Origin: Corallococcus sp.
Lineage (GTDB): Bacteria; Bacillota; Clostridia; Christensenellales; CAG-314
Direction: 5' to 3'
NCBI GenBank assembly: GCA_023667435.1
Contig: JAMPAB010000002.1
Coordinates: forward strand, 41,180 to 105,179
Length of the DNA stretch: 64,000 bases
This document shows, in pieces, positions 1-64,000 of this stretch (the first letter of the stretch is position 1; the number at the start of each line of letters is the position of its first letter). The notes under the pieces were generated by a model. That model ran no database searches and was not told the origin of the DNA. It worked only from the letters and a program-made list of their open reading frames with translations. The translations under genes and the position numbers were made by a program.

Positions 1-4
1 CGGC

Positions 5-271
5 TTGACGAAGTATAACGCGCGCATTACGCCGTCAAAACCTTGCAGGTTCGATTACTGTATGGCTAAAGGCAATATCCGAGATTACGCAACGATAGAA
101 CAGTTGCTTGTGATAGCGAATATGGAAAGTTTGAACGCATATCTCATAGAACAAGGTTTACCTCAGAGCGAAAGGTTAAAGCAACTAAACGCTATGGCGG
201 TATCACAGCTTCGAGTATTGCAACAAAGCAATTCGTGGCTGCTTGCGGAAGGCAAGAAAGATGACGAATAA
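5..271 (+). CDS. hypothetical protein, probably the 3' part of a gene cut by the window edge
   Basis: The reading frame stays open back to nt 2, so the TTG at 5 is probably not the true start. Stop TAA at 269-271, with a hairpin 55 nt downstream. No motif I can name with confidence. Confidence 0.4.
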   Translation: MTKYNARITPSKPCRFDYCMAKGNIRDYATIEQLLVIANMESLNAYLIEQGLPQSERLKQLNAMAVSQLRVLQQSNSWLLAEGKKDDE

Positions 272-325
272 CTACTGGCGTAGCAGCGTATAAAATTCAC
301 AAACAGCTTAAATTCAATGTTAAAT

Positions 326-370
326 GGGGCTGTCGCAAATTAGTAAAAAACTTGCGACAGCCCCATTCTC
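326..370 (+). terminator. hairpin terminator downstream of ORF 5..271
   Basis: GGGGCTGTCGCAA (326-338) pairs perfectly with TTGCGACAGCCCC (352-364) across a 13-nt loop. The tail ATTCTCTTT is only weakly T-rich. The same stem sequence recurs at 45996-46025 and at 58904/59025. Confidence 0.65.
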
Positions 371-518
371 TTTAACCTACGACTTACCAAAAATTTCCTA
401 TTGAAATTACGGTAACGGGGAAAGCGTTTTTTTAACGTCGAAAAAATTCAACCCGTTCCGAGCGATACGGAAAATACGCATACAAAAAACGTGAATTTTC
501 GCAATGTTTCGTTTTTTA

Positions 519-547
519 TTGACAATATATCAAATATATTTTATTAT
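519..547 (+). promoter_or_regulatory. sigma-A type promoter for the giant adhesin gene
   Basis: TTGACA (519-524), 17-nt spacer, TATTAT (542-547). GGAG at 590-593 lies 8 nt before ATG 602. Confidence 0.55.
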
Positions 548-601
548 TAGAAAGATATAAAGTTTTATTTTATATTATTACACATTTTTGGAGAACGAAT
601 T

Positions 602-787
602 ATGAAAAAACAAAAAATGATGACGCGAAAAATATCTTTGACGGTATTTTTTGCAACGGTTATCGCGCTTTGCATATTCGGACTTCTCCTCACTCAAATT
701 ATTTACGGGGATACGCTTGTTATGGGCGAAACTGCTAACGCAAGCGATACCCCCCCCGTCACGAAACTGCGGTTGAGTACGTTATAG
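602..787 (+). CDS. signal-peptide / N-terminal segment of the giant adhesin, separated from the body by a frameshift in a C8 tract
   Basis: ATG 602 has an SD. MKKQKMMTRKISLTVFFATVIALCIFGLLL reads as a basic n-region plus hydrophobic core. The frame ends at TAG 785-787, 28 nt after the C8 run. The body ORF frame opens at 739. Confidence 0.7.
   Translation: MKKQKMMTRKISLTVFFATVIALCIFGLLLTQIIYGDTLVMGETANASDTPPVTKLRLSTL
750..757 (+). repeat. C8 homopolymer at the junction of the two adhesin reading frames
   Basis: Direct count gives c750-c757. The frame-2 and frame-1 ORFs overlap only across 739-787. C9 or C6 would fuse them. The tract also forms the heptamer C_CCC_CCC in the upstream frame. 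Confidence 0.95.
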
Positions 788-894
788 GCGACCGTTCCGT
801 TTCGGGAGAATATGAGGAGATTTCCAAAACGGAATACCGCTACAAAGACCTTGCAAACGGTTACAACGCGGCGATTGCAAAGGCTTTCGAACTG

Positions 895-3800
895 TTGAGC
901 CAAAGCGACAGCGACAACAAATACGTGCGCGTTACGCTTGCAGATGACTGGACGGCTTCGCAGACGAATCTCGAAGGATGGACTTCGTTCGGAAGCGGAG
1001 AGGGCTTTTCGTCGGGAAGAATATTCGTACCGTACGACGCGAATATCGTGCTGGACTTAAACGGAAAAATCGTCAACCGTGATTTAAGCGAGTATTACGG
1101 AAAGAACCCCAACGGCAGCGTATTGTACGTAGAAGGCAACCTGATTGTCGAGGACGGCGCGCCTGCTGTCACACATACGATTGCCGGTTATCGTTACGAT
1201 TGGGACGAGGGGTACACCGTCTTCGATTCCGAAACCGTTAACGGCGGAGTTATTACCGGAGGCAAAGCAGCAACCGGCGGAGGAATAAACGTGGCCGATT
1301 ACGGTACGCTTACGCTGTGCGGAGGCAACGTATTCGGCAACTGCAGCACGGGCAACGGCGGAGGAATAGCGCTCGGCGATTACTGTTCGTTCGTAATGGA
1401 CGGCGGTAAAATTTGGTACAACAGCGCAGAACAGGGAGACAGAAACAACGGCGGAGGAATAAGCGCCGAATACTGCCGCATTATTATCAACGGCGGAACA
1501 ATTTCAAATAACTACGCCGATTCACGCGGCGGAGGAATTTATTCGTCCGCAAACGGTTCCAGCGAGGGATTCGATGAGACCGGCGCTGCCGCGTTCGCGA
1601 TTTACGGAGGCGAAATATCCGAGAACATATCCTCTGCCGAAGGAAGCGGTATTTACTACTCCCAAAACACCTGCATGATCGTCGGCGGATCCCTAGAATA
1701 TAATACGAGCCAGCGCAATTGGGCGGTGTACGGTTCGGGCGATTTGTACGTAGGCGGCAATGCCCGCATTGACAATAATAACTCTGATGAAGGGTATGGG
1801 GAAGAGTATATTTACGATTCCAACATAGGCTTGGCAACGGGCTGCTGCTTGCGCGTTACGGGCAGTTTTGAAGAAGGCGCGTTTTTTGCCGTATCCGACC
1901 CGACAATAGAGATTGTCAATTACGACAACTACGGCTATTCGTACGGTTCGGAAGAAACCGACGAGAACGGCAATCCGGTTGCGCAGCGCAATATCGACGA
2001 AGACGGACATCCCATCGATCCGACAACGTTTTTCGAGTACGACGAATACGACGGAATAAAATATAATATAACCCGCGTACAAAACGGCGCAGGCACGAGT
2101 TTGCCTCAGGCCTATTCGGGAACGCTGCGCGCTACAACCTACAACGTCATATGGTATCTATATCAGACGAACGAGGAAGGAACAGACGTGTCGAAAGTTA
2201 CTTACGGCAATCAATGTTACGAATCGGACAAAAACGCAACGGTAATACGTTATCCCGTTACAGAATACGGTACTTGGGAAAACAGATACAGAACGGGTAT
2301 TATGGCGAAAGTACTCGACGAAAACGACAACATAATAAACACGCTGGAGGCGGAAGTATACTATCCTTATCAAGGCACTCCCCGCAATTACGCGCCGTTT
2401 ACCACCTCCCACAACGACACATTGGAAACGGATCACCCGTACTCCGTAAGAATAAAGGTAAACGAAGAATACCTGTGGGTATCTCTCGATATTTACGCGA
2501 CGTCGATAGCGGACGCTGAGGTAACGGCGGAGATTCACGAAGATGCGAGATACTATCGGCTGGACGAAAATCTAAATGGGCGAATAAGCCTTACTGAAAA
2601 TGATTTCGATATAACGGTAACATTGAAGGACGGAACGGAGCTTACAAAAGGCGAGCATTATACCGTCAGTCTACCCAATCCGGATCCGAACGTCTACGAA
2701 AAGTTTTACGTTGAAATAAAGGGCATAAATACTTATAGCGGCACAAAGTCGTCAAACCTATTGTCTCTCGAAACAAACGAAAATCTCGAGTGTTATTTTG
2801 ACTACTGGCAAATTATAACTTACAATACCGATACAGAAAACATAGAGCGTACAAATTCCGAAACCAATCCGCATGTGATTGATTACGACTTCTACTATGC
2901 CGAAGAACAGCTGCTGGGAAGAAACTTTGCAAAAGACTTGAACGCTCACTGTTACTACAAAGTTGCCAATGCCGACGCTGACGACAATAGAAAATATGCC
3001 GCCAACGTATATTTTAATGCCGCTTCGGAAAACGGGGTCGCATTCGATATTTACAAGAAAGTCGAAGGAAAATGGACGCTTCTCGACGGCAACGAAATAA
3101 TAGGCATCGGCGAATATAAAATAGAACTTAGCACAAACAAGGTTTCTACCCCAAATGCGATGATTAGAGAAACTACTTTCAAACCGTTTTATCTAACCGT
3201 TAACCCGCTTGAGATAGATTCAGTATTATCCGTCGTCGATGGCGACAAAGGAGGATCAGGCGCGAAACTTAACGACGCGCTGAAGATATACTACAACGGC
3301 GACAACCTCGCCGACGTGTTGAAAAAGGATGACGCTTACATCAGTAACGGAGTAACGACGGTGTTGACGGAAGACGGCGATACCGTATACGTTTACTACA
3401 ACGGCAACAAAATGAACGTCAAAATAAGCGACAGCTTGGAGATCCAAAGACTTCCGTATAGGGAAGACGGCGAATGGCAGTACAAATGGTTACTTGTCAA
3501 AGATATCGGCAAAGCGTATATTACTCACAGCATAGGAGACGAAACGGGTATTGCCGGCGAGTCGGAAACCCTAACGCTAATCACCACAACGGTCAGAATA
3601 GAATTTGAGAACTTTATATTTGAGGTGCAACGCGAAGTCGAAGTAGAAAATGACGGCGAAGTTACAGTCGAAACCGTAACCGAATACGTAAACTACTTAG
3701 AAACGACGTTTAACTGGGCGATAGTAACTGCCTGCAACAACGTTCTCGGCGAGGACGATAAAGCGTATACGCCCGTAAAAAACGGCGGAGAAACGCCTAA

Positions 3801-6800
3801 AATAGAATACGGCGACGCGATCGACGTACCCAAAGCGCGCTACGGCGACGGAGTGATACTGCGCATTACAAAAGCCGACAACATTGACGAAAAATTCGTA
3901 GCGGTAGACGTATACGGTGCGACAGCGCTGTACGGTTACAGCGAAACGGCCGAAGGCAACTTGGGCGACAAAATCGGCAAAACGTTCGACGAATACGTTG
4001 CGGAGATTATCCGTAAAGGCGGCACGGGAAATTACAAACTTTACGCGCAGACGGCGGACTACACCGACAACGCAACGGGAATTAAGTATGTTTCCGCCGT
4101 ACAGGAATACGCTTTTACCGTTACCGCGCGCAATATCGGAAAGGAAGGAGAGGACATCAGAATAACCGTAACAGGCGAATACTCTTATACGGGCAGCCAA
4201 ATAACACCCGACGTTTACGTCTTAATAGACGGCATACCGTGCAAAGCAGGAGTCGACTACACCGTTTCTTACGGCGAAAACCTACTTGCGGGAACGAAAA
4301 CCGGCAGCATCACCGTAAATGGCACAGGCGTATATGAGGGAGAAAAGACGGTAGAGTTCGATATAGCGAAAGCCGCCAACAAGTGGACGATACTGAGTAT
4401 GTCCGTGTGGAATCACAATGCGTATAACGCGGACGAACACATTATAATATCCTACGCGCCCGTCGGACGCGACAGCGCGACGTACAAAATAGAAAAGTTC
4501 GAAGACAAACAGTGGAAATCGGTTGCAGGGCTGGAAGCTTTCAAAATAGACGCGAAAGGCAAGATCATAGACGATCAAGAAGGCGCAATCACCGACGCGC
4601 TTAACGGACTTCGCGACAAAAACAGACTTATCGCAACGATTGCAGAAAGCGACAACTACTACGGAGACACGACGGACTTCGAATTCGACATAGAAGCGCT
4701 GCAATCCTCTTACGCCGCGCCGCAGCTTATGCACTTGACGACGGGCGCAGGCAAGAACGACGTTTATACGGGACATATCCTGTCGATAGGTATTCAAAAC
4801 TACAATCCTACGGGAATGAAAGCGGAATTGGACGACGGACTTACGCTCGAAGGCAACGTACTGTACGCAACCGACGCGGGAACGTACACGGTAACGATTA
4901 CGCTGACGGGCGAGGACAGCGTTTGGAGCGACGGTTACGAAGGAGTAAGCCGAACGTTCACGTGGACTGTAAACAAACAAAAGGTTACCATACCCGCTTA
5001 CGGAGTTCGTTTACTTACGTACAACGGACAGGCGCAAACATATTTACCCGCAGGATTTGACTCGGCGACGATGGAAATATCCGAAAATACGGGAACGAAT
5101 GCGGACACGTACACCGCTGTTATAAAGTTGAAAGATACCGACAACTACGAGTGGGCAAATAACGCACAGGGAGAAATTCCGTACGAATTCGAAATAAAAC
5201 AAGCAAACAACGAGTGGACTGCGCTGAGCATCACGGAATGGTACAGCAAACACTACGACGCGGCAGTCAACAGAATAGCAGCATCTGCGGCGTTCGGTTA
5301 CGCGCAGGCGACGTACAAAATAGAAACGTACGTCGGCGGAAGATGGACGGCGGTTGAAGACCTGAACGGATTCAAAATCGACGCGAACGGCAAAATCATA
5401 GACGACAAAAACGGCAAAATTACCGACGCTCTGAACAAACTTCGCGGACAGTACAGACTTACCGCAGCTATTGCGGAAAGCGACAACTTTACGGAAGCGA
5501 CCGATAGTTTCGAGTTTGAAATCGAAGTGCTGTTGACAACCTACGCAACGCCCCGTCTGCTGCTTTTGACGACGGGCGCAGGCAAAAACAACGCTTACAC
5601 GGGGCACGAACTGTCTATCGGCATACAGAACTTGAACCTTGAAGGAATGGATATCGAACTGAGCGCAAAGAACGGATTTTCGCGCGTAGGCGGTACGCTG
5701 TACGCAACCGAAGCGGGAACGTACACGGTAACAATCGAGCTGTCGAACGAGGACAGCGTTTGGAGCAACGGTACGTCAAACGCGATAACGTTGGAGTGGG
5801 TAATAAGAAAACAAACGGTTGCCGCGCCCGCTTACGGAGAAACGGTACTTACGTACACAGGAAGCGAGCAAACTTACTTGCCCGAAGGGTTCGACGATTC
5901 CGTTATGGAAATATCCGAAAATACGGGAACGAACGTAGCTCGGTACACGGCAACGATAAGTCTTAAAGACCCCGACAACTACGAATGGAGTTCCAACCCC
6001 GACGCTGCTGCGCGTTCGTACGTATTCGACATAACGAAAGCCATGAACCGCTACACCACTCTGAGCATAGCGACGTGGTATTACCGCGATTACAATCCCG
6101 ACGTCAACAGAATAGTTTTCGACGCGGCGTTCGGTCTTGTACAGGCAACGTACAAAATAGAAAAGTACGTTGACGAAACCTGGACGGACGTTGAAGGTTT
6201 GGAAGACTTTAAGCTTGATGCGGACGGCAACGTTATAGACGAGGGCGGCAAGATTGCCGAAATATTGAACGGACTTCGCGGCAAATACAGACTTACCGCC
6301 GTAATAGAAGGAAACGACAATTACAGCGAAATAACCGCAACTTCTTACGAATTCAGTATCGTAATTCTGCCTACGAAGTACGACACGCCCGAACTTATGT
6401 ATCTGACGGCGGGCATAGGCAAAAACGACGTTTACACGGGACACGTTCTGTCGATAAGTATTCAGAACTTTAACATTGCCGGAATGGATATCGACCTGAG
6501 CGAGGGACTGACGATCGAAGGAAACGTGCTATACGCGACGAACGCGGGCACCTATACCGCTACGATTACTCTGTTGAGCGACGACAGCGAATGGGGCGAC
6601 GGACTGGGCGGAAACAGCAGAACGTTTACCTGGACGATCGGCAAAATAAAAGTTGCCGTGCCCGATTACGGAACGACGAAGCTTTCGTACAACGGAAGCG
6701 AACAGACGTACCTGCCGAAAGGGTTTGACGCGGCGACAATGGAAATATCCGACAATACGGGAACGGACGCCGACACGTACACGGCGAAAGTAAGACTTAA

Positions 6801-7092
6801 AGACCCCGTCAATTACGAGTGGGATAACCCCGACTACGGCGTGGAAATCCCCTATCAATTCGAAATAGAAAGCGCGACAAGGTTGTTTATAACGATCGTG
6901 TGCATACTTGCCGCCGCTGCGGCGGTTGCCGCGTTTGCCGCGCTTGCGCAATGGCTGATGCACAGACAACGCTTGAAAGTATTCGCAATGGCGAACGAAA
7001 CGGATAGCGACGAGAACGACGGCGAAGACGTTGACGGTGAAGAAGAAAACGAAAACGACGTTGAAGAACACGACGAAGGAGGTAACGAGTAA
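895..7092 (+). CDS. giant surface adhesin-like protein body (2,065 aa as tracked; frame open from 739)
   Basis: The N-terminal third has repeated GGGI/GGG-type turns (ATGGGINV, NGGGIALGD, NNGGGISAEY, SRGGGIYS, GSGIYYS), typical of PMP-like right-handed beta-helices. Three ~277-aa tandem repeats follow. A C-terminal TM helix (LFITIVCILAAAAAVAAFAALAQWL) is followed by a poly-acidic tail. The tracked start is a TTG without an SD. Confidence 0.9.
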   Translation: MSQSDSDNKYVRVTLADDWTASQTNLEGWTSFGSGEGFSSGRIFVPYDANIVLDLNGKIVNRDLSEYYGKNPNGSVLYVEGNLIVEDGAPAVTHTIAGYRYDWDEGYTVFDSETVNGGVITGGKAATGGGINVADYGTLTLCGGNVFGNCSTGNGGGIALGDYCSFVMDGGKIWYNSAEQGDRNNGGGISAEYCRIIINGGTISNNYADSRGGGIYSSANGSSEGFDETGAAAFAIYGGEISENISSAEGSGIYYSQNTCMIVGGSLEYNTSQRNWAVYGSGDLYVGGNARIDNNNSDEGYGEEYIYDSNIGLATGCCLRVTGSFEEGAFFAVSDPTIEIVNYDNYGYSYGSEETDENGNPVAQRNIDEDGHPIDPTTFFEYDEYDGIKYNITRVQNGAGTSLPQAYSGTLRATTYNVIWYLYQTNEEGTDVSKVTYGNQCYESDKNATVIRYPVTEYGTWENRYRTGIMAKVLDENDNIINTLEAEVYYPYQGTPRNYAPFTTSHNDTLETDHPYSVRIKVNEEYLWVSLDIYATSIADAEVTAEIHEDARYYRLDENLNGRISLTENDFDITVTLKDGTELTKGEHYTVSLPNPDPNVYEKFYVEIKGINTYSGTKSSNLLSLETNENLECYFDYWQIITYNTDTENIERTNSETNPHVIDYDFYYAEEQLLGRNFAKDLNAHCYYKVANADADDNRKYAANVYFNAASENGVAFDIYKKVEGKWTLLDGNEIIGIGEYKIELSTNKVSTPNAMIRETTFKPFYLTVNPLEIDSVLSVVDGDKGGSGAKLNDALKIYYNGDNLADVLKKDDAYISNGVTTVLTEDGDTVYVYYNGNKMNVKISDSLEIQRLPYREDGEWQYKWLLVKDIGKAYITHSIGDETGIAGESETLTLITTTVRIEFENFIFEVQREVEVENDGEVTVETVTEYVNYLETTFNWAIVTACNNVLGEDDKAYTPVKNGGETPKIEYGDAIDVPKARYGDGVILRITKADNIDEKFVAVDVYGATALYGYSETAEGNLGDKIGKTFDEYVAEIIRKGGTGNYKLYAQTADYTDNATGIKYVSAVQEYAFTVTARNIGKEGEDIRITVTGEYSYTGSQITPDVYVLIDGIPCKAGVDYTVSYGENLLAGTKTGSITVNGTGVYEGEKTVEFDIAKAANKWTILSMSVWNHNAYNADEHIIISYAPVGRDSATYKIEKFEDKQWKSVAGLEAFKIDAKGKIIDDQEGAITDALNGLRDKNRLIATIAESDNYYGDTTDFEFDIEALQSSYAAPQLMHLTTGAGKNDVYTGHILSIGIQNYNPTGMKAELDDGLTLEGNVLYATDAGTYTVTITLTGEDSVWSDGYEGVSRTFTWTVNKQKVTIPAYGVRLLTYNGQAQTYLPAGFDSATMEISENTGTNADTYTAVIKLKDTDNYEWANNAQGEIPYEFEIKQANNEWTALSITEWYSKHYDAAVNRIAASAAFGYAQATYKIETYVGGRWTAVEDLNGFKIDANGKIIDDKNGKITDALNKLRGQYRLTAAIAESDNFTEATDSFEFEIEVLLTTYATPRLLLLTTGAGKNNAYTGHELSIGIQNLNLEGMDIELSAKNGFSRVGGTLYATEAGTYTVTIELSNEDSVWSNGTSNAITLEWVIRKQTVAAPAYGETVLTYTGSEQTYLPEGFDDSVMEISENTGTNVARYTATISLKDPDNYEWSSNPDAAARSYVFDITKAMNRYTTLSIATWYYRDYNPDVNRIVFDAAFGLVQATYKIEKYVDETWTDVEGLEDFKLDADGNVIDEGGKIAEILNGLRGKYRLTAVIEGNDNYSEITATSYEFSIVILPTKYDTPELMYLTAGIGKNDVYTGHVLSISIQNFNIAGMDIDLSEGLTIEGNVLYATNAGTYTATITLLSDDSEWGDGLGGNSRTFTWTIGKIKVAVPDYGTTKLSYNGSEQTYLPKGFDAATMEISDNTGTDADTYTAKVRLKDPVNYEWDNPDYGVEIPYQFEIESATRLFITIVCILAAAAAVAAFAALAQWLMHRQRLKVFAMANETDSDENDGEDVDGEEENENDVEEHDEGGNE
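4375..6870 (+). repeat. three in-frame tandem repeats of ~0.83 kb inside the adhesin gene
   Basis: Units start at about 4375 (ANKWTILS), 5203 (ANNEWTALS) and 6040 (AMNRYTTLS). Periods are 828 and 837 nt. The protein units are clearly homologous (…ATYKIE.…W..V.GLE.FK.DA.GKIIDD… GAGKN.VYTGH.LSIGIQN… TYLP.GFD..TMEISENTGT…). Confidence 0.85.
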
Positions 7093-8030
7093 TGAACGCA
7101 TTTAATTTACTTGCCGGAATATTTTATCCGTGGCAAACGACGGTAATTGCAGTCGTATCGCTTGTAATAGCGGGATTTATCGTCTTAAACGTTTACTTCG
7201 CGTTCAAATTCCGCATTGCCGCCGAACGCAAAATGTTCGATGACGAATTGCAGGGCAAGCGCGACGCGCTTATGGCAAGATTGAACTACCTGTACGCAGG
7301 CGGAGAGGCAGACAAACACGACTGGATGTTCTTCCTTAATTCCGAAGACGACGAGGAGGAAACTGCGGCGACCGAAACGGTTGCGGCGGAAGAAGGCAAA
7401 CAGCCCATGAATACGGTGTTGCTGCGCGTAGACGATTTGCAGCCGCGCGTACGCTTGAAGTTGGGTATGCGCGCAAAACGTTTCGACGGCAAATGCTTTT
7501 ACGTACGTTACCGCTTCGGGTTCGACGCGAAGCTGCGCTTTGCAGACGACGAAACGAAGGAAAGATACGTTCAAATTATGGACAACTTCCGCTCGTACGA
7601 AGGAGTTTCCATCGAAAAGAGCTTTGCCTCGCAACGCGTTATGTTAGGCAAGACAATGCTTGCTTCGGTTACTTTTGCGGGACAGCGTATGTGCGTAGGC
7701 TTTGCGGTAGAACCGACCGAAGAATACACTACGGGACAATATCGCGGCGAGGACAAATCGGACAAGAAACGCTTTGCAAAAACGCCCGTAGTAGTACGTA
7801 TACTAAGCGGCGAAAACAAGACGGAAGCCGTAAGAAGACTGTTTGCAAAAATTGCGGAAAAGAACGGTATCGTTCGCGGCGAAACGAAGAAATACGTTTA
7901 CGACCTTGACGTACGCACGCAGGAACAGCTGATTGTGTCGGGCGCGGTGAAAGTTATAATAGTCGCCGACGCTCCGAACGAAACGGCAACGGCAAACGCC
8001 GCGCAAACGGCGCAAGTCGCGGCGGAATAG
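7092..8030 (+). CDS. hypothetical membrane-anchored protein, translationally coupled to the adhesin gene
   Basis: ATG 7092 overlaps the adhesin stop (TAATG). It has an N-terminal TM helix (TTVIAVVSLVIAGFIVLNVYFAFKF), an acidic linker and then a ~200-aa domain with no motif I recognise. Confidence 0.7.
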   Translation: MNAFNLLAGIFYPWQTTVIAVVSLVIAGFIVLNVYFAFKFRIAAERKMFDDELQGKRDALMARLNYLYAGGEADKHDWMFFLNSEDDEEETAATETVAAEEGKQPMNTVLLRVDDLQPRVRLKLGMRAKRFDGKCFYVRYRFGFDAKLRFADDETKERYVQIMDNFRSYEGVSIEKSFASQRVMLGKTMLASVTFAGQRMCVGFAVEPTEEYTTGQYRGEDKSDKKRFAKTPVVVRILSGENKTEAVRRLFAKIAEKNGIVRGETKKYVYDLDVRTQEQLIVSGAVKVIIVADAPNETATANAAQTAQVAAE

Positions 8031-8064
8031 GCGCATATAATTACAATTAACGAGAGGTGTCAAT

Positions 8065-8292
8065 ATGACTAAGAAAAAAGAATTGAAAAAATCGATAGAA
8101 GCGTCGCGCGCGGAAATCGATAATCTGACGTACAAACTTCAACGCTCGATGGTAGCTATAATCGAAGCGATTGTGGAAAACCGCAAACCGAGCGACAAGG
8201 ACATAGAATACTTTAAAACGTTTTCCGCTCTTATCGACGTTGAACGCGCGAACCTGCAAAAACTGACGGAACAGTTGGCAACGCTTAACTGA
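8065..8292 (+). CDS. small coiled-coil-like hypothetical protein (75 aa)
   Basis: ATG follows GAGAGGTG. The composition is a heptad-like charged helix. A strong bidirectional terminator lies ~90 nt downstream. Confidence 0.55.
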   Translation: MTKKKELKKSIEASRAEIDNLTYKLQRSMVAIIEAIVENRKPSDKDIEYFKTFSALIDVERANLQKLTEQLATLN

Positions 8293-8380
8293 CGCGCGAA
8301 CGCGCTTTCCGTTAGAAATCGGACAACGAAAGTTTCTTTGTAAAATGTGCGGAAGTTTCATTCCGACAAACAATCAAAAA

Positions 8381-8419
8381 AGTCTCTCCCGCTGCATAGT
8401 AGCGGGAGAGACTTTTTTA
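8381..8419. terminator. bidirectional rho-independent terminator between convergent units
   Basis: AGTCTCTCCCGC (8381-8392) pairs with GCGGGAGAGACT (8402-8413). It is preceded by A6 and followed by T6, and sits between the + gene ending at 8292 and aroK ending at 8590. Confidence 0.8.
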
Positions 8420-8589
8420 TTAGAACGTACGCGGACGGTTTTTTTTTGCAACACCGAATTGTCAACGCGATACGAAGTAATAAAAGGCAGATAAACTCGT
8501 TTAAAACTGTTTAGTCGTTTATGATAAAAAACGCTTTTTCGATAAATTAAACACGTAGTCGTTTGTGAAACCGCTTGCCGCAACGGAAA

Positions 8590-9084
8590 TCACTCGAAAA
8601 GTTTATTGTAAATTTCTTCGGCGACTTGAATGGAAGTTTTGCCGTCGGTAGAGACTATTACGTCGGCATAACGCGAATAATACGCGCTGCGTTCCGCAAT
8701 TATCGCTTCTATTTCGTTTGCATTAAGTCCGTCGAAAAGAGGGCGCGGAGAATCTCCCAAACGGCAAAGAACGGAGTCCGCCGTCACCGTCAGCCACACT
8801 ACCGTAGCGTTACGGGCAAAGGAAGCGAAACCGTCGGATAACACGCTGCCGCCACCGCAGGAAATAACGACGTCGTTTACGTCTTGCAAACTGCTTAAAA
8901 CAACGCTTTCCGTTTTGCGGAACTCCGCTTCGCCCGACGTTTCGAATATTTCCGATATACTGCGTTTTGCCGTGCGTTCCGCTTCTTTGTCTACGTCTAT
9001 ATGTTTAAGCCTCAGTTTGTCCGACAAAAGCGCGCCGACCGTAGATTTGTAGGAACACGCAAAACCTATCAAAATTATTTTCAT
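8590..9084 (-). CDS. aroK: shikimate kinase (atypical P-loop)
   Basis: Size (164 aa), operon context and overall AroK-like sequence (MKIILIGF....KSTVG..L...L, CGGGSV) support the call. The P-loop reads GFACSYKST rather than GFMGxGKST. Confidence 0.8.
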   Translation of the reverse strand: MKIILIGFACSYKSTVGALLSDKLRLKHIDVDKEAERTAKRSISEIFETSGEAEFRKTESVVLSSLQDVNDVVISCGGGSVLSDGFASFARNATVVWLTVTADSVLCRLGDSPRPLFDGLNANEIEAIIAERSAYYSRYADVIVSTDGKTSIQVAEEIYNKLFE

Positions 9085-9515
9085 TTTTTATCCTTGACAG
9101 AATTCACCGCAAAGTCAACCGCTTCGAAATAGCTTTCTATGCCCTTGCCGTAAAAATACCCCGCGCATACGTCTTTAAGTACGTCCGTTTTGCGGAAATC
9201 TTCGCGCGAATAAATATCCGACATATGAACTTCAATAACGGGGACGTCGATACATTCGATGCAATCGCGCAAAGCGTAGCTGTAATGGCTGTACGCGCCG
9301 GCGTTAAATATCACGGCGTCGCACTTCGTCTGCTGCAATATTTCCACAAGACGTCCTTCGTAATTGCTATGCACCGTTACCGTCTTTACGTCTTTTTCCT
9401 TAGCGTAAGCGGCAACCTTTTTTTCTAAAACGTCCAGAGTGTCTTTGCCGTAGCAGTCGGGATTACGCCGTCCCAGCATATTCATATTAACGCCGTTAAG
9501 TAACAGTATTTTCAT
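9081..9515 (-). CDS. aroQ: type II 3-dehydroquinate dehydratase
   Basis: MKILLLNGVNMNMLGRRNPDCYG... is an AroQ-type N-terminus. Length 144 aa. Its stop overlaps the aroK start (ATGA). Confidence 0.9.
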   Translation of the reverse strand: MKILLLNGVNMNMLGRRNPDCYGKDTLDVLEKKVAAYAKEKDVKTVTVHSNYEGRLVEILQQTKCDAVIFNAGAYSHYSYALRDCIECIDVPVIEVHMSDIYSREDFRKTDVLKDVCAGYFYGKGIESYFEAVDFAVNSVKDKK

Positions 9516-9573
9516 TTTGCGTCCCCTTTTTTAATTATTGCCGCATAATTTGACGCTTGACGCCGCCGCGACT

Positions 9574-11565
9574 TTACCTCGAAATCGACTGATTGTATTT
9601 TTCCAGAAATTTTACGAAACCGCCGTAGTCGTTACAAATAGGCGTTCCCGTCCACAGCGAAAAGCTTTTTGCGCCCTGATGATACAGCATTTCCAAACCG
9701 TCCACGTACTTGATATTGCGGCGCAGTGCTTGATTTCTTATTCCGCTTTTTCCCTTATACGCCGCGACAAAAGCGAACTTCGTACTTTCGGGCAGGACGA
9801 TATTCTGCTCGAATTCGCATTCGGGCACAAACGACAGCACTCCGTAAGGCGCATCAACCCCCTGTAAACCGTACTTTTCCGTAAGCAACCGCGCTTTTTC
9901 TTCCGTGCGGTTTATGATCTTCATTTTGCAACCGTATTGCTTCAATACGGAAATACATTCTTCGGCTGCTCCGCCCGCGCCTACTATCCACAGAGACTTT
10001 CCGTAAAAATCCACTCCGTTGTTTTCAAGAGCTTGCACCAAACCGTATCCGTCGGTCGATTGCGGAAGGACGTTTTTTCCTACTGTGTTGACGGAAGGCG
10101 ACGCGCCGTTCAACAATTCCGCCACGCGCCGCTTAAACGGCATCGTAACGTTCAATCCGTCGAAGCGGTCGATAACGTTTAACAACTCTGCGTCGGCTAT
10201 ATCGCGCGGAAGCGTTACCGTATCGTAGCTGCAGCAAACGTCGCAACGTTCGGATAAGTACCCCATAAGATAAGGCGACATGCTAAGAGCGACCGACGAA
10301 CCTATAAGTCCCAGTTTTAGCGGACGTATTCCGAACGCTTCCGAAAATTCGGGGAACGACACCGCAAACGGAGTTTCGTCGATAATGCCTCCGCCGCAAA
10401 CAAACGAAATAACCGCCTCGCACATAGCTATGCGGTGATCTCCGAAACTTTTAAACGCAGGATGCTTTGCAACGTTTCCGTCGGATATTACGGTAAGATT
10501 CTCTCCGTCGAAAACCGCGTCGCTGCCGCATTGTTTCGCCATATGGATTATCGCGGATATTCTGTTACATTCCTTGTATTGCAACTCGGAAACGCCGCAA
10601 AACACGTGTCTGCCTTCGATTGTAAAAGCGATAACGGCAAGCAGAGGTATCTCGTCGATTGCGTCGCAAACGTCCGCCGCAGACGCGTACAGCGGCTTCA
10701 AATCGCTTTTGCCTACCGTTATATCGCCTACCGTCTCGCCTAAAACGTGCCTTACGTTTTCGAATCGGATATTTACGCCGCTCCCCGCAAGCACCCGCAA
10801 AAATCCCGCTCGCCGTTCGTTGAGCAATACGTTACGGCAAATCAACGTTCTTTTAGACATAACCGCCGCGCCGATTTGATACGCTACGGACGATATGTCC
10901 GCAGGCAACGTGATATCGAGCGGAGAAACGTCGCTTTTTCGTACCGTTACCGACAAACCGTCGACGACGATATCGGCGTTGAGAGATGCCAGCATAAGCT
11001 CGGTATGATTTCGGGTGGCGATTTTTTCCGTATAAGACGTTTCTCCTTCGGCAAACAGACCCGCAATTAAAACGGCGCTTTTTACCTGCGCCGAATCGAC
11101 TTCGGCGCGTATTGCCGCTCCCGAAAGCTTTCCGCCCAGACTTTCAAACAGAAAACCGTCGCCCGTTGCGAACTTTGCGCCAAGCTTTTCCAACGGCTTC
11201 AAAACGCGGTCCATAGGACGTTTGCAAAGAGACTCGTCTCCGACGAATTTTGCACGAACGCCCAACCCCGCGACGAGTCCCGCGAGCAGTCGCGCTGAGG
11301 TGCCGCTGTTTTTACAGTCTAAAACGACGTTGTCGCAGGGGGATGATATGGGAGTTACTTTCGCTGCGGAACCGTCGATAAATATTTCCGCCCCTAATTT
11401 GCGCAGACATTCGGCTGTGGCAAGCACGTCGTCGCAAACGGAAATGTTGCGTATAACGCTGTTTCCCTTTGCAATGGCGGCAAATATCAGAGCGCGGTGA
11501 GACATAGATTTGTCGCCGCGCGCTACGTTGGTATTTATATCGAATTGTCCGTTTAATCTAAGCAT
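9574..11565 (-). CDS. aroA: fused EPSP synthase (N-terminal ~415 aa) / shikimate dehydrogenase (C-terminal ~245 aa)
   Basis: The N-terminus has GDKSMSHRALIFAA, the AroA KS.SHR motif. The C-terminal part has LGLIGSSVALSMSPYLMGYL, NVTMPFK and VGAGGAA, which are AroE substrate and Rossmann motifs. It is a single uninterrupted 663-aa ORF. Confidence 0.85.
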   Translation of the reverse strand: MLRLNGQFDINTNVARGDKSMSHRALIFAAIAKGNSVIRNISVCDDVLATAECLRKLGAEIFIDGSAAKVTPISSPCDNVVLDCKNSGTSARLLAGLVAGLGVRAKFVGDESLCKRPMDRVLKPLEKLGAKFATGDGFLFESLGGKLSGAAIRAEVDSAQVKSAVLIAGLFAEGETSYTEKIATRNHTELMLASLNADIVVDGLSVTVRKSDVSPLDITLPADISSVAYQIGAAVMSKRTLICRNVLLNERRAGFLRVLAGSGVNIRFENVRHVLGETVGDITVGKSDLKPLYASAADVCDAIDEIPLLAVIAFTIEGRHVFCGVSELQYKECNRISAIIHMAKQCGSDAVFDGENLTVISDGNVAKHPAFKSFGDHRIAMCEAVISFVCGGGIIDETPFAVSFPEFSEAFGIRPLKLGLIGSSVALSMSPYLMGYLSERCDVCCSYDTVTLPRDIADAELLNVIDRFDGLNVTMPFKRRVAELLNGASPSVNTVGKNVLPQSTDGYGLVQALENNGVDFYGKSLWIVGAGGAAEECISVLKQYGCKMKIINRTEEKARLLTEKYGLQGVDAPYGVLSFVPECEFEQNIVLPESTKFAFVAAYKGKSGIRNQALRRNIKYVDGLEMLYHQGAKSFSLWTGTPICNDYGGFVKFLEKYNQSISR

Positions 11566-11587
11566 AGCAGTTTAATATAATCCGCGA

Positions 11588-12490
11588 TTACAGCAACAGG
11601 GATTTTACGACGTCTAACGGCATCTCGGTAAAAGCGAATTCGTGCGGCAATATAAACGCTACTTTGCCGAACGCGTTTTTCTTGTCGTTGACCGTATAAT
11701 TAAGTATTTCCTCCGTCAACGGATAAATTCGGAACTTTTCGGAAATTTCCGATCGCCATTTGCGGCAATAATCCTGCGGACATTTACCCGCCTTAAACGC
11801 CAGCAACGTTTCGTAATATAATCCGTTTGCCACAGCTTTGCCGTGAGAAATACCCAAACAAAGCTCCATCGCGTGTCCTATGGTATGACCGAAATTAAGC
11901 AAACGGCGTTCGTTCGAATCGTACGGATCGCGCTTGCAAATTTCTTCTTTGTACGATACGCACGCTTTGATTACTGCTTCCGTATTATCGACGGGAATCG
12001 CGCTTATTTCCTCCGACAGCATACGGTATTTAATCAGTTCGCCGTATCCGTCGTTAAGCTGTTCCGCATTTAAAGTACGCAAAAAATCGAAGTCTATTAC
12101 CGTATCGGCATTATAAAACGTGCCTACGGCATTCTTTACCCCGTCCAAATCGACGGCGGTTTTTCCGCCTATACTGCTGTCTATTTGCGCAACCAACGTC
12201 GTGGGGACGTGTATAAGCGACGTTCCGCGTTTGTAAATACTTGCGGCAAAACCCGCCGCGTCCCCGATACTGCCGCCGCCTACCGCAACTACGGTGCCGC
12301 TGCGTGGCAATTTCTTTAAGAGAAACCACTTACACAGTTTTTCCGCTTCCGCAAAGCATTTCGCTTTCTCGCCCTGCGGCAGAATGTAAACGTTGTCGCC
12401 CTTTATTCCGTACAAACGAGCTATATTGCCGTCGGTCACTATAAGACAGTCCGAGTATTCGCTTAGAACAAATTTTCTGTACGTTATCAT
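11588..12490 (-). CDS. aroB: 3-dehydroquinate synthase
   Basis: VAVGGGSIGDAAGFAASIYKRGTSLIHVPTTLVAQIDSSIGGKTAVDL is AroB-typical. The start overlaps the aroC stop (ATGA). At 300 aa it is somewhat short. Confidence 0.88.
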   Translation of the reverse strand: MITYRKFVLSEYSDCLIVTDGNIARLYGIKGDNVYILPQGEKAKCFAEAEKLCKWFLLKKLPRSGTVVAVGGGSIGDAAGFAASIYKRGTSLIHVPTTLVAQIDSSIGGKTAVDLDGVKNAVGTFYNADTVIDFDFLRTLNAEQLNDGYGELIKYRMLSEEISAIPVDNTEAVIKACVSYKEEICKRDPYDSNERRLLNFGHTIGHAMELCLGISHGKAVANGLYYETLLAFKAGKCPQDYCRKWRSEISEKFRIYPLTEEILNYTVNDKKNAFGKVAFILPHEFAFTEMPLDVVKSLLL

Positions 12491-13533
12491 CAGGCTTTAC
12501 CTTGCTTAATCAGTTGATTCAACAGCACGTACGCCAAAATATTTTCGGCGATAACTCCGACGTTAGGTACTACGCAGGTATCTGCGCGCTCGTAATGCGC
12601 CTCAGTTTCCTTTAACGTAACGCTGTCATACGTAACTGCGCCTTTTACGGTAGGAACGGGTTTTACGGTCAAACGGCACAGTATATCGCGGCCGTTGGTA
12701 ATACCCGACACTATCCCTCCGCAGTTGTTGGTGGCGTAAACTATTTTACCGTCGTTTACCTCTAATTTGTCGTAACATTCCTTGCCGCTTAAAATTCCGT
12801 ATTTTTCGGCGATTCCGAACGATATTCCTTTAACGGACGGTATTCCCATAAGGTTTGCGGAAATCCGCGCGTCCAACCGTTCCTCATACGGCAAAATCTC
12901 GCCCAACCCCATAGGCACTCCGCAAGCTCCCACCGTCACCGCGCCGCCCAAACTGTCGCCGTTTTCTCTCGCAACGTCTATTTTCTTCATCATGCGTTGC
13001 GTGGCGAGGGGGTCTGCGCAGTGCAGCAATGCAAAATGTTCTTCCTGTTCGGATACTCCGAAACGGTATTTTTTACGCGACGAAACGCCGCCTATGCTTT
13101 CGACGTAATGATACGTAAATATGTTAAAACGTTTTAAATACTGCCTGCAAATTGCTCCCAGCACTACGTAACACACGCTGTTGCGCGCAGACGCAATCTC
13201 GTTGAGCGCGCGAACGCCGCTGTTTTCGAAACGCGCCTGCCCTACGACGTCCGCGTGACCGCTGCGTAAGGCGGTTATCTCGCTTCTTTTTTCCGCGCAA
13301 GCATTGGCGACGAAAAAACGCAGTTCGCCGTTAACCGTTACGGTATCGCCGAATCCGTCGAACGCCGCTTCGTCGCGAAACGTCTGTCTTGAACTGCGTC
13401 CGTAACCCGTTTTTCTTGCGGCAAGCTGTTTGTTTATTTCGGCGACGTCAAACGTAAAGCCGTTCAGAAGTCCTTTGATCACTCCTCCGTATCCTTTTCC
13501 GTGAGACTCGCCGTAAAATTCGAACGTTATCAT
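12490..13533 (-). CDS. aroC: chorismate synthase
   Basis: MITFEFYGESHGKGYGGVIKG... I trimmed the tracked ORF (to 13647) to the internal ATG at 13533. That ATG follows GGAAGGA and lies 2 nt after the upstream gene's TAA. Confidence 0.9.
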   Translation of the reverse strand: MITFEFYGESHGKGYGGVIKGLLNGFTFDVAEINKQLAARKTGYGRSSRQTFRDEAAFDGFGDTVTVNGELRFFVANACAEKRSEITALRSGHADVVGQARFENSGVRALNEIASARNSVCYVVLGAICRQYLKRFNIFTYHYVESIGGVSSRKKYRFGVSEQEEHFALLHCADPLATQRMMKKIDVARENGDSLGGAVTVGACGVPMGLGEILPYEERLDARISANLMGIPSVKGISFGIAEKYGILSGKECYDKLEVNDGKIVYATNNCGGIVSGITNGRDILCRLTVKPVPTVKGAVTYDSVTLKETEAHYERADTCVVPNVGVIAENILAYVLLNQLIKQGKA

Positions 13534-13535
13534 TG

Positions 13536-14933
13536 TTAATCCTTCCACGCATTTGGACAAATACGTTTTTCCTTGAACCAGTCGGTATCTTTCAGTTTGA
13601 TACTGTTGTTGGAAAAGTACATCATGTCCTCGCCGTCGGCGTTGCACGAAAATACTATGTTGCCGTTCATCGATTTAACGGTACCCTTACTGCTCCAACC
13701 CGTATCGCAGTAGAAATCCACCATTGTAGTCACGAACACTTTATCTGTATATTCCGCGACGTTGTCTATAAATTGCTGCGTGGGAAATTGATTTTCGTTG
13801 GCTTTTGTATATTCGCTCGTGCCTGCGCACGTGCAAACGCATACGTACTCGGGCGTAAGCTTTTCCATAAGCGCTTTGGACGACGAAGTTTTACTTCCGT
13901 GATGCCCCGCTTTGTACACCTTGCAGTGAGGCAATTCGTCTTTGTAATATTCTACGAGTTTTGCCTCGCCCTCCGCTTCGAGATCGCCCGAGAAGAAGTA
14001 ATGATTGACCTCTCCGCTGTCCAACGTCTGATTGAGCATTACGCATACGGAGTAATTGTTTTCATCGCTCGTCGTGTTTTCGTAATAATAATTATACAGC
14101 ACTTCCATCTCGACGCTGTCGGACAAAGCGTACGTCCTGCTTGCGCCGTTGGCATTGTTGTAACAATCCAATGCGGAATAGCGCTTCGCTCCGTTGTTTA
14201 CCGCCTGCGCGCGTTTTTCCAAATAGTTACCGTAAAGCGTGTTAGCGCCCTTAGCGGTTGTTACGTTCTGATTAGTCAGAGCGAAATCTATAATCGTTCC
14301 GCATTTGTACTTTTCGAAGATCCCCTGCGCTTTGCTTGTTCCCACAAAACCGGCAATATGGTCCTGATGCGCGTGCGTCGCTATTACGTATTCCAACTTG
14401 CCGTCGGTTACGTAATTGTCGATATATTCCGAGATCGTAGCGGCAGAAGACTGTCTGCTGCCCGCGTCGATTAACACGTCACAATCTCCAGCTTTGATGT
14501 ACACGCTGTCGCCTACGTACTTGTTGCCCAACTCCAAAAAGTGTATGGAAAGTTCCTTTTCCTTTATTACGGATACGTCGTACGTTTCGCTGTTGAACGC
14601 TCCGCCGATAAATCCGTCCTCGCCGTAAATTACGGTATTGTACCAACCGTTAAAATAGCCGAAAATCGCAATCCCTACTATCGCGATAATCAACAGTACC
14701 AACAAAACGCGGAAAAATTTTTTCTGTTTTTTATTGCCTGCTTTAACGGCGCTTTCCGCAGTTGCCGCAACGACGCCTGCTACCGCGTCCTTGTTATCCT
14801 TAAAACTTTTACTCGTATCGTATTTTTTCGCCGCCTTAACTACGCGGTTTACGTTTGTTTTTGCAGAGCTTTTGCCGCTCGACTTCTTTTTCCCCGATGC
14901 GGATTTGCCGCTTGACGACTTCTTTTCTGCCAT
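13536..14933 (-). CDS. membrane-anchored MBL-fold hydrolase of the ComEC-lactamase type
   Basis: ATHAHQDHIAGF (HxHxDH) and YKAGHHGS motifs are present. The N-terminus is a Lys/Ser-rich tail followed by one TM helix. The C-terminal tail NSIKLKDTDWFKEKRICPNAW is shared with the upstream paralogue. Confidence 0.85.
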   Translation of the reverse strand: MAEKKSSSGKSASGKKKSSGKSSAKTNVNRVVKAAKKYDTSKSFKDNKDAVAGVVAATAESAVKAGNKKQKKFFRVLLVLLIIAIVGIAIFGYFNGWYNTVIYGEDGFIGGAFNSETYDVSVIKEKELSIHFLELGNKYVGDSVYIKAGDCDVLIDAGSRQSSAATISEYIDNYVTDGKLEYVIATHAHQDHIAGFVGTSKAQGIFEKYKCGTIIDFALTNQNVTTAKGANTLYGNYLEKRAQAVNNGAKRYSALDCYNNANGASRTYALSDSVEMEVLYNYYYENTTSDENNYSVCVMLNQTLDSGEVNHYFFSGDLEAEGEAKLVEYYKDELPHCKVYKAGHHGSKTSSSKALMEKLTPEYVCVCTCAGTSEYTKANENQFPTQQFIDNVAEYTDKVFVTTMVDFYCDTGWSSKGTVKSMNGNIVFSCNADGEDMMYFSNNSIKLKDTDWFKEKRICPNAWKD

Positions 14934-14942
14934 AAATAGCTT

Positions 14943-14953
14943 CCCCCCCCCCC
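14943..14953 (-). repeat. G11 (C11 on + strand) tract in the SD position of the MBL gene
   Basis: Minus strand reads GAAC-G11-AAGCTATTT-ATG(14933). No other SD-like element lies between the upstream stop (14980) and the ATG. Confidence 0.95.
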
Positions 14954-14979
14954 GTTCTATTTTACGTTCCGTCCGCGCG

Positions 14980-16878
14980 CTACGCCTGACCGTCGCTTTC
15001 TTGTTGATCCCACGCGGCAGGGCAATCGCGGTTAGTCTTAAACCAATCGGTATCTTTCAGTTTGATATTATTATTGGTGCAGTTAAGAGAAATTTCTCCG
15101 TTTACGCACGAGAACACTATATTTCCGTTCATCGACTCGTATCCGTTATTGTACCACTTCTCGCCGCCTTTACCGTCCGACTTCCATATAATCTTTCCGA
15201 GAGTGGTCACGTATACTTTGTCCGTATAGGGCGCTATTCTGTTGATAAATTCCTGCGTGGGGAAGCTGTTCGACAAATCCTGAGGAACGATTTTCAAATA
15301 CTCGACGTTTCCCGCGCAGCAGCAGATACAAACGTATTGCGGTTTGATTTTTTGCAGCAACGTTTCGCTCGAAGACGTAGAGGAACCGTGATGTCCCGCC
15401 TTGTACAGCACTACTTCGGGTAAATTCGGATTAAGCTCGACCAATGACCTTTCGCCGCTCGCTTCCAAATCTCCCGTGAATAAATAGTGATTGCTCCCCT
15501 GAGTAATAAGCGCGCATACGGAATAATTGTTTTCTTCGCTGCTCTTTTCCGTGTAATATTTATGTTCCAGAATTTCCATCGTAACCGAGCCGTCGCCCGT
15601 CAGATCGTAAACTTTCTGCGCGCCGTTTAAACCTTTTACGCAGTCGTTCGCGTTATATACGTTTGCGCCTTCCTCTTTTTCCGCTTCGACCTTTGAGCAG
15701 AAATTCTTATATAAATCGGAGGTTGCGTTAAAGAGAGAAAACTGTATTATATTTTCGCATCTGTATCTGTCCAAAATACCCGGCGTCGAACTCGTTCCTA
15801 CAAAACCGGAAATATGGTCGGTATGGGCGTGCGTCGCAATTACGTACTCCAACACTCCGTCGGTACAATACTTTTTGATATAGTTGTCTATTGTTTTCGC
15901 GCTGCCCGTCGTGCTTCCCGCATCGATAAGAATATCCGTATCTCCCGCCTTAATGTAAATACAGTCGCCCGTGCTTTGATTTTCGAATTCCAAAAAGTGT
16001 ATCGACAAATTACCGTTTGCGATAATTTCGGAAGAACCGTCGATTACAGTAACGTCAACAAAACAGTTTTTCGTTTCTCCTCCGTCCGTATAGCTTACGG
16101 TGACTTTTTGCGAACCCGCAGTCGTCGAGCTGAATCCTCCTACGGAAAAGTTGGTGACGGTTTTGCTCGAACCGTCGCTGTAATACGCGGTAACTGCGAT
16201 ATCGGCGCTCGAAAGTTTTCCTCCTACCTCGATATTGCCTCCGTTGTACGTTGCGGTAATCGAAGTCAAAGTCGGATCTACTACTGAAACGGATTTGACC
16301 GTAACCGCAACGTCCTTTGTTTTGGTAGTTACGCCGTTAGTATAACCGACGGTAACGGTCTTATCGCCGCTTGTAGAAAAATCGTAAGTTAAAGTAAAGT
16401 CCGTAACCGTTTGCGTCGTTCCGTTGTCGTAATTTGCAGTAACGGCAAAGTCGCTTTTATTCAACGTATCGCCGACGTATATCTCTCCGCCGTTATACGT
16501 CGCGGATATAGAAGTCAACGTCGGAGCTATGACGGAAACGGTCTTGACGGTAACCGTAAACGAAGCCGCTTTTGTAACTCCGTTATCGGTATATCTTACT
16601 ACAACCGTTTTGTCTCCGCTTGCAGAGAAGTCGTACGTAAGAGTATACGAAGAAACGTCCTTTTCCGAATTGTCGCTGTATAACGCGGTTACTTTGACGT
16701 TCGATTTGTCCAAAACGTCGCCTACGAACACGTCTTCGCCGTCGTACGTTGCCGTAATCGACGTCAACGACACTTTATTGCAAGCTGCCGCGCAAAGACA
16801 CGCTACGGCAAGCAGAAAGACCAGCAGAGTTATTAACAGCGCGTTTTGCAATGATTTTCTTTTAAACGTTTTCAACAT
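14980..16878 (-). CDS. secreted/anchored MBL-fold hydrolase (ComEC-lactamase type) with four Ig-like repeats
   Basis: N-terminal signal/anchor (LLITLLVFLLAVACLCAAAC). Four ~85-aa units of the type LTSI.ATY.GG.I.VG..L....v.VTA.Y.dG…TVT.FT.. resemble Big_3-like domains. These are followed by ATHAHTDHISGF and YKAGHHGS. Confidence 0.85.
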   Translation of the reverse strand: MLKTFKRKSLQNALLITLLVFLLAVACLCAAACNKVSLTSITATYDGEDVFVGDVLDKSNVKVTALYSDNSEKDVSSYTLTYDFSASGDKTVVVRYTDNGVTKAASFTVTVKTVSVIAPTLTSISATYNGGEIYVGDTLNKSDFAVTANYDNGTTQTVTDFTLTYDFSTSGDKTVTVGYTNGVTTKTKDVAVTVKSVSVVDPTLTSITATYNGGNIEVGGKLSSADIAVTAYYSDGSSKTVTNFSVGGFSSTTAGSQKVTVSYTDGGETKNCFVDVTVIDGSSEIIANGNLSIHFLEFENQSTGDCIYIKAGDTDILIDAGSTTGSAKTIDNYIKKYCTDGVLEYVIATHAHTDHISGFVGTSSTPGILDRYRCENIIQFSLFNATSDLYKNFCSKVEAEKEEGANVYNANDCVKGLNGAQKVYDLTGDGSVTMEILEHKYYTEKSSEENNYSVCALITQGSNHYLFTGDLEASGERSLVELNPNLPEVVLYKAGHHGSSTSSSETLLQKIKPQYVCICCCAGNVEYLKIVPQDLSNSFPTQEFINRIAPYTDKVYVTTLGKIIWKSDGKGGEKWYNNGYESMNGNIVFSCVNGEISLNCTNNNIKLKDTDWFKTNRDCPAAWDQQESDGQA

Positions 16879-16884
16879 AGCACG

Positions 16885-16895
16885 CCCCCCCCCCC
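16885..16895 (-). repeat. G11 (C11 on + strand) tract filling the 20-nt gap between the patatin stop and the MBL start
   Basis: Minus strand reads TAA-CGT-G11-CGTGCT-ATG(16878). The tract is the only SD-like sequence in the gap. Confidence 0.95.
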
Positions 16896-16898
16896 ACG

Positions 16899-17738
16899 TT
16901 AACGTCGGCGTATTTGCAGTAACTCTTTTATTTCGTCCATCTTCGCCATTGCGGCGCGATAGCCTTCTTCAACCATTTCGTCGATATACGACAAACTGGT
17001 ATTTTTGTACTGCGACAGTTCGGGTTCTATCACGATATCGCTGTTGTGATACCCTTTGTACATAGTAGATTTCGTCGTTATATTCCACGTCGCGACAAGC
17101 GTGTCAACCAACTTGCGCGATTGCGTTCCTTTGCCGCGATTGTGATTCAAATCGACGCCGATAACGATTTCCGCGCCCATGCGGCGGCATACGTCGGCAG
17201 GCATATTGTTGAGCAGACCTCCGTCGACAAGCAGCATACCGTCTATTTCCACAGGTTTGAACAATGCCGGTACCGCGCACGATGCAGACACCGCCTGCGA
17301 AACGTTGCCCGAGTTAAGCACCACCTCGCGTCCTTCGGTAATATCCACCGCAACTGCGGCAAACGGCGTCGATAAGTCGTCGAACGTTTTGTCGCATAAC
17401 AGCTTGTCGGCAATTTTCGCTATGTTGGCAGACTCCGAACCGATTACGATGCGCGAATTGAGAACGTCTTTTCTGCGGACGTTTTTTCCTTCCTCTATAA
17501 TGTCGTCAAGAGAAACGCCAGCGCAATACATCGCGCCCATCAAGCTTCCAGCGCTTGTACCCGCAACGCAATCGAATCCGATGCGGTTTTCTTCGAACGC
17601 GCGCAGTACGCCTATATGCGCAAACCCTCTCGTTCCTCCGCCCGATAAGGCAAGTCCAAGTTTGAATTTCAACGGTATTTTGCCGTCGCTATTCAGTTTT
17701 TGTTGTTTACCGAAAATTTTCACTGATATATTATACAA
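16899..17738 (-). CDS. patatin-like phospholipase
   Basis: GLALSGGGTRGFAHIGVL (oxyanion GGG.RG), GTSAGS (nucleophile elbow) and DGG are present. The start is uncertain. The tracked TTG lies inside a TTGCCA-17-TATAAT promoter-like sequence, and a GTG 15 nt downstream has no SD. Confidence 0.8.
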   Translation of the reverse strand: MYNISVKIFGKQQKLNSDGKIPLKFKLGLALSGGGTRGFAHIGVLRAFEENRIGFDCVAGTSAGSLMGAMYCAGVSLDDIIEEGKNVRRKDVLNSRIVIGSESANIAKIADKLLCDKTFDDLSTPFAAVAVDITEGREVVLNSGNVSQAVSASCAVPALFKPVEIDGMLLVDGGLLNNMPADVCRRMGAEIVIGVDLNHNRGKGTQSRKLVDTLVATWNITTKSTMYKGYHNSDIVIEPELSQYKNTSLSYIDEMVEEGYRAAMAKMDEIKELLQIRRR

Positions 17739-17788
17739 TATAAAAACGGTTTTGGCAAGACCGACAATTCAGAATAACCGACTTTAAT

Positions 17789-17824
17789 AAAAAAAAAGAA
17801 TCCGTCGCCTAAGCTTGCGGATTC
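17789..17824 (-). terminator. rho-independent terminator after the 152-aa membrane protein gene
   Basis: GAATCCG (17798-17804) pairs with CGGATTC (17818-17824). On the minus strand it is followed by T9 (17789-17797). Confidence 0.75.
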
Positions 17825-17871
17825 TTTAAAACTGTCAAATAAATATTCGATTGTAAACGCGTTGCGTTCTT

Positions 17872-18330
17872 TTATTCCTGAGCGCTCGCGGAAGGAACTT
17901 CCTCGTTTGCCTTAGCGGCGTTTCTGAGTTGAATTGCGCCCACCAAATACAACACGGGGATAACCAAACCCAACAAAGCGGAGAACCATTGTCCGTAAAT
18001 GATGTCCATTATCGCCCCTATACCGCATACTACGATAACTACAATCGCCGTAATAAAGCAAGCCTTAGAGGACTTCTGCATAACGCCGATTACGCCTGCG
18101 GCAATGTAAGCAGCGGCATCGATAAGGTATACGACGCCCAGAATGATTATCATAAGACGCACAGCCGCTTCTATCGTTGCCGCATCCGCGCCCGAATCTT
18201 CGATCGCGCCGCCGATAATTCCCGAAACAAGGTCTCCCGCCGCGAAGAAAATCAACGCCATAAGGGCAAGAAAAGCGCCGCAGACAATCATTAAAATACT
18301 GGATACTTTAAGTAATTTGTTCTTTTCCAT
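17872..18330 (-). CDS. small polytopic membrane protein (about 4 TM), unknown function
   Basis: AAAGGAG lies 7 nt before the ATG. Four hydrophobic segments. It has its own promoter and terminator. Confidence 0.75.
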   Translation of the reverse strand: MEKNKLLKVSSILMIVCGAFLALMALIFFAAGDLVSGIIGGAIEDSGADAATIEAAVRLMIIILGVVYLIDAAAYIAAGVIGVMQKSSKACFITAIVVIVVCGIGAIMDIIYGQWFSALLGLVIPVLYLVGAIQLRNAAKANEEVPSASAQE

Positions 18331-18366
18331 AACAGTTACTCCTTTTTCTTTTTTAAGATTGTTTTA

Positions 18367-18396
18367 AGTATACCCCCCCCCGTATGCAAAAGTCAA
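18367..18396 (-). promoter_or_regulatory. sigma-A promoter whose spacer contains a G9 tract
   Basis: Minus strand reads TTGACT (18396-18391), then TTTGCATAC + G9 (an 18-nt spacer; G9 = 18381-18373), then TATACT (18372-18367). The ATG at 18330 lies ~37 nt further downstream. Confidence 0.65.
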
Positions 18397-18490
18397 GTAT
18401 TATCGTAAAATTTAAATACATTTTTTCGCTTTTAATCGACAGCGACGGCAAAGCAATCTACGTACAATAACGCTCGCGCTTGCTCGCGGC

Positions 18491-18544
18491 AAATAAAAAA
18501 CAGTCTGCGGTAAAACAGGTTTTTTCCCTAATTGCCGCAAACTG
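18491..18544 (-). terminator. terminator after rubrerythrin
   Basis: On the minus-strand RNA, CAGUUUGCGG pairs with CCGCAGACUG (10 bp including one G-U). The loop is long (24 nt). The hairpin is followed by UUUUUUAUUU. Confidence 0.55.
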
Positions 18545-18580
18545 CTTAAATATGTAAATAATTACGTTGATACGCTCGGA

Positions 18581-19123
18581 TTATTTCTTGAAATAACGGT
18601 TGTAAAGTCCTTCGAACGCTTTGCCGTGACGGGCTTCGTCGCGAGCCATTTCGTGAACGGTATCGTGAATAGCGTCGAGCCCTGCCGCCTTAGCGCGTTT
18701 TGCCAAATCAGTTTTGCCCATAGTAGCGCCGTTTTCCGCTTCGATACGCATAGCGAGGTTTTTGGCGGTGCTGTCCGTCACAACTTCTCCCAAAAGCTCG
18801 GCAAACTTAGCTGCGTGCTCCGCTTCTTCGTAAGCGGCTTTTTCCCAATACAAACCTATTTCGGGATAACCTTCGCGGAAAGCCACTCTCGCCATTGCAA
18901 GGTACATTCCCACCTCGCTGCATTCGCCGTTGAAATTAGCGCGAAGATCGTCCAAAATATCCTTAGACGCGCCTTTCGCGACGCCTACAACGTGCTCCGC
19001 CGCCCAGCTGAGTTCGCCCGCTTGCGCTACGAACTTTTCTTTGGGAGCTTTGCATTGAGGGCACGAAGTCGGAGCCTCGTTTCCTTCGTGAACATAACCG
19101 CATACAGAACATACAAATTTCAT
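18581..19123 (-). CDS. rbr: reverse rubrerythrin (N-terminal rubredoxin-like domain + ferritin-like diiron domain)
   Basis: The N-terminus has [10 protein letters not shown]....[11 protein letters not shown] (two CxxC pairs). It is followed by a four-helix diiron region with E..EH-type motifs ([21 protein letters not shown]). Confidence 0.9.
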
Positions 19124-19210
19124 TTCAGTAATTCTCCTTTTTATTTTTAATAAATTTTATTGTTTTCAATTTTTCGACTTGCCTTTTGCAAGATTTTTCC
19201 GCTTGCGGAA

Positions 19211-19324
19211 TTATTCTTCGTCAAGCGTAAATTCCTCTGCGCCCACGCCGCACAACGGGCAGATTTCAGGGGGTTCTTCGCCTTCGTGAACGTATCCGCA
19301 TACGCTGCATATCCATCTTTTCAT
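19211..19324 (-). CDS. 37-aa rubredoxin-like protein (not in the ORF track)
   Basis: My translation is [37 protein letters not shown]. It has two CxxC knuckles. AAGGAG lies upstream, and its ATG overlaps the perR stop (ATGA at 19321-19324). Confidence 0.7.
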
Positions 19325-19701
19325 TTGTTTTTCTCCTTATTTATTTTTGTCCGACATTCGTCGCAACAGCCGTAAAACGTAACTTCGTACCTGTCGACGT
19401 CGGCAAGACTGTGCTGGACGTTTATATCCGACGGCAGGACGTCCTCGATTCTTCCGCAACGGGAGCATACTTTATGAGCGTGTTCTTCTACTCGCGCGTC
19501 GTAGCGTTCGGTGACGCCTTCGACGCTTATCCGCTTTACTCTGCCGACAGAACAAAGCTCGTCCAAATTGCGATACACCGTTGCCAAACTTACGTTGGGA
19601 ATTATTTCGCGCGTTTTGCCGTATATCCACGTAATATCGGGGTGCGAATCGGTTTGAGACAACACCTTGTATACCGCTTCGCGCTGCGAAGAAAATCTCA
19701 T
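19321..19701 (-). CDS. perR: Fur-family regulator, PerR-like
   Basis: A Fur-family winged helix ([12 protein letters not shown]) and C-terminal CSRCG....CDEC zinc site are present. It is the first gene of an oxidative-stress operon. Confidence 0.8.
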
Positions 19702-19715
19702 TAAATACTCCTCAT

Positions 19716-19754
19716 TTACAATTATATGATAAACTTTATCGGTTAATTTGTCAA
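19716..19754 (-). promoter_or_regulatory. perR operon promoter with an overlapping imperfect Fur/PerR-box-like inverted repeat
   Basis: Minus strand: TTGACA (19754-19749), 17-nt spacer, TATCAT (19731-19726). TTATCAT-ATA-ATTGTAA (19732-19716) is a 7-3-7 inverted repeat with 2 mismatches and overlaps the -10. Confidence 0.45.
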
Positions 19755-19866
19755 TATTTTTAAAAAATTTACAAAAAAAATTTTCGAAAAAATAAACGGC
19801 AAAAGTAACGCGGTCAAACGCTTGAAAAATTTACGCAAGTGCAATAAAATAATTGTCGGTGATAAT

Positions 19867-20589
19867 ATGAACGTACAGCAGCTTTTGTCCCCTTTCAGAC
19901 GGGCGGTTAACGATTACAATATGATAAACGACGGCGACAAAATAGCCGTAGGAGTTTCGGGCGGAAAAGACAGCCTCGTTTTGCTTACGCTTATGCGCGA
20001 GTACCAAAAATATTTCCGCTGCGACTTTCAGCTTACGGCGGTAACGATAGATATGGGGTTTGCCGACGGCGTTTACGCCCCAGTAAAAAAATACTGCGAG
20101 GAAATAGGCGTTTCCTACTCCGTCGTATCTACCGACATTGCGGAAATAATTTTCGATATACGCAAAGAGAAAAATCCGTGCAGTCTTTGCGCAAAAATGC
20201 GCAGAGGCGCCTTAAACGGAGAGATAACTTCGAAAGGTTTCACCAAACTTGCGTTGGGGCACCACCTCGACGACGTCGTGGAAACCTTTATGCTCAGTTT
20301 GTTTTACGAAGGCAGACTGAATACCTTTCAACCCAAATCGTATATGTCGCGAAGCGGCGTCACACTGATACGTCCGATGATCTACCTTAAAGAAAAAGAT
20401 ATAGTAGGCGCAGCAAAAACATTGCCTGTGGTACACAACCCATGTCCTGCCGACAAACATACGGAACGCGAAAATATGAAATCGCTTCTTAAAGAACTTT
20501 CGAAGAAATATCCCGACCTGACGGAAAAATTCGCAAACGCAATTATGCACCCCGAACGGTATAATCTGTGGGATAAGACGGAAAAGTAG
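19867..20589 (+). CDS. ttcA: tRNA 2-thiocytidine synthase TtcA-family PP-loop ATPase
   Basis: VGVSGGKDS (PP-loop), NPCSLCAKMRRG and LALGHHLDDVVETFMLSLFYEG are present. I moved the start to ATG 19867, trimming the tracked TTG at 19822. Confidence 0.85.
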   Translation: MNVQQLLSPFRRAVNDYNMINDGDKIAVGVSGGKDSLVLLTLMREYQKYFRCDFQLTAVTIDMGFADGVYAPVKKYCEEIGVSYSVVSTDIAEIIFDIRKEKNPCSLCAKMRRGALNGEITSKGFTKLALGHHLDDVVETFMLSLFYEGRLNTFQPKSYMSRSGVTLIRPMIYLKEKDIVGAAKTLPVVHNPCPADKHTERENMKSLLKELSKKYPDLTEKFANAIMHPERYNLWDKTEK

Positions 20590-20682
20590 ACGGCTTGCCG
20601 AATAACCGCGCAATTAAGGCGAATTTTGTCATAAAATTGCACAAACCGACGTTTAATATACTACTGAACGTCGGAGACTGCA

Positions 20683-20931
20683 ATGAAAGAATATATAACG
20701 GAACGCGTAACGGAAATAGCGCACTACCTTGTCGAAAACAAATGCACGGTAAGGGAAGTCGCCGACGTTTTCTGCGTGAGTAAATCCACCGCGCATAAAG
20801 ACCTGTCCGAGCGTTTGCCGCAGCTGGACAAAGAGCTCTACCTAAGCGCGTCGGATATCCTAAAAGAAAACTGGGACGAACGCTACGTACGCGGCGGCGA
20901 GGCCACAAAAAGAAAATTCAAAGAAAAATAA
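20683..20931 (+). CDS. spoIIID: sporulation transcriptional regulator SpoIIID
   Basis: The 82-aa sequence ...CTVREVADVFCVSKSTAHKDLSERLP......RGGEATKRKF matches my recollection of SpoIIID closely. Confidence 0.9.
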   Translation: MKEYITERVTEIAHYLVENKCTVREVADVFCVSKSTAHKDLSERLPQLDKELYLSASDILKENWDERYVRGGEATKRKFKEK

Positions 20932-21044
20932 AGCTTGCCGCATTTAATTCGACGTACGCGCAAACTTGTAATGTTTCGAGATTGCATAAAATTCGCGATT
21001 CGGGAAAGCATCGCTGAAATTTGCATAATCCTACAATAAATCGG

Positions 21045-21080
21045 CAACCGAGAAATCGCAAGGATTTCTCGGTTGTTTGC
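21045..21080 (+). terminator. terminator downstream of spoIIID
   Basis: CAACCGAGAAATC (21045-21057) pairs with GATTTCTCGGTTG (21063-21075), followed by TTTGC. Confidence 0.7.
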
Positions 21081-21229
21081 ATAAGTTCCGATATAAGCTT
21101 TTGACGTCGCTATGCGCGGCGCAAACCTGCCGAGTTCGCTTTTTGCGCGTGAACGTACGCCCGAAGATAAAACCCGTCGCCGCGAAAATCGAAACAAATA
21201 CGCAGTTTAACGCAGCCGTACGGTTTTAT

Positions 21230-22234
21230 TTACCATCTATTCTTTGCGTGTTCGCAAAACGCAACGAAGGGAGGAACGTACAGGCGCTGACCGTCGTCTA
21301 GCACTACGTAACCGCACCACAACCCGAAACGCTGATGACAGCTGTTGTTTACGACGACCGCATTCGTTGTCGTATAATTGTCGTACAGCATTTCGACGTC
21401 GAATACAAAACGCTTGTCGTCGGATATGTAATGGTAGGCGTCGCCTAACTGCATTTCTTCAACGTTGCCCAACTTGTACGCTTTGTTGTCGTAAAAGAAC
21501 ATATTTTCCGTAGCTTTCGACGTGTCGCCGAATCCCCAACCGATGTTAAATCCGAAATGCTTTCCGTCCACAATCGTTCCGCCGTTACCCCATACCCAGC
21601 TGTGCGAATAAGGCCAAACGCCTCTGCCCCAGTCCAGTAAACCGAAGCCGTTGTGAATTTCGTACGCCATATCGTCTATACGGCATCTGCCGTCTACGGT
21701 AAAACAGTTTTCTTTGTAGTTAAGATACCAGTGACGTTTCTGCTCGAAGGGGGTTGCTATAACCATTTTTTCCTTTTGAGAGGAGCAGTTGGTAAGCATT
21801 ACGTCTATTTCCGCTTTTATTCCTTTTTTAGTGGAATACGTCAAAGACAAACGCCGTCCTTTGTCCGTAACCTCGAATTGCGCAAGCAGATTTTCCGAAA
21901 AATACTGTAACACGTTGGGAAATTCGGGATTTAACGGCATTTTATCTTTAAATACGTTTTGAAACATTATCTGTTTGCCGACGGAACGGCGCTTGCCCGT
22001 ATCGAGATCGATAAGGGTCGCCGAAACGGACGAAGCGTAGGAAACGTGCCCCATTGTCATCTGCAACACTACGTGACCGAAGTGCATCTGATAAAAATCC
22101 CACTCTTTAAGCCTTAACGGAGGACATTTAACCTTACTGCGGTCGTAAAGATAGTACATATGCCGCGCAAAGCCGGGATTTTCCAAATTGCCCGATTTAT
22201 TCAACAGTTTCTGATTGCTTTTGATTTCGTTCAT
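21230..22234 (-). CDS. hypothetical cytosolic protein (possibly DUF2804 family)
   Basis: A long clean ORF of 334 aa, Trp/aromatic-rich and apparently beta-rich. The family assignment is from memory only. Confidence 0.7.
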   Translation of the reverse strand: MNEIKSNQKLLNKSGNLENPGFARHMYYLYDRSKVKCPPLRLKEWDFYQMHFGHVVLQMTMGHVSYASSVSATLIDLDTGKRRSVGKQIMFQNVFKDKMPLNPEFPNVLQYFSENLLAQFEVTDKGRRLSLTYSTKKGIKAEIDVMLTNCSSQKEKMVIATPFEQKRHWYLNYKENCFTVDGRCRIDDMAYEIHNGFGLLDWGRGVWPYSHSWVWGNGGTIVDGKHFGFNIGWGFGDTSKATENMFFYDNKAYKLGNVEEMQLGDAYHYISDDKRFVFDVEMLYDNYTTTNAVVVNNSCHQRFGLWCGYVVLDDGQRLYVPPFVAFCEHAKNRW

Positions 22235-22238
22235 AATA

Positions 22239-23021
22239 TTAACCTTTTTTGTTTCCGAACAGCATTACAAGCCGCATAAGCAATTCCAGTATTTCGACGT
22301 ACAGATAAATCAACGTAGTAACCAGCGAAAAAGCGACGCACCACTCGTACTTTTTGTCCGCGCCGGCGTTTACGAGATAGTCCACGCTTTGCATATCCCA
22401 CGCGAGCGTTATTGTAGCCCAAATTATACACACTGCGGAGACGGCAAGTTGAATCCACCACAGGGCGGAAAAATCTCCGAACGCGCCCGTAAGAGATATC
22501 AACCAAACGATAAGTTCCAACACGATAAGACTGAAAAACGCAATCATCAAACCGCGCATAAATTTACTGCTGATTTTCACTCCCAGCAGTCTGTTGACGG
22601 CAAGAGAAATGAGAAATACTATCGCCGTACCCAAAAATGCGGCAAAAGCTATTCCCGGATAGAAAATATCCACGAACAGTGCCAGTATGCCGAGCAGGCA
22701 TCCCTGCAAAATAGCGTATATTACGCTCAGTACCTTAGCTGCGGACGGAACAAAGGCGATGACGATAGCTATTACGATAAGCGGGACGGCGCAAACGGCC
22801 GTAGCTATGCCGACGGCTACAAGCGCTTCGCCCACATATCCGTTGCCTATTGCCCACAGCATAACAAACTCGGTAACTATCGCAAACAAAATCGTAAGAA
22901 AAGTCAGTAGCGCCGACTTTCCGTAAACGCCTTTATAGGTTACCGATTCGGTTTCCGTTCCCAACTCGTTGCGCTGTGACTTCGCTACCCAACGTCTGAC
23001 AGACGGATTGCCCATTCTCAT
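22239..23021 (-). CDS. Bax-inhibitor-1/YccA-like polytopic membrane protein
   Basis: A short N-terminal cytosolic segment (MRMGNPSVRR...) is followed by ~7 TM helices, 260 aa in total. It lies 4 nt upstream of the next gene. Confidence 0.65.
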   Translation of the reverse strand: MRMGNPSVRRWVAKSQRNELGTETESVTYKGVYGKSALLTFLTILFAIVTEFVMLWAIGNGYVGEALVAVGIATAVCAVPLIVIAIVIAFVPSAAKVLSVIYAILQGCLLGILALFVDIFYPGIAFAAFLGTAIVFLISLAVNRLLGVKISSKFMRGLMIAFFSLIVLELIVWLISLTGAFGDFSALWWIQLAVSAVCIIWATITLAWDMQSVDYLVNAGADKKYEWCVAFSLVTTLIYLYVEILELLMRLVMLFGNKKG

Positions 23022-23224
23022 AATTCCAAATCTCCTAGATTGATTGTTTTAATTGTAGCACAGTTTCCGCAATTATGCAAGTTAACTCGACAGTAAGATT
23101 TTTCCCGTAAAATCGCTTCGTTAAACGTCGGGCGCGCAACGGCAAATCTACTACGTTTATATCGAAATACACGTTCGAATAACCGTATTATACGCATTGT
23201 GCTATACATATGCGATATAATCAG

Positions 23225-23253
23225 TTGTCAAAACAAAAAACTTGCGATATAAT
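23225..23253 (+). promoter_or_regulatory. promoter for the transglutaminase-core surface protein gene
   Basis: TTGTCA (23225-23230), 17-nt spacer, TATAAT (23248-23253), ~125 nt upstream of ATG 23378 (SD GGAGG). Confidence 0.5.
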
Positions 23254-23377
23254 ACGTACGCAAACGGCTTGACGTATTCTTTCGGCAAAGAACAGTCGAT
23301 ACGTTTGCAATCGCGCGGTAAATGCACTAAATCCGATTCCGCCGATTAAAATATAAAGAAAATATTTTGGAGGTTTT

Positions 23378-26300
23378 ATGAAAGTTGAAACAAGACGAGT
23401 ATCCGTTGCGATACTGAGCGTAGTTTGCGCGCTATTTTTGATACTGGGCGTAACGCTGTTCGACACGAACAACGCTTTTCAGACGTATGCCGAAAGTGCG
23501 GAACAAATTACGTCTACATACTACTACGACCATCTTAAAAACTTAAACGGTAGCGACTACGCTATGGCAAAAGAGTTTTACGACATTTTAGACGAGTTGA
23601 ATACGACGGGCGACTTTAAAGACGGCGTAATCAACAAGGAATTAAGCGAGGTTTTGACGCCCGCAGAAATTGCAAGCTGGGTAGAAAACGGAAATCTCGA
23701 TATCCCCAAAGCGTTCGGCGCGGCAAGGGATTCCTATTACTACGATCACCCCGAATTGTTCTACGTGGATTTGTACAAACTCACGCTTAGCGCGGGACGC
23801 GTAAACGGAACGTACGTCGCGTACCTCGACTGCGGCACGGAAGCAGACTGCTATATGGATAACGGAGCTTTGACAAGCGAAACGGCCGTTAACAACGCAA
23901 TCGCTGCTTACGAGCAGAAAATCCAAACAATCGTAACCTACGTCAAGACGAGCGCCGCGCAAAACTCTTTCGGCACCGCGCAAGATATGCTGTGGGCAAA
24001 TTACGCTAACGAATACATTGCGGGACACGTCGAATACGACTACGAAGCATTAACTGCTGCAAACGCTTCCGAAAATTACAGCAAACCTTATATAGGCAAC
24101 GCTTACGGCGCGCTTATCGAAGGGAAATGCGTATGCAGCGGTTACTCGTTTGCGTATAAAGCAGTTATGGACGCATTGGATATTCCCTGCGTAATAGTAA
24201 GCGGAATAAGCATTGACAAAAGTACCGACGGCGTTACCGACAAAGGCGAAGCGCACAGTTGGAACTACGTTTGGCTGCAAGTTCCGCAGGACGACAACGT
24301 TGCAGAGGCGGTTGCTCTTGCGGATACGGCAACAGCGAAGAATTGCGCCTGGTACGCTTACGACGTTACGTGGAACAGTACCGGTTCGGACACCTCCGCT
24401 TACGTTAACATGAGCGCGTACACGGCAAGCGTAAATCATTTGGCAGATCCCGTCATATCCACGTCGGGATACAATATGCCTTACCCTGAACTGTCCGCCT
24501 ATAATTACGGCGCGGCAACGGTAGAAAGCGACTTTTACCACAGCAGCGCGTATACTCCCTACGGCAACGAAACGGACAACAGCGGCAATCCTCTTATGCA
24601 ATACGTTACGTACGTCAGTTACAAAGGCAAAGGCGCTATCGCTCTGTTGGAAGACGGACTGCACATTGTTTACCGTCATTATGCTTACAACGACGACACA
24701 AACGAAATGTATTGGACGGCATGGTGCGATATAGGCAATATGTACAAGGATACACTGGGAATGACAGAGGAAGACGAAGGAAATCAAACGTACGCGCCCA
24801 TAGCCTACAACTGCATGTATACGCAATTTGCGGTGGTAGATATCGAACCCGATATCAACTACAATCCTGACGATAAAATTCTCACAACTTCTCACACGAA
24901 TTTCTATTACAGCAAGGACAATGCGGATTTCGGCGAACACACTGTATACATTTCTCCGTTGTACACAAACAAAGCTTTCGGAACGTACACCGCCGCGCCT
25001 TACGTTGTAAGCACTACTCCGCGCCATACGGGAGTTGTAACGATCAACGACTCGATGGGCGACGGAACGGGATCGGTTGCCGACAGCAAAGCGTTTGAAA
25101 TCAGCGTGACTTACGACGAAAACCTGCACGTTTTGGACAGCAGCAAACCTATCGGCATCGAATTCGTTTCGAGCTTTGCGAATATCGATAGATACGCGGG
25201 ATTCGTCGCGTATGAAGACGGTTCGTACGTAAAAATCGTAAACGGCAACACGTTGACGTTTAAATTCAAACCCAGTCTTATGTACGAACACAACAGCGAG
25301 TTGTACTCTTTCTACTTCTCCAACGTAGGTTCGACCAAACTGATGCCTAACGGAAACACGTCCGACAAACTGCCCAATCCTGCGCACTTCCACTTTGCAA
25401 GAAGCTATATGCAGTGCCCGTTGATTTTGGGACACGGCAAACTTTGGATAGATTGCTGCGCGCAACCGACGCTTGTAAGCAACTCCGACCTTGCGGCGAT
25501 GGATTTCAAAGACCCCGACGGAAACTCAACGTTCTCCGAACAGGCGCGCAGTCAGATGATGCTCGTTGCCGAATCCGTCAAACCCGAAGTAGAGAGCGCG
25601 ATGCTTTCGGAAATCAACAAGAGCGGACTTAAAACAAAGGATATCAAAGCAAGCGAAACGTACGACATCAACCTGCAAATCTGCGGCAAATATCCCGTAA
25701 TACCCGACGGCAGTTACGTTAAAATAGCTCTCGGATTCCCCGAAGGTTACGGCCCCGAAGACGAAGGCGTCACATTTAAGCTGTATCACCGCAAACACGT
25801 TTCCGGCGATAAATATATCATAGAAGAAGTACCCTGCGTAGTAACGCAGTTAGGAATAGTAGCTACTGTTACAAGCTTCTCGCCTTACATGGTTGTAGCT
25901 GCCGACGCTAAGACGGTTTCGGCAAACAAGACAATTTACGCTACAATCGACGGAAAAGGCGGAACGCTCAGCCGCGAAGACGGAAAAGTTCAAACCTTAT
26001 CGGGGGGGGCGACGTATACTTACACCGTTACGCCCGATGAAGGATACGGCATTTACAAAGTAATGCTCAACGGACAAGACGTAACGAGCAGCGTTCAAAA
26101 CGGCAAACTGACCGTCGGTTACGACGATTTGCTCAACAACAACGAGCTTGTAATCAAGTATATTTCCGACGTTGCGGCGCAGCGTTACGCGGCGAACGAC
26201 TTTGAGATCGTAGACCCCGTTACCGTCGTCGTATCGACAAAGGGCGAAGCAAGCATAGCCAAACCGAGCGCAGAGTTGGCAATCAACACAATTACGCCTG

Positions 26301-26419
26301 CTCCCTCGAACAACGCCGCGATTATCGTTATCGTATGCGTGGCGGTTGCAGTTGTTGCTGCGGCGTGCATAGTTGCGTTTATCCTTATTAAACGCAAACG
26401 CAACAACGCGGAAAAATAA
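23378..26419 (+). CDS. large surface protein with a transglutaminase-like cysteine-protease core and a C-terminal TM anchor
   Basis: N-terminal signal/anchor. The core reads GKCVCSGYSFAYKAVMDALDIPCVIVSG ... GEAHSWNYVWL ... WYAYDVTWN (Cys-His-Asp pattern). The C-terminus is AAIIVIVCVAVAVVAAACIVAFILIKRKR. Confidence 0.85.
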   Translation: MKVETRRVSVAILSVVCALFLILGVTLFDTNNAFQTYAESAEQITSTYYYDHLKNLNGSDYAMAKEFYDILDELNTTGDFKDGVINKELSEVLTPAEIASWVENGNLDIPKAFGAARDSYYYDHPELFYVDLYKLTLSAGRVNGTYVAYLDCGTEADCYMDNGALTSETAVNNAIAAYEQKIQTIVTYVKTSAAQNSFGTAQDMLWANYANEYIAGHVEYDYEALTAANASENYSKPYIGNAYGALIEGKCVCSGYSFAYKAVMDALDIPCVIVSGISIDKSTDGVTDKGEAHSWNYVWLQVPQDDNVAEAVALADTATAKNCAWYAYDVTWNSTGSDTSAYVNMSAYTASVNHLADPVISTSGYNMPYPELSAYNYGAATVESDFYHSSAYTPYGNETDNSGNPLMQYVTYVSYKGKGAIALLEDGLHIVYRHYAYNDDTNEMYWTAWCDIGNMYKDTLGMTEEDEGNQTYAPIAYNCMYTQFAVVDIEPDINYNPDDKILTTSHTNFYYSKDNADFGEHTVYISPLYTNKAFGTYTAAPYVVSTTPRHTGVVTINDSMGDGTGSVADSKAFEISVTYDENLHVLDSSKPIGIEFVSSFANIDRYAGFVAYEDGSYVKIVNGNTLTFKFKPSLMYEHNSELYSFYFSNVGSTKLMPNGNTSDKLPNPAHFHFARSYMQCPLILGHGKLWIDCCAQPTLVSNSDLAAMDFKDPDGNSTFSEQARSQMMLVAESVKPEVESAMLSEINKSGLKTKDIKASETYDINLQICGKYPVIPDGSYVKIALGFPEGYGPEDEGVTFKLYHRKHVSGDKYIIEEVPCVVTQLGIVATVTSFSPYMVVAADAKTVSANKTIYATIDGKGGTLSREDGKVQTLSGGATYTYTVTPDEGYGIYKVMLNGQDVTSSVQNGKLTVGYDDLLNNNELVIKYISDVAAQRYAANDFEIVDPVTVVVSTKGEASIAKPSAELAINTITPAPSNNAAIIVIVCVAVAVVAAACIVAFILIKRKRNNAEK
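26002..26009 (+). repeat. in-frame G8 tract ~410 nt before the stop, upstream of the membrane anchor
   Basis: TTA TCG GGG GGG GCG reads LSGGA. Direct count gives g26002-g26009. Confidence 0.95.
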
Positions 26420-26503
26420 TGCACAACGCAAAAATTTAAAGCATAAAGACGCGCTTGACGAATTATTTCATTAAGGCGCGTAAATACGGCAAATACAATT
26501 ACC

Positions 26504-26547
26504 AAAAGTCGTTTGATTTCGGACAATTCGAATTCAAACGACTTTTT
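26504..26547. terminator. bidirectional terminator between convergent genes
   Basis: GTCGTTTGA (26508-26516) pairs with TCAAACGAC (26534-26542), flanked by A4 upstream and T5 downstream. A second hairpin (AACGGTCGATAGC / GCTATCGGCCGTT) lies at ~26560-26592. Confidence 0.65.
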
Positions 26548-26634
26548 CAGTATAATAAAACGGTCGATAGCTTGACGCGCTATCGGCCGTTATTGAAATA
26601 TACGATATTAGGACGTCTCGACACAAGCAGAACG

Positions 26635-27900
26635 TTATTCGTCGCTACCCGACAGGTCATCCGGAGCGCGCTCTACAAGACAGTTGTTTTCCGACTTGTA
26701 AACTCTGTTATTCTCGTCAACGGTCAACGTTTCCAAAAGAGGACATTCGCGGAAGATGTTCTGTCCTATAGACGTCACAGTTGCAGATATGCTTACGCTT
26801 TTTAAAGAATCGCACCTGTTAAACACGTAGCTTCCCAAAGCAGTAACGCCTGCGGGAATTTCGAGACTTTGCAAATTGACGCACGATGCAAACGCCATAT
26901 TATTTATTACGCGGAGATTATTGCCCAAAAATACGACTTTTTCCAACCTGTCGCAGTTGGCAAATCCGTCCGCAGCTATTTCCAATACGGGTCTGCCCTG
27001 ATACGTCGCGGGGATATAGACAACAGCGGGACATTGCAACGACAATGCTCTTACCGACCATCCGCCCTTTATTTCGGAGAAACGAAGATATTCTCCTATT
27101 TTTGCGGGAGTTAAGCGCGTTTCGATATGCGCGCTGTCGTGCATACAAGTACGCGTTTCTTCGCCTTCCACAGCTTCGGTTGCTATTTTGCTCGTCACCC
27201 ATTCGCCGTATTCGTGTCCGATAGGATCTATTCTTTTTCTTTGAATATGCTCGGAATCGTTTCCGCATACCGACAACGCAATACCGCTTTGAGTGCATGT
27301 CGGCGTTTCGATTACGGCGAACTCGCTCCAGTTATGTCCCAAAGCGTCGATTTCGCGCGACTCCGTATGTCCGTTATCGTTACGGCAATAACGCGTTTCA
27401 ACGCCTTTGTCTACGCAAGTAGGGGAAAGCGTTACCGTCCATTCGCCGAAATCGTGTTCCGTTGCGACAATGCTTTGCAGTTGAACGTGAGCTGCGTCGT
27501 TGAGACATACCCTCATTTGCGACCCGTCCGACAGACAAGTCGGAGCGTTTACCGTCGTCCACTCTCCGTAACTGTGACCGATAGCTTTGACGGCGCGTTT
27601 ATCCGAATTGCCGCACTTAGAGCAATAACGCTGTTCTACGCCGTCGACGACGCACGTCGGTTCCGTTACGATCTCCCATTCGCCCCAGCTATGTCCCGTC
27701 GCCGCCGTTTCGCGCGTTTGACGGATTTCGGAATTTGCAAGCGACGTACGCGCAAGCAACCCCGATTCTTCGCACGTGGGCGCAGTCACTACTTCCCATT
27801 CGGTAAACTGTTCGTCATGATCGCAGCCCGCAATCAACAATACGGCGAAACAAATAAATGCAACGGCGCACAATATCAATAGTTTATCTCGAATTTTCAT
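26635..27900 (-). CDS. lipoprotein with six Cys/His-rich ~40-aa repeats and a C-terminal BspA-type leucine-rich-repeat domain
   Basis: I trimmed the start to ATG 27900 (MKIRDKLLILCAVAFICFAVLLIAGC has a lipobox). Six units match H.[WY]GEW..V..PTC...G.....C. The LRR_5-like region includes FANCDRLEKVVF..., FASCVNLQSLEIP, FNRCDSLKSVSI and FRECPLLETLTV. Confidence 0.8.
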   Translation of the reverse strand: MKIRDKLLILCAVAFICFAVLLIAGCDHDEQFTEWEVVTAPTCEESGLLARTSLANSEIRQTRETAATGHSWGEWEIVTEPTCVVDGVEQRYCSKCGNSDKRAVKAIGHSYGEWTTVNAPTCLSDGSQMRVCLNDAAHVQLQSIVATEHDFGEWTVTLSPTCVDKGVETRYCRNDNGHTESREIDALGHNWSEFAVIETPTCTQSGIALSVCGNDSEHIQRKRIDPIGHEYGEWVTSKIATEAVEGEETRTCMHDSAHIETRLTPAKIGEYLRFSEIKGGWSVRALSLQCPAVVYIPATYQGRPVLEIAADGFANCDRLEKVVFLGNNLRVINNMAFASCVNLQSLEIPAGVTALGSYVFNRCDSLKSVSISATVTSIGQNIFRECPLLETLTVDENNRVYKSENNCLVERAPDDLSGSDE

Positions 27901-27963
27901 ATCGAACCGTAACTCCTTTTTACAAGTATATCTCGGATTACCGCGTTTGTCAATATTTTTCGC

Positions 27964-27992
27964 TTGACAAAACGCGGTCGAAAAATTAGAAT
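27964..27992 (+). promoter_or_regulatory. glyQS promoter
   Basis: TTGACA (27964-27969), 17-nt spacer, TAGAAT (27987-27992). The leader is ~60 nt with AGGAG before ATG 28057. Confidence 0.6.
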
Positions 27993-28056
27993 AGAAACGC
28001 AGCGATAAATATAATCGCAATAAAATTTTATTGTAAAAATCAGGAGATTTAATACT

Positions 28057-29445
28057 ATGGCAGAGCTTACAATGGATAAACTTGTCAACCTCGCAAAGGG
28101 ACGCGGATTTGTGTTTTCGGGCAGCGAAATATACGGCGGACTCTCCAACTCGTGGGATTACGGCCCGCTGGGCGTCGAGCTGAAAAATAATATCAAACAG
28201 GCATGGTACCGCAAGTTTGTAAAAGAGCACCCATTAAACGTAGGACTCGATTCGGCAATAATAATGAATCCCAAAACGTGGGAAGCCACAGGACACCTCG
28301 CAGGATTTTCCGATCCTTTGATGGACTGCAAAAGCTGCAAAACGCGCTATCGCGCGGATAATCTTATAGAGGAATATCAAGCGAAACACGGTATAGAAAG
28401 CACCGTCGCCGCTATGACCGACGACGATATGTCGTCATACATAAAGGAACACGAAATTCACTGCCCCGTATGCGGAAAGTGCGATTTTACCCCCATACGC
28501 AAATTCAACCTTATGTTCAAAACCTTTATAGGAGTTACGGAAAACTCCTCTTCTACCGTATATCTTCGTCCCGAAACGGCGCAGGGCATATTCGTTAACT
28601 TTAAAAATATCTGCCGCACCACGCGCAAAAAAGTACCGTTCGGCGTAGGACAAATAGGTAAAGCGTTCCGCAACGAGATTACGCCCGGCAACTTCATCTT
28701 CCGTCAAAGAGAATTCGAGCAAATGGAAATGGAATTTTTCTGCAAACCCGGCACGGACCTGGAATGGTTCGACTACTGGAAAAATTTCTGCAAACAATGG
28801 CTGTTGGATCTGGGGATGAAAGAGGAAAATCTGAGATTGCGCGATCACGACAAGGACGAGTTGTGTTTTTACAGCAAGGCGACGACCGACTTCGAAGTCA
28901 AGTTCCCGTTCGGTTGGGGAGAACTGTGGGGAATCGCCGACAGAACGGACTACGACCTGACGCGCCATCAGGAGACGTCGGGACAACCGCTCGATTACAC
29001 CGATCCGCAAACAAACGAAAAGTATATTCCGTACGTAATCGAACCGAGTCTGGGCGTAGACAGAGCTTTCCTTGCGTTCCTTTCCAATGCGTACGACGAG
29101 GAGGTAGTAGGCGACAACGACGTACGCGTCGTACTGCACCTGCACCCCGAGCTTGCGCCCGTAAAAGCTTGCGTATTGCCTCTGTCGAAGAAGCTGGGCG
29201 AACAGGCTACCGCAATCTACAACGATTTGCTTAAAGAATTCGCCTGCGACTACGACGAAGCAGGAAGCATAGGAAAACGTTATCGCCGACAGGACGAAAT
29301 AGGTACGCCCTACTGCGTAACGGTAGATTTCGATACCGAAACCGACGGTTGCGTAACCGTTCGCGACCGCGACACGATGCAGCAAGAAAGAATACCTTTG
29401 TCCGAGTTGAAAACTTATCTTAAAAACAGAATATTTATTTACTGA
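28057..29445 (+). CDS. glyQS: glycine--tRNA ligase (alpha2 type)
   Basis: 462 aa. [61 protein letters not shown] and PSLGVDR are characteristic GlyQS sequence. Confidence 0.95.
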
Positions 29446-29450
29446 AAATT

Positions 29451-29481
29451 GCGCAGTCGAAGTTAAACCGACTGCGTTTTC
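29451..29481 (+). terminator. glyQS terminator
   Basis: CGCAGTCG (29452-29459) pairs with CGACTGCG (29469-29476), followed by TTTTC. Confidence 0.7.
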
Positions 29482-29482
29482 T

Positions 29483-29517
29483 ATAAAAAAGTTGCCGCAG
29501 GTTTTTATCCTGCGGCA
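29483..29517 (-). terminator. terminator of the SDR gene
   Basis: TGCCGCAGG (29493-29501) pairs with CCTGCGGCA (29509-29517). On the minus strand it is followed by CTTTTTTAT. Confidence 0.7.
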
Positions 29518-29529
29518 GTTTGCTTAGTG

Positions 29530-30423
29530 TTATTGCATGCGTTTCGCCATCATTTTCTGAAACATTTTAGTATTGTAAAGCTTTAACGCGGCAGGCACGT
29601 CGAGTTGATTTTTTGCAAATCCTAAAACTTTTTCCGCATTGTGTCCCATATCGGCAATAAACATCAGACCCGAAACGAAACATGCCATATCCGAATTAAG
29701 GAACACGATCGGCATTGCCATTTCATGCGAAGTTGCAAGTCTGCCTATTGCGCCGTTTTCCCTTACAAGCGCTTCGTTACCTCCTGCCATTTTTTCAAAT
29801 TCCTGCTTCATCCCCGTATCGGTCGAACCCGGAAGAAGCGCATTTACTCTTATTCCTCTCTTGCCGAATTCCACAGCTTTAAGCGAAGCGTAATAATTCA
29901 TTGCGCGTTTAGAAAGAGTATAGGACATACCGCCGGTAGGAATTTCCTTAGGACAAACCTTCTTCATAAATTTTATCATTTCGTCCCACGTTTCCGCTTT
30001 CATAATCTTTTTGTACTCTTTCGCCCACTTTTCCCACATAAGACCGCCGCACGAGGTAACGTAAACTATCGCCCCTCCGTTTGTCATACGCTTGTCGAGA
30101 TAAACGTCCGTAATATATTTATTAGCGATAAAATTAACCGTAAAAGTCGTCCAGTAACTCGTTTTTGCACCGCTGAGTCCCGCAACGCCGAAGAAACTGT
30201 CTATCTTTTGCGGAAGCTGCGCAAACGCTTCGTCTATGCTTTGTTTGTCCGAAAGGTCGCATTGTACAAATTGTTTCATTCCTTCGATTTGCAATTCGTT
30301 TCGGTCAAGACCGTAAACCTGCGCGCCGAGATTTACCAGCATTTCGCATACCGCCCTTCCTATACCGCTTGCCGAGCCTGTTACGACGCAAACTTTATTG
30401 TTATAGCCAAAATAATCTTGCAT
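29530..30423 (-). CDS. short-chain dehydrogenase/reductase family oxidoreductase
   Basis: I trimmed the start to ATG 30423, which follows GGAAGGA. VVTGSASGIGRA (TGxxxGxG) and YTLSKRA (YxxxK) are present. Confidence 0.85.
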   Translation of the reverse strand: MQDYFGYNNKVCVVTGSASGIGRAVCEMLVNLGAQVYGLDRNELQIEGMKQFVQCDLSDKQSIDEAFAQLPQKIDSFFGVAGLSGAKTSYWTTFTVNFIANKYITDVYLDKRMTNGGAIVYVTSCGGLMWEKWAKEYKKIMKAETWDEMIKFMKKVCPKEIPTGGMSYTLSKRAMNYYASLKAVEFGKRGIRVNALLPGSTDTGMKQEFEKMAGGNEALVRENGAIGRLATSHEMAMPIVFLNSDMACFVSGLMFIADMGHNAEKVLGFAKNQLDVPAALKLYNTKMFQKMMAKRMQ

Positions 30424-30448
30424 TTTCGTATCCTTCCTTGTATAATAT

Positions 30449-30468
30449 AATGAGACAAAAGTCTCATT
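30449..30468. promoter_or_regulatory. perfect palindrome in the SDR/TetR divergent region (candidate TetR operator)
   Basis: AATGAGAC-AAAA-GTCTCATT (8-4-8). A half-site copy, AATGAGACAAAAG, recurs at 30515-30527 just upstream of the TetR ATG. Confidence 0.5.
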
Positions 30469-30541
30469 GAAAGTATAAATCAATTCCGAAGAAAATTCAA
30501 CATACTGAATATCAAATGAGACAAAAGGGGCAAATTTTCTC

Positions 30542-31045
30542 ATGAAAACTGCGGTTGTAAAACAATATTTGTGCGATGCTTTATTTCGCCTGATGGATAA
30601 AAAAGATTTTAATTCCATTACGATTAACGAGCTTGTAAAGGTTGCGGGAGTTTGCCGAGCTTCCTTCTACAGAAATTTTATATCTTTGGAAAGTATCGTT
30701 GACTTTTATTATCGGGAAATGTTTGCAAAAATCTATCCCGTCAACAGAATGACCGAAAGTAACATGGCGCAAACGGTCAAAAATATCTTTTCGTCTTTAA
30801 AATCGATGCGGAAACCGTTGTCGGTTTTAAGCAAACAGAATTTGTTGAACGGAATGGAAAAATACGTTTTTGACACAACGTTGAACAAAATAAACGAATT
30901 AGGCGTTATGAACAACCGTTATCAACCTTATTTTTTCGCGGGAGCCTCGTTTGCCCTTATAAAAGCCTGGATAGAATTCGACTTTTGCGAAAGCGAAGAC
31001 GAAATGACCGAAATATTTTTCAAATCGCTAAAAGGTTATTTGTAA
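30542..31045 (+). CDS. TetR-family transcriptional regulator
   Basis: The N-terminal HTH reads FNSITINELVKVAGVCRASFYRNF. It is 167 aa and divergent from the SDR gene. Confidence 0.85.
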   Translation: MKTAVVKQYLCDALFRLMDKKDFNSITINELVKVAGVCRASFYRNFISLESIVDFYYREMFAKIYPVNRMTESNMAQTVKNIFSSLKSMRKPLSVLSKQNLLNGMEKYVFDTTLNKINELGVMNNRYQPYFFAGASFALIKAWIEFDFCESEDEMTEIFFKSLKGYL

Positions 31046-31320
31046 TAAATAAAACAAACGCGCTCTATGCTCCGTAGCGCAGACTTCGACAACTAAGCGA
31101 TGCTGCGCAAGCGTGACGTCCAACGCAATTCGACGGTACAAAATATTTCTGCGCGAGCCGAAAACTCGAAACAATTTGCAGACAATGCAATCGGTCCGAC
31201 GGTCGCCGACAATCAGGCTGCCGTCAATGCTTTCCGTATACGTTTTGCAACCAACGGTTGCTTGATTGAAATTCCGTCCCGTGCTATTATTAAATTACAA
31301 TAACATCGAAGGAGATCTCT

Positions 31321-31767
31321 ATGTTAGATTTACAAGCCGTCGGCGAAAATATCCGCAGTCTTCGGATAAAAAACGGTCTGAGTCAAGACTATATCGCCGA
31401 ATTGTTGGGAGTATCGCACCAGGCGGTATCGCGTTGGGAAAACGGTCTTGCGGTACCGTCGGTAGACAACATCGCAGAACTGTGCGAAGTGTTCGACGTC
31501 AGTTTCGAACAGCTGCTTTGCTTAAACGGAAAAATAGAATGGAACTCAAAAGATATATTTAAGGGACACAGCAGAATGTTCGTTGTAAAACAGATAATAA
31601 GCGGAGCGGTACGTTACGATATAGCGGGTAACTTCGACGCGTTTATGCCGCAGGAGCGGTTGATGATACTCAAAGCCGTCAAGGAACGGCGAATCGAGGC
31701 GGATATATCCGTACTCAGCCGCAAGTTGACGCCCGACGAGCAAAGATTTATGGGAGGTAAAAAATGA
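31321..31767 (+). CDS. XRE-family HTH regulator with a C-terminal extension
   Basis: NIRSLRIKNGLSQDYIAELLGVSHQAVSRWENG. SD GGAG lies upstream. Confidence 0.85.
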   Translation: MLDLQAVGENIRSLRIKNGLSQDYIAELLGVSHQAVSRWENGLAVPSVDNIAELCEVFDVSFEQLLCLNGKIEWNSKDIFKGHSRMFVVKQIISGAVRYDIAGNFDAFMPQERLMILKAVKERRIEADISVLSRKLTPDEQRFMGGKK

Positions 31768-31925
31768 AGCGATTAATTTGCAAAAACACTCAAACAACGT
31801 TACTTGAAAAACGGATAATAGACGAAGAACGCGCCCGAGCGGAATTAAACAAACAAATAGCTATGGCGAATATGCGCGAATACCGCATACTGTCCCATAT
31901 AAACAAAAACGGAGGTTTGTTATGA
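31764..31925 (+). CDS. 53-aa hypothetical protein (not in the ORF track)
   Basis: My translation is MKRLICKNTQTTLLEKRIIDEERARAELNKQIAMANMREYRILSHINKNGGLL. GGGAGG lies 6 nt upstream. ATGA overlaps occur with both neighbours (31764-31767 and 31922-31925). Confidence 0.6.
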   Translation: MKRLICKNTQTTLLEKRIIDEERARAELNKQIAMANMREYRILSHINKNGGLL

Positions 31926-32440
31926 AAAACATCGACGAAATGCTGTGTTATATGGACGAAGAAGACGTTTACGAATTGGCGAAGGAAGTTATCGACGGAG
32001 GTCTCGATATGGAGTTGGGACGTATGCTCCCCTATATGGATGAGGAAGACGTAAACGAGCTTCTGAGCCTTGCTCTAAAACGAAATTTTAAATGCGACGT
32101 AAAGGAATTTTTGCCGTATCTCGACGAAGAAAAAGTCGATGAAATATGCGAAAAAATCGCCGCAGATCCCGAATATGCAAAAGATTTAACGTTGGACGAC
32201 GTACTGCCGTATGCTTCGGAAGAAGGAATAGACAAACTGTTTACGACGTACGCGCGTCAGGGCAAGTTCGAACCGAAAGCTCTGCCGTACGTATCGGAGG
32301 AATGTTTACACCGTTTTGTGACGGAATATTGCGCCAATCCCGATTTCGACGTTGACATCGACGTACTGTATCCGTACCTCGAAAGCAAAGATATTTCGTT
32401 GCTCTTTAAAACGTATTTAAAAAAGCGTAAGCGGCAATAA
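31922..32440 (+). CDS. acidic repeat protein with six ~28-aa 'LPY(M/L)DEE' units
   Basis: The units are MLCYMDEEDVYEL, MLPYMDEEDVNEL, FLPYLDEEKVDEI, VLPYASEEGIDKL, ALPYVSEECLHRF and VLYPYLESKDISLL. An SD lies inside the upstream small ORF. Confidence 0.75.
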   Translation: MKNIDEMLCYMDEEDVYELAKEVIDGGLDMELGRMLPYMDEEDVNELLSLALKRNFKCDVKEFLPYLDEEKVDEICEKIAADPEYAKDLTLDDVLPYASEEGIDKLFTTYARQGKFEPKALPYVSEECLHRFVTEYCANPDFDVDIDVLYPYLESKDISLLFKTYLKKRKRQ

Positions 32441-32563
32441 CCGATCCGTATTAGAATTAAATTGCGTTTTTGATTGCAAAAAGCGTTTGTTTTTAGTATA
32501 ATAAATGCGTTCGCGCGGTCGTTAGACTTTGCGGACGCATTTAACGTTGCAGGAGTTGTAGCA

Positions 32564-34708
32564 ATGGACATTAACGGAAAAATCACAGAAGAACTGGACG
32601 TTGCCAAATGGCAAGTTGACGCCGCCGTCAAGCTTATCGACGAAGGAAACACCATTCCCTTTATATCCCGTTACCGCAAAGAAGCGACGGGACAGCTTAA
32701 CGACGAACAATTGCGCAAACTGTTCGAAAGACTGACGTATCTGCGCAATCTCGAAGAAAAAAAGCAGCAGGTGCTCAAAAGCATAGACGAGCAAGGACTT
32801 CTTACGGAAGAACTGCGCGATCAAATAGAAAAAGCGGAAACGCAGGTTGCGGTAGAAGACCTGTACCGTCCTTTCCGTCCCAAACGCCGCACGCGCGCCA
32901 TTGTCGCTAAGGAAAAAGGACTGGAAGGACTTGCGAATATAATTCTGCTGCAGGAAACGAATAAAAATCCGAAAGAGTTCGCGGCGGAATACGTCAACCC
33001 CGAAAAAGGCGTAAATACGGTAAAAGAAGCTTTGCAGGGGGCGTTAGACATAATTGCCGAAATTATATCCGACAACCCCGAGTATCGCAAAGCAATTCGC
33101 GGTTTTACTTACCAACTGGGACAGATTACGTCGACGGCAAAAAAACCCGACGTAAAAACGGTGTACGACAACTATTACGCCTACGAAGAAGATATCGCAA
33201 AGATTGCGGGGCACCGCATACTTGCCGTCAATCGCGGCGAAGCTGAAAAAGTATTGACCGTAAAAATCGCCGCGCCGTCCGAGCTTATATGCGACTATCT
33301 GTCGCGCCATATAGTAACTAAGGACAATCCCAACACCGCGCCGCTATTGACGCTTGCTCTCACCGACAGTTACGTAAGATTGATTGCGCCCAGTATCGAA
33401 ACGGAAATACGCAATATGCTTACGGAAAAAGCTGAAGAAGGCGCAATCGCTGTATTCGGTAAAAATCTTGAACAACTGCTAATGCAGCCTCCTATCGTAG
33501 GTCAAGTCGTTTTGGGATGGGACCCCGCCTTCCGTACGGGTTGCAAGCTCGCCGTAGTAGACGCTACAGGCAAAGTGCTTGATACGACGGTAATTTATCC
33601 TACCGCACCCACCACTCCCGAAAAAATAGCAAAAGCTAAATTAACGCTGCAAGCGCTAATCAAAAAATACAATGTTACCCTTATATCTTTGGGTAACGGC
33701 ACGGCCTCGCGCGAAAGCGAACAGATAATCGTAGAGTTGCTTCGCGAAACGGGTCTGCCCGTGCAATACGTAATAGTAAACGAGGCGGGAGCGTCCGTCT
33801 ACTCTGCAAGCAAACTGGCAACGGAGGAATTCCCCGAATTCGACGTAGGACAGCGCAGCGCGGCGAGCATAGCCCGCAGACTGCAAGATCCGTTGGCGGA
33901 GTTGGTAAAAATCGACCCGAAATCCATAGGCGTCGGACAGTATCAACACGATATGAATCAAAAGAAACTGGGCGAAACGCTCGAAGGCGTTGTAGAGGAC
34001 TGCGTAAACAAAGTGGGCGTTGACCTTAACACCGCTTCCGTCCCGTTACTCACCTATATTTCGGGAATCAACGCTTCCATTGCCAAAAACATTGTAACGT
34101 ATCGCGAAAAGAACGGAAGCTTTACAAACCGCGAACAGTTGCTTAAAGTGGATAAACTGGGCGCGAAAGCGTACGAACAGTGCGCGGGATTTTTGAGAAT
34201 TTCCAACGGCGAAAATCCGTTGGACGCCACCAGCGTTCATCCCGAAAGCTACGACGCGGCAAGTAAATTTATGAAACTGCAGCATATCGAGCCCCAAAAT
34301 ATAGGAAATCTGTCGGGACTTTCCAAAACAATAAGCGACTACAAAAAACTTGCAGATAAGTTGAACATAGGCGAGTTGACGTTGCGCGACATAGTGTCGG
34401 AACTGGAAAAGCCTGCGCGCGACCCGCGCGAAGAAATGCCTAAGCCCATACTGCGCAACGACGTACTCGAAATGAAGGATTTAAAAGAAGGTATGCTGCT
34501 TAAAGGCACGGTACGTAACGTCATCGACTTCGGCGTATTCGTAGACATAGGCGTACACCAGGACGGACTGGTACATATATCGCAGCTTTCTTCCGCAAAA
34601 TACGTCAAGCACCCTTTGGAAGTGGTAAAAGTAGGAGATATCGTAGACGTAAAAGTGTTATCCGTCGATTTAGAGAAAAAGCGGATATCGCTGACGATGA
34701 AAATCTGA
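32564..34708 (+). CDS. tex: Tex-like transcription accessory protein (S1 domain at the C-terminus)
   Basis: IPFISRYRKEATG, YqgF/HhH-like central regions and the C-terminal S1 (GTVRNVIDFGVFVDIGVHQDGLVHISQL) are present. I moved the start to ATG 32564, which follows AGGAG. Confidence 0.9.
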   Translation: MDINGKITEELDVAKWQVDAAVKLIDEGNTIPFISRYRKEATGQLNDEQLRKLFERLTYLRNLEEKKQQVLKSIDEQGLLTEELRDQIEKAETQVAVEDLYRPFRPKRRTRAIVAKEKGLEGLANIILLQETNKNPKEFAAEYVNPEKGVNTVKEALQGALDIIAEIISDNPEYRKAIRGFTYQLGQITSTAKKPDVKTVYDNYYAYEEDIAKIAGHRILAVNRGEAEKVLTVKIAAPSELICDYLSRHIVTKDNPNTAPLLTLALTDSYVRLIAPSIETEIRNMLTEKAEEGAIAVFGKNLEQLLMQPPIVGQVVLGWDPAFRTGCKLAVVDATGKVLDTTVIYPTAPTTPEKIAKAKLTLQALIKKYNVTLISLGNGTASRESEQIIVELLRETGLPVQYVIVNEAGASVYSASKLATEEFPEFDVGQRSAASIARRLQDPLAELVKIDPKSIGVGQYQHDMNQKKLGETLEGVVEDCVNKVGVDLNTASVPLLTYISGINASIAKNIVTYREKNGSFTNREQLLKVDKLGAKAYEQCAGFLRISNGENPLDATSVHPESYDAASKFMKLQHIEPQNIGNLSGLSKTISDYKKLADKLNIGELTLRDIVSELEKPARDPREEMPKPILRNDVLEMKDLKEGMLLKGTVRNVIDFGVFVDIGVHQDGLVHISQLSSAKYVKHPLEVVKVGDIVDVKVLSVDLEKKRISLTMKI

Positions 34709-34759
34709 TTTCTTACAAACCGAAAATCAAACGCGCAATACAGCGCTTTTATATAAAAC

Positions 34760-34793
34760 GCAACGCCTCCGAGTAAAATCTCAGAGGCGTTGC
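34760..34793. terminator. hairpin terminator between convergent tex and the kinase gene
   Basis: GCAACGCCTC (34760-34769) pairs with GAGGCGTTGC (34784-34793), a 10-bp perfect stem. The T-rich tail (GTTTTATATAAAA) is on the minus strand. Confidence 0.7.
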
Positions 34794-34831
34794 GCTGTTA
34801 CTGACAGTAATTTCGAATACAGACAACCGTT

Positions 34832-36481
34832 TTATTCTTCCGTTTCGGCAAAGCAGCTGCCGCCTATAAATTCGCGCAGAAGCGAATTGCACGGCACCCA
34901 CTTTTCGTCGATTTCCTTAAAATATTTCAAAAATTTAATAAGTCGGTTTGCAGTAATATAGTAAGGACTGTCCGATTTGACTTCCTGAAGCGCGGGCAGC
35001 GCGTACTTCTTCAAAACGCACAATTCGTAAGTTAACGCCGAATTGAACACGTAGTTGCAGCCTTCCTGATAAGGATAAATCCACTTAAATTCTCCGCGAC
35101 GAACGCTCGGCCACATTTCCAGCGTTCTTTCGGCGGATGCTCCGCGATATTTTTTGTCGCGCACAATACGGCGCAACAGTCTTATATCGGTATAACTTAT
35201 GGGATTGTGATTGTCCAAATTGATTTGGAATTGCGGTGCAATATATATTTTGAATTTTTGGTGCTTCGGTATAGCGTGAGACAGTTGGTCGTTAAGCGCG
35301 TGGATTCCCTCGATGATGATAGGCGTATTTTCCGTTATTTTGACGCGCGTACCGCCGCTTACCGCTCTGCCGCTGCCGAATTGATAGTTGGGCAACTCCA
35401 CCTCCTGCCCGTCGATTAGCGCCTGCATGTGTTCGTTAAACAACGCCACGTCGATAGCGTCGATATGCTCGAAATCGGGTTCTCCGAATTCGTCGAGAGG
35501 AATCTGATCTTTGTTTTTATAGTACATATCCAAAGATATACGCAGAGGATTGATTCCTCTTGACATAAGCTCTATCTTCAATCGGTTGGAAAACGTAGTC
35601 TTGCCCGAACTGGACGGACCCGCTATGCAAATCAAACGTATACTGTCTATGTCGTCGGCGATAAGTCCGCCTAATTCGTGCAGCATACCGTTATGTAACG
35701 TTTCGTTCATATTGATAAAATCGACGTACGTATCGGCTTGCGCGCGTTCGTTCATTTTGGATATTATCTCGGCGTTGCACAGCTTCGCCCATTTGTGAGC
35801 GCGCTTTAAAACCCTAGAAAAAGTGGGTTCGTCGTTAAACGCGGGAATTTGCCCTTGCGCCTCGTGACGCGGATATTGAAGGATAAAATGACCGTCGTAA
35901 CAGAACATATTAAACTTTTTCAAATATCCCGTCGACGGCACCATATAACCGTACATATAATTGAGATAGTCGCCGCATTTATAGAAATGGCAGATTTTCT
36001 CGGGACGGTACTGTAACGTTTCCGCTTTATCCGTCTGTCCCTGAGAAATAAAGTACGCTTTCGCTTCGTCCTTAGGCATAGACGTTTTTACAAACGGGAC
36101 GTCCGCATTTACAAGACGCTCCATTTCCGCTTTGACAGCGGCAAGCATGGCTCTGTCCATTGCCACGTTAGGTTGCAATACCGTAATTAACAGCGAGCGG
36201 GAAATCGCATAACTTATTTTTACCTGATACGCGGGATAAAGATTGTGAAAAGCGAGAACGATTAGATACCGTATACTTGTCTCGTACACTTTCACGGCAT
36301 CGGAAGAAGTCAAGTCCAACAGTTCCACGTTGGAATCGTAACACAAATCGTACGTAAGTTCGCGCAAACGGTTGTTAACTTTTACCGCCATATATTTTTT
36401 TTCTCGATCGTCTATCAGACTTAATACGGGGGTTTTTCCGTCCAGCTTATAAGTTTTGTTTTGTATGTTTACAGTAAACAT
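34832..36481 (-). CDS. uridine-kinase/phosphoribulokinase-family nucleoside kinase with a long N-terminal ThrRS/TGS-like extension
   Basis: P-loop CIAGPSSSGKTTFSNRL lies in the C-terminal half. The ~270-aa N-terminal region resembles that of the long 'Udk-like' proteins of Firmicutes, from memory. Confidence 0.7.
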   Translation of the reverse strand: MFTVNIQNKTYKLDGKTPVLSLIDDREKKYMAVKVNNRLRELTYDLCYDSNVELLDLTSSDAVKVYETSIRYLIVLAFHNLYPAYQVKISYAISRSLLITVLQPNVAMDRAMLAAVKAEMERLVNADVPFVKTSMPKDEAKAYFISQGQTDKAETLQYRPEKICHFYKCGDYLNYMYGYMVPSTGYLKKFNMFCYDGHFILQYPRHEAQGQIPAFNDEPTFSRVLKRAHKWAKLCNAEIISKMNERAQADTYVDFINMNETLHNGMLHELGGLIADDIDSIRLICIAGPSSSGKTTFSNRLKIELMSRGINPLRISLDMYYKNKDQIPLDEFGEPDFEHIDAIDVALFNEHMQALIDGQEVELPNYQFGSGRAVSGGTRVKITENTPIIIEGIHALNDQLSHAIPKHQKFKIYIAPQFQINLDNHNPISYTDIRLLRRIVRDKKYRGASAERTLEMWPSVRRGEFKWIYPYQEGCNYVFNSALTYELCVLKKYALPALQEVKSDSPYYITANRLIKFLKYFKEIDEKWVPCNSLLREFIGGSCFAETEE

Positions 36482-36856
36482 TTATATCTCCTTGCGCCGT
36501 AAACCTAATTACGTTTTATTACCGAAAATTATCGATGCAAAACAAACGCGGTTTTGACGGCAAATTGTAAAAACTCTATTTCCGAGTGGAAAAGTATATT
36601 AACATATTTTTAGGGCAAAGTCAATACCAAACGAAAAAAACGGCGTATGACAATCGCAGAAAAACAGGCGCAACTTGCCGCGCGGTAACGCCGAATACCG
36701 TTTTTATGGTTTAACGCGCCTGACATTCCGCAAAAGATATACGCTTACTTAGTTTGTTTCTTTTTGACAGGTTTTCGGGTCGGCATCGGTTTTGGCGTCC
36801 GACCCGAAACCGCAACGCGTATCGTTTTATTTTATATTATGCCGAAATATTCTCCG

Positions 36857-37375
36857 CTACATTTTCTGCGGTTCGGGGTAAACTTCTCCGAACGTTTCGA
36901 CGCGGACGGACTTGATTTGCTGTTTTTCAAACGGACGGTCCGAATAATCCGTATATTCGTCGGCTATTTCGTCCACTACTTCCATACCGTTTGTAACCTT
37001 TCCGAAAGCGGCGTACGCGCCGTCGAGATGAGGCGCGTCCCGATGCATAATGAAAAACTGACTGCCGGCGCTGTCGGGATTCATCGCGCGCGCCATAGAG
37101 ATAACGCCGCGTTCGTGCTTGAGATCGTTTTTTACGCCGTTTTGCGAAAACTCTCCCTTTATCGTATATCCTGGACCGCCTGTGCCCAAACCTTTGGGAC
37201 AACCGCCCTGAATCATAAACCCCTTTATTACCCTATGAAAAATAAGTCCGTCATAGAAGCCCTTATTAGCCAGACTTATAAAATTATTTACCGTGTTCGG
37301 CGCAATTTTAGGATAAAGCTCTATTACTATTTGCTTGCCGTTGTTCATCGTTAACGTTGCCAGAGGATTTTGCAT
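36857..37375 (-). CDS. ppiB: cyclophilin-type peptidyl-prolyl cis-trans isomerase
   Basis: [15 protein letters not shown]...[13 protein letters not shown] and [17 protein letters not shown] are present. Confidence 0.93.
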
Positions 37376-37622
37376 AATACGCTCCTTAATCCGAATATTC
37401 GCGCCGATTTACGCACATCTGCCGACGGGAGATACGGCGACTGCGTTCGACGCAACTACTAAATTATAATAAATAAACCCGTCAATGTCAATACGCATCG
37501 GTAAAAAATACACGACGGCGTAGCCGATGACAAACTGCCGACAAATTTCAAACATTGTCAACCGTCTAAAGCAATGCCTACGTTTACGAAATTTATAAAA
37601 AAGAAAATTAAATTATAAAACG

Positions 37623-37654
37623 ATCGGATTTGGCGCGATGTCAAATCCGATTTT
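37623..37654. terminator. orphan terminator-like hairpin at the left edge of the low-GC island
   Basis: ATCGGATTTG (37623-37632) pairs with CAAATCCGAT (37642-37651), with A-rich sequence upstream and TTT downstream. No gene ends nearby on either strand. Confidence 0.4.
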
Positions 37655-37759
37655 AATTGTTGTCCTTTGCAACAAGAGTTGCCGCCGCAATAGCAGGGGA
37701 TTCTGTTTTGTTTGATATATTTACGCGGTACATGTATTTTTCCAACATTACAAATAATG

Positions 37760-37788
37760 TTGAAAATTTTTCCTTGTTATGCTATAAT
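37760..37788 (+). promoter_or_regulatory. extended -10 promoter of the giant LRR lipoprotein gene
   Basis: TTGAAA (37760-37765), 17-nt spacer ending in TGC, then TATAAT (37783-37788). Confidence 0.6.
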
Positions 37789-37795
37789 TGGCTTA

Positions 37796-37894
37796 CCACA
37801 TCGACAATTGAATACACATAAAACGACGAATATATCTCCGGTAGATATATGCGCTTTTCTCAAATTGTCGTTTTATGTCAATTGTACGGTGTGG
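37796..37894 (+). promoter_or_regulatory. 99-nt compound hairpin in the 5' leader
   Basis: Pairings: CCACA with TGTGG, ACAATTGA (37804-37811) with TCAATTGT (37878-37885), and ACATAAAACGAC (37816-37827) with GTCGTTTTATGT (37867-37878). An apical hairpin pairs ATATATCT with AGATATAT (37830-37850). Confidence 0.6.
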
Positions 37895-37921
37895 TAACCT
37901 AATGAGGCGTATATACTGCAA

Positions 37922-37954
37922 GTGTCGTTCTCATTTAGGGGACGGCACTTTTTT
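37922..37954 (+). terminator. intrinsic terminator inside the leader, 8 nt upstream of the SD (attenuator candidate)
   Basis: GUGUCGUUC (37922-37930) pairs with GGACGGCAC (37940-37948), 9 bp including two G-U pairs, with a 9-nt loop. It is followed by T6 (37949-37954), then GGAGG (37962-37966) and ATG 37973. Confidence 0.6.
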
Positions 37955-37972
37955 AATACTCGGAGGCAAACT

Positions 37973-40900
37973 ATGAGGAAAAAACTAAGTATAGCGTTGT
38001 TATTATTTGTGACGTTAATAGCCTCGCTTACGTTAGTTGGCTGTAAGCATAAGCATAACTATACCGTACAGTCGGTAACCGAACCCACCTGTACGGAGCG
38101 CGGTTACACAACATACGTATGCGACGGCTGTGACGACACTTACAAAGATAACTACGTCGAAATAAAACCGCACACGCCTCAAACAGCCACAAACGAAAAC
38201 GTTGTAACGGCGGACTGTACTCACGCAGGCGGTTACGACGAAGTGATTCGCTGTAAGGATTGCAATGTTATAATGTCTACTACTCATCATAACGTTGAAA
38301 CGACTTTGCATACGCTCAAGGGACCTACGCGAGAGAGCGTAGTTGAGCCCACTTGTTCTACGTTCGGCAGTTATGATGAAGTCATATATTGTAGCGACTG
38401 CAACGCAATACTTTCGTCTACGCCTAAAACAATAGATAAACTTCCGCACACGCCCGAAGAAAATTGGATAATAGACCGTAATGCTACTTGTACCGTCAAG
38501 GGTTCAAAGCATTTAGAATGTTCCGTTTGTCATACAACGTTACAAACGGAAAGCATACCAACAACCGAACATAAATACGGAGCATGGACTATTAACTCCG
38601 ATGCCCACCGGCGCACATGTTCAACATGCAAAAGCGTTGAAAGTGGCAACCATAATATGGCAAATGAACATTGTACAGTCTGTAACTATTATGAAAAAGA
38701 CTATTCTCAATTGTTTGACTTTGTGCTTGTAGACGGAGAATACGTTGTAACGCGTTACAAGGGTACTGATACTATCGTGACTGTTCCGTCTCGCTACAAT
38801 GGCAAAGATATTACAACTATCAAGGCAAACGCATTTAGCGCTTGCGGATACTATATTACAGATTTAATAATTGAAAAAGGCATAACTACTATCGAGGAAG
38901 GCGCTTTAATCGGGTGCTCCGCATTACGTACGCTGTCATTGCCTCAGTTAAACTGTCATTTTGCCAAACTTTTTGATATGTCTTCTACTACGCTTTCTGT
39001 TGCACAAAGCGATATATATCCAAGCGCAGTTGATTCTTATACGATAAAAGTTAATGGGGTAAACCGCATTTTTGGTATACCGAGAGACGGTTGTTCGTGG
39101 TATTACAACGGTACATTATCCGACGGTAGAATTTATTGCAACGACGAATTGACCGTTTTGTCAAGCAAACAAACATACGAAACTACCGTCGGCGTATATT
39201 GGACGCTGCCTACGTCTGTAAGAATAAAGTATTATCAATTGCCAACTTACTTCAAAAAACTAACTATAACCGATGAGGCAATTTCGTTAAACAACAGTAA
39301 ACTGTCGGGCTGCTCGGACTACGAAATAGAAATACAACGGGTTGAAATTAAAACCATTACAATAGCAGACGTAGTATCTTACATTGATGAATTTGATGTA
39401 AACAATTATTCGTTTACGGTCAAATATACGAACGATACTTCTAATACCGTAAATGACGTATTTAACTATATTGAGAATGACAACAAGGCGTTATTGTCAA
39501 CCGTTGGAGAACACGAATTGTCGCTATGTTTTGAAGGTGTAACATTTAAATGGAATCTCACTCTTAATAATCATACGTTTAGTAATAATGTACAACTAAC
39601 ATCTCAATCTTATTACTACGACGGCGACAGTAAGTCATTGGCGGTTGAAAACTTGCCTGATGGCGCAAACGTGCAGTATATCAACAACGGACAAACGGAA
39701 ATTGGTGTTTATGATATTACTGCTACAATAACAAAGCCGTACTACGATGATTTGCAATTGCAAGCGACTCTAACGATAAAACAAGACGTTTACAGCATTA
39801 CTTACAACAATCTTAACGGAGTTGAAAACAACAACCCCGACACGTTCAATGCGTCTAAAGGACTTGTATTGAACAATTTGGAAAAATTAAATTATGTATT
39901 TGTAGGTTGGTACAAAGACAGTCAATTCAAAACAAAAATAGAAAGTATTCCTCTTGAAACTGAAGAAAATATAACTCTTTATGCGCAATGGAAAAGCATA
40001 TTCCAGTTAAGCGGAAACTCTATTGTCGGTATTACCGATTATGGCAAGACGTATACCGAAATTATAATCGATCCTATTATTGAAGGAGTTAATATAAGAC
40101 AAATTGGCGAATCTGCTTTTGCAAATTGCAAGGCAATGACAAAAATTACAATTCCCGACACTATAACGACAATAGGCGCTTCGGCTTTTGCAAATTGCAA
40201 TAAATTAATAAAAATTGATTTTAAGGGAGAAATAGCAGACTGGTGCAATATAAGTTTTGGTAATAGCAGTGCTAATCCCCTGTACTATGCACATAATTTG
40301 TACGTAAATGGCGAACTTGTAACGGAGTTAGAAATACCCGACGGTGTAACCGAAATAAAGAATTGCGCATTTTGCGGTTGTACAAGCATAACAAGTGTAA
40401 CAATACCAGATAGCGTACAGTCAATAGGCTATTACGCGTTCGATAATTGCGGCAACCTAATAGCGGTTTACTATACTGGAGTAATAGCAGATTGGTGTAA
40501 TATTAGTTTTGGCGGTTACGGTGCAAATCCGTTGTACTATGCTCACAACTTGTACATAAATAACGAAATAATATCCGGAGATATAGTAATGCCCAACGGC
40601 GTTACTACCATACCGAGTTACACTTTCAAAAACAGTGCAATTACAAGCATAACAATACCAAACAGCGTTACATCAATAGACGGTTATGCGTTTGACTCTT
40701 GTAATAATTTAACTGCTGTATACTACGCAGGAACAGTAGGAGATTGGTGCAAAATTAATATTAACAGCAATCCGATGTCCTATGCTCAAAACTTATATAT
40801 AAATAACGAAATAATATCTGGTGATATAGTACTCCCTGATGGTGTTACTACTATACCGATGTACACTTTCAAAAATAGTACTATAACGAGTATAACGATA

Positions 40901-42949
40901 CCTAATAGTGTCAAAACGATAGGTGGTTTTGCATTTCAAAATTGTAACTGTCTAACTGGCATTACGGTTCCTAACAGTGTGACGTCAATAGGCAGTTCCG
41001 CTTTTAGCGGTTGTAGCAGTTTGGAAAGCATAACGTTGCCGTTTGTGGGCGGATCAAGAAAAACTGCGAGCGCTGCCTATCAATATCCGTTTGGATATAT
41101 ATTTGGAACAAGCAGTTATACTGGCGGAGTGGAAACTGAGCAACGATATTACGGTCCCATTATAAACGGAAATGTATATACTGAAATTACTAATTACTAT
41201 ATTCCATTGACGCTAAAATCCGTAACGATAACGGGCGGTAATATACTTTACGGCGCGTTCTATGGTTGTAGTGGACTAACAAGCACTACGGTATCTGACA
41301 GTGTTACATTGATAGCAGGTTTCGCATTCTATGATTGCAATAACCTAACAAGCATAACAATGGGTAAAAGCGTAACGTCGATAGTTGGCAATGCGTTCGT
41401 TGGTTGTGATAGTCTAGCAACGGTATACTATACTGGCTCAATAGCCGACTGGTGCAATATAAGTTTTGGAAATAATTATGCTAATCCATTGTACTATGCT
41501 CACAACTTGTATATAAATAACGAACTTGTAACGAAGTTGGATATACCCGACGGCGTAACCGAAATAAAGGATTACGCATTTTCTGGTTGTGCAAGTATAA
41601 CAAGCGTAACAATCCCTGACAGCATTAAATGGATAGGTAAGAATGCCTTTTACAAGTGTACTAGTTTAATATGTGCATCAATCAGAAACGGTTTAAAGAC
41701 AATAGGGGAAAATGTATTTAGTTGCAGTGGTCTTACGAGCATTATAATTCCTGACAGCGTAACATCAATAGGTGAGGCCGCGTTCTCTAGTTGCAATAGT
41801 CTGGCTAGTGTAATTATTGGCAACGGTGTTAGGACAATAGATGATGTTGCGTTTGCTAGCTGCCGTAGTCTGATAAACGTAACGATAGGCAACAGCGTTA
41901 CTTCGATAGGTGTTGATGCATTCTATTATTGCATTAGGTTAGTTGAAGTGTACAATTTGTCGCGTCTAACTATTGTTGCCGGTTCAATTGATAACGGATA
42001 TGTGGCAAGTTATGCCAAGATAGTCCATACTTCTGCAAACGAAGCAAGTAAACTAACCACGACAGCCGACAATTATTTATTCTACGCTGATGACAAAAAT
42101 GTCTATCTTATAGGCTACATTGGCAATGAAACGGAGTTGATTTTGCCAAATAATTTCAATGACCGTCCTTACGCAATAAATAAATATGCGTTTGCCAAGA
42201 ACGATAGTTTAACAAGTATAACAATTCCAGATAGCGTCACGTCGATAGGCAGTTACGCATTCGAAGGTTGCAGTAACTTAACAAACATCATAATTCCCGA
42301 CAGCGTAATATCACTACAATCTGCATTTGGTGGTTGTAGTAGTTTACAATATAATGAGTATGATAATGCACTGTATCTAGGCAATACTAACAACCCGTAC
42401 TTAGTACTGTTCAAGGCAAAAAATACAGATATAACTACTTGCGAAATAAACGAGAATACAAAGATTATATACAGCTCAGCGTTCTATAATTGCAGTAAAC
42501 TTACAAGCATTACAATTCCTAATAGTGTTACGTCAATAAACGATGGTGCGTTTTCTTATTGTAGTAATCTAATTAGTATAAAATTCGGGAACAACGTGGT
42601 ATCAACGGGCTATCAAACATTTGCTTATTGCAGAAGTTTAACAAGCATAGCATTAGGCAACAACGTAAATGTGATAGGTAATTATGCGTTTTGTGGTTGC
42701 AGCAACCTAACAAGCATAATAATTCCCGAAAGTGTAACGTCAGTAATTGCTGGCGCATTCTATGACTGCAGTAGTCTAAAATCAGTGTACTACAAGGGGA
42801 ATGCGAACACTTGGGCGAAAATTAGTTTAAGCAGTAGTGACAATGCCAATTTGATTGCGGCTGCGAAATACTATTATAGCGAAACACAACCAACAACCAG
42901 CGGCAGATATTGGCACTATGACGACAATGGGGATATCGTTGTTTGGTAA
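37973..42949 (+). CDS. giant (1,658-aa) BspA-type leucine-rich-repeat lipoprotein with N-terminal Cys-rich repeats
   Basis: I trimmed the start to ATG 37973 (MRKKLSIALLLFVTLIASLTLVGC has a lipobox). There are 4-5 PTC...G......C..C units, then dozens of LRR_5-like units (ITIP.SVTSIG..AF..C..LTSI). Composition is markedly AT-richer than neighbouring genes. Confidence 0.88.
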   Translation: MRKKLSIALLLFVTLIASLTLVGCKHKHNYTVQSVTEPTCTERGYTTYVCDGCDDTYKDNYVEIKPHTPQTATNENVVTADCTHAGGYDEVIRCKDCNVIMSTTHHNVETTLHTLKGPTRESVVEPTCSTFGSYDEVIYCSDCNAILSSTPKTIDKLPHTPEENWIIDRNATCTVKGSKHLECSVCHTTLQTESIPTTEHKYGAWTINSDAHRRTCSTCKSVESGNHNMANEHCTVCNYYEKDYSQLFDFVLVDGEYVVTRYKGTDTIVTVPSRYNGKDITTIKANAFSACGYYITDLIIEKGITTIEEGALIGCSALRTLSLPQLNCHFAKLFDMSSTTLSVAQSDIYPSAVDSYTIKVNGVNRIFGIPRDGCSWYYNGTLSDGRIYCNDELTVLSSKQTYETTVGVYWTLPTSVRIKYYQLPTYFKKLTITDEAISLNNSKLSGCSDYEIEIQRVEIKTITIADVVSYIDEFDVNNYSFTVKYTNDTSNTVNDVFNYIENDNKALLSTVGEHELSLCFEGVTFKWNLTLNNHTFSNNVQLTSQSYYYDGDSKSLAVENLPDGANVQYINNGQTEIGVYDITATITKPYYDDLQLQATLTIKQDVYSITYNNLNGVENNNPDTFNASKGLVLNNLEKLNYVFVGWYKDSQFKTKIESIPLETEENITLYAQWKSIFQLSGNSIVGITDYGKTYTEIIIDPIIEGVNIRQIGESAFANCKAMTKITIPDTITTIGASAFANCNKLIKIDFKGEIADWCNISFGNSSANPLYYAHNLYVNGELVTELEIPDGVTEIKNCAFCGCTSITSVTIPDSVQSIGYYAFDNCGNLIAVYYTGVIADWCNISFGGYGANPLYYAHNLYINNEIISGDIVMPNGVTTIPSYTFKNSAITSITIPNSVTSIDGYAFDSCNNLTAVYYAGTVGDWCKININSNPMSYAQNLYINNEIISGDIVLPDGVTTIPMYTFKNSTITSITIPNSVKTIGGFAFQNCNCLTGITVPNSVTSIGSSAFSGCSSLESITLPFVGGSRKTASAAYQYPFGYIFGTSSYTGGVETEQRYYGPIINGNVYTEITNYYIPLTLKSVTITGGNILYGAFYGCSGLTSTTVSDSVTLIAGFAFYDCNNLTSITMGKSVTSIVGNAFVGCDSLATVYYTGSIADWCNISFGNNYANPLYYAHNLYINNELVTKLDIPDGVTEIKDYAFSGCASITSVTIPDSIKWIGKNAFYKCTSLICASIRNGLKTIGENVFSCSGLTSIIIPDSVTSIGEAAFSSCNSLASVIIGNGVRTIDDVAFASCRSLINVTIGNSVTSIGVDAFYYCIRLVEVYNLSRLTIVAGSIDNGYVASYAKIVHTSANEASKLTTTADNYLFYADDKNVYLIGYIGNETELILPNNFNDRPYAINKYAFAKNDSLTSITIPDSVTSIGSYAFEGCSNLTNIIIPDSVISLQSAFGGCSSLQYNEYDNALYLGNTNNPYLVLFKAKNTDITTCEINENTKIIYSSAFYNCSKLTSITIPNSVTSINDGAFSYCSNLISIKFGNNVVSTGYQTFAYCRSLTSIALGNNVNVIGNYAFCGCSNLTSIIIPESVTSVIAGAFYDCSSLKSVYYKGNANTWAKISLSSSDNANLIAAAKYYYSETQPTTSGRYWHYDDNGDIVVW

Positions 42950-42980
42950 GTATAACTAAATAAATGAAAGGAGTAAGTAT

Positions 42981-43352
42981 ATGGAAGAAAGAAGTAAGCT
43001 TAGTGACGCATTAAAAGAATTTGAGCAATCGGGAGTAAATTATCTTCCATCGCTTTATGGCGCTAGTGTTGCGAGAGGGACAAGTTTAGATATTCAATTT
43101 AAGAGCGACTCGATATATTTTAAGCGAAAGAATACTCAAATGAGCGTTAAAAGAGATAATCTTTGTAAATCTTTTGAGTTGTTGTTAAAAAGTAAACAAT
43201 TGCATATGGGTGAACGCCAATTTACTAATATTATAAGCGAAGGGTGCGTTCAAGCATTTTTCTTTCAATTGCTAAAGTATCTAGGCTTAGCAAAAATACA
43301 GGGAACGGGTGTACATGGAGATAAATTCGTCGCGGTGCCGTTGAATACTTAA
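42981..43352 (+). CDS. hypothetical protein (123 aa)
   Basis: AAAGGAG lies 8 nt upstream of the ATG, and the gene starts 31 nt after the LRR gene stop. No motif recognised. Low GC like the LRR gene. Confidence 0.6.
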   Translation: MEERSKLSDALKEFEQSGVNYLPSLYGASVARGTSLDIQFKSDSIYFKRKNTQMSVKRDNLCKSFELLLKSKQLHMGERQFTNIISEGCVQAFFFQLLKYLGLAKIQGTGVHGDKFVAVPLNT

Positions 43353-43436
43353 AGAACTATCGGTGCTACAACGACAACCACGAAATTCTCGTTTGGACAT
43401 ACAACAAAGAAAACAATTAACAAAAGGAGAAATATT

Positions 43437-43778
43437 ATGGAGTACAAAACGGAACAAGTATATGAGCAATATTTGGCTTACCTTTGGGGAGTAAAAAAAG
43501 TCTGTATCACAAATACGGAAATCACTGTTGTTTTGAGGGAAGATAATAACTTTGATTTGCAGGCAGAAGCATTTTTGCAAGCGTATGAAAATGCAAAAAA
43601 TGATGAAAAAGCGCAGGAAATTTTGAAACGTGGAATGGCTATTGTAATGAATATCCTTGATGATTTGACGCACGAAATAGCAGCGCATATTCCTAAGATT
43701 GCTGATGGAAAATTTACTTGGAAATATGACGATAAAACCGCAAAAAACCTCCTTGAGATAAAAAAGGCAGTTGGATAA
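43437..43778 (+). CDS. hypothetical protein (113 aa)
   Basis: AAAGGAG lies upstream and a terminator downstream. No motif recognised. Confidence 0.6.
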   Translation: MEYKTEQVYEQYLAYLWGVKKVCITNTEITVVLREDNNFDLQAEAFLQAYENAKNDEKAQEILKRGMAIVMNILDDLTHEIAAHIPKIADGKFTWKYDDKTAKNLLEIKKAVG

Positions 43779-43821
43779 TGGGGAAGCGACTGACGGCATA
43801 CATAAATTGGAATAAAGTTCC

Positions 43822-43860
43822 AAAAAAGCCGAGAGATTAATCGCAATCTCTCGGCTTTGC
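43822..43860. terminator. bidirectional terminator
   Basis: AGCCGAGAGATT (43827-43838) pairs with AATCTCTCGGCT (43845-43856). A6 lies upstream and TTTGCTGTTGTT downstream. Confidence 0.75.
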
Positions 43861-43894
43861 TGTTGTTAAGGCGTGTAGTTATTGTTGGCAACGG

Positions 43895-44092
43895 CTATCT
43901 ATACACCGCCAAATACTTTCTTTGAATTCTTTGCATACATTCATGCGTGGAACTAATCGCTCTGCATACTTCTCTTGCAATTTGCGGGTAACTCATTCCG
44001 TTCATACGGTATTGCAGAAAAAGGCACACTACCGCTGCGCAAGAGAACGTACGGCGAGTACGTATTGACGAAGTATACCGTTTGCATAACAC
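43895..44092 (-). CDS. small HTH protein resembling sigma-70 region 4 (possibly a gene remnant)
   Basis: LFLQYRMNGMSYPQIAREVCRAISSTHECMQRIQRK resembles the region-4 HTH of ECF/phage-type sigma factors. It is only 65 aa. An overlapping 77-aa ORF in another frame (43953..44186) hints at a frameshifted larger gene. Confidence 0.3.
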   Translation of the reverse strand: MLCKRYTSSIRTRRTFSCAAVVCLFLQYRMNGMSYPQIAREVCRAISSTHECMQRIQRKYLAVYR

Positions 44093-44192
44093 CGCAAAAA
44101 GCTTTATAGCTCGAAATCTTTCTGACTAACCGTCGCGCGCGGCATTGCGGATTAAAATTCAGAACGCGGCAAAACCGCAAAATCAATTTTTG

Positions 44193-44221
44193 TTGACTTT
44201 ATTTTTGCGTTTTTGTATAAT
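44193..44221 (+). promoter_or_regulatory. strong extended -10 promoter 375 nt upstream of the aminopeptidase ATG
   Basis: TTGACT (44193-44198), 17-nt spacer ending in TG, then TATAAT (44216-44221). Confidence 0.6.
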
Positions 44222-44312
44222 ATAATCAAAAATAATCAACCGAAATACCCATCGAATGTGAGATGTTCGTACTTCGAATCGATAATTTATCATTCGATGA
44301 TATAATATAACA

Positions 44313-44520
44313 GACACGAACTATATCTTACGCAGTATTAAAGTTATCAACGTGATACGATGTAATAAACAGCGGTTAAATGCCGTTAGACGCAGTCTGT
44401 TGTTTTATTATATCGTACACGAACAATACTAACTCTAATATTTAGCAATCAACGTAATACGATGTAATAGCGAGCAGTTAGCAGTAGTTAATTGTAGTTA
44501 AACATCGTTAACTATTTAAT
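44313..44520 (+). repeat. two tandem ~100-nt hairpin-forming repeat units in the leader
   Basis: Both units begin ACACGAAC... and share the core ATCAACGT(G/A)ATACGATGTAATA (44346-44367 and 44448-44469). In unit A, ACGATGTAATAAACAG pairs with CTGTTGTTTTATTATATCGT. In unit B, ACGATGT pairs with ACATCGT. Confidence 0.7.
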
Positions 44521-44595
44521 ATAGTCCATTATAAAAACATAAAATCACCGCGCGCAATAAACGTATTTTGCCGCGCAAAATCCGGAGGAAAAATT

Positions 44596-45828
44596 ATGCT
44601 TACAAACAAACAGATGGAAAAATACGCAGAGCTTGCCGTACGTGTAGGCGCCAATATGCAGAAAGGACAGGAAGTCGTAATCCACTGCGACGTACAATGC
44701 GCTCAATTTGCTCACTTAATTGCGGAAAAAGCTTACGAATTCGGCGCAAAAACGGTACATATGGAATGGCGCGACGAAAAGCTCAAACGCATCAATATGT
44801 TAAACGCCGACAAAGAAGCGCTGTGCGACATTCCGTCGTATCAGACGGAATTGTGGAATTACTTTATCGAACGCAAATGCTGTCTTATTTCCATATCGGC
44901 AGACGATCCTAATATGTACAAAGGCTGCGATCCCGACAAATTATCCGCATACGAAGTAGCTTTTCAAACGGCAAGACGTCTGTTCCGCAACGCCACCATG
45001 TCCAACTATCTCCGTTGGACCATTGTATCCATTCCCACTCCCGCTTGGGCGCAGCAAATCTTCCCGAACGACTCCGTAGACGTCGCTATGGACAATCTGT
45101 GGAACGCGATAGGTCATATTATGCGTTTGGATCAACCCGACCCCACCGCAGCGTGGCGCAAAGATATAGATACTCTCGTCAAACGAGCCGAATATCTTAC
45201 CGAATGTAACTTCGAGTACATTCATATGACCAACAAAGAAGGCACCGACCTGAAAGTAGGACTTGCCGAAGGACACGTATGGGTTGCCGCAGAAGAAGAA
45301 GGACAGGACGGCATTTCCTTTACCGCCAACATGCCGACGGAAGAAGTTTTTACCGCGCCGCACAACCGTAAAATCAACGGCAAGGTTGTCAACGCTCTGC
45401 CGCTTGTCAACAACGGCAATATAATAGACGACTTCTCGATTACTTTTAAGGACGGAAAGGTTGTCGATTACAGCGCGAAAGTAGGTTACGAAGCGCTTAA
45501 AGGGTTGCTTTCCAGCGACGAGGGAGTGCTTTCGTTGGGCGAAATTGCTCTCATAGGCAAAAACTCGCCCATTGCTGAAAGCGGAATACTGTTTTACAAC
45601 ACGCTGTTCGACGAAAACGCAAGCTGCCACCTTGCATTCGGCGCAAGCTATCCCACTACCGTAAAAGGCGGCGTGGATATGACGACGGAACAGCTTTCCG
45701 CGCGCGGAATGAATCAAAGCATCCAACACGTCGACTTTATGGTAGGCACAAAAGATATAGACATAGACGGCATAGGTTACGACGGTACCGTTACGCCTAT
45801 ATTCCGCAACGGCGAATGGGTAATTTGA
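44596..45828 (+). CDS. pepS: M29-family aminopeptidase (PepS/AmpS type)
   Basis: 410 aa. MLTNKQMEKYAELAVRVGANMQKGQEV.I, the C-terminal HLAFGASYP and IQHVDFMVG are typical of aminopeptidase T/S. Confidence 0.88.
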   Translation: MLTNKQMEKYAELAVRVGANMQKGQEVVIHCDVQCAQFAHLIAEKAYEFGAKTVHMEWRDEKLKRINMLNADKEALCDIPSYQTELWNYFIERKCCLISISADDPNMYKGCDPDKLSAYEVAFQTARRLFRNATMSNYLRWTIVSIPTPAWAQQIFPNDSVDVAMDNLWNAIGHIMRLDQPDPTAAWRKDIDTLVKRAEYLTECNFEYIHMTNKEGTDLKVGLAEGHVWVAAEEEGQDGISFTANMPTEEVFTAPHNRKINGKVVNALPLVNNGNIIDDFSITFKDGKVVDYSAKVGYEALKGLLSSDEGVLSLGEIALIGKNSPIAESGILFYNTLFDENASCHLAFGASYPTTVKGGVDMTTEQLSARGMNQSIQHVDFMVGTKDIDIDGIGYDGTVTPIFRNGEWVI

Positions 45829-45995
45829 GGGCGTATAAGCGTCACAATATTTTGTTAAACATCATAGCCCGCTACGGTCATTTACAGTTAGTAAACTCCC
45901 TTGCGGGCTATTCGTTTGCCTCATCTTGCTCGCTTCTACGCCCTCAAATGGGTTTGTTGAGAATATTCTATATGAATTTCACTCTTTTAAAAGAA

Positions 45996-46025
45996 GGGGC
46001 TGCCGCTATTTATTGCGACAGTCCC
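45996..46025 (+). repeat. second copy of the GGGGCUG(U/C)CGC...UGCGACAG.CCC hairpin family
   Basis: GGGGCTGCCGC (45996-46006) pairs with TGCGACAGTCCC (46014-46025), 10 of 11 positions including one G-U, followed by TTT. It lies 170 nt downstream of pepS. Confidence 0.6.
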
Positions 46026-46145
46026 TTTGCATATGCCGAGTTTTAAAAATATCCTCGAATGACAAATCGTCAATTCAAAATACGAATAACTCACATTCGA
46101 TGGATATTTCTACTGATTGCAAGTCGATTGTTTTTGAGTGTACGA

Positions 46146-46652
46146 TCAATCTCTGTCCTGCATACGACGGTATTCCACGATAATTGCCTGGTCGTCGGTG
46201 GAATTTTTGACCATTTCACGCAGTTGCGGCAACGGGGTTGCAAGCACGTAAACGCCCAAATACCTGTACTCTTCCTGACTTGCCTGACCTTTGCCGCCTT
46301 TAATTTTGGCAAAGACAAAGCGCGGAGTATAATCTTTTTCGTATAGCGTAGCGATATCGATACGATTGAGTTTTGTCCAACACTCTTTGATGCTTTCAAA
46401 GTCTTCGGAAATTTCGTTAGTTATGTTGTTGTTGCCCTTTTGCAAACTGAGATTACTGTACGCCAAAAACCAAACGTTATATCCCTGCGGCGTAACTTTT
46501 TCCGGTTGGGCGTACATATCGCAATTCTGCTTTCCGAAATTTTTAGCGTAAGCTTTGTTCCAATTCATTTTTTCGCACAGATACTCGTAAATTATGCCGG
46601 AATTAGTTTTAGACGGACACTTTGACAATGCTCTTTCCATTTGTTTTTTCAT
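46146..46652 (-). CDS. hypothetical protein (168 aa)
   Basis: A clean ORF with GGAAGGAAAACATT upstream of the ATG. No motif recognised. AT-richer than its neighbours. Confidence 0.6.
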   Translation of the reverse strand: MKKQMERALSKCPSKTNSGIIYEYLCEKMNWNKAYAKNFGKQNCDMYAQPEKVTPQGYNVWFLAYSNLSLQKGNNNITNEISEDFESIKECWTKLNRIDIATLYEKDYTPRFVFAKIKGGKGQASQEEYRYLGVYVLATPLPQLREMVKNSTDDQAIIVEYRRMQDRD

Positions 46653-46695
46653 AATGTTTTCCTTCCTTGATTATATTTATAATTTATTTGATTAC

Positions 46696-47484
46696 TCAAA
46701 AATTCCGATCGGGGATATCGCCTACGCCGTTAAGAATCGTCTTGGGGCGGAAAGGAAACTGCTCGACTGTTTCGCGGGTAGATACTCCCGACAAAACAAG
46801 TACGGGGTAAAGTCCGCTTTCCATTGCGGCGATAATATCGGTATCCATTCTGTCTCCGATCATAGCTACGTCGGGCGAATGTATGCCGACCTTATGAAAA
46901 CGCTCCATTGCCGCTCGCATCATAAGGGGATTAGGCTTGCCTACGTAATAAGCTTTACGGTTAGTGGCGTACTCGATAGGCGCTATAAGCGCTTTGCAAG
47001 CGGGGATTTCGCCGTGCTCCGTAGGCGTAGTTATATCGGCGTTTGTGCCGATTAAACGCGCTCCCTTATTTACAAGCTTAGTTGCTTTTTTGATATTTTC
47101 GAAATTGTAGTTTTCCGTTTCGCCTATTACGACGTATTCGGGATCCACGTCGTTCAACGTAATTCCGACGTCGTACAATGCGTTAGTAAGTCCCGCGTCG
47201 CCTATAACGTAAGCCGACGTTGCGCCTTGACCTTTAAGAAAACTCGCCGTTGCTAGCGCGGCGGTATGAAAATTGTCCTCGCCCACTTCGAGACCCATAC
47301 GCGCAAGCTTTTGTTGAAGTTCCTTAGGCGATTTTTGACTATTATTAGTTAAAAACAAAAACTTCTTCTCGTTTTTGTACAACCATTCTACGAACTCCTT
47401 GACGCCGTCGAGCAATTTATTGCCGTGATAAATAACGCCGTCCATATCGCAAATATAACCTTTTTTACTGCGTAAAATATCCAT
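46696..47484 (-). CDS. HAD-IIA family sugar-phosphatase (NagD-like)
   Basis: I trimmed the start to ATG 47484, which follows GGAGAAG. YICDMDGVIYHG (DxD motif), LFLTNNS and MIGDRMDTDI are present. Confidence 0.85.
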   Translation of the reverse strand: MDILRSKKGYICDMDGVIYHGNKLLDGVKEFVEWLYKNEKKFLFLTNNSQKSPKELQQKLARMGLEVGEDNFHTAALATASFLKGQGATSAYVIGDAGLTNALYDVGITLNDVDPEYVVIGETENYNFENIKKATKLVNKGARLIGTNADITTPTEHGEIPACKALIAPIEYATNRKAYYVGKPNPLMMRAAMERFHKVGIHSPDVAMIGDRMDTDIIAAMESGLYPVLVLSGVSTRETVEQFPFRPKTILNGVGDIPDRNF

Positions 47485-47597
47485 ATTCTTCTCCTTCGGC
47501 AAGATTTTACTACAATTACGTAAAAAAATCAAGCTTATTCGAAGTGCAAAAATCGGATATAATTTTAGACGCGTTGATATTTCTTTTACCAAAATAC

Positions 47598-47626
47598 TTT
47601 ACTTGTAGTTAAAATTGTGTTAGAAT
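47598..47626 (+). promoter_or_regulatory. promoter of tRNA-Ser
   Basis: TTTACT (47598-47603), 17-nt spacer ending in TGT, then TAGAAT (47621-47626), ~38 nt before the tRNA 5' end. Confidence 0.5.
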
Positions 47627-47663
47627 AATTTGGCAAACAAATATGAGCTGATGACCGGAACAT

Positions 47664-47754
47664 GGAGAAATACCCAAGTGGCCGAAGGGGCGCCCCTGCT
47701 AAGGGTGTAGTACGTGTAAGCGTAGCGAGGGTTCAAATCCCTCTTTCTCCGCCA
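47664..47754 (+). tRNA. tRNA-Ser (anticodon GCU), CCA encoded
   Basis: Manual fold: acceptor GGAGAAA pairs with TTTCTCC. Anticodon stem CGCCC pairs with GGGTG around loop CTGCTAA. There is a long variable arm. The T-arm is GAGGG-TTCAAAT-CCCTC. Discriminator G plus CCA follow. Confidence 0.9.
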
Positions 47755-47779
47755 ACGACGCTAGCTCGTTTGCAATCGC

Positions 47780-47817
47780 AACGCGTCGAACTTTAAAAGT
47801 TCGACGCGTTGTTTTTT
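47780..47817 (+). terminator. tRNA-Ser terminator
   Basis: AACGCGTCGAAC (47780-47791) pairs with GTTCGACGCGTT (47799-47810), a 12-bp perfect stem, followed by GTTTTTTTG. Confidence 0.85.
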
Positions 47818-48005
47818 TGCTGATTTTTAGCGCGGCATTGCGTAATTATTGTCTTGCGGTGTTTGCGCGCCGACAAAAACTCCGTTGCAGAAACAGGATG
47901 ACAAATAAACTACTCTATGATAAAATAAGATTACGGCTTTTATTGATTAACAAAAGCTTGCCGCTATGTCAATACTGCAATTCAACTTTCTGAAGGAGCA
48001 AAAAA

Positions 48006-48692
48006 ATGGAAAGATGCGTTACCACGCTGTTTATGTTAACTTCGCTGGACGGTAAAATCAGTACGGGTTCTACAAACGAAACGGACTTCGACAAAGATTT
48101 TCCTGCGATCGACGGCGTCAAGCAGGGACTTCGACAATACTACGACATAGAACAAACAACCGATTTGTGGTCGCTTATTTCCGGCAAAACGCAAGCGAAG
48201 CTTGGCGTAAACGAAAAACCGCTGCCGAAAAGCAAAGGTCCCGTATCGTTTGTATTGATAGACAACAACAATCTTACGCAAAGAGGGGTAGAATATTTTT
48301 GCGCGCTGTCGCAAACGTTCGTACTCGTTACGGTAAACCCGAATCACCCTTCGTTCAACGTGAAAGAAACAAATTTACATATCGTTTTGCAAGAGCACTT
48401 AAATATGGCGGACGTTTTCCGCCGTTTAAAATGCGAATACGGCTGCGAAAGAATCACCGTACAAACGGGAGGAACGTTAAACGCATTGATGCTCCGCGAA
48501 AAGCTTATAGACTACGTCGATATAGTAGTCGCGCCCGTGCTGGTAGGAGGGAAAGACACGCCTTCTTTAATCGACGGAGAATCGTTTACGAACGTTTCGC
48601 AATTATGCGACGTTGCCCCGTTGGAGCTGCTGAAAGTCCGACAACTCCGAGATTCCTATTTGCGTCTTACGTACCGAACGCTAAAACGATAA
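48006..48692 (+). CDS. RibD C-terminal domain / dihydrofolate-reductase-like family protein
   Basis: MLTSLDGKISTG..., ITVQTGGTLNALMLREKLIDYVDIVVAPVLVGG. 228 aa. Confidence 0.75.
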   Translation: MERCVTTLFMLTSLDGKISTGSTNETDFDKDFPAIDGVKQGLRQYYDIEQTTDLWSLISGKTQAKLGVNEKPLPKSKGPVSFVLIDNNNLTQRGVEYFCALSQTFVLVTVNPNHPSFNVKETNLHIVLQEHLNMADVFRRLKCEYGCERITVQTGGTLNALMLREKLIDYVDIVVAPVLVGGKDTPSLIDGESFTNVSQLCDVAPLELLKVRQLRDSYLRLTYRTLKR

Positions 48693-48787
48693 CGCCGAAA
48701 TTTTGAGAAATCTCCGAATTTTATTACGCATAATATATTATCCGAAAGCTTACGAGCCTAATCCTATTTGCAATCGACGTAATACAA

Positions 48788-48826
48788 ACAGAGACGGATC
48801 TTACGGCAAGCAAGACCCGTCTCTGT
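48788..48826. terminator. hairpin between convergent genes
   Basis: ACAGAGACGG (48788-48797) pairs with CCGTCTCTGT (48817-48826) across a 19-nt loop. T-rich sequence follows on the minus strand (TTTGTATT). Confidence 0.55.
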
Positions 48827-48875
48827 TAATTGAAAATTTCATTTTTTACTTTTTATATTTATATTTTCGAAGAAA

Positions 48876-51134
48876 TCAAATTCCCAAACACTTTACGTAT
48901 TTGTAAATAAACCTACGGATTTTGCTTCCGTTGGACGATATCGCTTCCGCAACGGATGAAATGTAATGTTCCACAAACTTCCTTTCGTTTACGCTCAAAT
49001 TTCTTCCGCCGTACACGCTGCGCTCTATCAACTCCACAAAACGGCGCGTATCTTCTGCCGCCACGCCGCATTTAGCGAGCGTATCTTCGCTAAAACCGCC
49101 TATCGCTTTGCAGTCGCGTTCCACAATGGAATATGCCGCGCGGCCGTACTGCTCTCCCTCGCTATTTAACAGCTGTCGCCGTTTTGCAAAGCAAATCCGC
49201 CGTATTACAACTATCACAAGGATAATTGCCGCAACAGCCAAAAGAGCGCCTGATACGGGCGTCAGGACTTTAAGAACTGCAAGCAGCTTCGCCTCCTCAG
49301 GAGTAAGCGGCTCTATCGGTTCTATTATCGGAGGCGGATTCGGATCGTCCGGTTTTATCGGTTCGGCGGGAGGGACGATAGGCTCGACGGGATCCTCTAT
49401 ATGATCGGGATCGGTCGGGTCTACGTCGGTATCTTTTTCCTCTTCGGAGTAATACGTAGGCGTAACCTCTATAGGCAGCCATCCCATACCCTCGAAATAC
49501 ACTTCCGTCCACGCGTGAGCGTTATTGCCCGTAATTTCCAAATCGGTAACATCGCCCGTACCCGTATAACGCACAAGATAACCTTCGACGTATCTTGCGG
49601 CGAAACCGTAACTTCGGAAAATGTACGTAGCTGCAGTAGCGAAATACGCGGAATTGGCTTTGCTTATACCGTTGCCGAAAAACTCGGCGATAAAATCGTC
49701 CTCTATTGCATCGGGCGTATCCGAATATTGAAAGAATTCCGAAAAATACGCTCGAATTTGCTGAGTTGCGGTACTTATGACGCTGCCTCTGAAATCGAAA
49801 GCGTTATCGATAGCCTGCAAAGTTTCGGGGGAAATTTCCGAATAGACCTTCGTCGCAAAGTTGCGGTACTCGTTTTCGAGAACGAGATATTCGCGCATCT
49901 GCTGCGTTCTGTCGGCGCCGCTTTCCAACCACTTCGCCTGCGTAACGCGTTCGCTGCTTCTGTCCCCCGTAAACACAGTGTATTCGTAAGTAGACGGCGT
50001 AAACAAATTACTGCGCAAATTCAAATCGTAAAACTGCGAACCGTTGGAATATTCTTTTACGGCGTACGGAGCGTACACGTATTTGCGGTTTGCCGAAACG
50101 TTTTTTACCGTTACGGAATAACTGTTGTCGTTTCCGCTTACACTGCCGTAATCGGCGAACTGAGTGGACGTCTCCATTCCGTTAGCCTTCAAAAATGACA
50201 GCAGCCCTTGATAATCGTCCTGAACGTAAGTATTCCTGTCCGTCACACGCCATTTGTTATCGGAAAAATCACTGCCTACAAAACCTTTCAAATACAATAT
50301 CGGCGTATCCGCGCTCAGACTTACCGTCAATTTAACGTCCTTAGAAGAACGCATCCCGTACGAATTTTTTATTTTACCTTCGGGCAGACTGTCCGAACCG
50401 TAAATAATGTTTTCTGCCTTATTTATAAAATCCGTTCTGAAACCCGCAACGACGCTGCTGCCTTTGTATAAATAGCAGGGAATAAGCCCCGTCAATAATA
50501 CGGCGGCGCAAACAAGATAGCAGATTCCCGCTTTTAAGTTAAATTCCCTATCCGACAACAGCAATCCGACAATCGAAAGTATCAACAAAGCGACTGCAAA
50601 CACCTGCGGAAACAATCCCAAACAAAGCCATACGATAACCGTAACCGCCGAAACGATAATATATGCCAAACTGTGCCTATCAAACAGCAAAGTCGCTCCA
50701 AATGCAAGCCAAACGGCCAAAACGGAAGCAAACGTGAAGTCGGATGCGTTCGAAACCGCAACGTTGAATGACCTGAAACCCCAGTGAAGATTTTGATTGG
50801 CAGCCGCAGATACGTAATTAAAAAAAGTCAACACGCCGTTTACGAAAGACTGTATATCCGCCAATACGCACACTGCCGTATACAGAATCGCCGCAGAAAG
50901 AGTAATTATACGTGCAACGATCCTTCTGCGTTTATTTTTGAAAAACAAGCATGCAACTACAACCGGAACGCCCATAATAAACGCGCTCATATACGCGGCG
51001 TTCAAACTCAACGCCGACATAAGCGTAAGATAAAGCGACGCAAAAGTCAAGACGCCGATAACAATCTTGAATATCGTCGTTTCTTTGCCGAGCGCGGCTT
51101 TCATTATTACGTTTTTTTTCGTTGCTTTTGCCAT
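48876..51134 (-). CDS. TgpA-like polytopic membrane protein with a transglutaminase-like core (non-canonical triad) and a DUF4129-like C-terminus
   Basis: About 6 N-terminal TM helices. The core reads NSAYFATAATYIFRSYGFAARYVEGY ... NNAHAWTEVYFEGMGWLPIEVTP. It is followed by a Pro-rich linker, a TM helix and a C-terminal helical domain. It is the last gene of the MoxR/DUF58 operon. Confidence 0.8.
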   Translation of the reverse strand: MAKATKKNVIMKAALGKETTIFKIVIGVLTFASLYLTLMSALSLNAAYMSAFIMGVPVVVACLFFKNKRRRIVARIITLSAAILYTAVCVLADIQSFVNGVLTFFNYVSAAANQNLHWGFRSFNVAVSNASDFTFASVLAVWLAFGATLLFDRHSLAYIIVSAVTVIVWLCLGLFPQVFAVALLILSIVGLLLSDREFNLKAGICYLVCAAVLLTGLIPCYLYKGSSVVAGFRTDFINKAENIIYGSDSLPEGKIKNSYGMRSSKDVKLTVSLSADTPILYLKGFVGSDFSDNKWRVTDRNTYVQDDYQGLLSFLKANGMETSTQFADYGSVSGNDNSYSVTVKNVSANRKYVYAPYAVKEYSNGSQFYDLNLRSNLFTPSTYEYTVFTGDRSSERVTQAKWLESGADRTQQMREYLVLENEYRNFATKVYSEISPETLQAIDNAFDFRGSVISTATQQIRAYFSEFFQYSDTPDAIEDDFIAEFFGNGISKANSAYFATAATYIFRSYGFAARYVEGYLVRYTGTGDVTDLEITGNNAHAWTEVYFEGMGWLPIEVTPTYYSEEEKDTDVDPTDPDHIEDPVEPIVPPAEPIKPDDPNPPPIIEPIEPLTPEEAKLLAVLKVLTPVSGALLAVAAIILVIVVIRRICFAKRRQLLNSEGEQYGRAAYSIVERDCKAIGGFSEDTLAKCGVAAEDTRRFVELIERSVYGGRNLSVNERKFVEHYISSVAEAISSNGSKIRRFIYKYVKCLGI

Positions 51135-51156
51135 TGTTTTTTTTATTCTGAAAAAA

Positions 51157-52311
51157 TTAAAGTTCCATTGTCGACAACGTCGCTTTGAGCTGCTGCGAGG
51201 AAACTTCTATAACTTTAATAGTTCCTTCGTCGTACTGCCCGACCATATCGTTTACCGCAAGAACGGTCATGTCCAATCCGCGATGTTCTTTCAGTTCGGC
51301 GCTGCTTACGGACGACGTTACGAATATTATTTTCGTAAACGACGCGCACGCTTCCTCTCGGGAAAAATAGAACAACGTTTCTGTGTTTCCTTCCTCCACC
51401 TTAATGCTCATAAGCGCGTACACCATAGAAACGAAAGAATCGCTGTCCGACACTTCGGATGAATAAAACGAACCGTCGTTAAACCAACCTACGCTGTGCG
51501 CGTACTTTTCCATCTTCAATGCGTCCGAAATAGACACGGCAATATCCAACACCGCATTAAGCTGTTCGTCGGAAGCAACGTTATTTTCTTTGTTGCGGCT
51601 CATATCCACCAATATCAGCGTATGATGATCGTCTGTGCTTCCGTATTCCTTCGACACAAGGCTGTCAAACTTACTCGATAATTTCCAGTGGACGGAATTC
51701 AAAGCGTCGCCCGGAACGTAATCGCGAATATCGAAAATTTCCGAATGATCGTTTCCTTTTTGAGGCAAAGAGTTTTCGCCCGAAAGAGACGCTCGCGTTT
51801 TAATGCCTATATGCGTTTGAATATCGTCGTACAGCACGGGCGACACTATAGATTCGGCAAAATCGGCGCGTTTAACGCTTAGAGAACAAATCCCCAGCAA
51901 ATCTATAAGCTGCAATTTTTTAAAACGAACGTTAATTCTGCCCGAATCGGCGCTTTTGAAATCATACGTGTGCGGAGCATACGACAAATCGTTAAACACG
52001 AAGCTTCTGCAAGTTGTTTTGTGAAATGTCGTATTTTCGATTTCCGCGATAACTTTTACGCAACCTGCCAACACGCGGGGTCTGAGTCCTACGCGCATAG
52101 TGATTTGAAGCGAACCGCCGCGTATGCAAGAATCGCGCGTTTCGTAATCGAAACGCACGCGGTTTCTTGCGAAAAGCAACGCGACGAAAGACGTCAGCGG
52201 AAAAAGTATTAAGCATATCAAAAAGAATAATGCTACGCCGCTGTCCGTCAAAATAAACGCCGCGATAGACGCAAGCAGAGTTATAGCGTAAAAAATTCGT
52301 CTGAAAAGCAT
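51157..52311 (-). CDS. DUF58 family protein
   Basis: Two N-terminal TM helices are present. DIRDYVPGDALNSVHWKLSSKFDSLVSKEY is the hallmark DUF58 motif. It lies 6 nt after moxR. Confidence 0.85.
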   Translation of the reverse strand: MLFRRIFYAITLLASIAAFILTDSGVALFFLICLILFPLTSFVALLFARNRVRFDYETRDSCIRGGSLQITMRVGLRPRVLAGCVKVIAEIENTTFHKTTCRSFVFNDLSYAPHTYDFKSADSGRINVRFKKLQLIDLLGICSLSVKRADFAESIVSPVLYDDIQTHIGIKTRASLSGENSLPQKGNDHSEIFDIRDYVPGDALNSVHWKLSSKFDSLVSKEYGSTDDHHTLILVDMSRNKENNVASDEQLNAVLDIAVSISDALKMEKYAHSVGWFNDGSFYSSEVSDSDSFVSMVYALMSIKVEEGNTETLFYFSREEACASFTKIIFVTSSVSSAELKEHRGLDMTVLAVNDMVGQYDEGTIKVIEVSSQQLKATLSTMEL

Positions 52312-52317
52312 AGTCTA

Positions 52318-53256
52318 TTACTTACCCATTGACGGTACGGGAGTATTTTTGAGAATATCTGCCAAAATCGCGCGAGAAGTCAGTCCTTCCAACTTTGCGC
52401 GCGGACGAAGTATAAGACGGTGCGCGCATACGTCGGCAAATACGTCGGCGACGTCGGAGGGGATAACGTAATCGCGTTCGGACAGAATCGCGCAGGCGCG
52501 TACCATACGCGACAAAGCGATAAGTCCGCGAGGACTTACTCCCAACTCGATAAGCGGATTGTTTCGCGTAGCTTCGCACAGCGCAACCATATATTTCAGT
52601 ATTTCCTCCGACACTTTTACCGAGCCGAGATAATTCTGAATTTCCACGATACTGTCGCGATCGGTAATGCACGTTAACGAATCGATAGGATCGCTTTCGT
52701 GATGGCGGCGCAGAATTTCTACTTGCTCGTCGGAATCGGGATAACCTATCGAAAGCTTAACCATAAATCTGTCTAACTGCGATTCGGGCAACGGTTGCGT
52801 TCCCAAAGAACCCGACGGGTTCTGAGTCGCGATACAGATAAACGGAGACGGCAGTCTGTGCGTTACGCCGTCTATCGTTACGCAGTTTTCCTCCATCGCT
52901 TCCAACAATGCGGACTGTGTTTTTGCGGACGTACGGTTGATTTCGTCGCCCATAAACAGATTGCAGAATATGGCGCCTTGCTTGTAATCGAATTCTCCCG
53001 TAGTCTTGTTGTATACCGTAAAACCGATTATATCCGACGGCATCGTATCGGGCGTAAACTGAACGCGTTTAAAGTCCAGACCCAACGTCTTGGCAAACGC
53101 CAGAGCTAGCGTAGTTTTACCTACGCCGGGATTATCCTCCAACAAGATGTTACCCTTAGCGTACACCGCCATCAGTACCTTGCGTACTACTTCTTCCTTA
53201 CCTACGATTACTTTACCGATATTTTTAATAATGGATTCGGATTTTTCAATAATCAT
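52318..53256 (-). CDS. MoxR-family AAA+ ATPase
   Basis: LLEDNPGVGKTTLA (Walker A) and LFMGDEINRTSAKTQSALLEAMEE (Walker B/sensor) are present. I trimmed the start to ATG 53256, which overlaps the upstream stop (ATGA). Confidence 0.9.
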   Translation of the reverse strand: MIIEKSESIIKNIGKVIVGKEEVVRKVLMAVYAKGNILLEDNPGVGKTTLALAFAKTLGLDFKRVQFTPDTMPSDIIGFTVYNKTTGEFDYKQGAIFCNLFMGDEINRTSAKTQSALLEAMEENCVTIDGVTHRLPSPFICIATQNPSGSLGTQPLPESQLDRFMVKLSIGYPDSDEQVEILRRHHESDPIDSLTCITDRDSIVEIQNYLGSVKVSEEILKYMVALCEATRNNPLIELGVSPRGLIALSRMVRACAILSERDYVIPSDVADVFADVCAHRLILRPRAKLEGLTSRAILADILKNTPVPSMGK

Positions 53257-56200
53257 TCTTCTTCCTCGCTTGTTATACTTTCCCAAGAAACGGGATTTCC
53301 GTCTTCGTCTATAAAGAACCACTTATATCCGTCGGGGGGCGGCAGTTCCGTTTCCTCCTCGCTATACAAATAGCGGTCGATACCTTCTTTGTCGTTATTG
53401 TAATATTTACCCGTAGTTCCGACGGGACAACCGTGCGTTAAATATTCGATATTTACGGAATGAGCTCCGCCCGCGAGCAGCGCGTTAAGTTCGTCCTCCG
53501 TCATCTTGAAGAACACGGATTCGATGCCGTATTGACCGTAGAAAGCGTAACTCTCGATCGTCGTCATTTTGTCGTACAGCAATACCGTTTTGAGGACGGC
53601 GCAGCAACGCGTTTCCTGAGAATCTGACGTATCTATGCTGTTTGCAAAGGAGAACGCTCTTTCGCCGATTTTTTCCAGACTTTCCGAACCGTAGAAAGTT
53701 TCCAGTTTTCGACATTCGTAAAACGCATATTTACCAATAGTTTTAACGTTTTCGGGAAGTCGGATATTTGTTAAAGTAGCGTGATAAGCAAACGCCCAGT
53801 CTCCTATTTCCGTCACATCTTCGAGAATATCCAAATCGACAAGTCCGTTCTTTGCCGCAGCCAAATACAGTTTTTTGCCGTCTTTGGAATACAGCACGTT
53901 GTTTACGACTTTAAAATACGGGTTATCTGCGCTTACCGAAATCGTTTCCAAAACCTTCAACGTAGAAAACGCCGTAGTGTCTATCGTTTTTACTCCTCTG
54001 CCGATAGAAATGCTTGCAAGCTTCGAGCAGGAATTGAACGCTTTTGCGCCTATGCTTTCGACGCTGTCGGGAATAACGACGCTTGTTATCACGTTGTTAT
54101 TCATAAACGACGCGCTGCCGATTTCCTTCGTTCCGTCGGGAATCGCAACCTCTTTTACAAGTCCCATAGACAGTACAAGCGATTCGCCTTGATAAACAAG
54201 GTCGCCCGAATATTCGTACGTTTCGTTTTCCGCGTCTATCGAAAACGTCTTTATACCCGTACAGCTAAGCAGTATATTGGAACCTATTTTCGTGACCGAT
54301 GCGGGTATGGTCATTGCCGTCAACTTTGTGGAATTGTAAAACGTTGCTTTACCCAGATTTTCGATACCGTCGTTTAGCGTAAACGACGTGACTTTCGTCA
54401 GATTATGCGCCGAATACGGCAAGGTGATGCGAGTTTCTTCGGGAAGAACTACCGACGTACTGTCGTATGCCGACGGAACGGCGTACAACACAGCGAAATC
54501 GTCGTATGTTTTATTGCCTGCTTTTTTTCCGAAAAGCATACCGTCGATAATCTTGAAATTGACGTTGTTCTCCGCAACGGTAATTGTCGTAAGTTTTCTC
54601 GTAGCATACAGGACGGGTTCGATTACTCCGAATTCTTCGGGATCGTCGTCGTCAAACGGATAATTACCGAAAGTAACAACGTTCGGACCCAAATGCAAAC
54701 TCGTAAGATTAGCGCAAGAAGCGAATGCATATCCGCCTACGTTAATTACGCTGTCCGGCAGAACGACGTTTTCCAACCCGTAATAAACCGTTTGATTATC
54801 GCTGTTTTTCGCGCTTGTTCCGCAGCTTCTGAACGCGCTGAAGCCTATATCGGTCAAAACCTCGCTCCACGTAACGTCGGCAAGATGCGTACATTGACCG
54901 AACGCGCGTTCGCCTATTTCCGTAACCTTGTTTAAATCGACGCTCGTAAGCGTTGTGATATAGTAGAAGCAATAATCGGGAATATCCGTTATATTATCGG
55001 GAATAGTCAGAGTTTCAAGAGACGTTTCTTGGAAACAGCGTGTGGACAGTTCCGAAAGATTGGGACATACGGATAAGTCTATCGACGTAATCTTACTTTT
55101 GAAAAACGCGTTGTTTCCCATCGTTACCAGACTCGACGGCAAAGTTATTTCGGTAAATCCGCAGCTTTTGAACGCGCTCGCGCTTATCGTTTCCACGCCG
55201 TCGGGTATAGAGAAGTTTGTAAGATTGATGCAACCGGAAAACGCGGAGGATCCTATATATGTGATACTGTCGGACAAAACGACGTTGTTGAGACTTTCGC
55301 AATTATAGAACAAATACGACGGAATAGCGTGTTCCAACGCAAGTCTGCGACCGCCGTCGCTGAACGTAATATCGCCCAAACCCTCAACGCTTTCGAGAGA
55401 CGTACATTCGTAGAATACGGACGAAGCCAGCTGTTTTAACGAAGCGGGAAGCGTTACGCTCTTTAACGACGAACAACCTGAAAACGCCGATTCGCCTATA
55501 CTTTCCAACTCGTCGCCCAAATCGACGGACACAAGCTTGTCGCAACCGTTAAACGCGTCGCCATCGATGCTTACCGTGCCTTCTTTTACGGTATAGGAAG
55601 TCATTTTTCTGTCTACTACGAGATTGAGATTGTATTTGTTGCTTCCGCCCGCATTAGGCATAGACACGTACAAGGCGTGACCGTCGCTGTCGCTTAGCGA
55701 CGTTCCGACAAATACGCCCGAATTGATAGAGACAATTCCTTTGCAGCCCGTAACGCTGCTTAACGTAGAATAGTAGAAACAGTAATTGTTAAGCGTAGTA
55801 ACGCTGTCGGGAATATCCAACGCAACTATGTTCCAATATGCGCACGAATAAGAGTCGATAACGTTAAGATCCTCGTGGAACGTTACTTGCAACGAACTTG
55901 CGGGCATCAGATACAGTCTGGAATAATCTTTGGAATACAGTCCCGAGTTAAACGACGAGTACCACTCGCTGCCCGAATCTACCGTTATTTCTTCCAAACC
56001 GTAAGTATTTAAGGCGTTGCTGGAAGACAACGCCATTCTGGCGGTAGAGGGAAGTCTCAACTTTTTGAATTTAACGGGATTTGCGTCGGATACGTTACTG
56101 AAAACCTTCGCCAAATCGACGTACGTTACCCCTTCGGGCACAACTACTTCGTCGGTAGCTTCGCCGGTATATCCTTCGAATACGCGTCTGTTGGCGTCGT

Positions 56201-56894
56201 AACGTATACTGAGCTTATTAAAATCGCTCACAGACAGGAAATCGGCGCTAAACTTCAATTTCTTTTCCAAGTTTCCCGAAACCTTAGCCATCGAAACTAT
56301 GCCCGTAGTAGGTTCGTTTTTGTTTGCCATATACCAACCGTTGAATCTCAACGCGCGTTCCGAATCGTTACGCATCGCCGTCTCGTCAACGGAATAGTTA
56401 TTTGCGGACATATCCACCCACACGGACAACGACAAATCGTCGGAAAAGCTTGCGGAGGCGCTGACCGTTTTCCAAAGAACGGTTTGCTCTTTATCCAAAT
56501 AAAATTCCGCCGTATAGTCGATTACGTCGTATATAATGTAGTTGTCGGTTTCTTTGTAAGCTATCTTTATCTGCTTGTTCAAACCGCTTGTAGACAAATC
56601 GAAGTTTTCGTACGTCACGGCGCCGTCGCGCAAGTGCTTTTCGGTTATCGCTACTTCGTTTCCCTCGTCGTCAGTAAGAGAGCATCCGCATTTTACGATG
56701 ATTTCGACGGGGTCAATCGTCATATTGCGCGCGAACACGAGATCGTCGTTGTGTTCGATGTGCAATACAGCGTTAGCATTGATACCGTCTATGGTATGCT
56801 TAGGGTCGTAAATCTCGCAAGCTGCAAGAGCCGCCGCGCTGACGGTAGCCAACGCGAACAAAACAAGCAGCAATATTATCCTTGATTTTTTCAT
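53253..56894 (-). CDS. 1,213-aa BspA-type leucine-rich-repeat lipoprotein
   Basis: MKKSRIILLLVLFALATVSAAALAAC has a lipobox. There are many LRR_5-like units (IPDSVTT.., AFSGCSSLKSVTLP, FYECTSLESV, AFSGCINLTNFSIP...). Its stop overlaps the moxR start. Confidence 0.88.
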   Translation of the reverse strand: MKKSRIILLLVLFALATVSAAALAACEIYDPKHTIDGINANAVLHIEHNDDLVFARNMTIDPVEIIVKCGCSLTDDEGNEVAITEKHLRDGAVTYENFDLSTSGLNKQIKIAYKETDNYIIYDVIDYTAEFYLDKEQTVLWKTVSASASFSDDLSLSVWVDMSANNYSVDETAMRNDSERALRFNGWYMANKNEPTTGIVSMAKVSGNLEKKLKFSADFLSVSDFNKLSIRYDANRRVFEGYTGEATDEVVVPEGVTYVDLAKVFSNVSDANPVKFKKLRLPSTARMALSSSNALNTYGLEEITVDSGSEWYSSFNSGLYSKDYSRLYLMPASSLQVTFHEDLNVIDSYSCAYWNIVALDIPDSVTTLNNYCFYYSTLSSVTGCKGIVSINSGVFVGTSLSDSDGHALYVSMPNAGGSNKYNLNLVVDRKMTSYTVKEGTVSIDGDAFNGCDKLVSVDLGDELESIGESAFSGCSSLKSVTLPASLKQLASSVFYECTSLESVEGLGDITFSDGGRRLALEHAIPSYLFYNCESLNNVVLSDSITYIGSSAFSGCINLTNFSIPDGVETISASAFKSCGFTEITLPSSLVTMGNNAFFKSKITSIDLSVCPNLSELSTRCFQETSLETLTIPDNITDIPDYCFYYITTLTSVDLNKVTEIGERAFGQCTHLADVTWSEVLTDIGFSAFRSCGTSAKNSDNQTVYYGLENVVLPDSVINVGGYAFASCANLTSLHLGPNVVTFGNYPFDDDDPEEFGVIEPVLYATRKLTTITVAENNVNFKIIDGMLFGKKAGNKTYDDFAVLYAVPSAYDSTSVVLPEETRITLPYSAHNLTKVTSFTLNDGIENLGKATFYNSTKLTAMTIPASVTKIGSNILLSCTGIKTFSIDAENETYEYSGDLVYQGESLVLSMGLVKEVAIPDGTKEIGSASFMNNNVITSVVIPDSVESIGAKAFNSCSKLASISIGRGVKTIDTTAFSTLKVLETISVSADNPYFKVVNNVLYSKDGKKLYLAAAKNGLVDLDILEDVTEIGDWAFAYHATLTNIRLPENVKTIGKYAFYECRKLETFYGSESLEKIGERAFSFANSIDTSDSQETRCCAVLKTVLLYDKMTTIESYAFYGQYGIESVFFKMTEDELNALLAGGAHSVNIEYLTHGCPVGTTGKYYNNDKEGIDRYLYSEEETELPPPDGYKWFFIDEDGNPVSWESITSEEEE

Positions 56895-56926
56895 AGTTAT
56901 GCCCTCTCTCCTATCGTTATTAAAAG

Positions 56927-58642
56927 TTACTTTCTTACTTTCTTACTCTTCTTCGCTGCAATAATTTCCCCAGAACGTTTCCTCAGTTCGTTAAAGTCGA
57001 TGGGTTTGGACACGTGACCGTCCATACCGGCGGCTTCGGATAATTTTATATCTTCCACAAACGCGTCTGCGGACAATGCGATAATAGGCGCGCTTTCCGC
57101 GTCCGCCTTGCCGCTGTTTCTTATGGCGCGCGCGGCATCGCGTCCGTTTAAACGCGGCATCTGAATATCCAATAATACCAAGTCGAACGAATATTCCTTC
57201 GACTCCGTAAAGGTATCGACCGCCTCCTGTCCGTCGTGCGCCCACGTTACCACCGCGCCTTCGCTTTCGAGAATTTCTATGGCGATTTCGGCGTTAACCT
57301 CGTTATCTTCGGCAAGAAGAATACGACAATCTTTGAAAGTAAAGTCCGACGCTTCTGCGTATACTTCTTCCGCCACAACGGCAGCCGTTTCTGCATCCTG
57401 CTCCACTTCGGCGACGGGCAACGACAGAAAAACGGAGAAATCCGTTCCTTTCCCGAGCTCGCTGTCAACAACTATGTTGCCGCCCATCAAACGCACGATA
57501 TTGTCGCAGATTGCAAGACCCAAACCCGTTCCGCCGTAATGATGCGACGTAGAAGCTTCTTCCTGCTCGAACGGACGCATAATCTTATGGATATTTTCGG
57601 GAGCTATACCTTTACCGGTATCGCGAACGCGTATCATCAACTGAATGTTACCGCCGATATTATCCAACTGCTTAAACGTAACTTCGATTTTGCCGCCGGC
57701 AGGCGTAAACTTATTTGCATTGGAAACAAGGTTCGTGACGACTTGCGTAAGACGCATTTCATCGGCGACAAGATAACGCGCGCTTATATCCACCGTTTCT
57801 ACGAGGAAGTTTATACCCTTGCTCGTGACGGTCGTATTGAACATATTGCGGATTTTTTCCGCAAATCCCATAATATCCATCTGCGCGTTAAACAGCTGCA
57901 TTTTGCCGCTTTCGATTTTCGAAATATCCAGTATGTCGTTAATCATACTAAGCAAGAATACGGATAAATCGCCCGCGCGTTCCAGATAGTTGGATACCTT
58001 TTCGGGATCGGACACATTCATGCGCGCAAGAGATATCATACCCATAACGCCGTTCATCGGGGTACGTATCTCGTGACTCATATTAGACAAAAACGAAGAT
58101 TTCGCAGCCGCTTGTTCCAACGCAAAATCCAACTGTTTTTTCATTTCGTCGCGGCTGTTCTTTTGTTCGGTTATATCGAGGATGGTAAACGCAATGTAGT
58201 CTTTTCCGTCGCTCTCGGCGCAAAACGCTTCTATTTTGCCGAATTTTCCGTCTCCGTAACCGAATTCCTGCTCGAACGAATCAGTTTTATCCCACTGCTT
58301 AAAGTTGTTTTCGAACGCGCGAGTGTACTCTCTGTCAATATGTTTCTTGACGGCTTCGGTATCTAAAAACAACTCTTCTTTAGTTACGCCGAAAAACTCG
58401 TAAACGCCCGAGCTGATGTACACCGGTTGATATGTTTGCGCGTCCACGACCAAAAAGGCGGACGATTTTCCCTTGCCGTAAATATCCGCAAAAGCTTTTT
58501 CGCCGTCGCCGAGTTCTTTGACGCGAACGAGATCTTTGCGCGCTTTGCTTTTGTTTGCCGAAAAGCAAATAACGCATAGCGCTACGCAAACGCCCGCTAA
58601 AAGAGCCATTATTATGCTGTATACTACAATATAAGTAGTCAT
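56927..58642 (-). CDS. hybrid sensor histidine kinase (TM - PAS-like - HisKA - HATPase - REC)
   Basis: I trimmed the start to ATG 58642, which follows GGAGAAAAG. FLSNMSHEIRTPMNG is the H-box. G-boxes GTGLGL are present. The C-terminal receiver includes ILLAEDNEVN...DLVLLDIQMP. It ends 32 nt upstream of the LRR gene. Confidence 0.88.
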   Translation of the reverse strand: MTTYIVVYSIIMALLAGVCVALCVICFSANKSKARKDLVRVKELGDGEKAFADIYGKGKSSAFLVVDAQTYQPVYISSGVYEFFGVTKEELFLDTEAVKKHIDREYTRAFENNFKQWDKTDSFEQEFGYGDGKFGKIEAFCAESDGKDYIAFTILDITEQKNSRDEMKKQLDFALEQAAAKSSFLSNMSHEIRTPMNGVMGMISLARMNVSDPEKVSNYLERAGDLSVFLLSMINDILDISKIESGKMQLFNAQMDIMGFAEKIRNMFNTTVTSKGINFLVETVDISARYLVADEMRLTQVVTNLVSNANKFTPAGGKIEVTFKQLDNIGGNIQLMIRVRDTGKGIAPENIHKIMRPFEQEEASTSHHYGGTGLGLAICDNIVRLMGGNIVVDSELGKGTDFSVFLSLPVAEVEQDAETAAVVAEEVYAEASDFTFKDCRILLAEDNEVNAEIAIEILESEGAVVTWAHDGQEAVDTFTESKEYSFDLVLLDIQMPRLNGRDAARAIRNSGKADAESAPIIALSADAFVEDIKLSEAAGMDGHVSKPIDFNELRKRSGEIIAAKKSKKVRK

Positions 58643-58903
58643 CTTTTCTCCGAAATCCGATGTTCGAACGCAACGGTCTGCCGATACGCTGCGTATAATT
58701 ATACAGATATAGTATATCACAAGAAGCGACAGTTTTCAACACATTTACATAAAAAACCGATATTTGAGACAATCGGCGGCTGCTCTTAAACAAAATACTC
58801 AAATAGCAAGCAGCGACTGCTTGGATATAGCAGTCGCTCCGTTTAATATCCTCCTCAGACGTACGTATTCGAACCCGTAAGTTTTGGCGGCTATATGCAA
58901 AAA

Positions 58904-59039
58904 GGGGCTGTCGCATTAAGCGCATAATATACGCTTTTGTGAATGATTGCAAAAAGACGCTGAAAAATATATATTTTCAACGTCTTTTTCGTATGGTTTA
59001 TGAGATGTTTTGAATAAATAATGTTTAATGCGACAGCTC
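58904..59039. repeat. third copy of the GGGGCTGTCGCA hairpin family, arms separated by 105 nt
   Basis: GGGGCTGTCGCATTAA (58904-58919) and TTAATGCGACAGCTC (59025-59039) are complementary at 14 of 15 positions. The intervening sequence contains the terminator at 58951-58989. Confidence 0.55.
58951..58989. terminator. bidirectional terminator downstream of the giant gene
   Basis: AAAAAGACGCTGAAAA pairs with TTTTCAACGTCTTTTT with one mismatch, and A/T runs lie on both sides. Confidence 0.75.
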
Positions 59040-59078
59040 TTTTACGTATTTTTTCGGTTTCGTCGGTTGCGTTGCATT

Positions 59079-62000
59079 TTAGTAGGCGCGCCAGTAATCT
59101 CTGTTTGCAACGTATTGCGTGGCAACGCCGTAGACGGGCGCGTTCAACTCGAGATTCAACTGCGCAGTGCATATGGAAATCAAGTTGATACTGCCGTTTA
59201 AGTTTGTCAACGTAAAGTCGTTTTCGTTGTACAGCACGTCGATATTCAACGTTCCCAAACTGCTGTCGATGGGGGAAAGGTCCGCCGAAATATTGAAGTC
59301 GCCCGTAGTATATTTGTAGTCCTTCAATACGTCTTCTATGCCGTAATCGTTCGTATTCTCTTTGGTGATAGCTTTCTTGATTTCGTCTTCGATAGCGCTT
59401 CCGAAATTCACCAATTGCAAAATATAATCTATTGCGTTTGCCGAGAACGTCGCCGAATCTATACCCGACTCGATATAGTTTTCGTTTTCCAAATGTACCG
59501 TATTGCCGGACGACGCTGCTTTGTGATAGCCGACGGCAAGATATTTACTGCCGTGTCTTTCCCAATTCGCAACCGTATTGCAATCGCCGAATAAGCCGAT
59601 TTCCTTCCCGCACTTAGCACAGTATTTCGACACTATATAATCGCCCTTATTTACTTTGGTGTTGACGTAGGAGTTGCGAACTATATCGAACTTATCCGTA
59701 ACGCCGTTGTAGAATATGTAACCGTCTCCGCCGTAATCGTTGAATACCAGATTTTCGATTTGAAGTTTGCTCGCTATCGGACGGGACAGTCTGACGGCTA
59801 TCTGCACCTTATTGTTCTCGTCGATATCGACAAATAACTCGACTTCCAACGTAATATCGCGAGTGAGAATATTAACAGGTATTTCGCCCGAGATATAGAA
59901 CGCGCGGGTATTCTCGCCTTCTTTCGGCGTAGCGGTTTTGATAAACGCCGAAAGCAACTCGTACATACTGTTGAAATCGATATGATACTCGGAGTAGTTA
60001 TACGCCAAAATATCCTGAACCGCAGTATATTGCAATCCGCTTATCCACTTGCTTTCGTCAAACGTTCCGTCGTTCTTCGAATCGGCGTATTCCTTTACGA
60101 GATCCGATGCGGTGACGACTATATTTTCCAAATTCAACGACATATTGTCGTACGCTAATTGCAGGCAGTTAAGCACCAAACCGTTTCGGCTCTCCGTCTG
60201 AGAAGCGGAAACTACTACGTCGCCGAGCTTACTCAAAAATACCTGACCGTTGATAATCAAATTGAAAATACCGTTTTCGTAAGACAGCTTGCGCAGCAGC
60301 GTAGAGTAATCCACCAACGCCGCGTTGCCTTCGGCTTCCGCCATTGCGGCAAATACTTGATCCACAATCTGCTGAATCTGCGGAATAACGGCTACCAACG
60401 GACCGTACAGGCTTGCGCACTTTTCTATTGTCGCAACGTCTATCGTCAATCTCAATGTGTTTCTGGCTTGATCTGACTTTATCTGTCTTCCCGTATCGGT
60501 CACGTATACGCTGCCGTCCTTGTAGACTATATCCAACGACATAAAGTCCTGCCACTCGTTTGCGGAACGCTGTTTGAGAACGTTCAAGACTGCGCGCAGC
60601 TTAAATGTATTCATACCTTCCGACAGAGCGTTGCTGTAATAAAACTCGAAGTAGGAGCCCTTTGCAATACGGTAAGTCTGACCGCTGATCGTCATTTCCG
60701 AATCGGCGGCGAAATCGAACTTCCAGCTGTTGGTGTGAACCAGCGCTTCTATGGAAGGCAGGAATTCTTCCAGTACCTCGTCTATTGCAACGTAAGCGAC
60801 GTCGTCCGTAAATTCGCGGTATTCCGTTTTCTTCGCGGGATAAATTTCCAACGTTTTGGACATAACGGGCGCAACGACTTTTATAAGCGTTCCGTTAGCA
60901 AAGCTTGCCGTCATATTTATGCCTGCAAAACTCAATCCCATACGCACGAATCCGTTATCCGACGAAATACTTAACGACGATATTATCGAAGGTACGTCGA
61001 TATCAGTAAATGCGTTCATATCCAAATCGCCGAACATCGACTCTTCCCTGCCGCTGAATTCGTTTACAAGCGCGTCTATACGTTGACATATTTCGATAAT
61101 TTTCGAAATATCGCCCGTTGCGAAAATCTTATCGCCGGCGGCGATTTTGACAACGCCGTTACTGTACCAAACGTTAAGATTATCTACGCGCAATTTATAT
61201 ACGCCGTTAATCAAGTCGAGATTTGCGTAGACGGTATTCTGTTCGTCCACTTTTATCGCAAGGTTGGTAGTAAAGTCGCCGTCGGGTGCGGTAACGACCG
61301 CGTCCGCAGGACTTACGGTCGCTTGCAAACTTAACGCCGCGCCCGCGTGTTCGAAGTCCGTAAAGCTTACGCAAAGTCCGTTGTTATTTGTCAACGCAAC
61401 CGTAAACGGCGAAGACGTTCCGAATTGACCGCCGTCAACGCTCAACGTCAAAGTTTTGCCGTCGAACGAAAACGCGTTGATTAACTTACCGTAAAGGATG
61501 CTTTGCGCGTTAAACTTAGCTATAACGTTTTTAACAAGAGCAAGCAATGCGTCAACGTGAGCGTTATAACCCATGCACGCGTCCAAAGTTTCTTCAATCG
61601 ACGACGCGCCGCTCGCGCCGCCGTCAATGCGTACGGCGAGTTTGAAATCGTCAACCGACATATACAGATAGTTGTCTACAAACCATACCTGCGCGTTTAT
61701 CGCATTGATATTGTCGTAGAATAATTTCGCCGTTATCCGTATTCCCTTGTTGTAAGCTATATTACTCTCAACAAAGTATTCTTTGCCGCTTACTACTACG
61801 CTTCCTTCTATCTTTATTCCGTATCCCTCAGCCGTTAGCAACTCCGCTATGGCGTCGCAATATCTCTCCGCTATCTCTATTACGTCCGCGCAGCCTCTGT
61901 CTATGCTCGGCTCAACGTAGCTGTTTGTTAGTCCGCAGACTATCTTCATTCCCTCTGCGTCTACTTCTATTCCCCCTATCTTTCCGTCGCTGCCTATCGC

Positions 62001-64000
62001 TATCTCTAACGCTATTCCGTTGTAACTTGCTTTGATCGTAGTCCCGTTCTCTCCGAACTCGACCGCTATTCCTTTTATTATCTCGGGAATGGGTATCTCG
62101 CTATCGATCTCAGGCAGACTTATCTCCGTGAATTTATTTATTACTTCTAACAGCCGCTCTATCTCGTTTACGGCAAGTTTTACTTTTACCGCTCCGTAGT
62201 TTACGTATACCACACCGTTATCGTAAAGCAACGCTATCGTCTCTCCGTACATCTCCGTGTACGCAGTTATCTTCTTGTTGTATACGTCGATTCGCGCTAC
62301 TATCTCGTATCCGAATATCTCCGCCGTTACGTCCGTTACGTATAGCTCCGCCGAAGGCGCTTCTACCGCTTCGTCTCTTCCGACAACGCTTACGCTAAGT
62401 TCGCTTAACGCTACTTCGCCTATGCTCAGTCCCTTTACGCTTAACGTCAGTTCATCCGTTCCGCTTAACGTTACTTCTACGTCGTCTATTCCGAATTGCT
62501 CGCCGTTAAACGTTAACGCAAGCTCGCTTCCGTTGTATTCGAATTCCTTTATTACCTTGCCTATCTCTACGTCGGCAAGTTTTCCGCTTATCTCTTCTAT
62601 TCCGTTAAGTATTCCGTCTAATACGTCGCTGTATCCGTACAAGCTCTTAAGTACGCTCGCCGCGTCTATGCTTCCATTGTCGCTTACGCTTGTCTCGCTC
62701 GCTATCTTTATTCCGTTTACGCTCGCGTATACGACGCCGTTTACATAATATACCTCTCCGTCTATTATGTAATTCTTTCCTTCTCTTACCTTTATATCTG
62801 CGCGTATTCCCTTGTTGTAGGCTATATTACTCTCAACAAAGTAAACAGAATCTTTTATTTCGATTTCCGCAGCAAGAGTAATGCGAGCTCCGTTATTCAT
62901 CAAATCTACGAACGACTTATATGCGTCCGCGACGTATCCCGTCAGCAAGCTTACGGGAATGAAACCGCTTCCGTCGCCGACGTCGAGTTTCACGGTATCG
63001 TTCGATTGACGTATTTCAAGCTCGCGACCGAATACTACGCCCGTTACGCTTACGAAACCGAAATCGGATTGCGCCAAATTGACGGACAGAATATTGCCGT
63101 CAAACTCCGCGTAGATACGGGGCGAATTGCCGTTCAAATCTACCGTTATGCAGCTAAGAATTTTTTCTATATTCAAACCGCTCAAATCGACGTCCGCTTC
63201 GGGAAGTTCGATACCGAACGTTTCGGTAATTAACGCTATAATATCTCCCAGTTCGTCAATTCTTCCGCGCACAGCGATACTGCCGAATTTAACAAACAAC
63301 TCGTCGTTTACGAATCTGACGTAAGCGGTCTCGCCGAACAGCTCTGCCGATGCGTTTATATCCATAGCAAGCAAATCCGCCGAAACAAAGAACTTAACGC
63401 CGTCTAAAGTACCTTCCAGATTAAGTACGTAGTCTTGCGCGTTCGGAGCCTTGATTTCTCTTACGTTACGCTTGACGGTAGCTGTAATATCGGCAGATAT
63501 TCCGTTTGCTATACGTACGTCGCTAAGCGCGGCGGCAAGATACGTATTGTTTACAACGTACAGTTCCAAACCGAATTCGCCTAACGACAATGCGTCCGCA
63601 TTTATAAGCATTGTAGCTTTGCCGTTGTTAAACGCAAATTTTTTGATGATGCTTGCAAAATCGATACTTGCCAAATCTATATTTTGCGTCGTATCGACTA
63701 CCGTTTCGACAGCGTTTACGACAGACCTTACAAGCTCGTTATCTATGCCGTTAAGTAATGCCGCAATCTTGTCTGCGTCGATATCCAAACCGTCTCCGTC
63801 AACCTCGAAGGCGACTTTTACGCCGTTGACCGTAAGATATACTTTGCCGTCAAAGTAGACTGCGTCGGCATTTATTACGTCGCCGCTTTCGCAATAAACT
63901 ACGGCGGAAACGCTTATATTGCCGTTTATATCGCGGCCGAAGTTACCGCGTATGCCGTAAGATTCGCCGTTGACGTCCAAAGTCAAATCGAAATCCGCTC
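59079..64000 (-). CDS. giant modular protein (>1,635 aa), N-terminus outside the window, function unknown
   Basis: The frame is open to the window edge, because the tracked TTG at 63986 has in-frame codons upstream. At least three ~355-aa super-modules are marked by Y.V.G..Y..VNG.K.A and YFVESNIAYNKGIR. The distinct C-terminal ~450 aa contains KYCAKCGKEIGLFGDC. Confidence 0.85.
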   Translation of the reverse strand, partial: ADFDLTLDVNGESYGIRGNFGRDINGNISVSAVVYCESGDVINADAVYFDGKVYLTVNGVKVAFEVDGDGLDIDADKIAALLNGIDNELVRSVVNAVETVVDTTQNIDLASIDFASIIKKFAFNNGKATMLINADALSLGEFGLELYVVNNTYLAAALSDVRIANGISADITATVKRNVREIKAPNAQDYVLNLEGTLDGVKFFVSADLLAMDINASAELFGETAYVRFVNDELFVKFGSIAVRGRIDELGDIIALITETFGIELPEADVDLSGLNIEKILSCITVDLNGNSPRIYAEFDGNILSVNLAQSDFGFVSVTGVVFGRELEIRQSNDTVKLDVGDGSGFIPVSLLTGYVADAYKSFVDLMNNGARITLAAEIEIKDSVYFVESNIAYNKGIRADIKVREGKNYIIDGEVYYVNGVVYASVNGIKIASETSVSDNGSIDAASVLKSLYGYSDVLDGILNGIEEISGKLADVEIGKVIKEFEYNGSELALTFNGEQFGIDDVEVTLSGTDELTLSVKGLSIGEVALSELSVSVVGRDEAVEAPSAELYVTDVTAEIFGYEIVARIDVYNKKITAYTEMYGETIALLYDNGVVYVNYGAVKVKLAVNEIERLLEVINKFTEISLPEIDSEIPIPEIIKGIAVEFGENGTTIKASYNGIALEIAIGSDGKIGGIEVDAEGMKIVCGLTNSYVEPSIDRGCADVIEIAERYCDAIAELLTAEGYGIKIEGSVVVSGKEYFVESNIAYNKGIRITAKLFYDNINAINAQVWFVDNYLYMSVDDFKLAVRIDGGASGASSIEETLDACMGYNAHVDALLALVKNVIAKFNAQSILYGKLINAFSFDGKTLTLSVDGGQFGTSSPFTVALTNNNGLCVSFTDFEHAGAALSLQATVSPADAVVTAPDGDFTTNLAIKVDEQNTVYANLDLINGVYKLRVDNLNVWYSNGVVKIAAGDKIFATGDISKIIEICQRIDALVNEFSGREESMFGDLDMNAFTDIDVPSIISSLSISSDNGFVRMGLSFAGINMTASFANGTLIKVVAPVMSKTLEIYPAKKTEYREFTDDVAYVAIDEVLEEFLPSIEALVHTNSWKFDFAADSEMTISGQTYRIAKGSYFEFYYSNALSEGMNTFKLRAVLNVLKQRSANEWQDFMSLDIVYKDGSVYVTDTGRQIKSDQARNTLRLTIDVATIEKCASLYGPLVAVIPQIQQIVDQVFAAMAEAEGNAALVDYSTLLRKLSYENGIFNLIINGQVFLSKLGDVVVSASQTESRNGLVLNCLQLAYDNMSLNLENIVVTASDLVKEYADSKNDGTFDESKWISGLQYTAVQDILAYNYSEYHIDFNSMYELLSAFIKTATPKEGENTRAFYISGEIPVNILTRDITLEVELFVDIDENNKVQIAVRLSRPIASKLQIENLVFNDYGGDGYIFYNGVTDKFDIVRNSYVNTKVNKGDYIVSKYCAKCGKEIGLFGDCNTVANWERHGSKYLAVGYHKAASSGNTVHLENENYIESGIDSATFSANAIDYILQLVNFGSAIEDEIKKAITKENTNDYGIEDVLKDYKYTTGDFNISADLSPIDSSLGTLNIDVLYNENDFTLTNLNGSINLISICTAQLNLELNAPVYGVATQYVANRDYWRAY
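61738..62843 (-). repeat. pair of 41-nt direct repeats exactly 1,065 nt (355 codons) apart inside the giant gene
   Basis: CGTATTCCCTTGTTGTA(A/G)GCTATATTACTCTCAACAAAGTA occurs at 61738-61778 and 62803-62843 with 40/41 identity. Both copies encode YFVESNIAYNKGIR. Confidence 0.9.

Follow-up and report, generated by a model that had tools for sequence, protein, structure and literature searches.

A hybrid histidine kinase and an LRR_5 lipoprotein accompany a MoxR–DUF58–TgpA-like trio in a putative trans-membrane surface module

Introduction

A hybrid histidine kinase (HK), an LRR_5 protein and the trio of MoxR, DUF58 and transglutaminase-like (TgpA-like) proteins are encoded by a gene set that is conserved as a unit in Christensenellales, Lachnospiraceae, Oscillospirales, Erysipelotrichales and Coriobacteriia. 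Carriers include many Firmicutes and Coriobacteriia of the gut. The trio is a poorly understood module. We encountered the full set in a 64,000-nucleotide stretch of a Christensenellales genome (hereafter, the window) and followed up a first-pass annotation of it. We propose, with moderate confidence, that the putative five-gene operon specifies a PFNA-type surface module that spans the membrane, in which the TgpA-like protein would serve as a scaffold and cooperate with the LRR protein, the MoxR/DUF58 pair and the HK.

Results

Anatomy of the gene cluster

Five close-packed genes lie on the minus strand with a strong hairpin on either side. The features, with Pfam bit scores for the proteins, are as follows.

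58951..58989, minus strand, upstream hairpin: 16-bp stem, then UUUUUG
58812..58838, minus strand, second hairpin, between the upstream terminator and the promoter-like site
58711..58739, minus strand, sigma-70-like promoter: TTGAAA-17 nt-TATACT with an extended -10 TG
56927..58642, minus strand, hybrid histidine kinase, 571 aa: HisKA, HATPase_c, receiver
53253..56894, minus strand, LRR_5 (BspA-type) lipoprotein, 1,213 aa: LRR_5 439 bits, 9 stretches
52318..53256, minus strand, MoxR-type AAA+ ATPase, 312 aa, soluble: AAA_3 184.9 bits, AAA_lid_2 81.8 bits
51157..52311, minus strand, DUF58 protein, 384 aa: PF01882 21.9 bits, under the 23.4-bit cut-off
48876..51134, minus strand, TgpA-fold membrane protein, 752 aa: Transglut_core 51.2 bits
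48788..48826, minus strand, downstream hairpin: 18-bp stem, then UUUGU

All five reading frames and their junctions were found in the sequence as first annotated. In gene order (HK, LRR_5 lipoprotein, MoxR, DUF58, TgpA-fold membrane protein), the intergenic gaps are 32, -4, 6 and 22 nt, and the LRR stop and moxR start codons share a 4-nt ATGA overlap. Longer mechanical ORFs exist for HK (GTG at 58720) and MoxR (GTG at 53322). For the HK, the ATG at 58642 is favored because the ortholog N-termini (MTAYI...) match MTTYI there and because the extended ORF would contain the promoter-like site; for MoxR, the ATG start is favored because the orthologs are 310–318 aa long. The promoter-like site (58739-58711), a pattern match from a consensus scan, agrees with the consensus at 10 of 12 positions and lies 69 nt upstream of the HK start codon.

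RNA folding assigned -18.9 kcal/mol to the upstream hairpin (z = -6.5; none of 200 shuffled sequences was equally stable), which is probably the terminator of the preceding gene (59079-63986) and probably marks the upstream boundary of the five-gene unit. The second hairpin (-19.5 kcal/mol, z = -5.0) matched no family in an Rfam search. The downstream hairpin (-29.6 kcal/mol, z = -7.6) is the likely operon terminator and is possibly bidirectional, also serving the convergent RibD_C gene (48006-48692). Terminator-like matches within the block have 5-bp stems and occur at about the rate of shuffled sequence (26 found vs. 20 ± 4.7 expected), in keeping with the earlier view that terminators lie only outside the block. 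By appearance, the five genes look like a single operon.

Conservation of the gene set

We compared 80 genome loci carrying the best-scoring relatives of the window TgpA protein, a sample that is not random and in which some taxon labels, taken from metagenome bins, may be incorrect. Co-occurrence was counted over 75 non-redundant MoxR–DUF58–TgpA loci: 36 have both an HK and an adjacent LRR_5 gene, 4 an HK only, 4 an LRR_5 gene only, and 31 neither (Fisher p = 1.7e-12). The association of the HK, the LRR protein and the trio is not due to chance. An orthologous HK is present in 40 of the 75 loci, and an LRR_5 gene adjoins the trio in 36 of these 40, which makes the LRR protein a conserved partner of the trio, in agreement with the initial proposal of a partnership; the partnership of the HK with the trio is as conserved as that of the LRR protein. 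Mining of gene neighborhoods, as suggested at the outset, recovered LRR_5 proteins and hybrid kinases beside trios in other genomes. Cultured strains among the carriers include Coprococcus comes MSK.16.63, Holdemania filiformis DSM 12042, Slackia isoflavoniconvertens DSM 22006 and Collinsella sp. AF20-14LB. In three of the four HK-only loci, the contig ends at most 369 nt past TgpA. Only 11 LRR_5 ORFs were found elsewhere in the flanks, and Pfam LRR_5 scored above its cut-off in all 14 partners that had no or a weak phmmer match to the window LRR protein.

The LRR gene lies between HK and MoxR in Christensenellales, Lachnospiraceae and Erysipelotrichales and after TgpA in Coriobacteriia, and the junctions are tight in both gene orders. 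The ATGA overlap, confirmed in the window, is present in 11 of the 21 loci that share the gene order of the window. Where the LRR gene follows TgpA, the HK adjoins moxR at a spacing of -4 to +2 nt. Five relatives with TgpA proteins 35–48% identical to that of the window keep the LRR–MoxR–DUF58–TgpA core in differing flanks, four of them together with the HK; in the close relative L004, the HK has been lost, with the LRR gene and the trio still in place. The conservation of the HK, the placement of the LRR gene after TgpA and a Bifidobacterium analogue, the PFNA cluster, were points absent from the first-pass annotation.

The loss in L004, along with the 31 loci that have neither partner and include Bacillaceae, would fit two mechanistically separate units sharing only a promoter, namely an HK–LRR pair for sensing or adhesion and a trio with its own job. 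We consider such a division improbable, given that HK and LRR_5 co-occur with the trio far beyond chance, that the HK directly adjoins moxR when the LRR gene follows TgpA, that the HK lacks an ectodomain that could contact the LRR protein, and that the TgpA proteins of HK loci form their own subfamily, as described below.

The TgpA-fold protein has lost the nucleophile

The N-terminal part of the TgpA-like protein is predicted to form six or seven transmembrane (TM) helices. The ectodomain that follows spans ~390 aa and contains the transglutaminase-like core; next come a Pro-rich linker, one further TM helix and, in the cytoplasm by prediction, a helical tail of ~100 aa. An AlphaFold2 model (pLDDT 77) had PDB 6G49 as its best Foldseek match (E = 3e-7, target-normalized TM-score 0.59). 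When the protein is aligned to this P. aeruginosa TgpA structure, the nucleophile Cys of the latter falls on Ser495, and His540 and Glu556 are retained at the catalytic positions. Of 88 related proteins, 85 have Ser, Ala or Asp at the nucleophile position and only one has Cys, while His540 and the acidic residue (Glu/Asp556) are invariant across the family. Canonical actinobacterial TgpA proteins retain the catalytic Cys.

Given this replacement of Cys in the window protein and across the family, the transglutaminase-like domain is most likely a non-catalytic scaffold, and cross-linking by it, one of the roles first envisaged, is not supported. Residual chemistry or metal/ligand binding at the His540/Glu556 site may nevertheless occur. 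Ser495, His540 and Glu556 could in principle form a triad that processes or cross-links the LRR protein or the cell wall, and the invariance of the His and the acidic residue is consistent with this. However, the nucleophile is Ala in the close relatives L004, L011, L013 and L015, all of which have the LRR–MoxR–DUF58–TgpA core, in three cases along with the HK. Many others have Ala or Asp at this position, and the Tgm proteins of Bifidobacterium lack the His and Asp as well, making an active enzyme very improbable.

Residue 494 is Asn in all 40 TgpA proteins from HK loci, whereas those from loci without HK have Tyr (23), Asn (14) or other residues (7). The TgpA proteins of HK-containing loci are a distinct subfamily.

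The LRR_5 lipoprotein

The LRR protein starts with a signal peptide and a lipobox (LAAC, Cys26) of the Sec-type lipoprotein kind, followed by a non-LRR region (~27–230), LRR_5 repeats (~235–1130) and an acidic tail at the C-terminus, the codons of which provide the moxR ribosome-binding site. Christensenellales orthologs are collinear with it (43–49% identity), and the lipobox Cys is kept in seven of seven. Predicted topology places an N-terminal anchor in every LRR partner and a C-terminal anchor in none. Between the Christensenellales proteins and the Lachnospiraceae and Coriobacteriia partners, similarity exists at the repeat level only and is no better than that with an unrelated LRR_5 protein of the same window, so that the LRR proteins of the different groups are only candidate orthologs.

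MoxR proteins are chaperone-like. Together with the translational coupling of the LRR and moxR genes, this would suit a role of MoxR and DUF58 as a dedicated chaperone through which the giant LRR precursor is made ready to be exported, lipidated or folded. TgpA would be its receptor or site of insertion in the membrane, and the LRR protein would then depart to act as an ordinary adhesin. HK-less trios also adjoin giant surface proteins of other kinds, which carry Big_2, cadherin-like, fn3 or PQQ_2 domains, and M. tuberculosis MoxR1 is reportedly required for Tat export of RipA (PMC12067865, citing Bhuwan 2016). However, the LRR signal lacks a twin-arginine motif, the LRR gene of Coriobacteriia is last in the cluster and uncoupled from moxR, and a dedicated kinase and a large conserved TgpA ectodomain would be left unexplained. 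We regard this chaperone reading as unlikely. The LRR protein may be either a client that the trio matures or inserts, or else a stable partner or a receptor.

MoxR and DUF58

The Walker A and Walker B motifs, N146 and R243 of MoxR are invariant in 75 homologs. Despite its sub-threshold Pfam score, the DUF58 protein showed clear homology to the DUF58 genes of related loci (phmmer 64–478 bits); it is predicted to have two N-terminal TM helices and a cytoplasmic vWA-like body. In the family alignment, an R-x-Y-x-x-G-D motif is conserved but D236 and S238 vary, and there is no conserved MIDAS motif.

MoxR–vWA conflict systems were reportedly described by Kaur et al. 2020, and PF20030 (bpMoxR) matches the window MoxR at 34.8 bits. 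A conflict or anti-phage function of this kind is hardly credible, however, since the match overlaps AAA_3 at 184.9 bits, beta-propeller and effector domains are absent, and no PADLOC system was matched, with trivial AAA/receiver similarities of 18–28 bits only.

The hybrid histidine kinase

The HK consists of an N-terminal TM helix, a cytoplasmic PAS-like region (~32–182), HisKA (58.9 bits), HATPase_c (103.8 bits) and a receiver (Response_reg, 77.9 bits), with no HPt annotated. It had been described as having almost no extracellular loop; the loop is in fact wholly absent, as the single predicted TM helix follows only ~8 residues, and the protein has no sensor outside the cell. Orthologs have one TM helix, or none in Coriobacteriia, by prediction. 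The previously noted PAS-like domain is weak in the window protein (PAS_3, 17.8 bits, E = 0.004) and better supported across the orthologs, PAS_3 being matched in 22 of 38. H190, N308, the G1 and G2 boxes, D446, D492 and K546 are invariant in these 38 proteins; like MoxR, the HK thus retains every catalytic residue. As previously stated for response regulators, the window ORFs of at least 70 aa gave no match to a further receiver or HK domain.

Discussion

The generic MoxR (MRP)–DUF58–transglutaminase trio, attributed to Snider and Houry 2006 and Wong and Houry 2012 in the citing text of PMC6803598, includes P. aeruginosa TgpA and shares with the window three genes in the same order, the TgpA periplasmic-domain fold, and the arrangement of an N-terminal TM bundle, an ectodomain and one TM helix. 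It differs in that the TgpA proteins of Pseudomonas, Actinoplanes and P0024 keep Cys-His-Asp where the window has Ser495, and in that the HK and the LRR_5 protein are two further fixed partners in the window subfamily. In the mycobacterial ripAB/moxR1–DUF58–vWA locus, a MoxR–DUF58 pair likewise adjoins a secreted envelope protein reported to interact with MoxR1, but this partner is a Tat-exported NlpC/P60 hydrolase, the third gene encodes a vWA membrane protein rather than a transglutaminase-like one, and a kinase is absent (PMC12067865). BspA-type LRR_5 surface proteins such as HupY/LrrG share the repeat type and the cell-surface location, but the window protein scores 169 bits on NF047961, far under the cut-off of 1250. 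This family has no known link to MoxR systems, and our literature search retrieved no paper naming both BspA and MoxR.

The PFNA cluster of Bifidobacterium (pkb2, fn3, aaa-atp, duf58, tgm) was described by the Nezametdinova/Danilenko group and is said to occur only in bifidobacteria (PMC8430577, PMC6803598, PMC10688814); the operon and the phosphorylation of MoxR by Pkb2 were reported experimentally (PMC8430577, PMC6803598). Both clusters have the same order of a kinase, a giant extracellular repeat protein with an N-terminal anchor (the FN3 protein in PFNA), a MoxR of the MRP subfamily, DUF58 and a polytopic transglutaminase-like protein. B. adolescentis Tgm aligns with the window TgpA-like protein over 247 aa (BLASTP E = 3e-10, 24% identity) spanning the core, linker, TM helix and tail, and it also has Ser at the nucleophile position (GDSEQYAS). 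By contrast, the PFNA kinase is the Hanks-type Ser/Thr kinase Pkb2 instead of a PAS hybrid histidine kinase, the surface protein is cadherin-like/FN3 instead of an LRR_5 lipoprotein, PrpC and FHA genes are missing from the window cluster, and the His and Asp are gone from bifidobacterial Tgm as well, whereas the window TgpA family keeps the His and the acidic residue. Homology of the B. adolescentis FN3 protein to the window LRR protein was undetectable, and LRR_5 was absent from it.

In the module that we propose, the LRR_5 protein, held at its N-terminus by a lipid or a TM helix, and the TgpA-fold ectodomain are predicted to lie outside the membrane, and MoxR, the DUF58 body, the TgpA C-terminal tail and all sensory and catalytic parts of the HK inside the cell. 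The ectodomain of the non-catalytic TgpA-like scaffold would hold the LRR protein, the element proposed to bind ligands or to mediate adhesion. A MoxR hexamer would be recruited by the vWA-like DUF58 protein, itself anchored in the membrane, and would spend ATP in the cytoplasm on assembling, remodeling or resetting the complex. Because the HK has no extracellular sensing part, it would either read the state of the complex or control the ATPase via its receiver domain, and output past this domain would be encoded elsewhere in the genome. Both the physical interactions within the module and the direction of signaling are inferred here; gene linkage by itself can reveal neither this direction nor the stability of the LRR protein's partnership. 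The HK would be the two-component counterpart of Pkb2, an analogy that is architectural only because a histidine kinase cannot phosphorylate MoxR as a Ser/Thr kinase does. PFNA is the closest known system, and the window cluster is a previously undescribed cousin of it.

Organization of the operon

The five minus-strand genes at 48876-58642 encode a hybrid histidine kinase (HK), a large LRR_5 protein (hereafter, the LRR protein) and a MoxR-DUF58-TgpA trio.

Genes of the operon, with the bit scores of their Pfam matches
56927-58642, minus strand: HK, 571 aa; HisKA 58.9, HATPase_c 103.8 and Response_reg 77.9 bits
53253-56894, minus strand: LRR protein, 1,213 aa; LRR_5 439 bits in nine stretches
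52318-53256, minus strand: MoxR, 312 aa; AAA_3 184.9 and AAA_lid_2 81.8 bits
51157-52311, minus strand: DUF58 protein, 384 aa; PF01882 21.9 bits, against a cut-off of 23.4
48876-51134, minus strand: TgpA-like protein, 752 aa; Transglut_core 51.2 bits

As read from the sequence, the HK and LRR genes are separated by 32 nt, the LRR and moxR genes overlap by 4 nt (ATGA), and the gaps are 6 nt between moxR and the DUF58 gene directly downstream of it and 22 nt between the DUF58 and TgpA-like genes. The LRR protein ends in an acidic tail (...SEEEE), whose codons, GAGGAAGAAGA, double as a Shine-Dalgarno-like stretch for moxR. A match to the promoter consensus, TTGAAA-17-TATACT, lies at 58739-58711 on the minus strand. 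Because of this site, and because the N-termini of HK orthologs read MTAYI..., ATG at 58642 was preferred to GTG at 58720 as the HK start. Strong hairpins flank the operon on both sides (-18.9 and -29.6 kcal/mol; z = -6.5 and -7.6), and the terminator-like matches within it are 5-bp stems that occur about as frequently as in shuffled sequence. The five-gene block described in the first-pass annotation, including its open reading frames (ORFs), gaps, ATGA overlap and flanking hairpins, was confirmed throughout by the ORFs, the sequence, Pfam and RNA folding.

Another stable hairpin (58812-58838, minus strand, -19.5 kcal/mol), which matched no Rfam family, stands between the upstream terminator and the promoter-like site of HK. 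Two very large ORFs in the window have no Pfam match at all: 895-7092 on the plus strand (2,065 aa) and 59079-63986 on the minus strand (at least 1,635 aa), the latter directly upstream of the operon and not conserved beside it in related loci. A 168-aa protein encoded at 46146-46652 on the minus strand has a match of 33.3 bits to SRA (SET and RING associated), a domain that is uncommon in bacteria.

Conserved linkage of HK and the LRR protein to the trio

Metagenomic relatives of the TgpA-like protein at 35-48% identity are encoded on contigs that share the cluster in varying flanking contexts. The contig of P0004, a relative with 47% identity, carries HK, LRR_5 (1,188 aa), MoxR, DUF58 and TgpA genes flanked by Y-family polymerase and GH2 genes, and that of P0014 (38% identity) carries the same cluster without HK. 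Among relatives at 24-30% identity, HK abuts the trio directly, or other large surface proteins are encoded upstream. For a wider comparison, one genome per GTDB species was scanned with a TgpA alignment, and 80 loci with 10-kb flanks were collected, which are the best 80 of at least 568 confirmed relatives of the window TgpA and not a random sample. The queries run against the six-frame ORFs of these loci were the five proteins of the window operon and an LRR_5 HMM that was built from the loci by iteration.

Co-occurrence of HK orthologs and adjacent same-strand LRR_5 ORFs in the 75 non-redundant trio loci
HK ortholog present, adjacent LRR_5 ORF present: 36 loci
HK ortholog present, adjacent LRR_5 ORF absent: 4 loci
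HK ortholog absent, adjacent LRR_5 ORF present: 4 loci
HK ortholog absent, adjacent LRR_5 ORF absent: 31 loci

Neighbourhood mining thus bore out the proposed association of the LRR protein with the trio, the co-occurrence of HK and an abutting LRR_5 gene being highly significant (Fisher p = 1.7e-12). Full-length HK orthologs scored 364-849 bits and other HKs in the loci scored below 280 bits; the ortholog count includes three HK genes, in L028, L045 and L061, that are cut by contig ends (88-250 bits). In three of the four loci with HK only, the contig ends at most 369 nt past TgpA, so that the neighbouring gene is not visible, and L057 is the sole clear exception, with HK and no adjacent LRR_5. 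Elsewhere in the flanks, LRR_5 ORFs numbered only 11. Pfam confirmed LRR_5 (78-136 bits) in all 14 partners that phmmer had matched weakly or not at all to the window LRR protein; the L006 partner (845 aa) gave 22.7 bits, which is under the Pfam cut-off.

LRR_5 proteins are abundant in the source genome. Because their genes are so common, with two more in the window (26635-28230 and 37922-42949), chance adjacency of the LRR gene and the trio was worth considering; it is ruled out by the conservation across loci. We regard the association of HK, the LRR protein and the trio as real with very high confidence.

The order HK, LRR, MoxR, DUF58, TgpA was found in Christensenellales, Lachnospiraceae, Lawsonibacter, Evtepia, Bulleidia and Holdemania, and the order HK, MoxR, DUF58, TgpA, LRR in Collinsella, Slackia and Eggerthella. 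Under both orders the genes are closely joined, and the exact 4-nt overlap of the LRR stop and the moxR start recurs in 11 of the 21 loci with LRR before MoxR; ORFs were taken from their first start codon, and some negative gaps are therefore over-extensions. That the cluster consists of two units that are merely co-regulated seems improbable to us.

Taxon labels of several loci derive from metagenome bins. Clusters of the Clostridia or Coriobacteriia type occur in L020, L028, L035, L064 and L085 under labels such as Bifidobacterium catenulatum, Succinivibrio, Bacteroidaceae, Pseudomonadota and Streptococcus pasteurianus, and the contigs of these five loci are probably mis-binned. The proteins of the source MAG itself are filed at NCBI both as 'Corallococcus sp.', a myxobacterium, and as 'Bacillota bacterium'; the Corallococcus label looks like a taxonomic error, given a GC content of 46% and Christensenellales-like relatives.

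The TgpA-like protein: a retained fold and a lost nucleophile

Topology was called for all operon proteins by hydropathy and inspection. In the TgpA-like protein, six or seven TM helices precede an ectodomain of some 390 aa, after which come a further helix and a helical tail some 100 aa long. Its AlphaFold2 model (pLDDT 77) had the TgpA of Pseudomonas aeruginosa (PDB 6G49) as its best Foldseek match (E = 3e-7, probability 1.00, target-normalised TM-score 0.59), and in this model the ectodomain keeps the fold of the TgpA periplasmic domain. The Cys-His-Asp triad of active TgpA enzymes is absent: in the alignment to 6G49, the nucleophilic Cys is replaced by Ser495 and the Asp by Glu556, and only His540 is kept. 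A survey of 88 related proteins found Ser, Ala or Asp at the nucleophile position in 85 and Cys, Gln or Thr in one each, with Ala in four close relatives that share the LRR-MoxR-DUF58-TgpA core. Canonical actinobacterial TgpA proteins from the same search keep Cys-His-Asp. The 'transglutaminase' is therefore probably not an enzyme, and an enzyme using Ser as its nucleophile is a very improbable alternative. A kept fold in which cysteine chemistry is impossible argues against cross-linking of the LRR protein. The first-pass annotation had suggested that the LRR protein is a client or partner of the trio, for example in maturation, insertion or cross-linking; of that interpretation, the association stands on the conserved linkage across loci, and cross-linking by the transglutaminase domain is not supported, the catalytic Cys being lost.

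Asn494 is present in 40 of 40 TgpA proteins from HK-containing loci, and at the sequence level these proteins are a recognisable subfamily.

The window encodes a second transglutaminase-like protein at 23378-26419 on the plus strand (1,013 aa), with a signal peptide and a C-terminal TM helix. Unlike the TgpA-like protein of the operon, it keeps canonical Cys-His-Asp motifs (GKCVCSGYSFA ... EAHSW ... YDVTW). Its gene lies tail-to-tail with that of a 531-aa LRR_5 protein at 26635-28230 on the minus strand (72 bits), so that the window twice pairs a transglutaminase-like protein with an LRR_5 protein.

MoxR, DUF58 and the LRR protein

Across 75 homologs, MoxR shows no variation in Walker A (GxGKT), Walker B (DE), the sensor residue N146 or R243. 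The DUF58 protein has one or two N-terminal TM helices and conserves the R-x-Y-x-x-G-D signature; its homologs include the DUF58 gene of the related locus L008, which itself has an unmarked PF01882 match. The MIDAS motif is not conserved in DUF58, and metal-dependent vWA binding is therefore not assumed. By these predictions, the cluster contains a MoxR-DUF58-TgpA trio, with a MoxR whose Walker motifs are intact, a downstream DUF58 protein and a polytopic protein of the TgpA fold. We give hardly any credence to a defence role, in the manner of MoxR-vWA conflict or anti-phage systems: PADLOC found no system, only AAA and receiver-domain similarities of 18-28 bits, and Pfam found no beta-propeller or effector domain.

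The LRR protein carries LRR_5 repeats and a predicted signal peptide with a lipobox (LAAC, residues 23-26), the Cys of which was seen on inspection in all seven Christensenellales orthologs, and is thus predicted to be a BspA-type LRR_5 lipoprotein. All LRR partners have an N-terminal hydrophobic anchor and none has a C-terminal one; outside the seven Christensenellales, the anchor consists of a signal-anchor helix with an F-x-P motif after it. The Christensenellales proteins are collinear at 43-49% identity, with conservation even along their length and a divergence rate similar to that of TgpA, and the Lachnospiraceae partners align collinearly with those of Coriobacteriia (793 columns, E = 2e-139). 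A non-LRR docking domain common to the window protein and these partners was sought with hhalign and rejected, the similarity being at the level of repeats only and no stronger than that of a control LRR_5 protein; residues 27-230 gave a weak match (51% probability). LRR_5 content is therefore constant, and orthology across the groups is unproven. The negative control for LRR orthology was a giant LRR_5 protein encoded at 37922-42949 on the plus strand (1,675 aa; LRR_5 521 bits and a Flg_new repeat). A reading in which the MoxR system is an export or maturation chaperone with the LRR protein as its client appears unlikely to us.

The histidine kinase

HK has a single TM helix at its extreme N-terminus, and its Coriobacteriia orthologs have none; an extracellular sensor is therefore lacking. 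The region between this helix and HisKA is PAS-like: PAS_3 matched the window protein at 17.8 bits (E = 0.004) and 22 of 38 orthologs (best E = 4.6e-7), and PAS_4 matched 15. The best PDB match of a profile of this region was the LOV/PAS domain of YtvA, and a single-sequence PDB search gave no meaningful match. HK possesses the full residue set of a hybrid kinase, namely the H-box His, the N, G1 and G2 boxes and the receiver-domain Asp, and H190, N308, D341xG343, G370-G375, D446, D492 and K546 are invariant in the 38 orthologs. The window's other ORFs of at least 70 aa showed neither a receiver nor an HK domain.

Downstream of several related clusters are genes for further PAS hybrid histidine kinases and c-di-GMP proteins (GGDEF, receiver-GGDEF-EAL and SBP_bac_3-GGDEF).

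Additional kinase and c-di-GMP genes in related loci
L006: 15041-22469
L015: 12294-14501
L014: 14486-16666
L013: 15180-17930
L052: 12039-14231 and 17586-19616

These genes hint at a possible signalling output; no comparable additional kinase or c-di-GMP genes are present in the window.

Comparison with the bifidobacterial PFNA cluster

In the PFNA cluster of Bifidobacterium, the Ser/Thr kinase gene pkb2 is accompanied by fn3, which encodes a surface protein roughly 2,000 aa long, by the MoxR gene aaa-atp, and by duf58 and tgm. Transcription of the cluster as one operon in B. longum GT15 and phosphorylation of the MoxR ATPase by Pkb2 have been reported (PMC8430577, PMC6803598). The window cluster has the same unidirectional order of kinase, large surface protein, MoxR, DUF58 and Tgm (PMC8430577). 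The kinases differ, Pkb2 being of the Hanks type and the window kinase a HisKA/HATPase_c/receiver hybrid, as do the surface proteins, which have FN3 domains in PFNA and only LRR_5 and LRR_8 in the window.

Translation of tgm and fn3 of B. adolescentis, taken from alignments in the supplement of PMC6803598, showed Tgm to be a homolog of the TgpA-like protein (BLASTP E = 3e-10, 24% identity over 247 aa), with an alignment that spans the core, linker, TM helix and tail. It likewise has Ser at the nucleophile position (GDSEQYAS), and it has further lost the His and Asp. The product of fn3 is likewise a giant ectoprotein with an N-terminal anchor; LRR_5 is absent from it, and it resembles no ORF of the related loci. 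Judged from these sequences, the window cluster is a PFNA architecture with another kinase class and another ectoprotein.

In the literature library searched, no paper links BspA or LRR_5 with MoxR or DUF58. Trios without HK in other Clostridia adjoin giant surface proteins with Big_2 and choline-binding domains, with cadherin-like, fn3 and PQQ_2 domains, or with Flg_new and LRR_5, and this fits a general link between Cys-less trios and large ectoproteins. Upstream of the trio in the Oscillospiraceae loci L009/L010 (341-7918), the place of HK and LRR is taken by genes for a Big_2 protein (about 1,590 aa), a DUF4430 protein (590 aa) and a prenyltransferase-like protein, which form another ectoprotein cassette on the trio.

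A model of the operon and its implications

In the model that we propose, the TgpA-like protein would act as a scaffold and hold the LRR protein by its ectodomain. MoxR would be recruited by the DUF58 protein, which is vWA-like and anchored in the membrane, and would assemble or remodel the complex from the cytoplasmic side; the PAS hybrid HK, lacking an external sensor, would read the state of the complex or control the ATPase through its receiver domain. Inferred as a whole, this arrangement of scaffold, motor, kinase and ectoprotein is plausible, with the case for and against it about balanced.

A more speculative reading, which we offer tentatively, is that these clusters are widespread, unrecognised split receptors of gut Gram-positive bacteria, in which an extracellular LRR receptor sits on a dead transglutaminase scaffold and a MoxR AAA+/vWA motor couples it mechanically to a cytoplasmic hybrid HK. 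The kinase and ectoprotein would be exchangeable cassettes, HK and LRR_5 here and a Ser/Thr kinase and FN3 in bifidobacteria. If so, ligand binding outside would lead to phosphorylation inside, or ATP hydrolysis inside would switch an adhesin outside.

The MoxR-DUF58-transglutaminase trio is among the commonest gene contexts of MoxR, and its function is unexplained. For one large subfamily of the trio, an LRR protein outside the cell and a kinase without an external sensor can now be named as fixed partners, and the 'transglutaminase' of this subfamily cannot act through cysteine. PFNA, which was thought to be restricted to bifidobacteria and has been proposed to serve host sensing, is one version of a wider modular design in Clostridia and Coriobacteriia, so that an operon type thought to be confined to one genus extends to two phyla. 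Cultured carriers exist (Coprococcus comes MSK.16.63, Blautia sp. MSJ-19, Holdemania filiformis DSM 12042, Slackia isoflavoniconvertens DSM 22006 and Collinsella sp. AF20-14LB), and for the unexplained trio there is now a testable model that combines scaffold, motor, kinase and ectoprotein.
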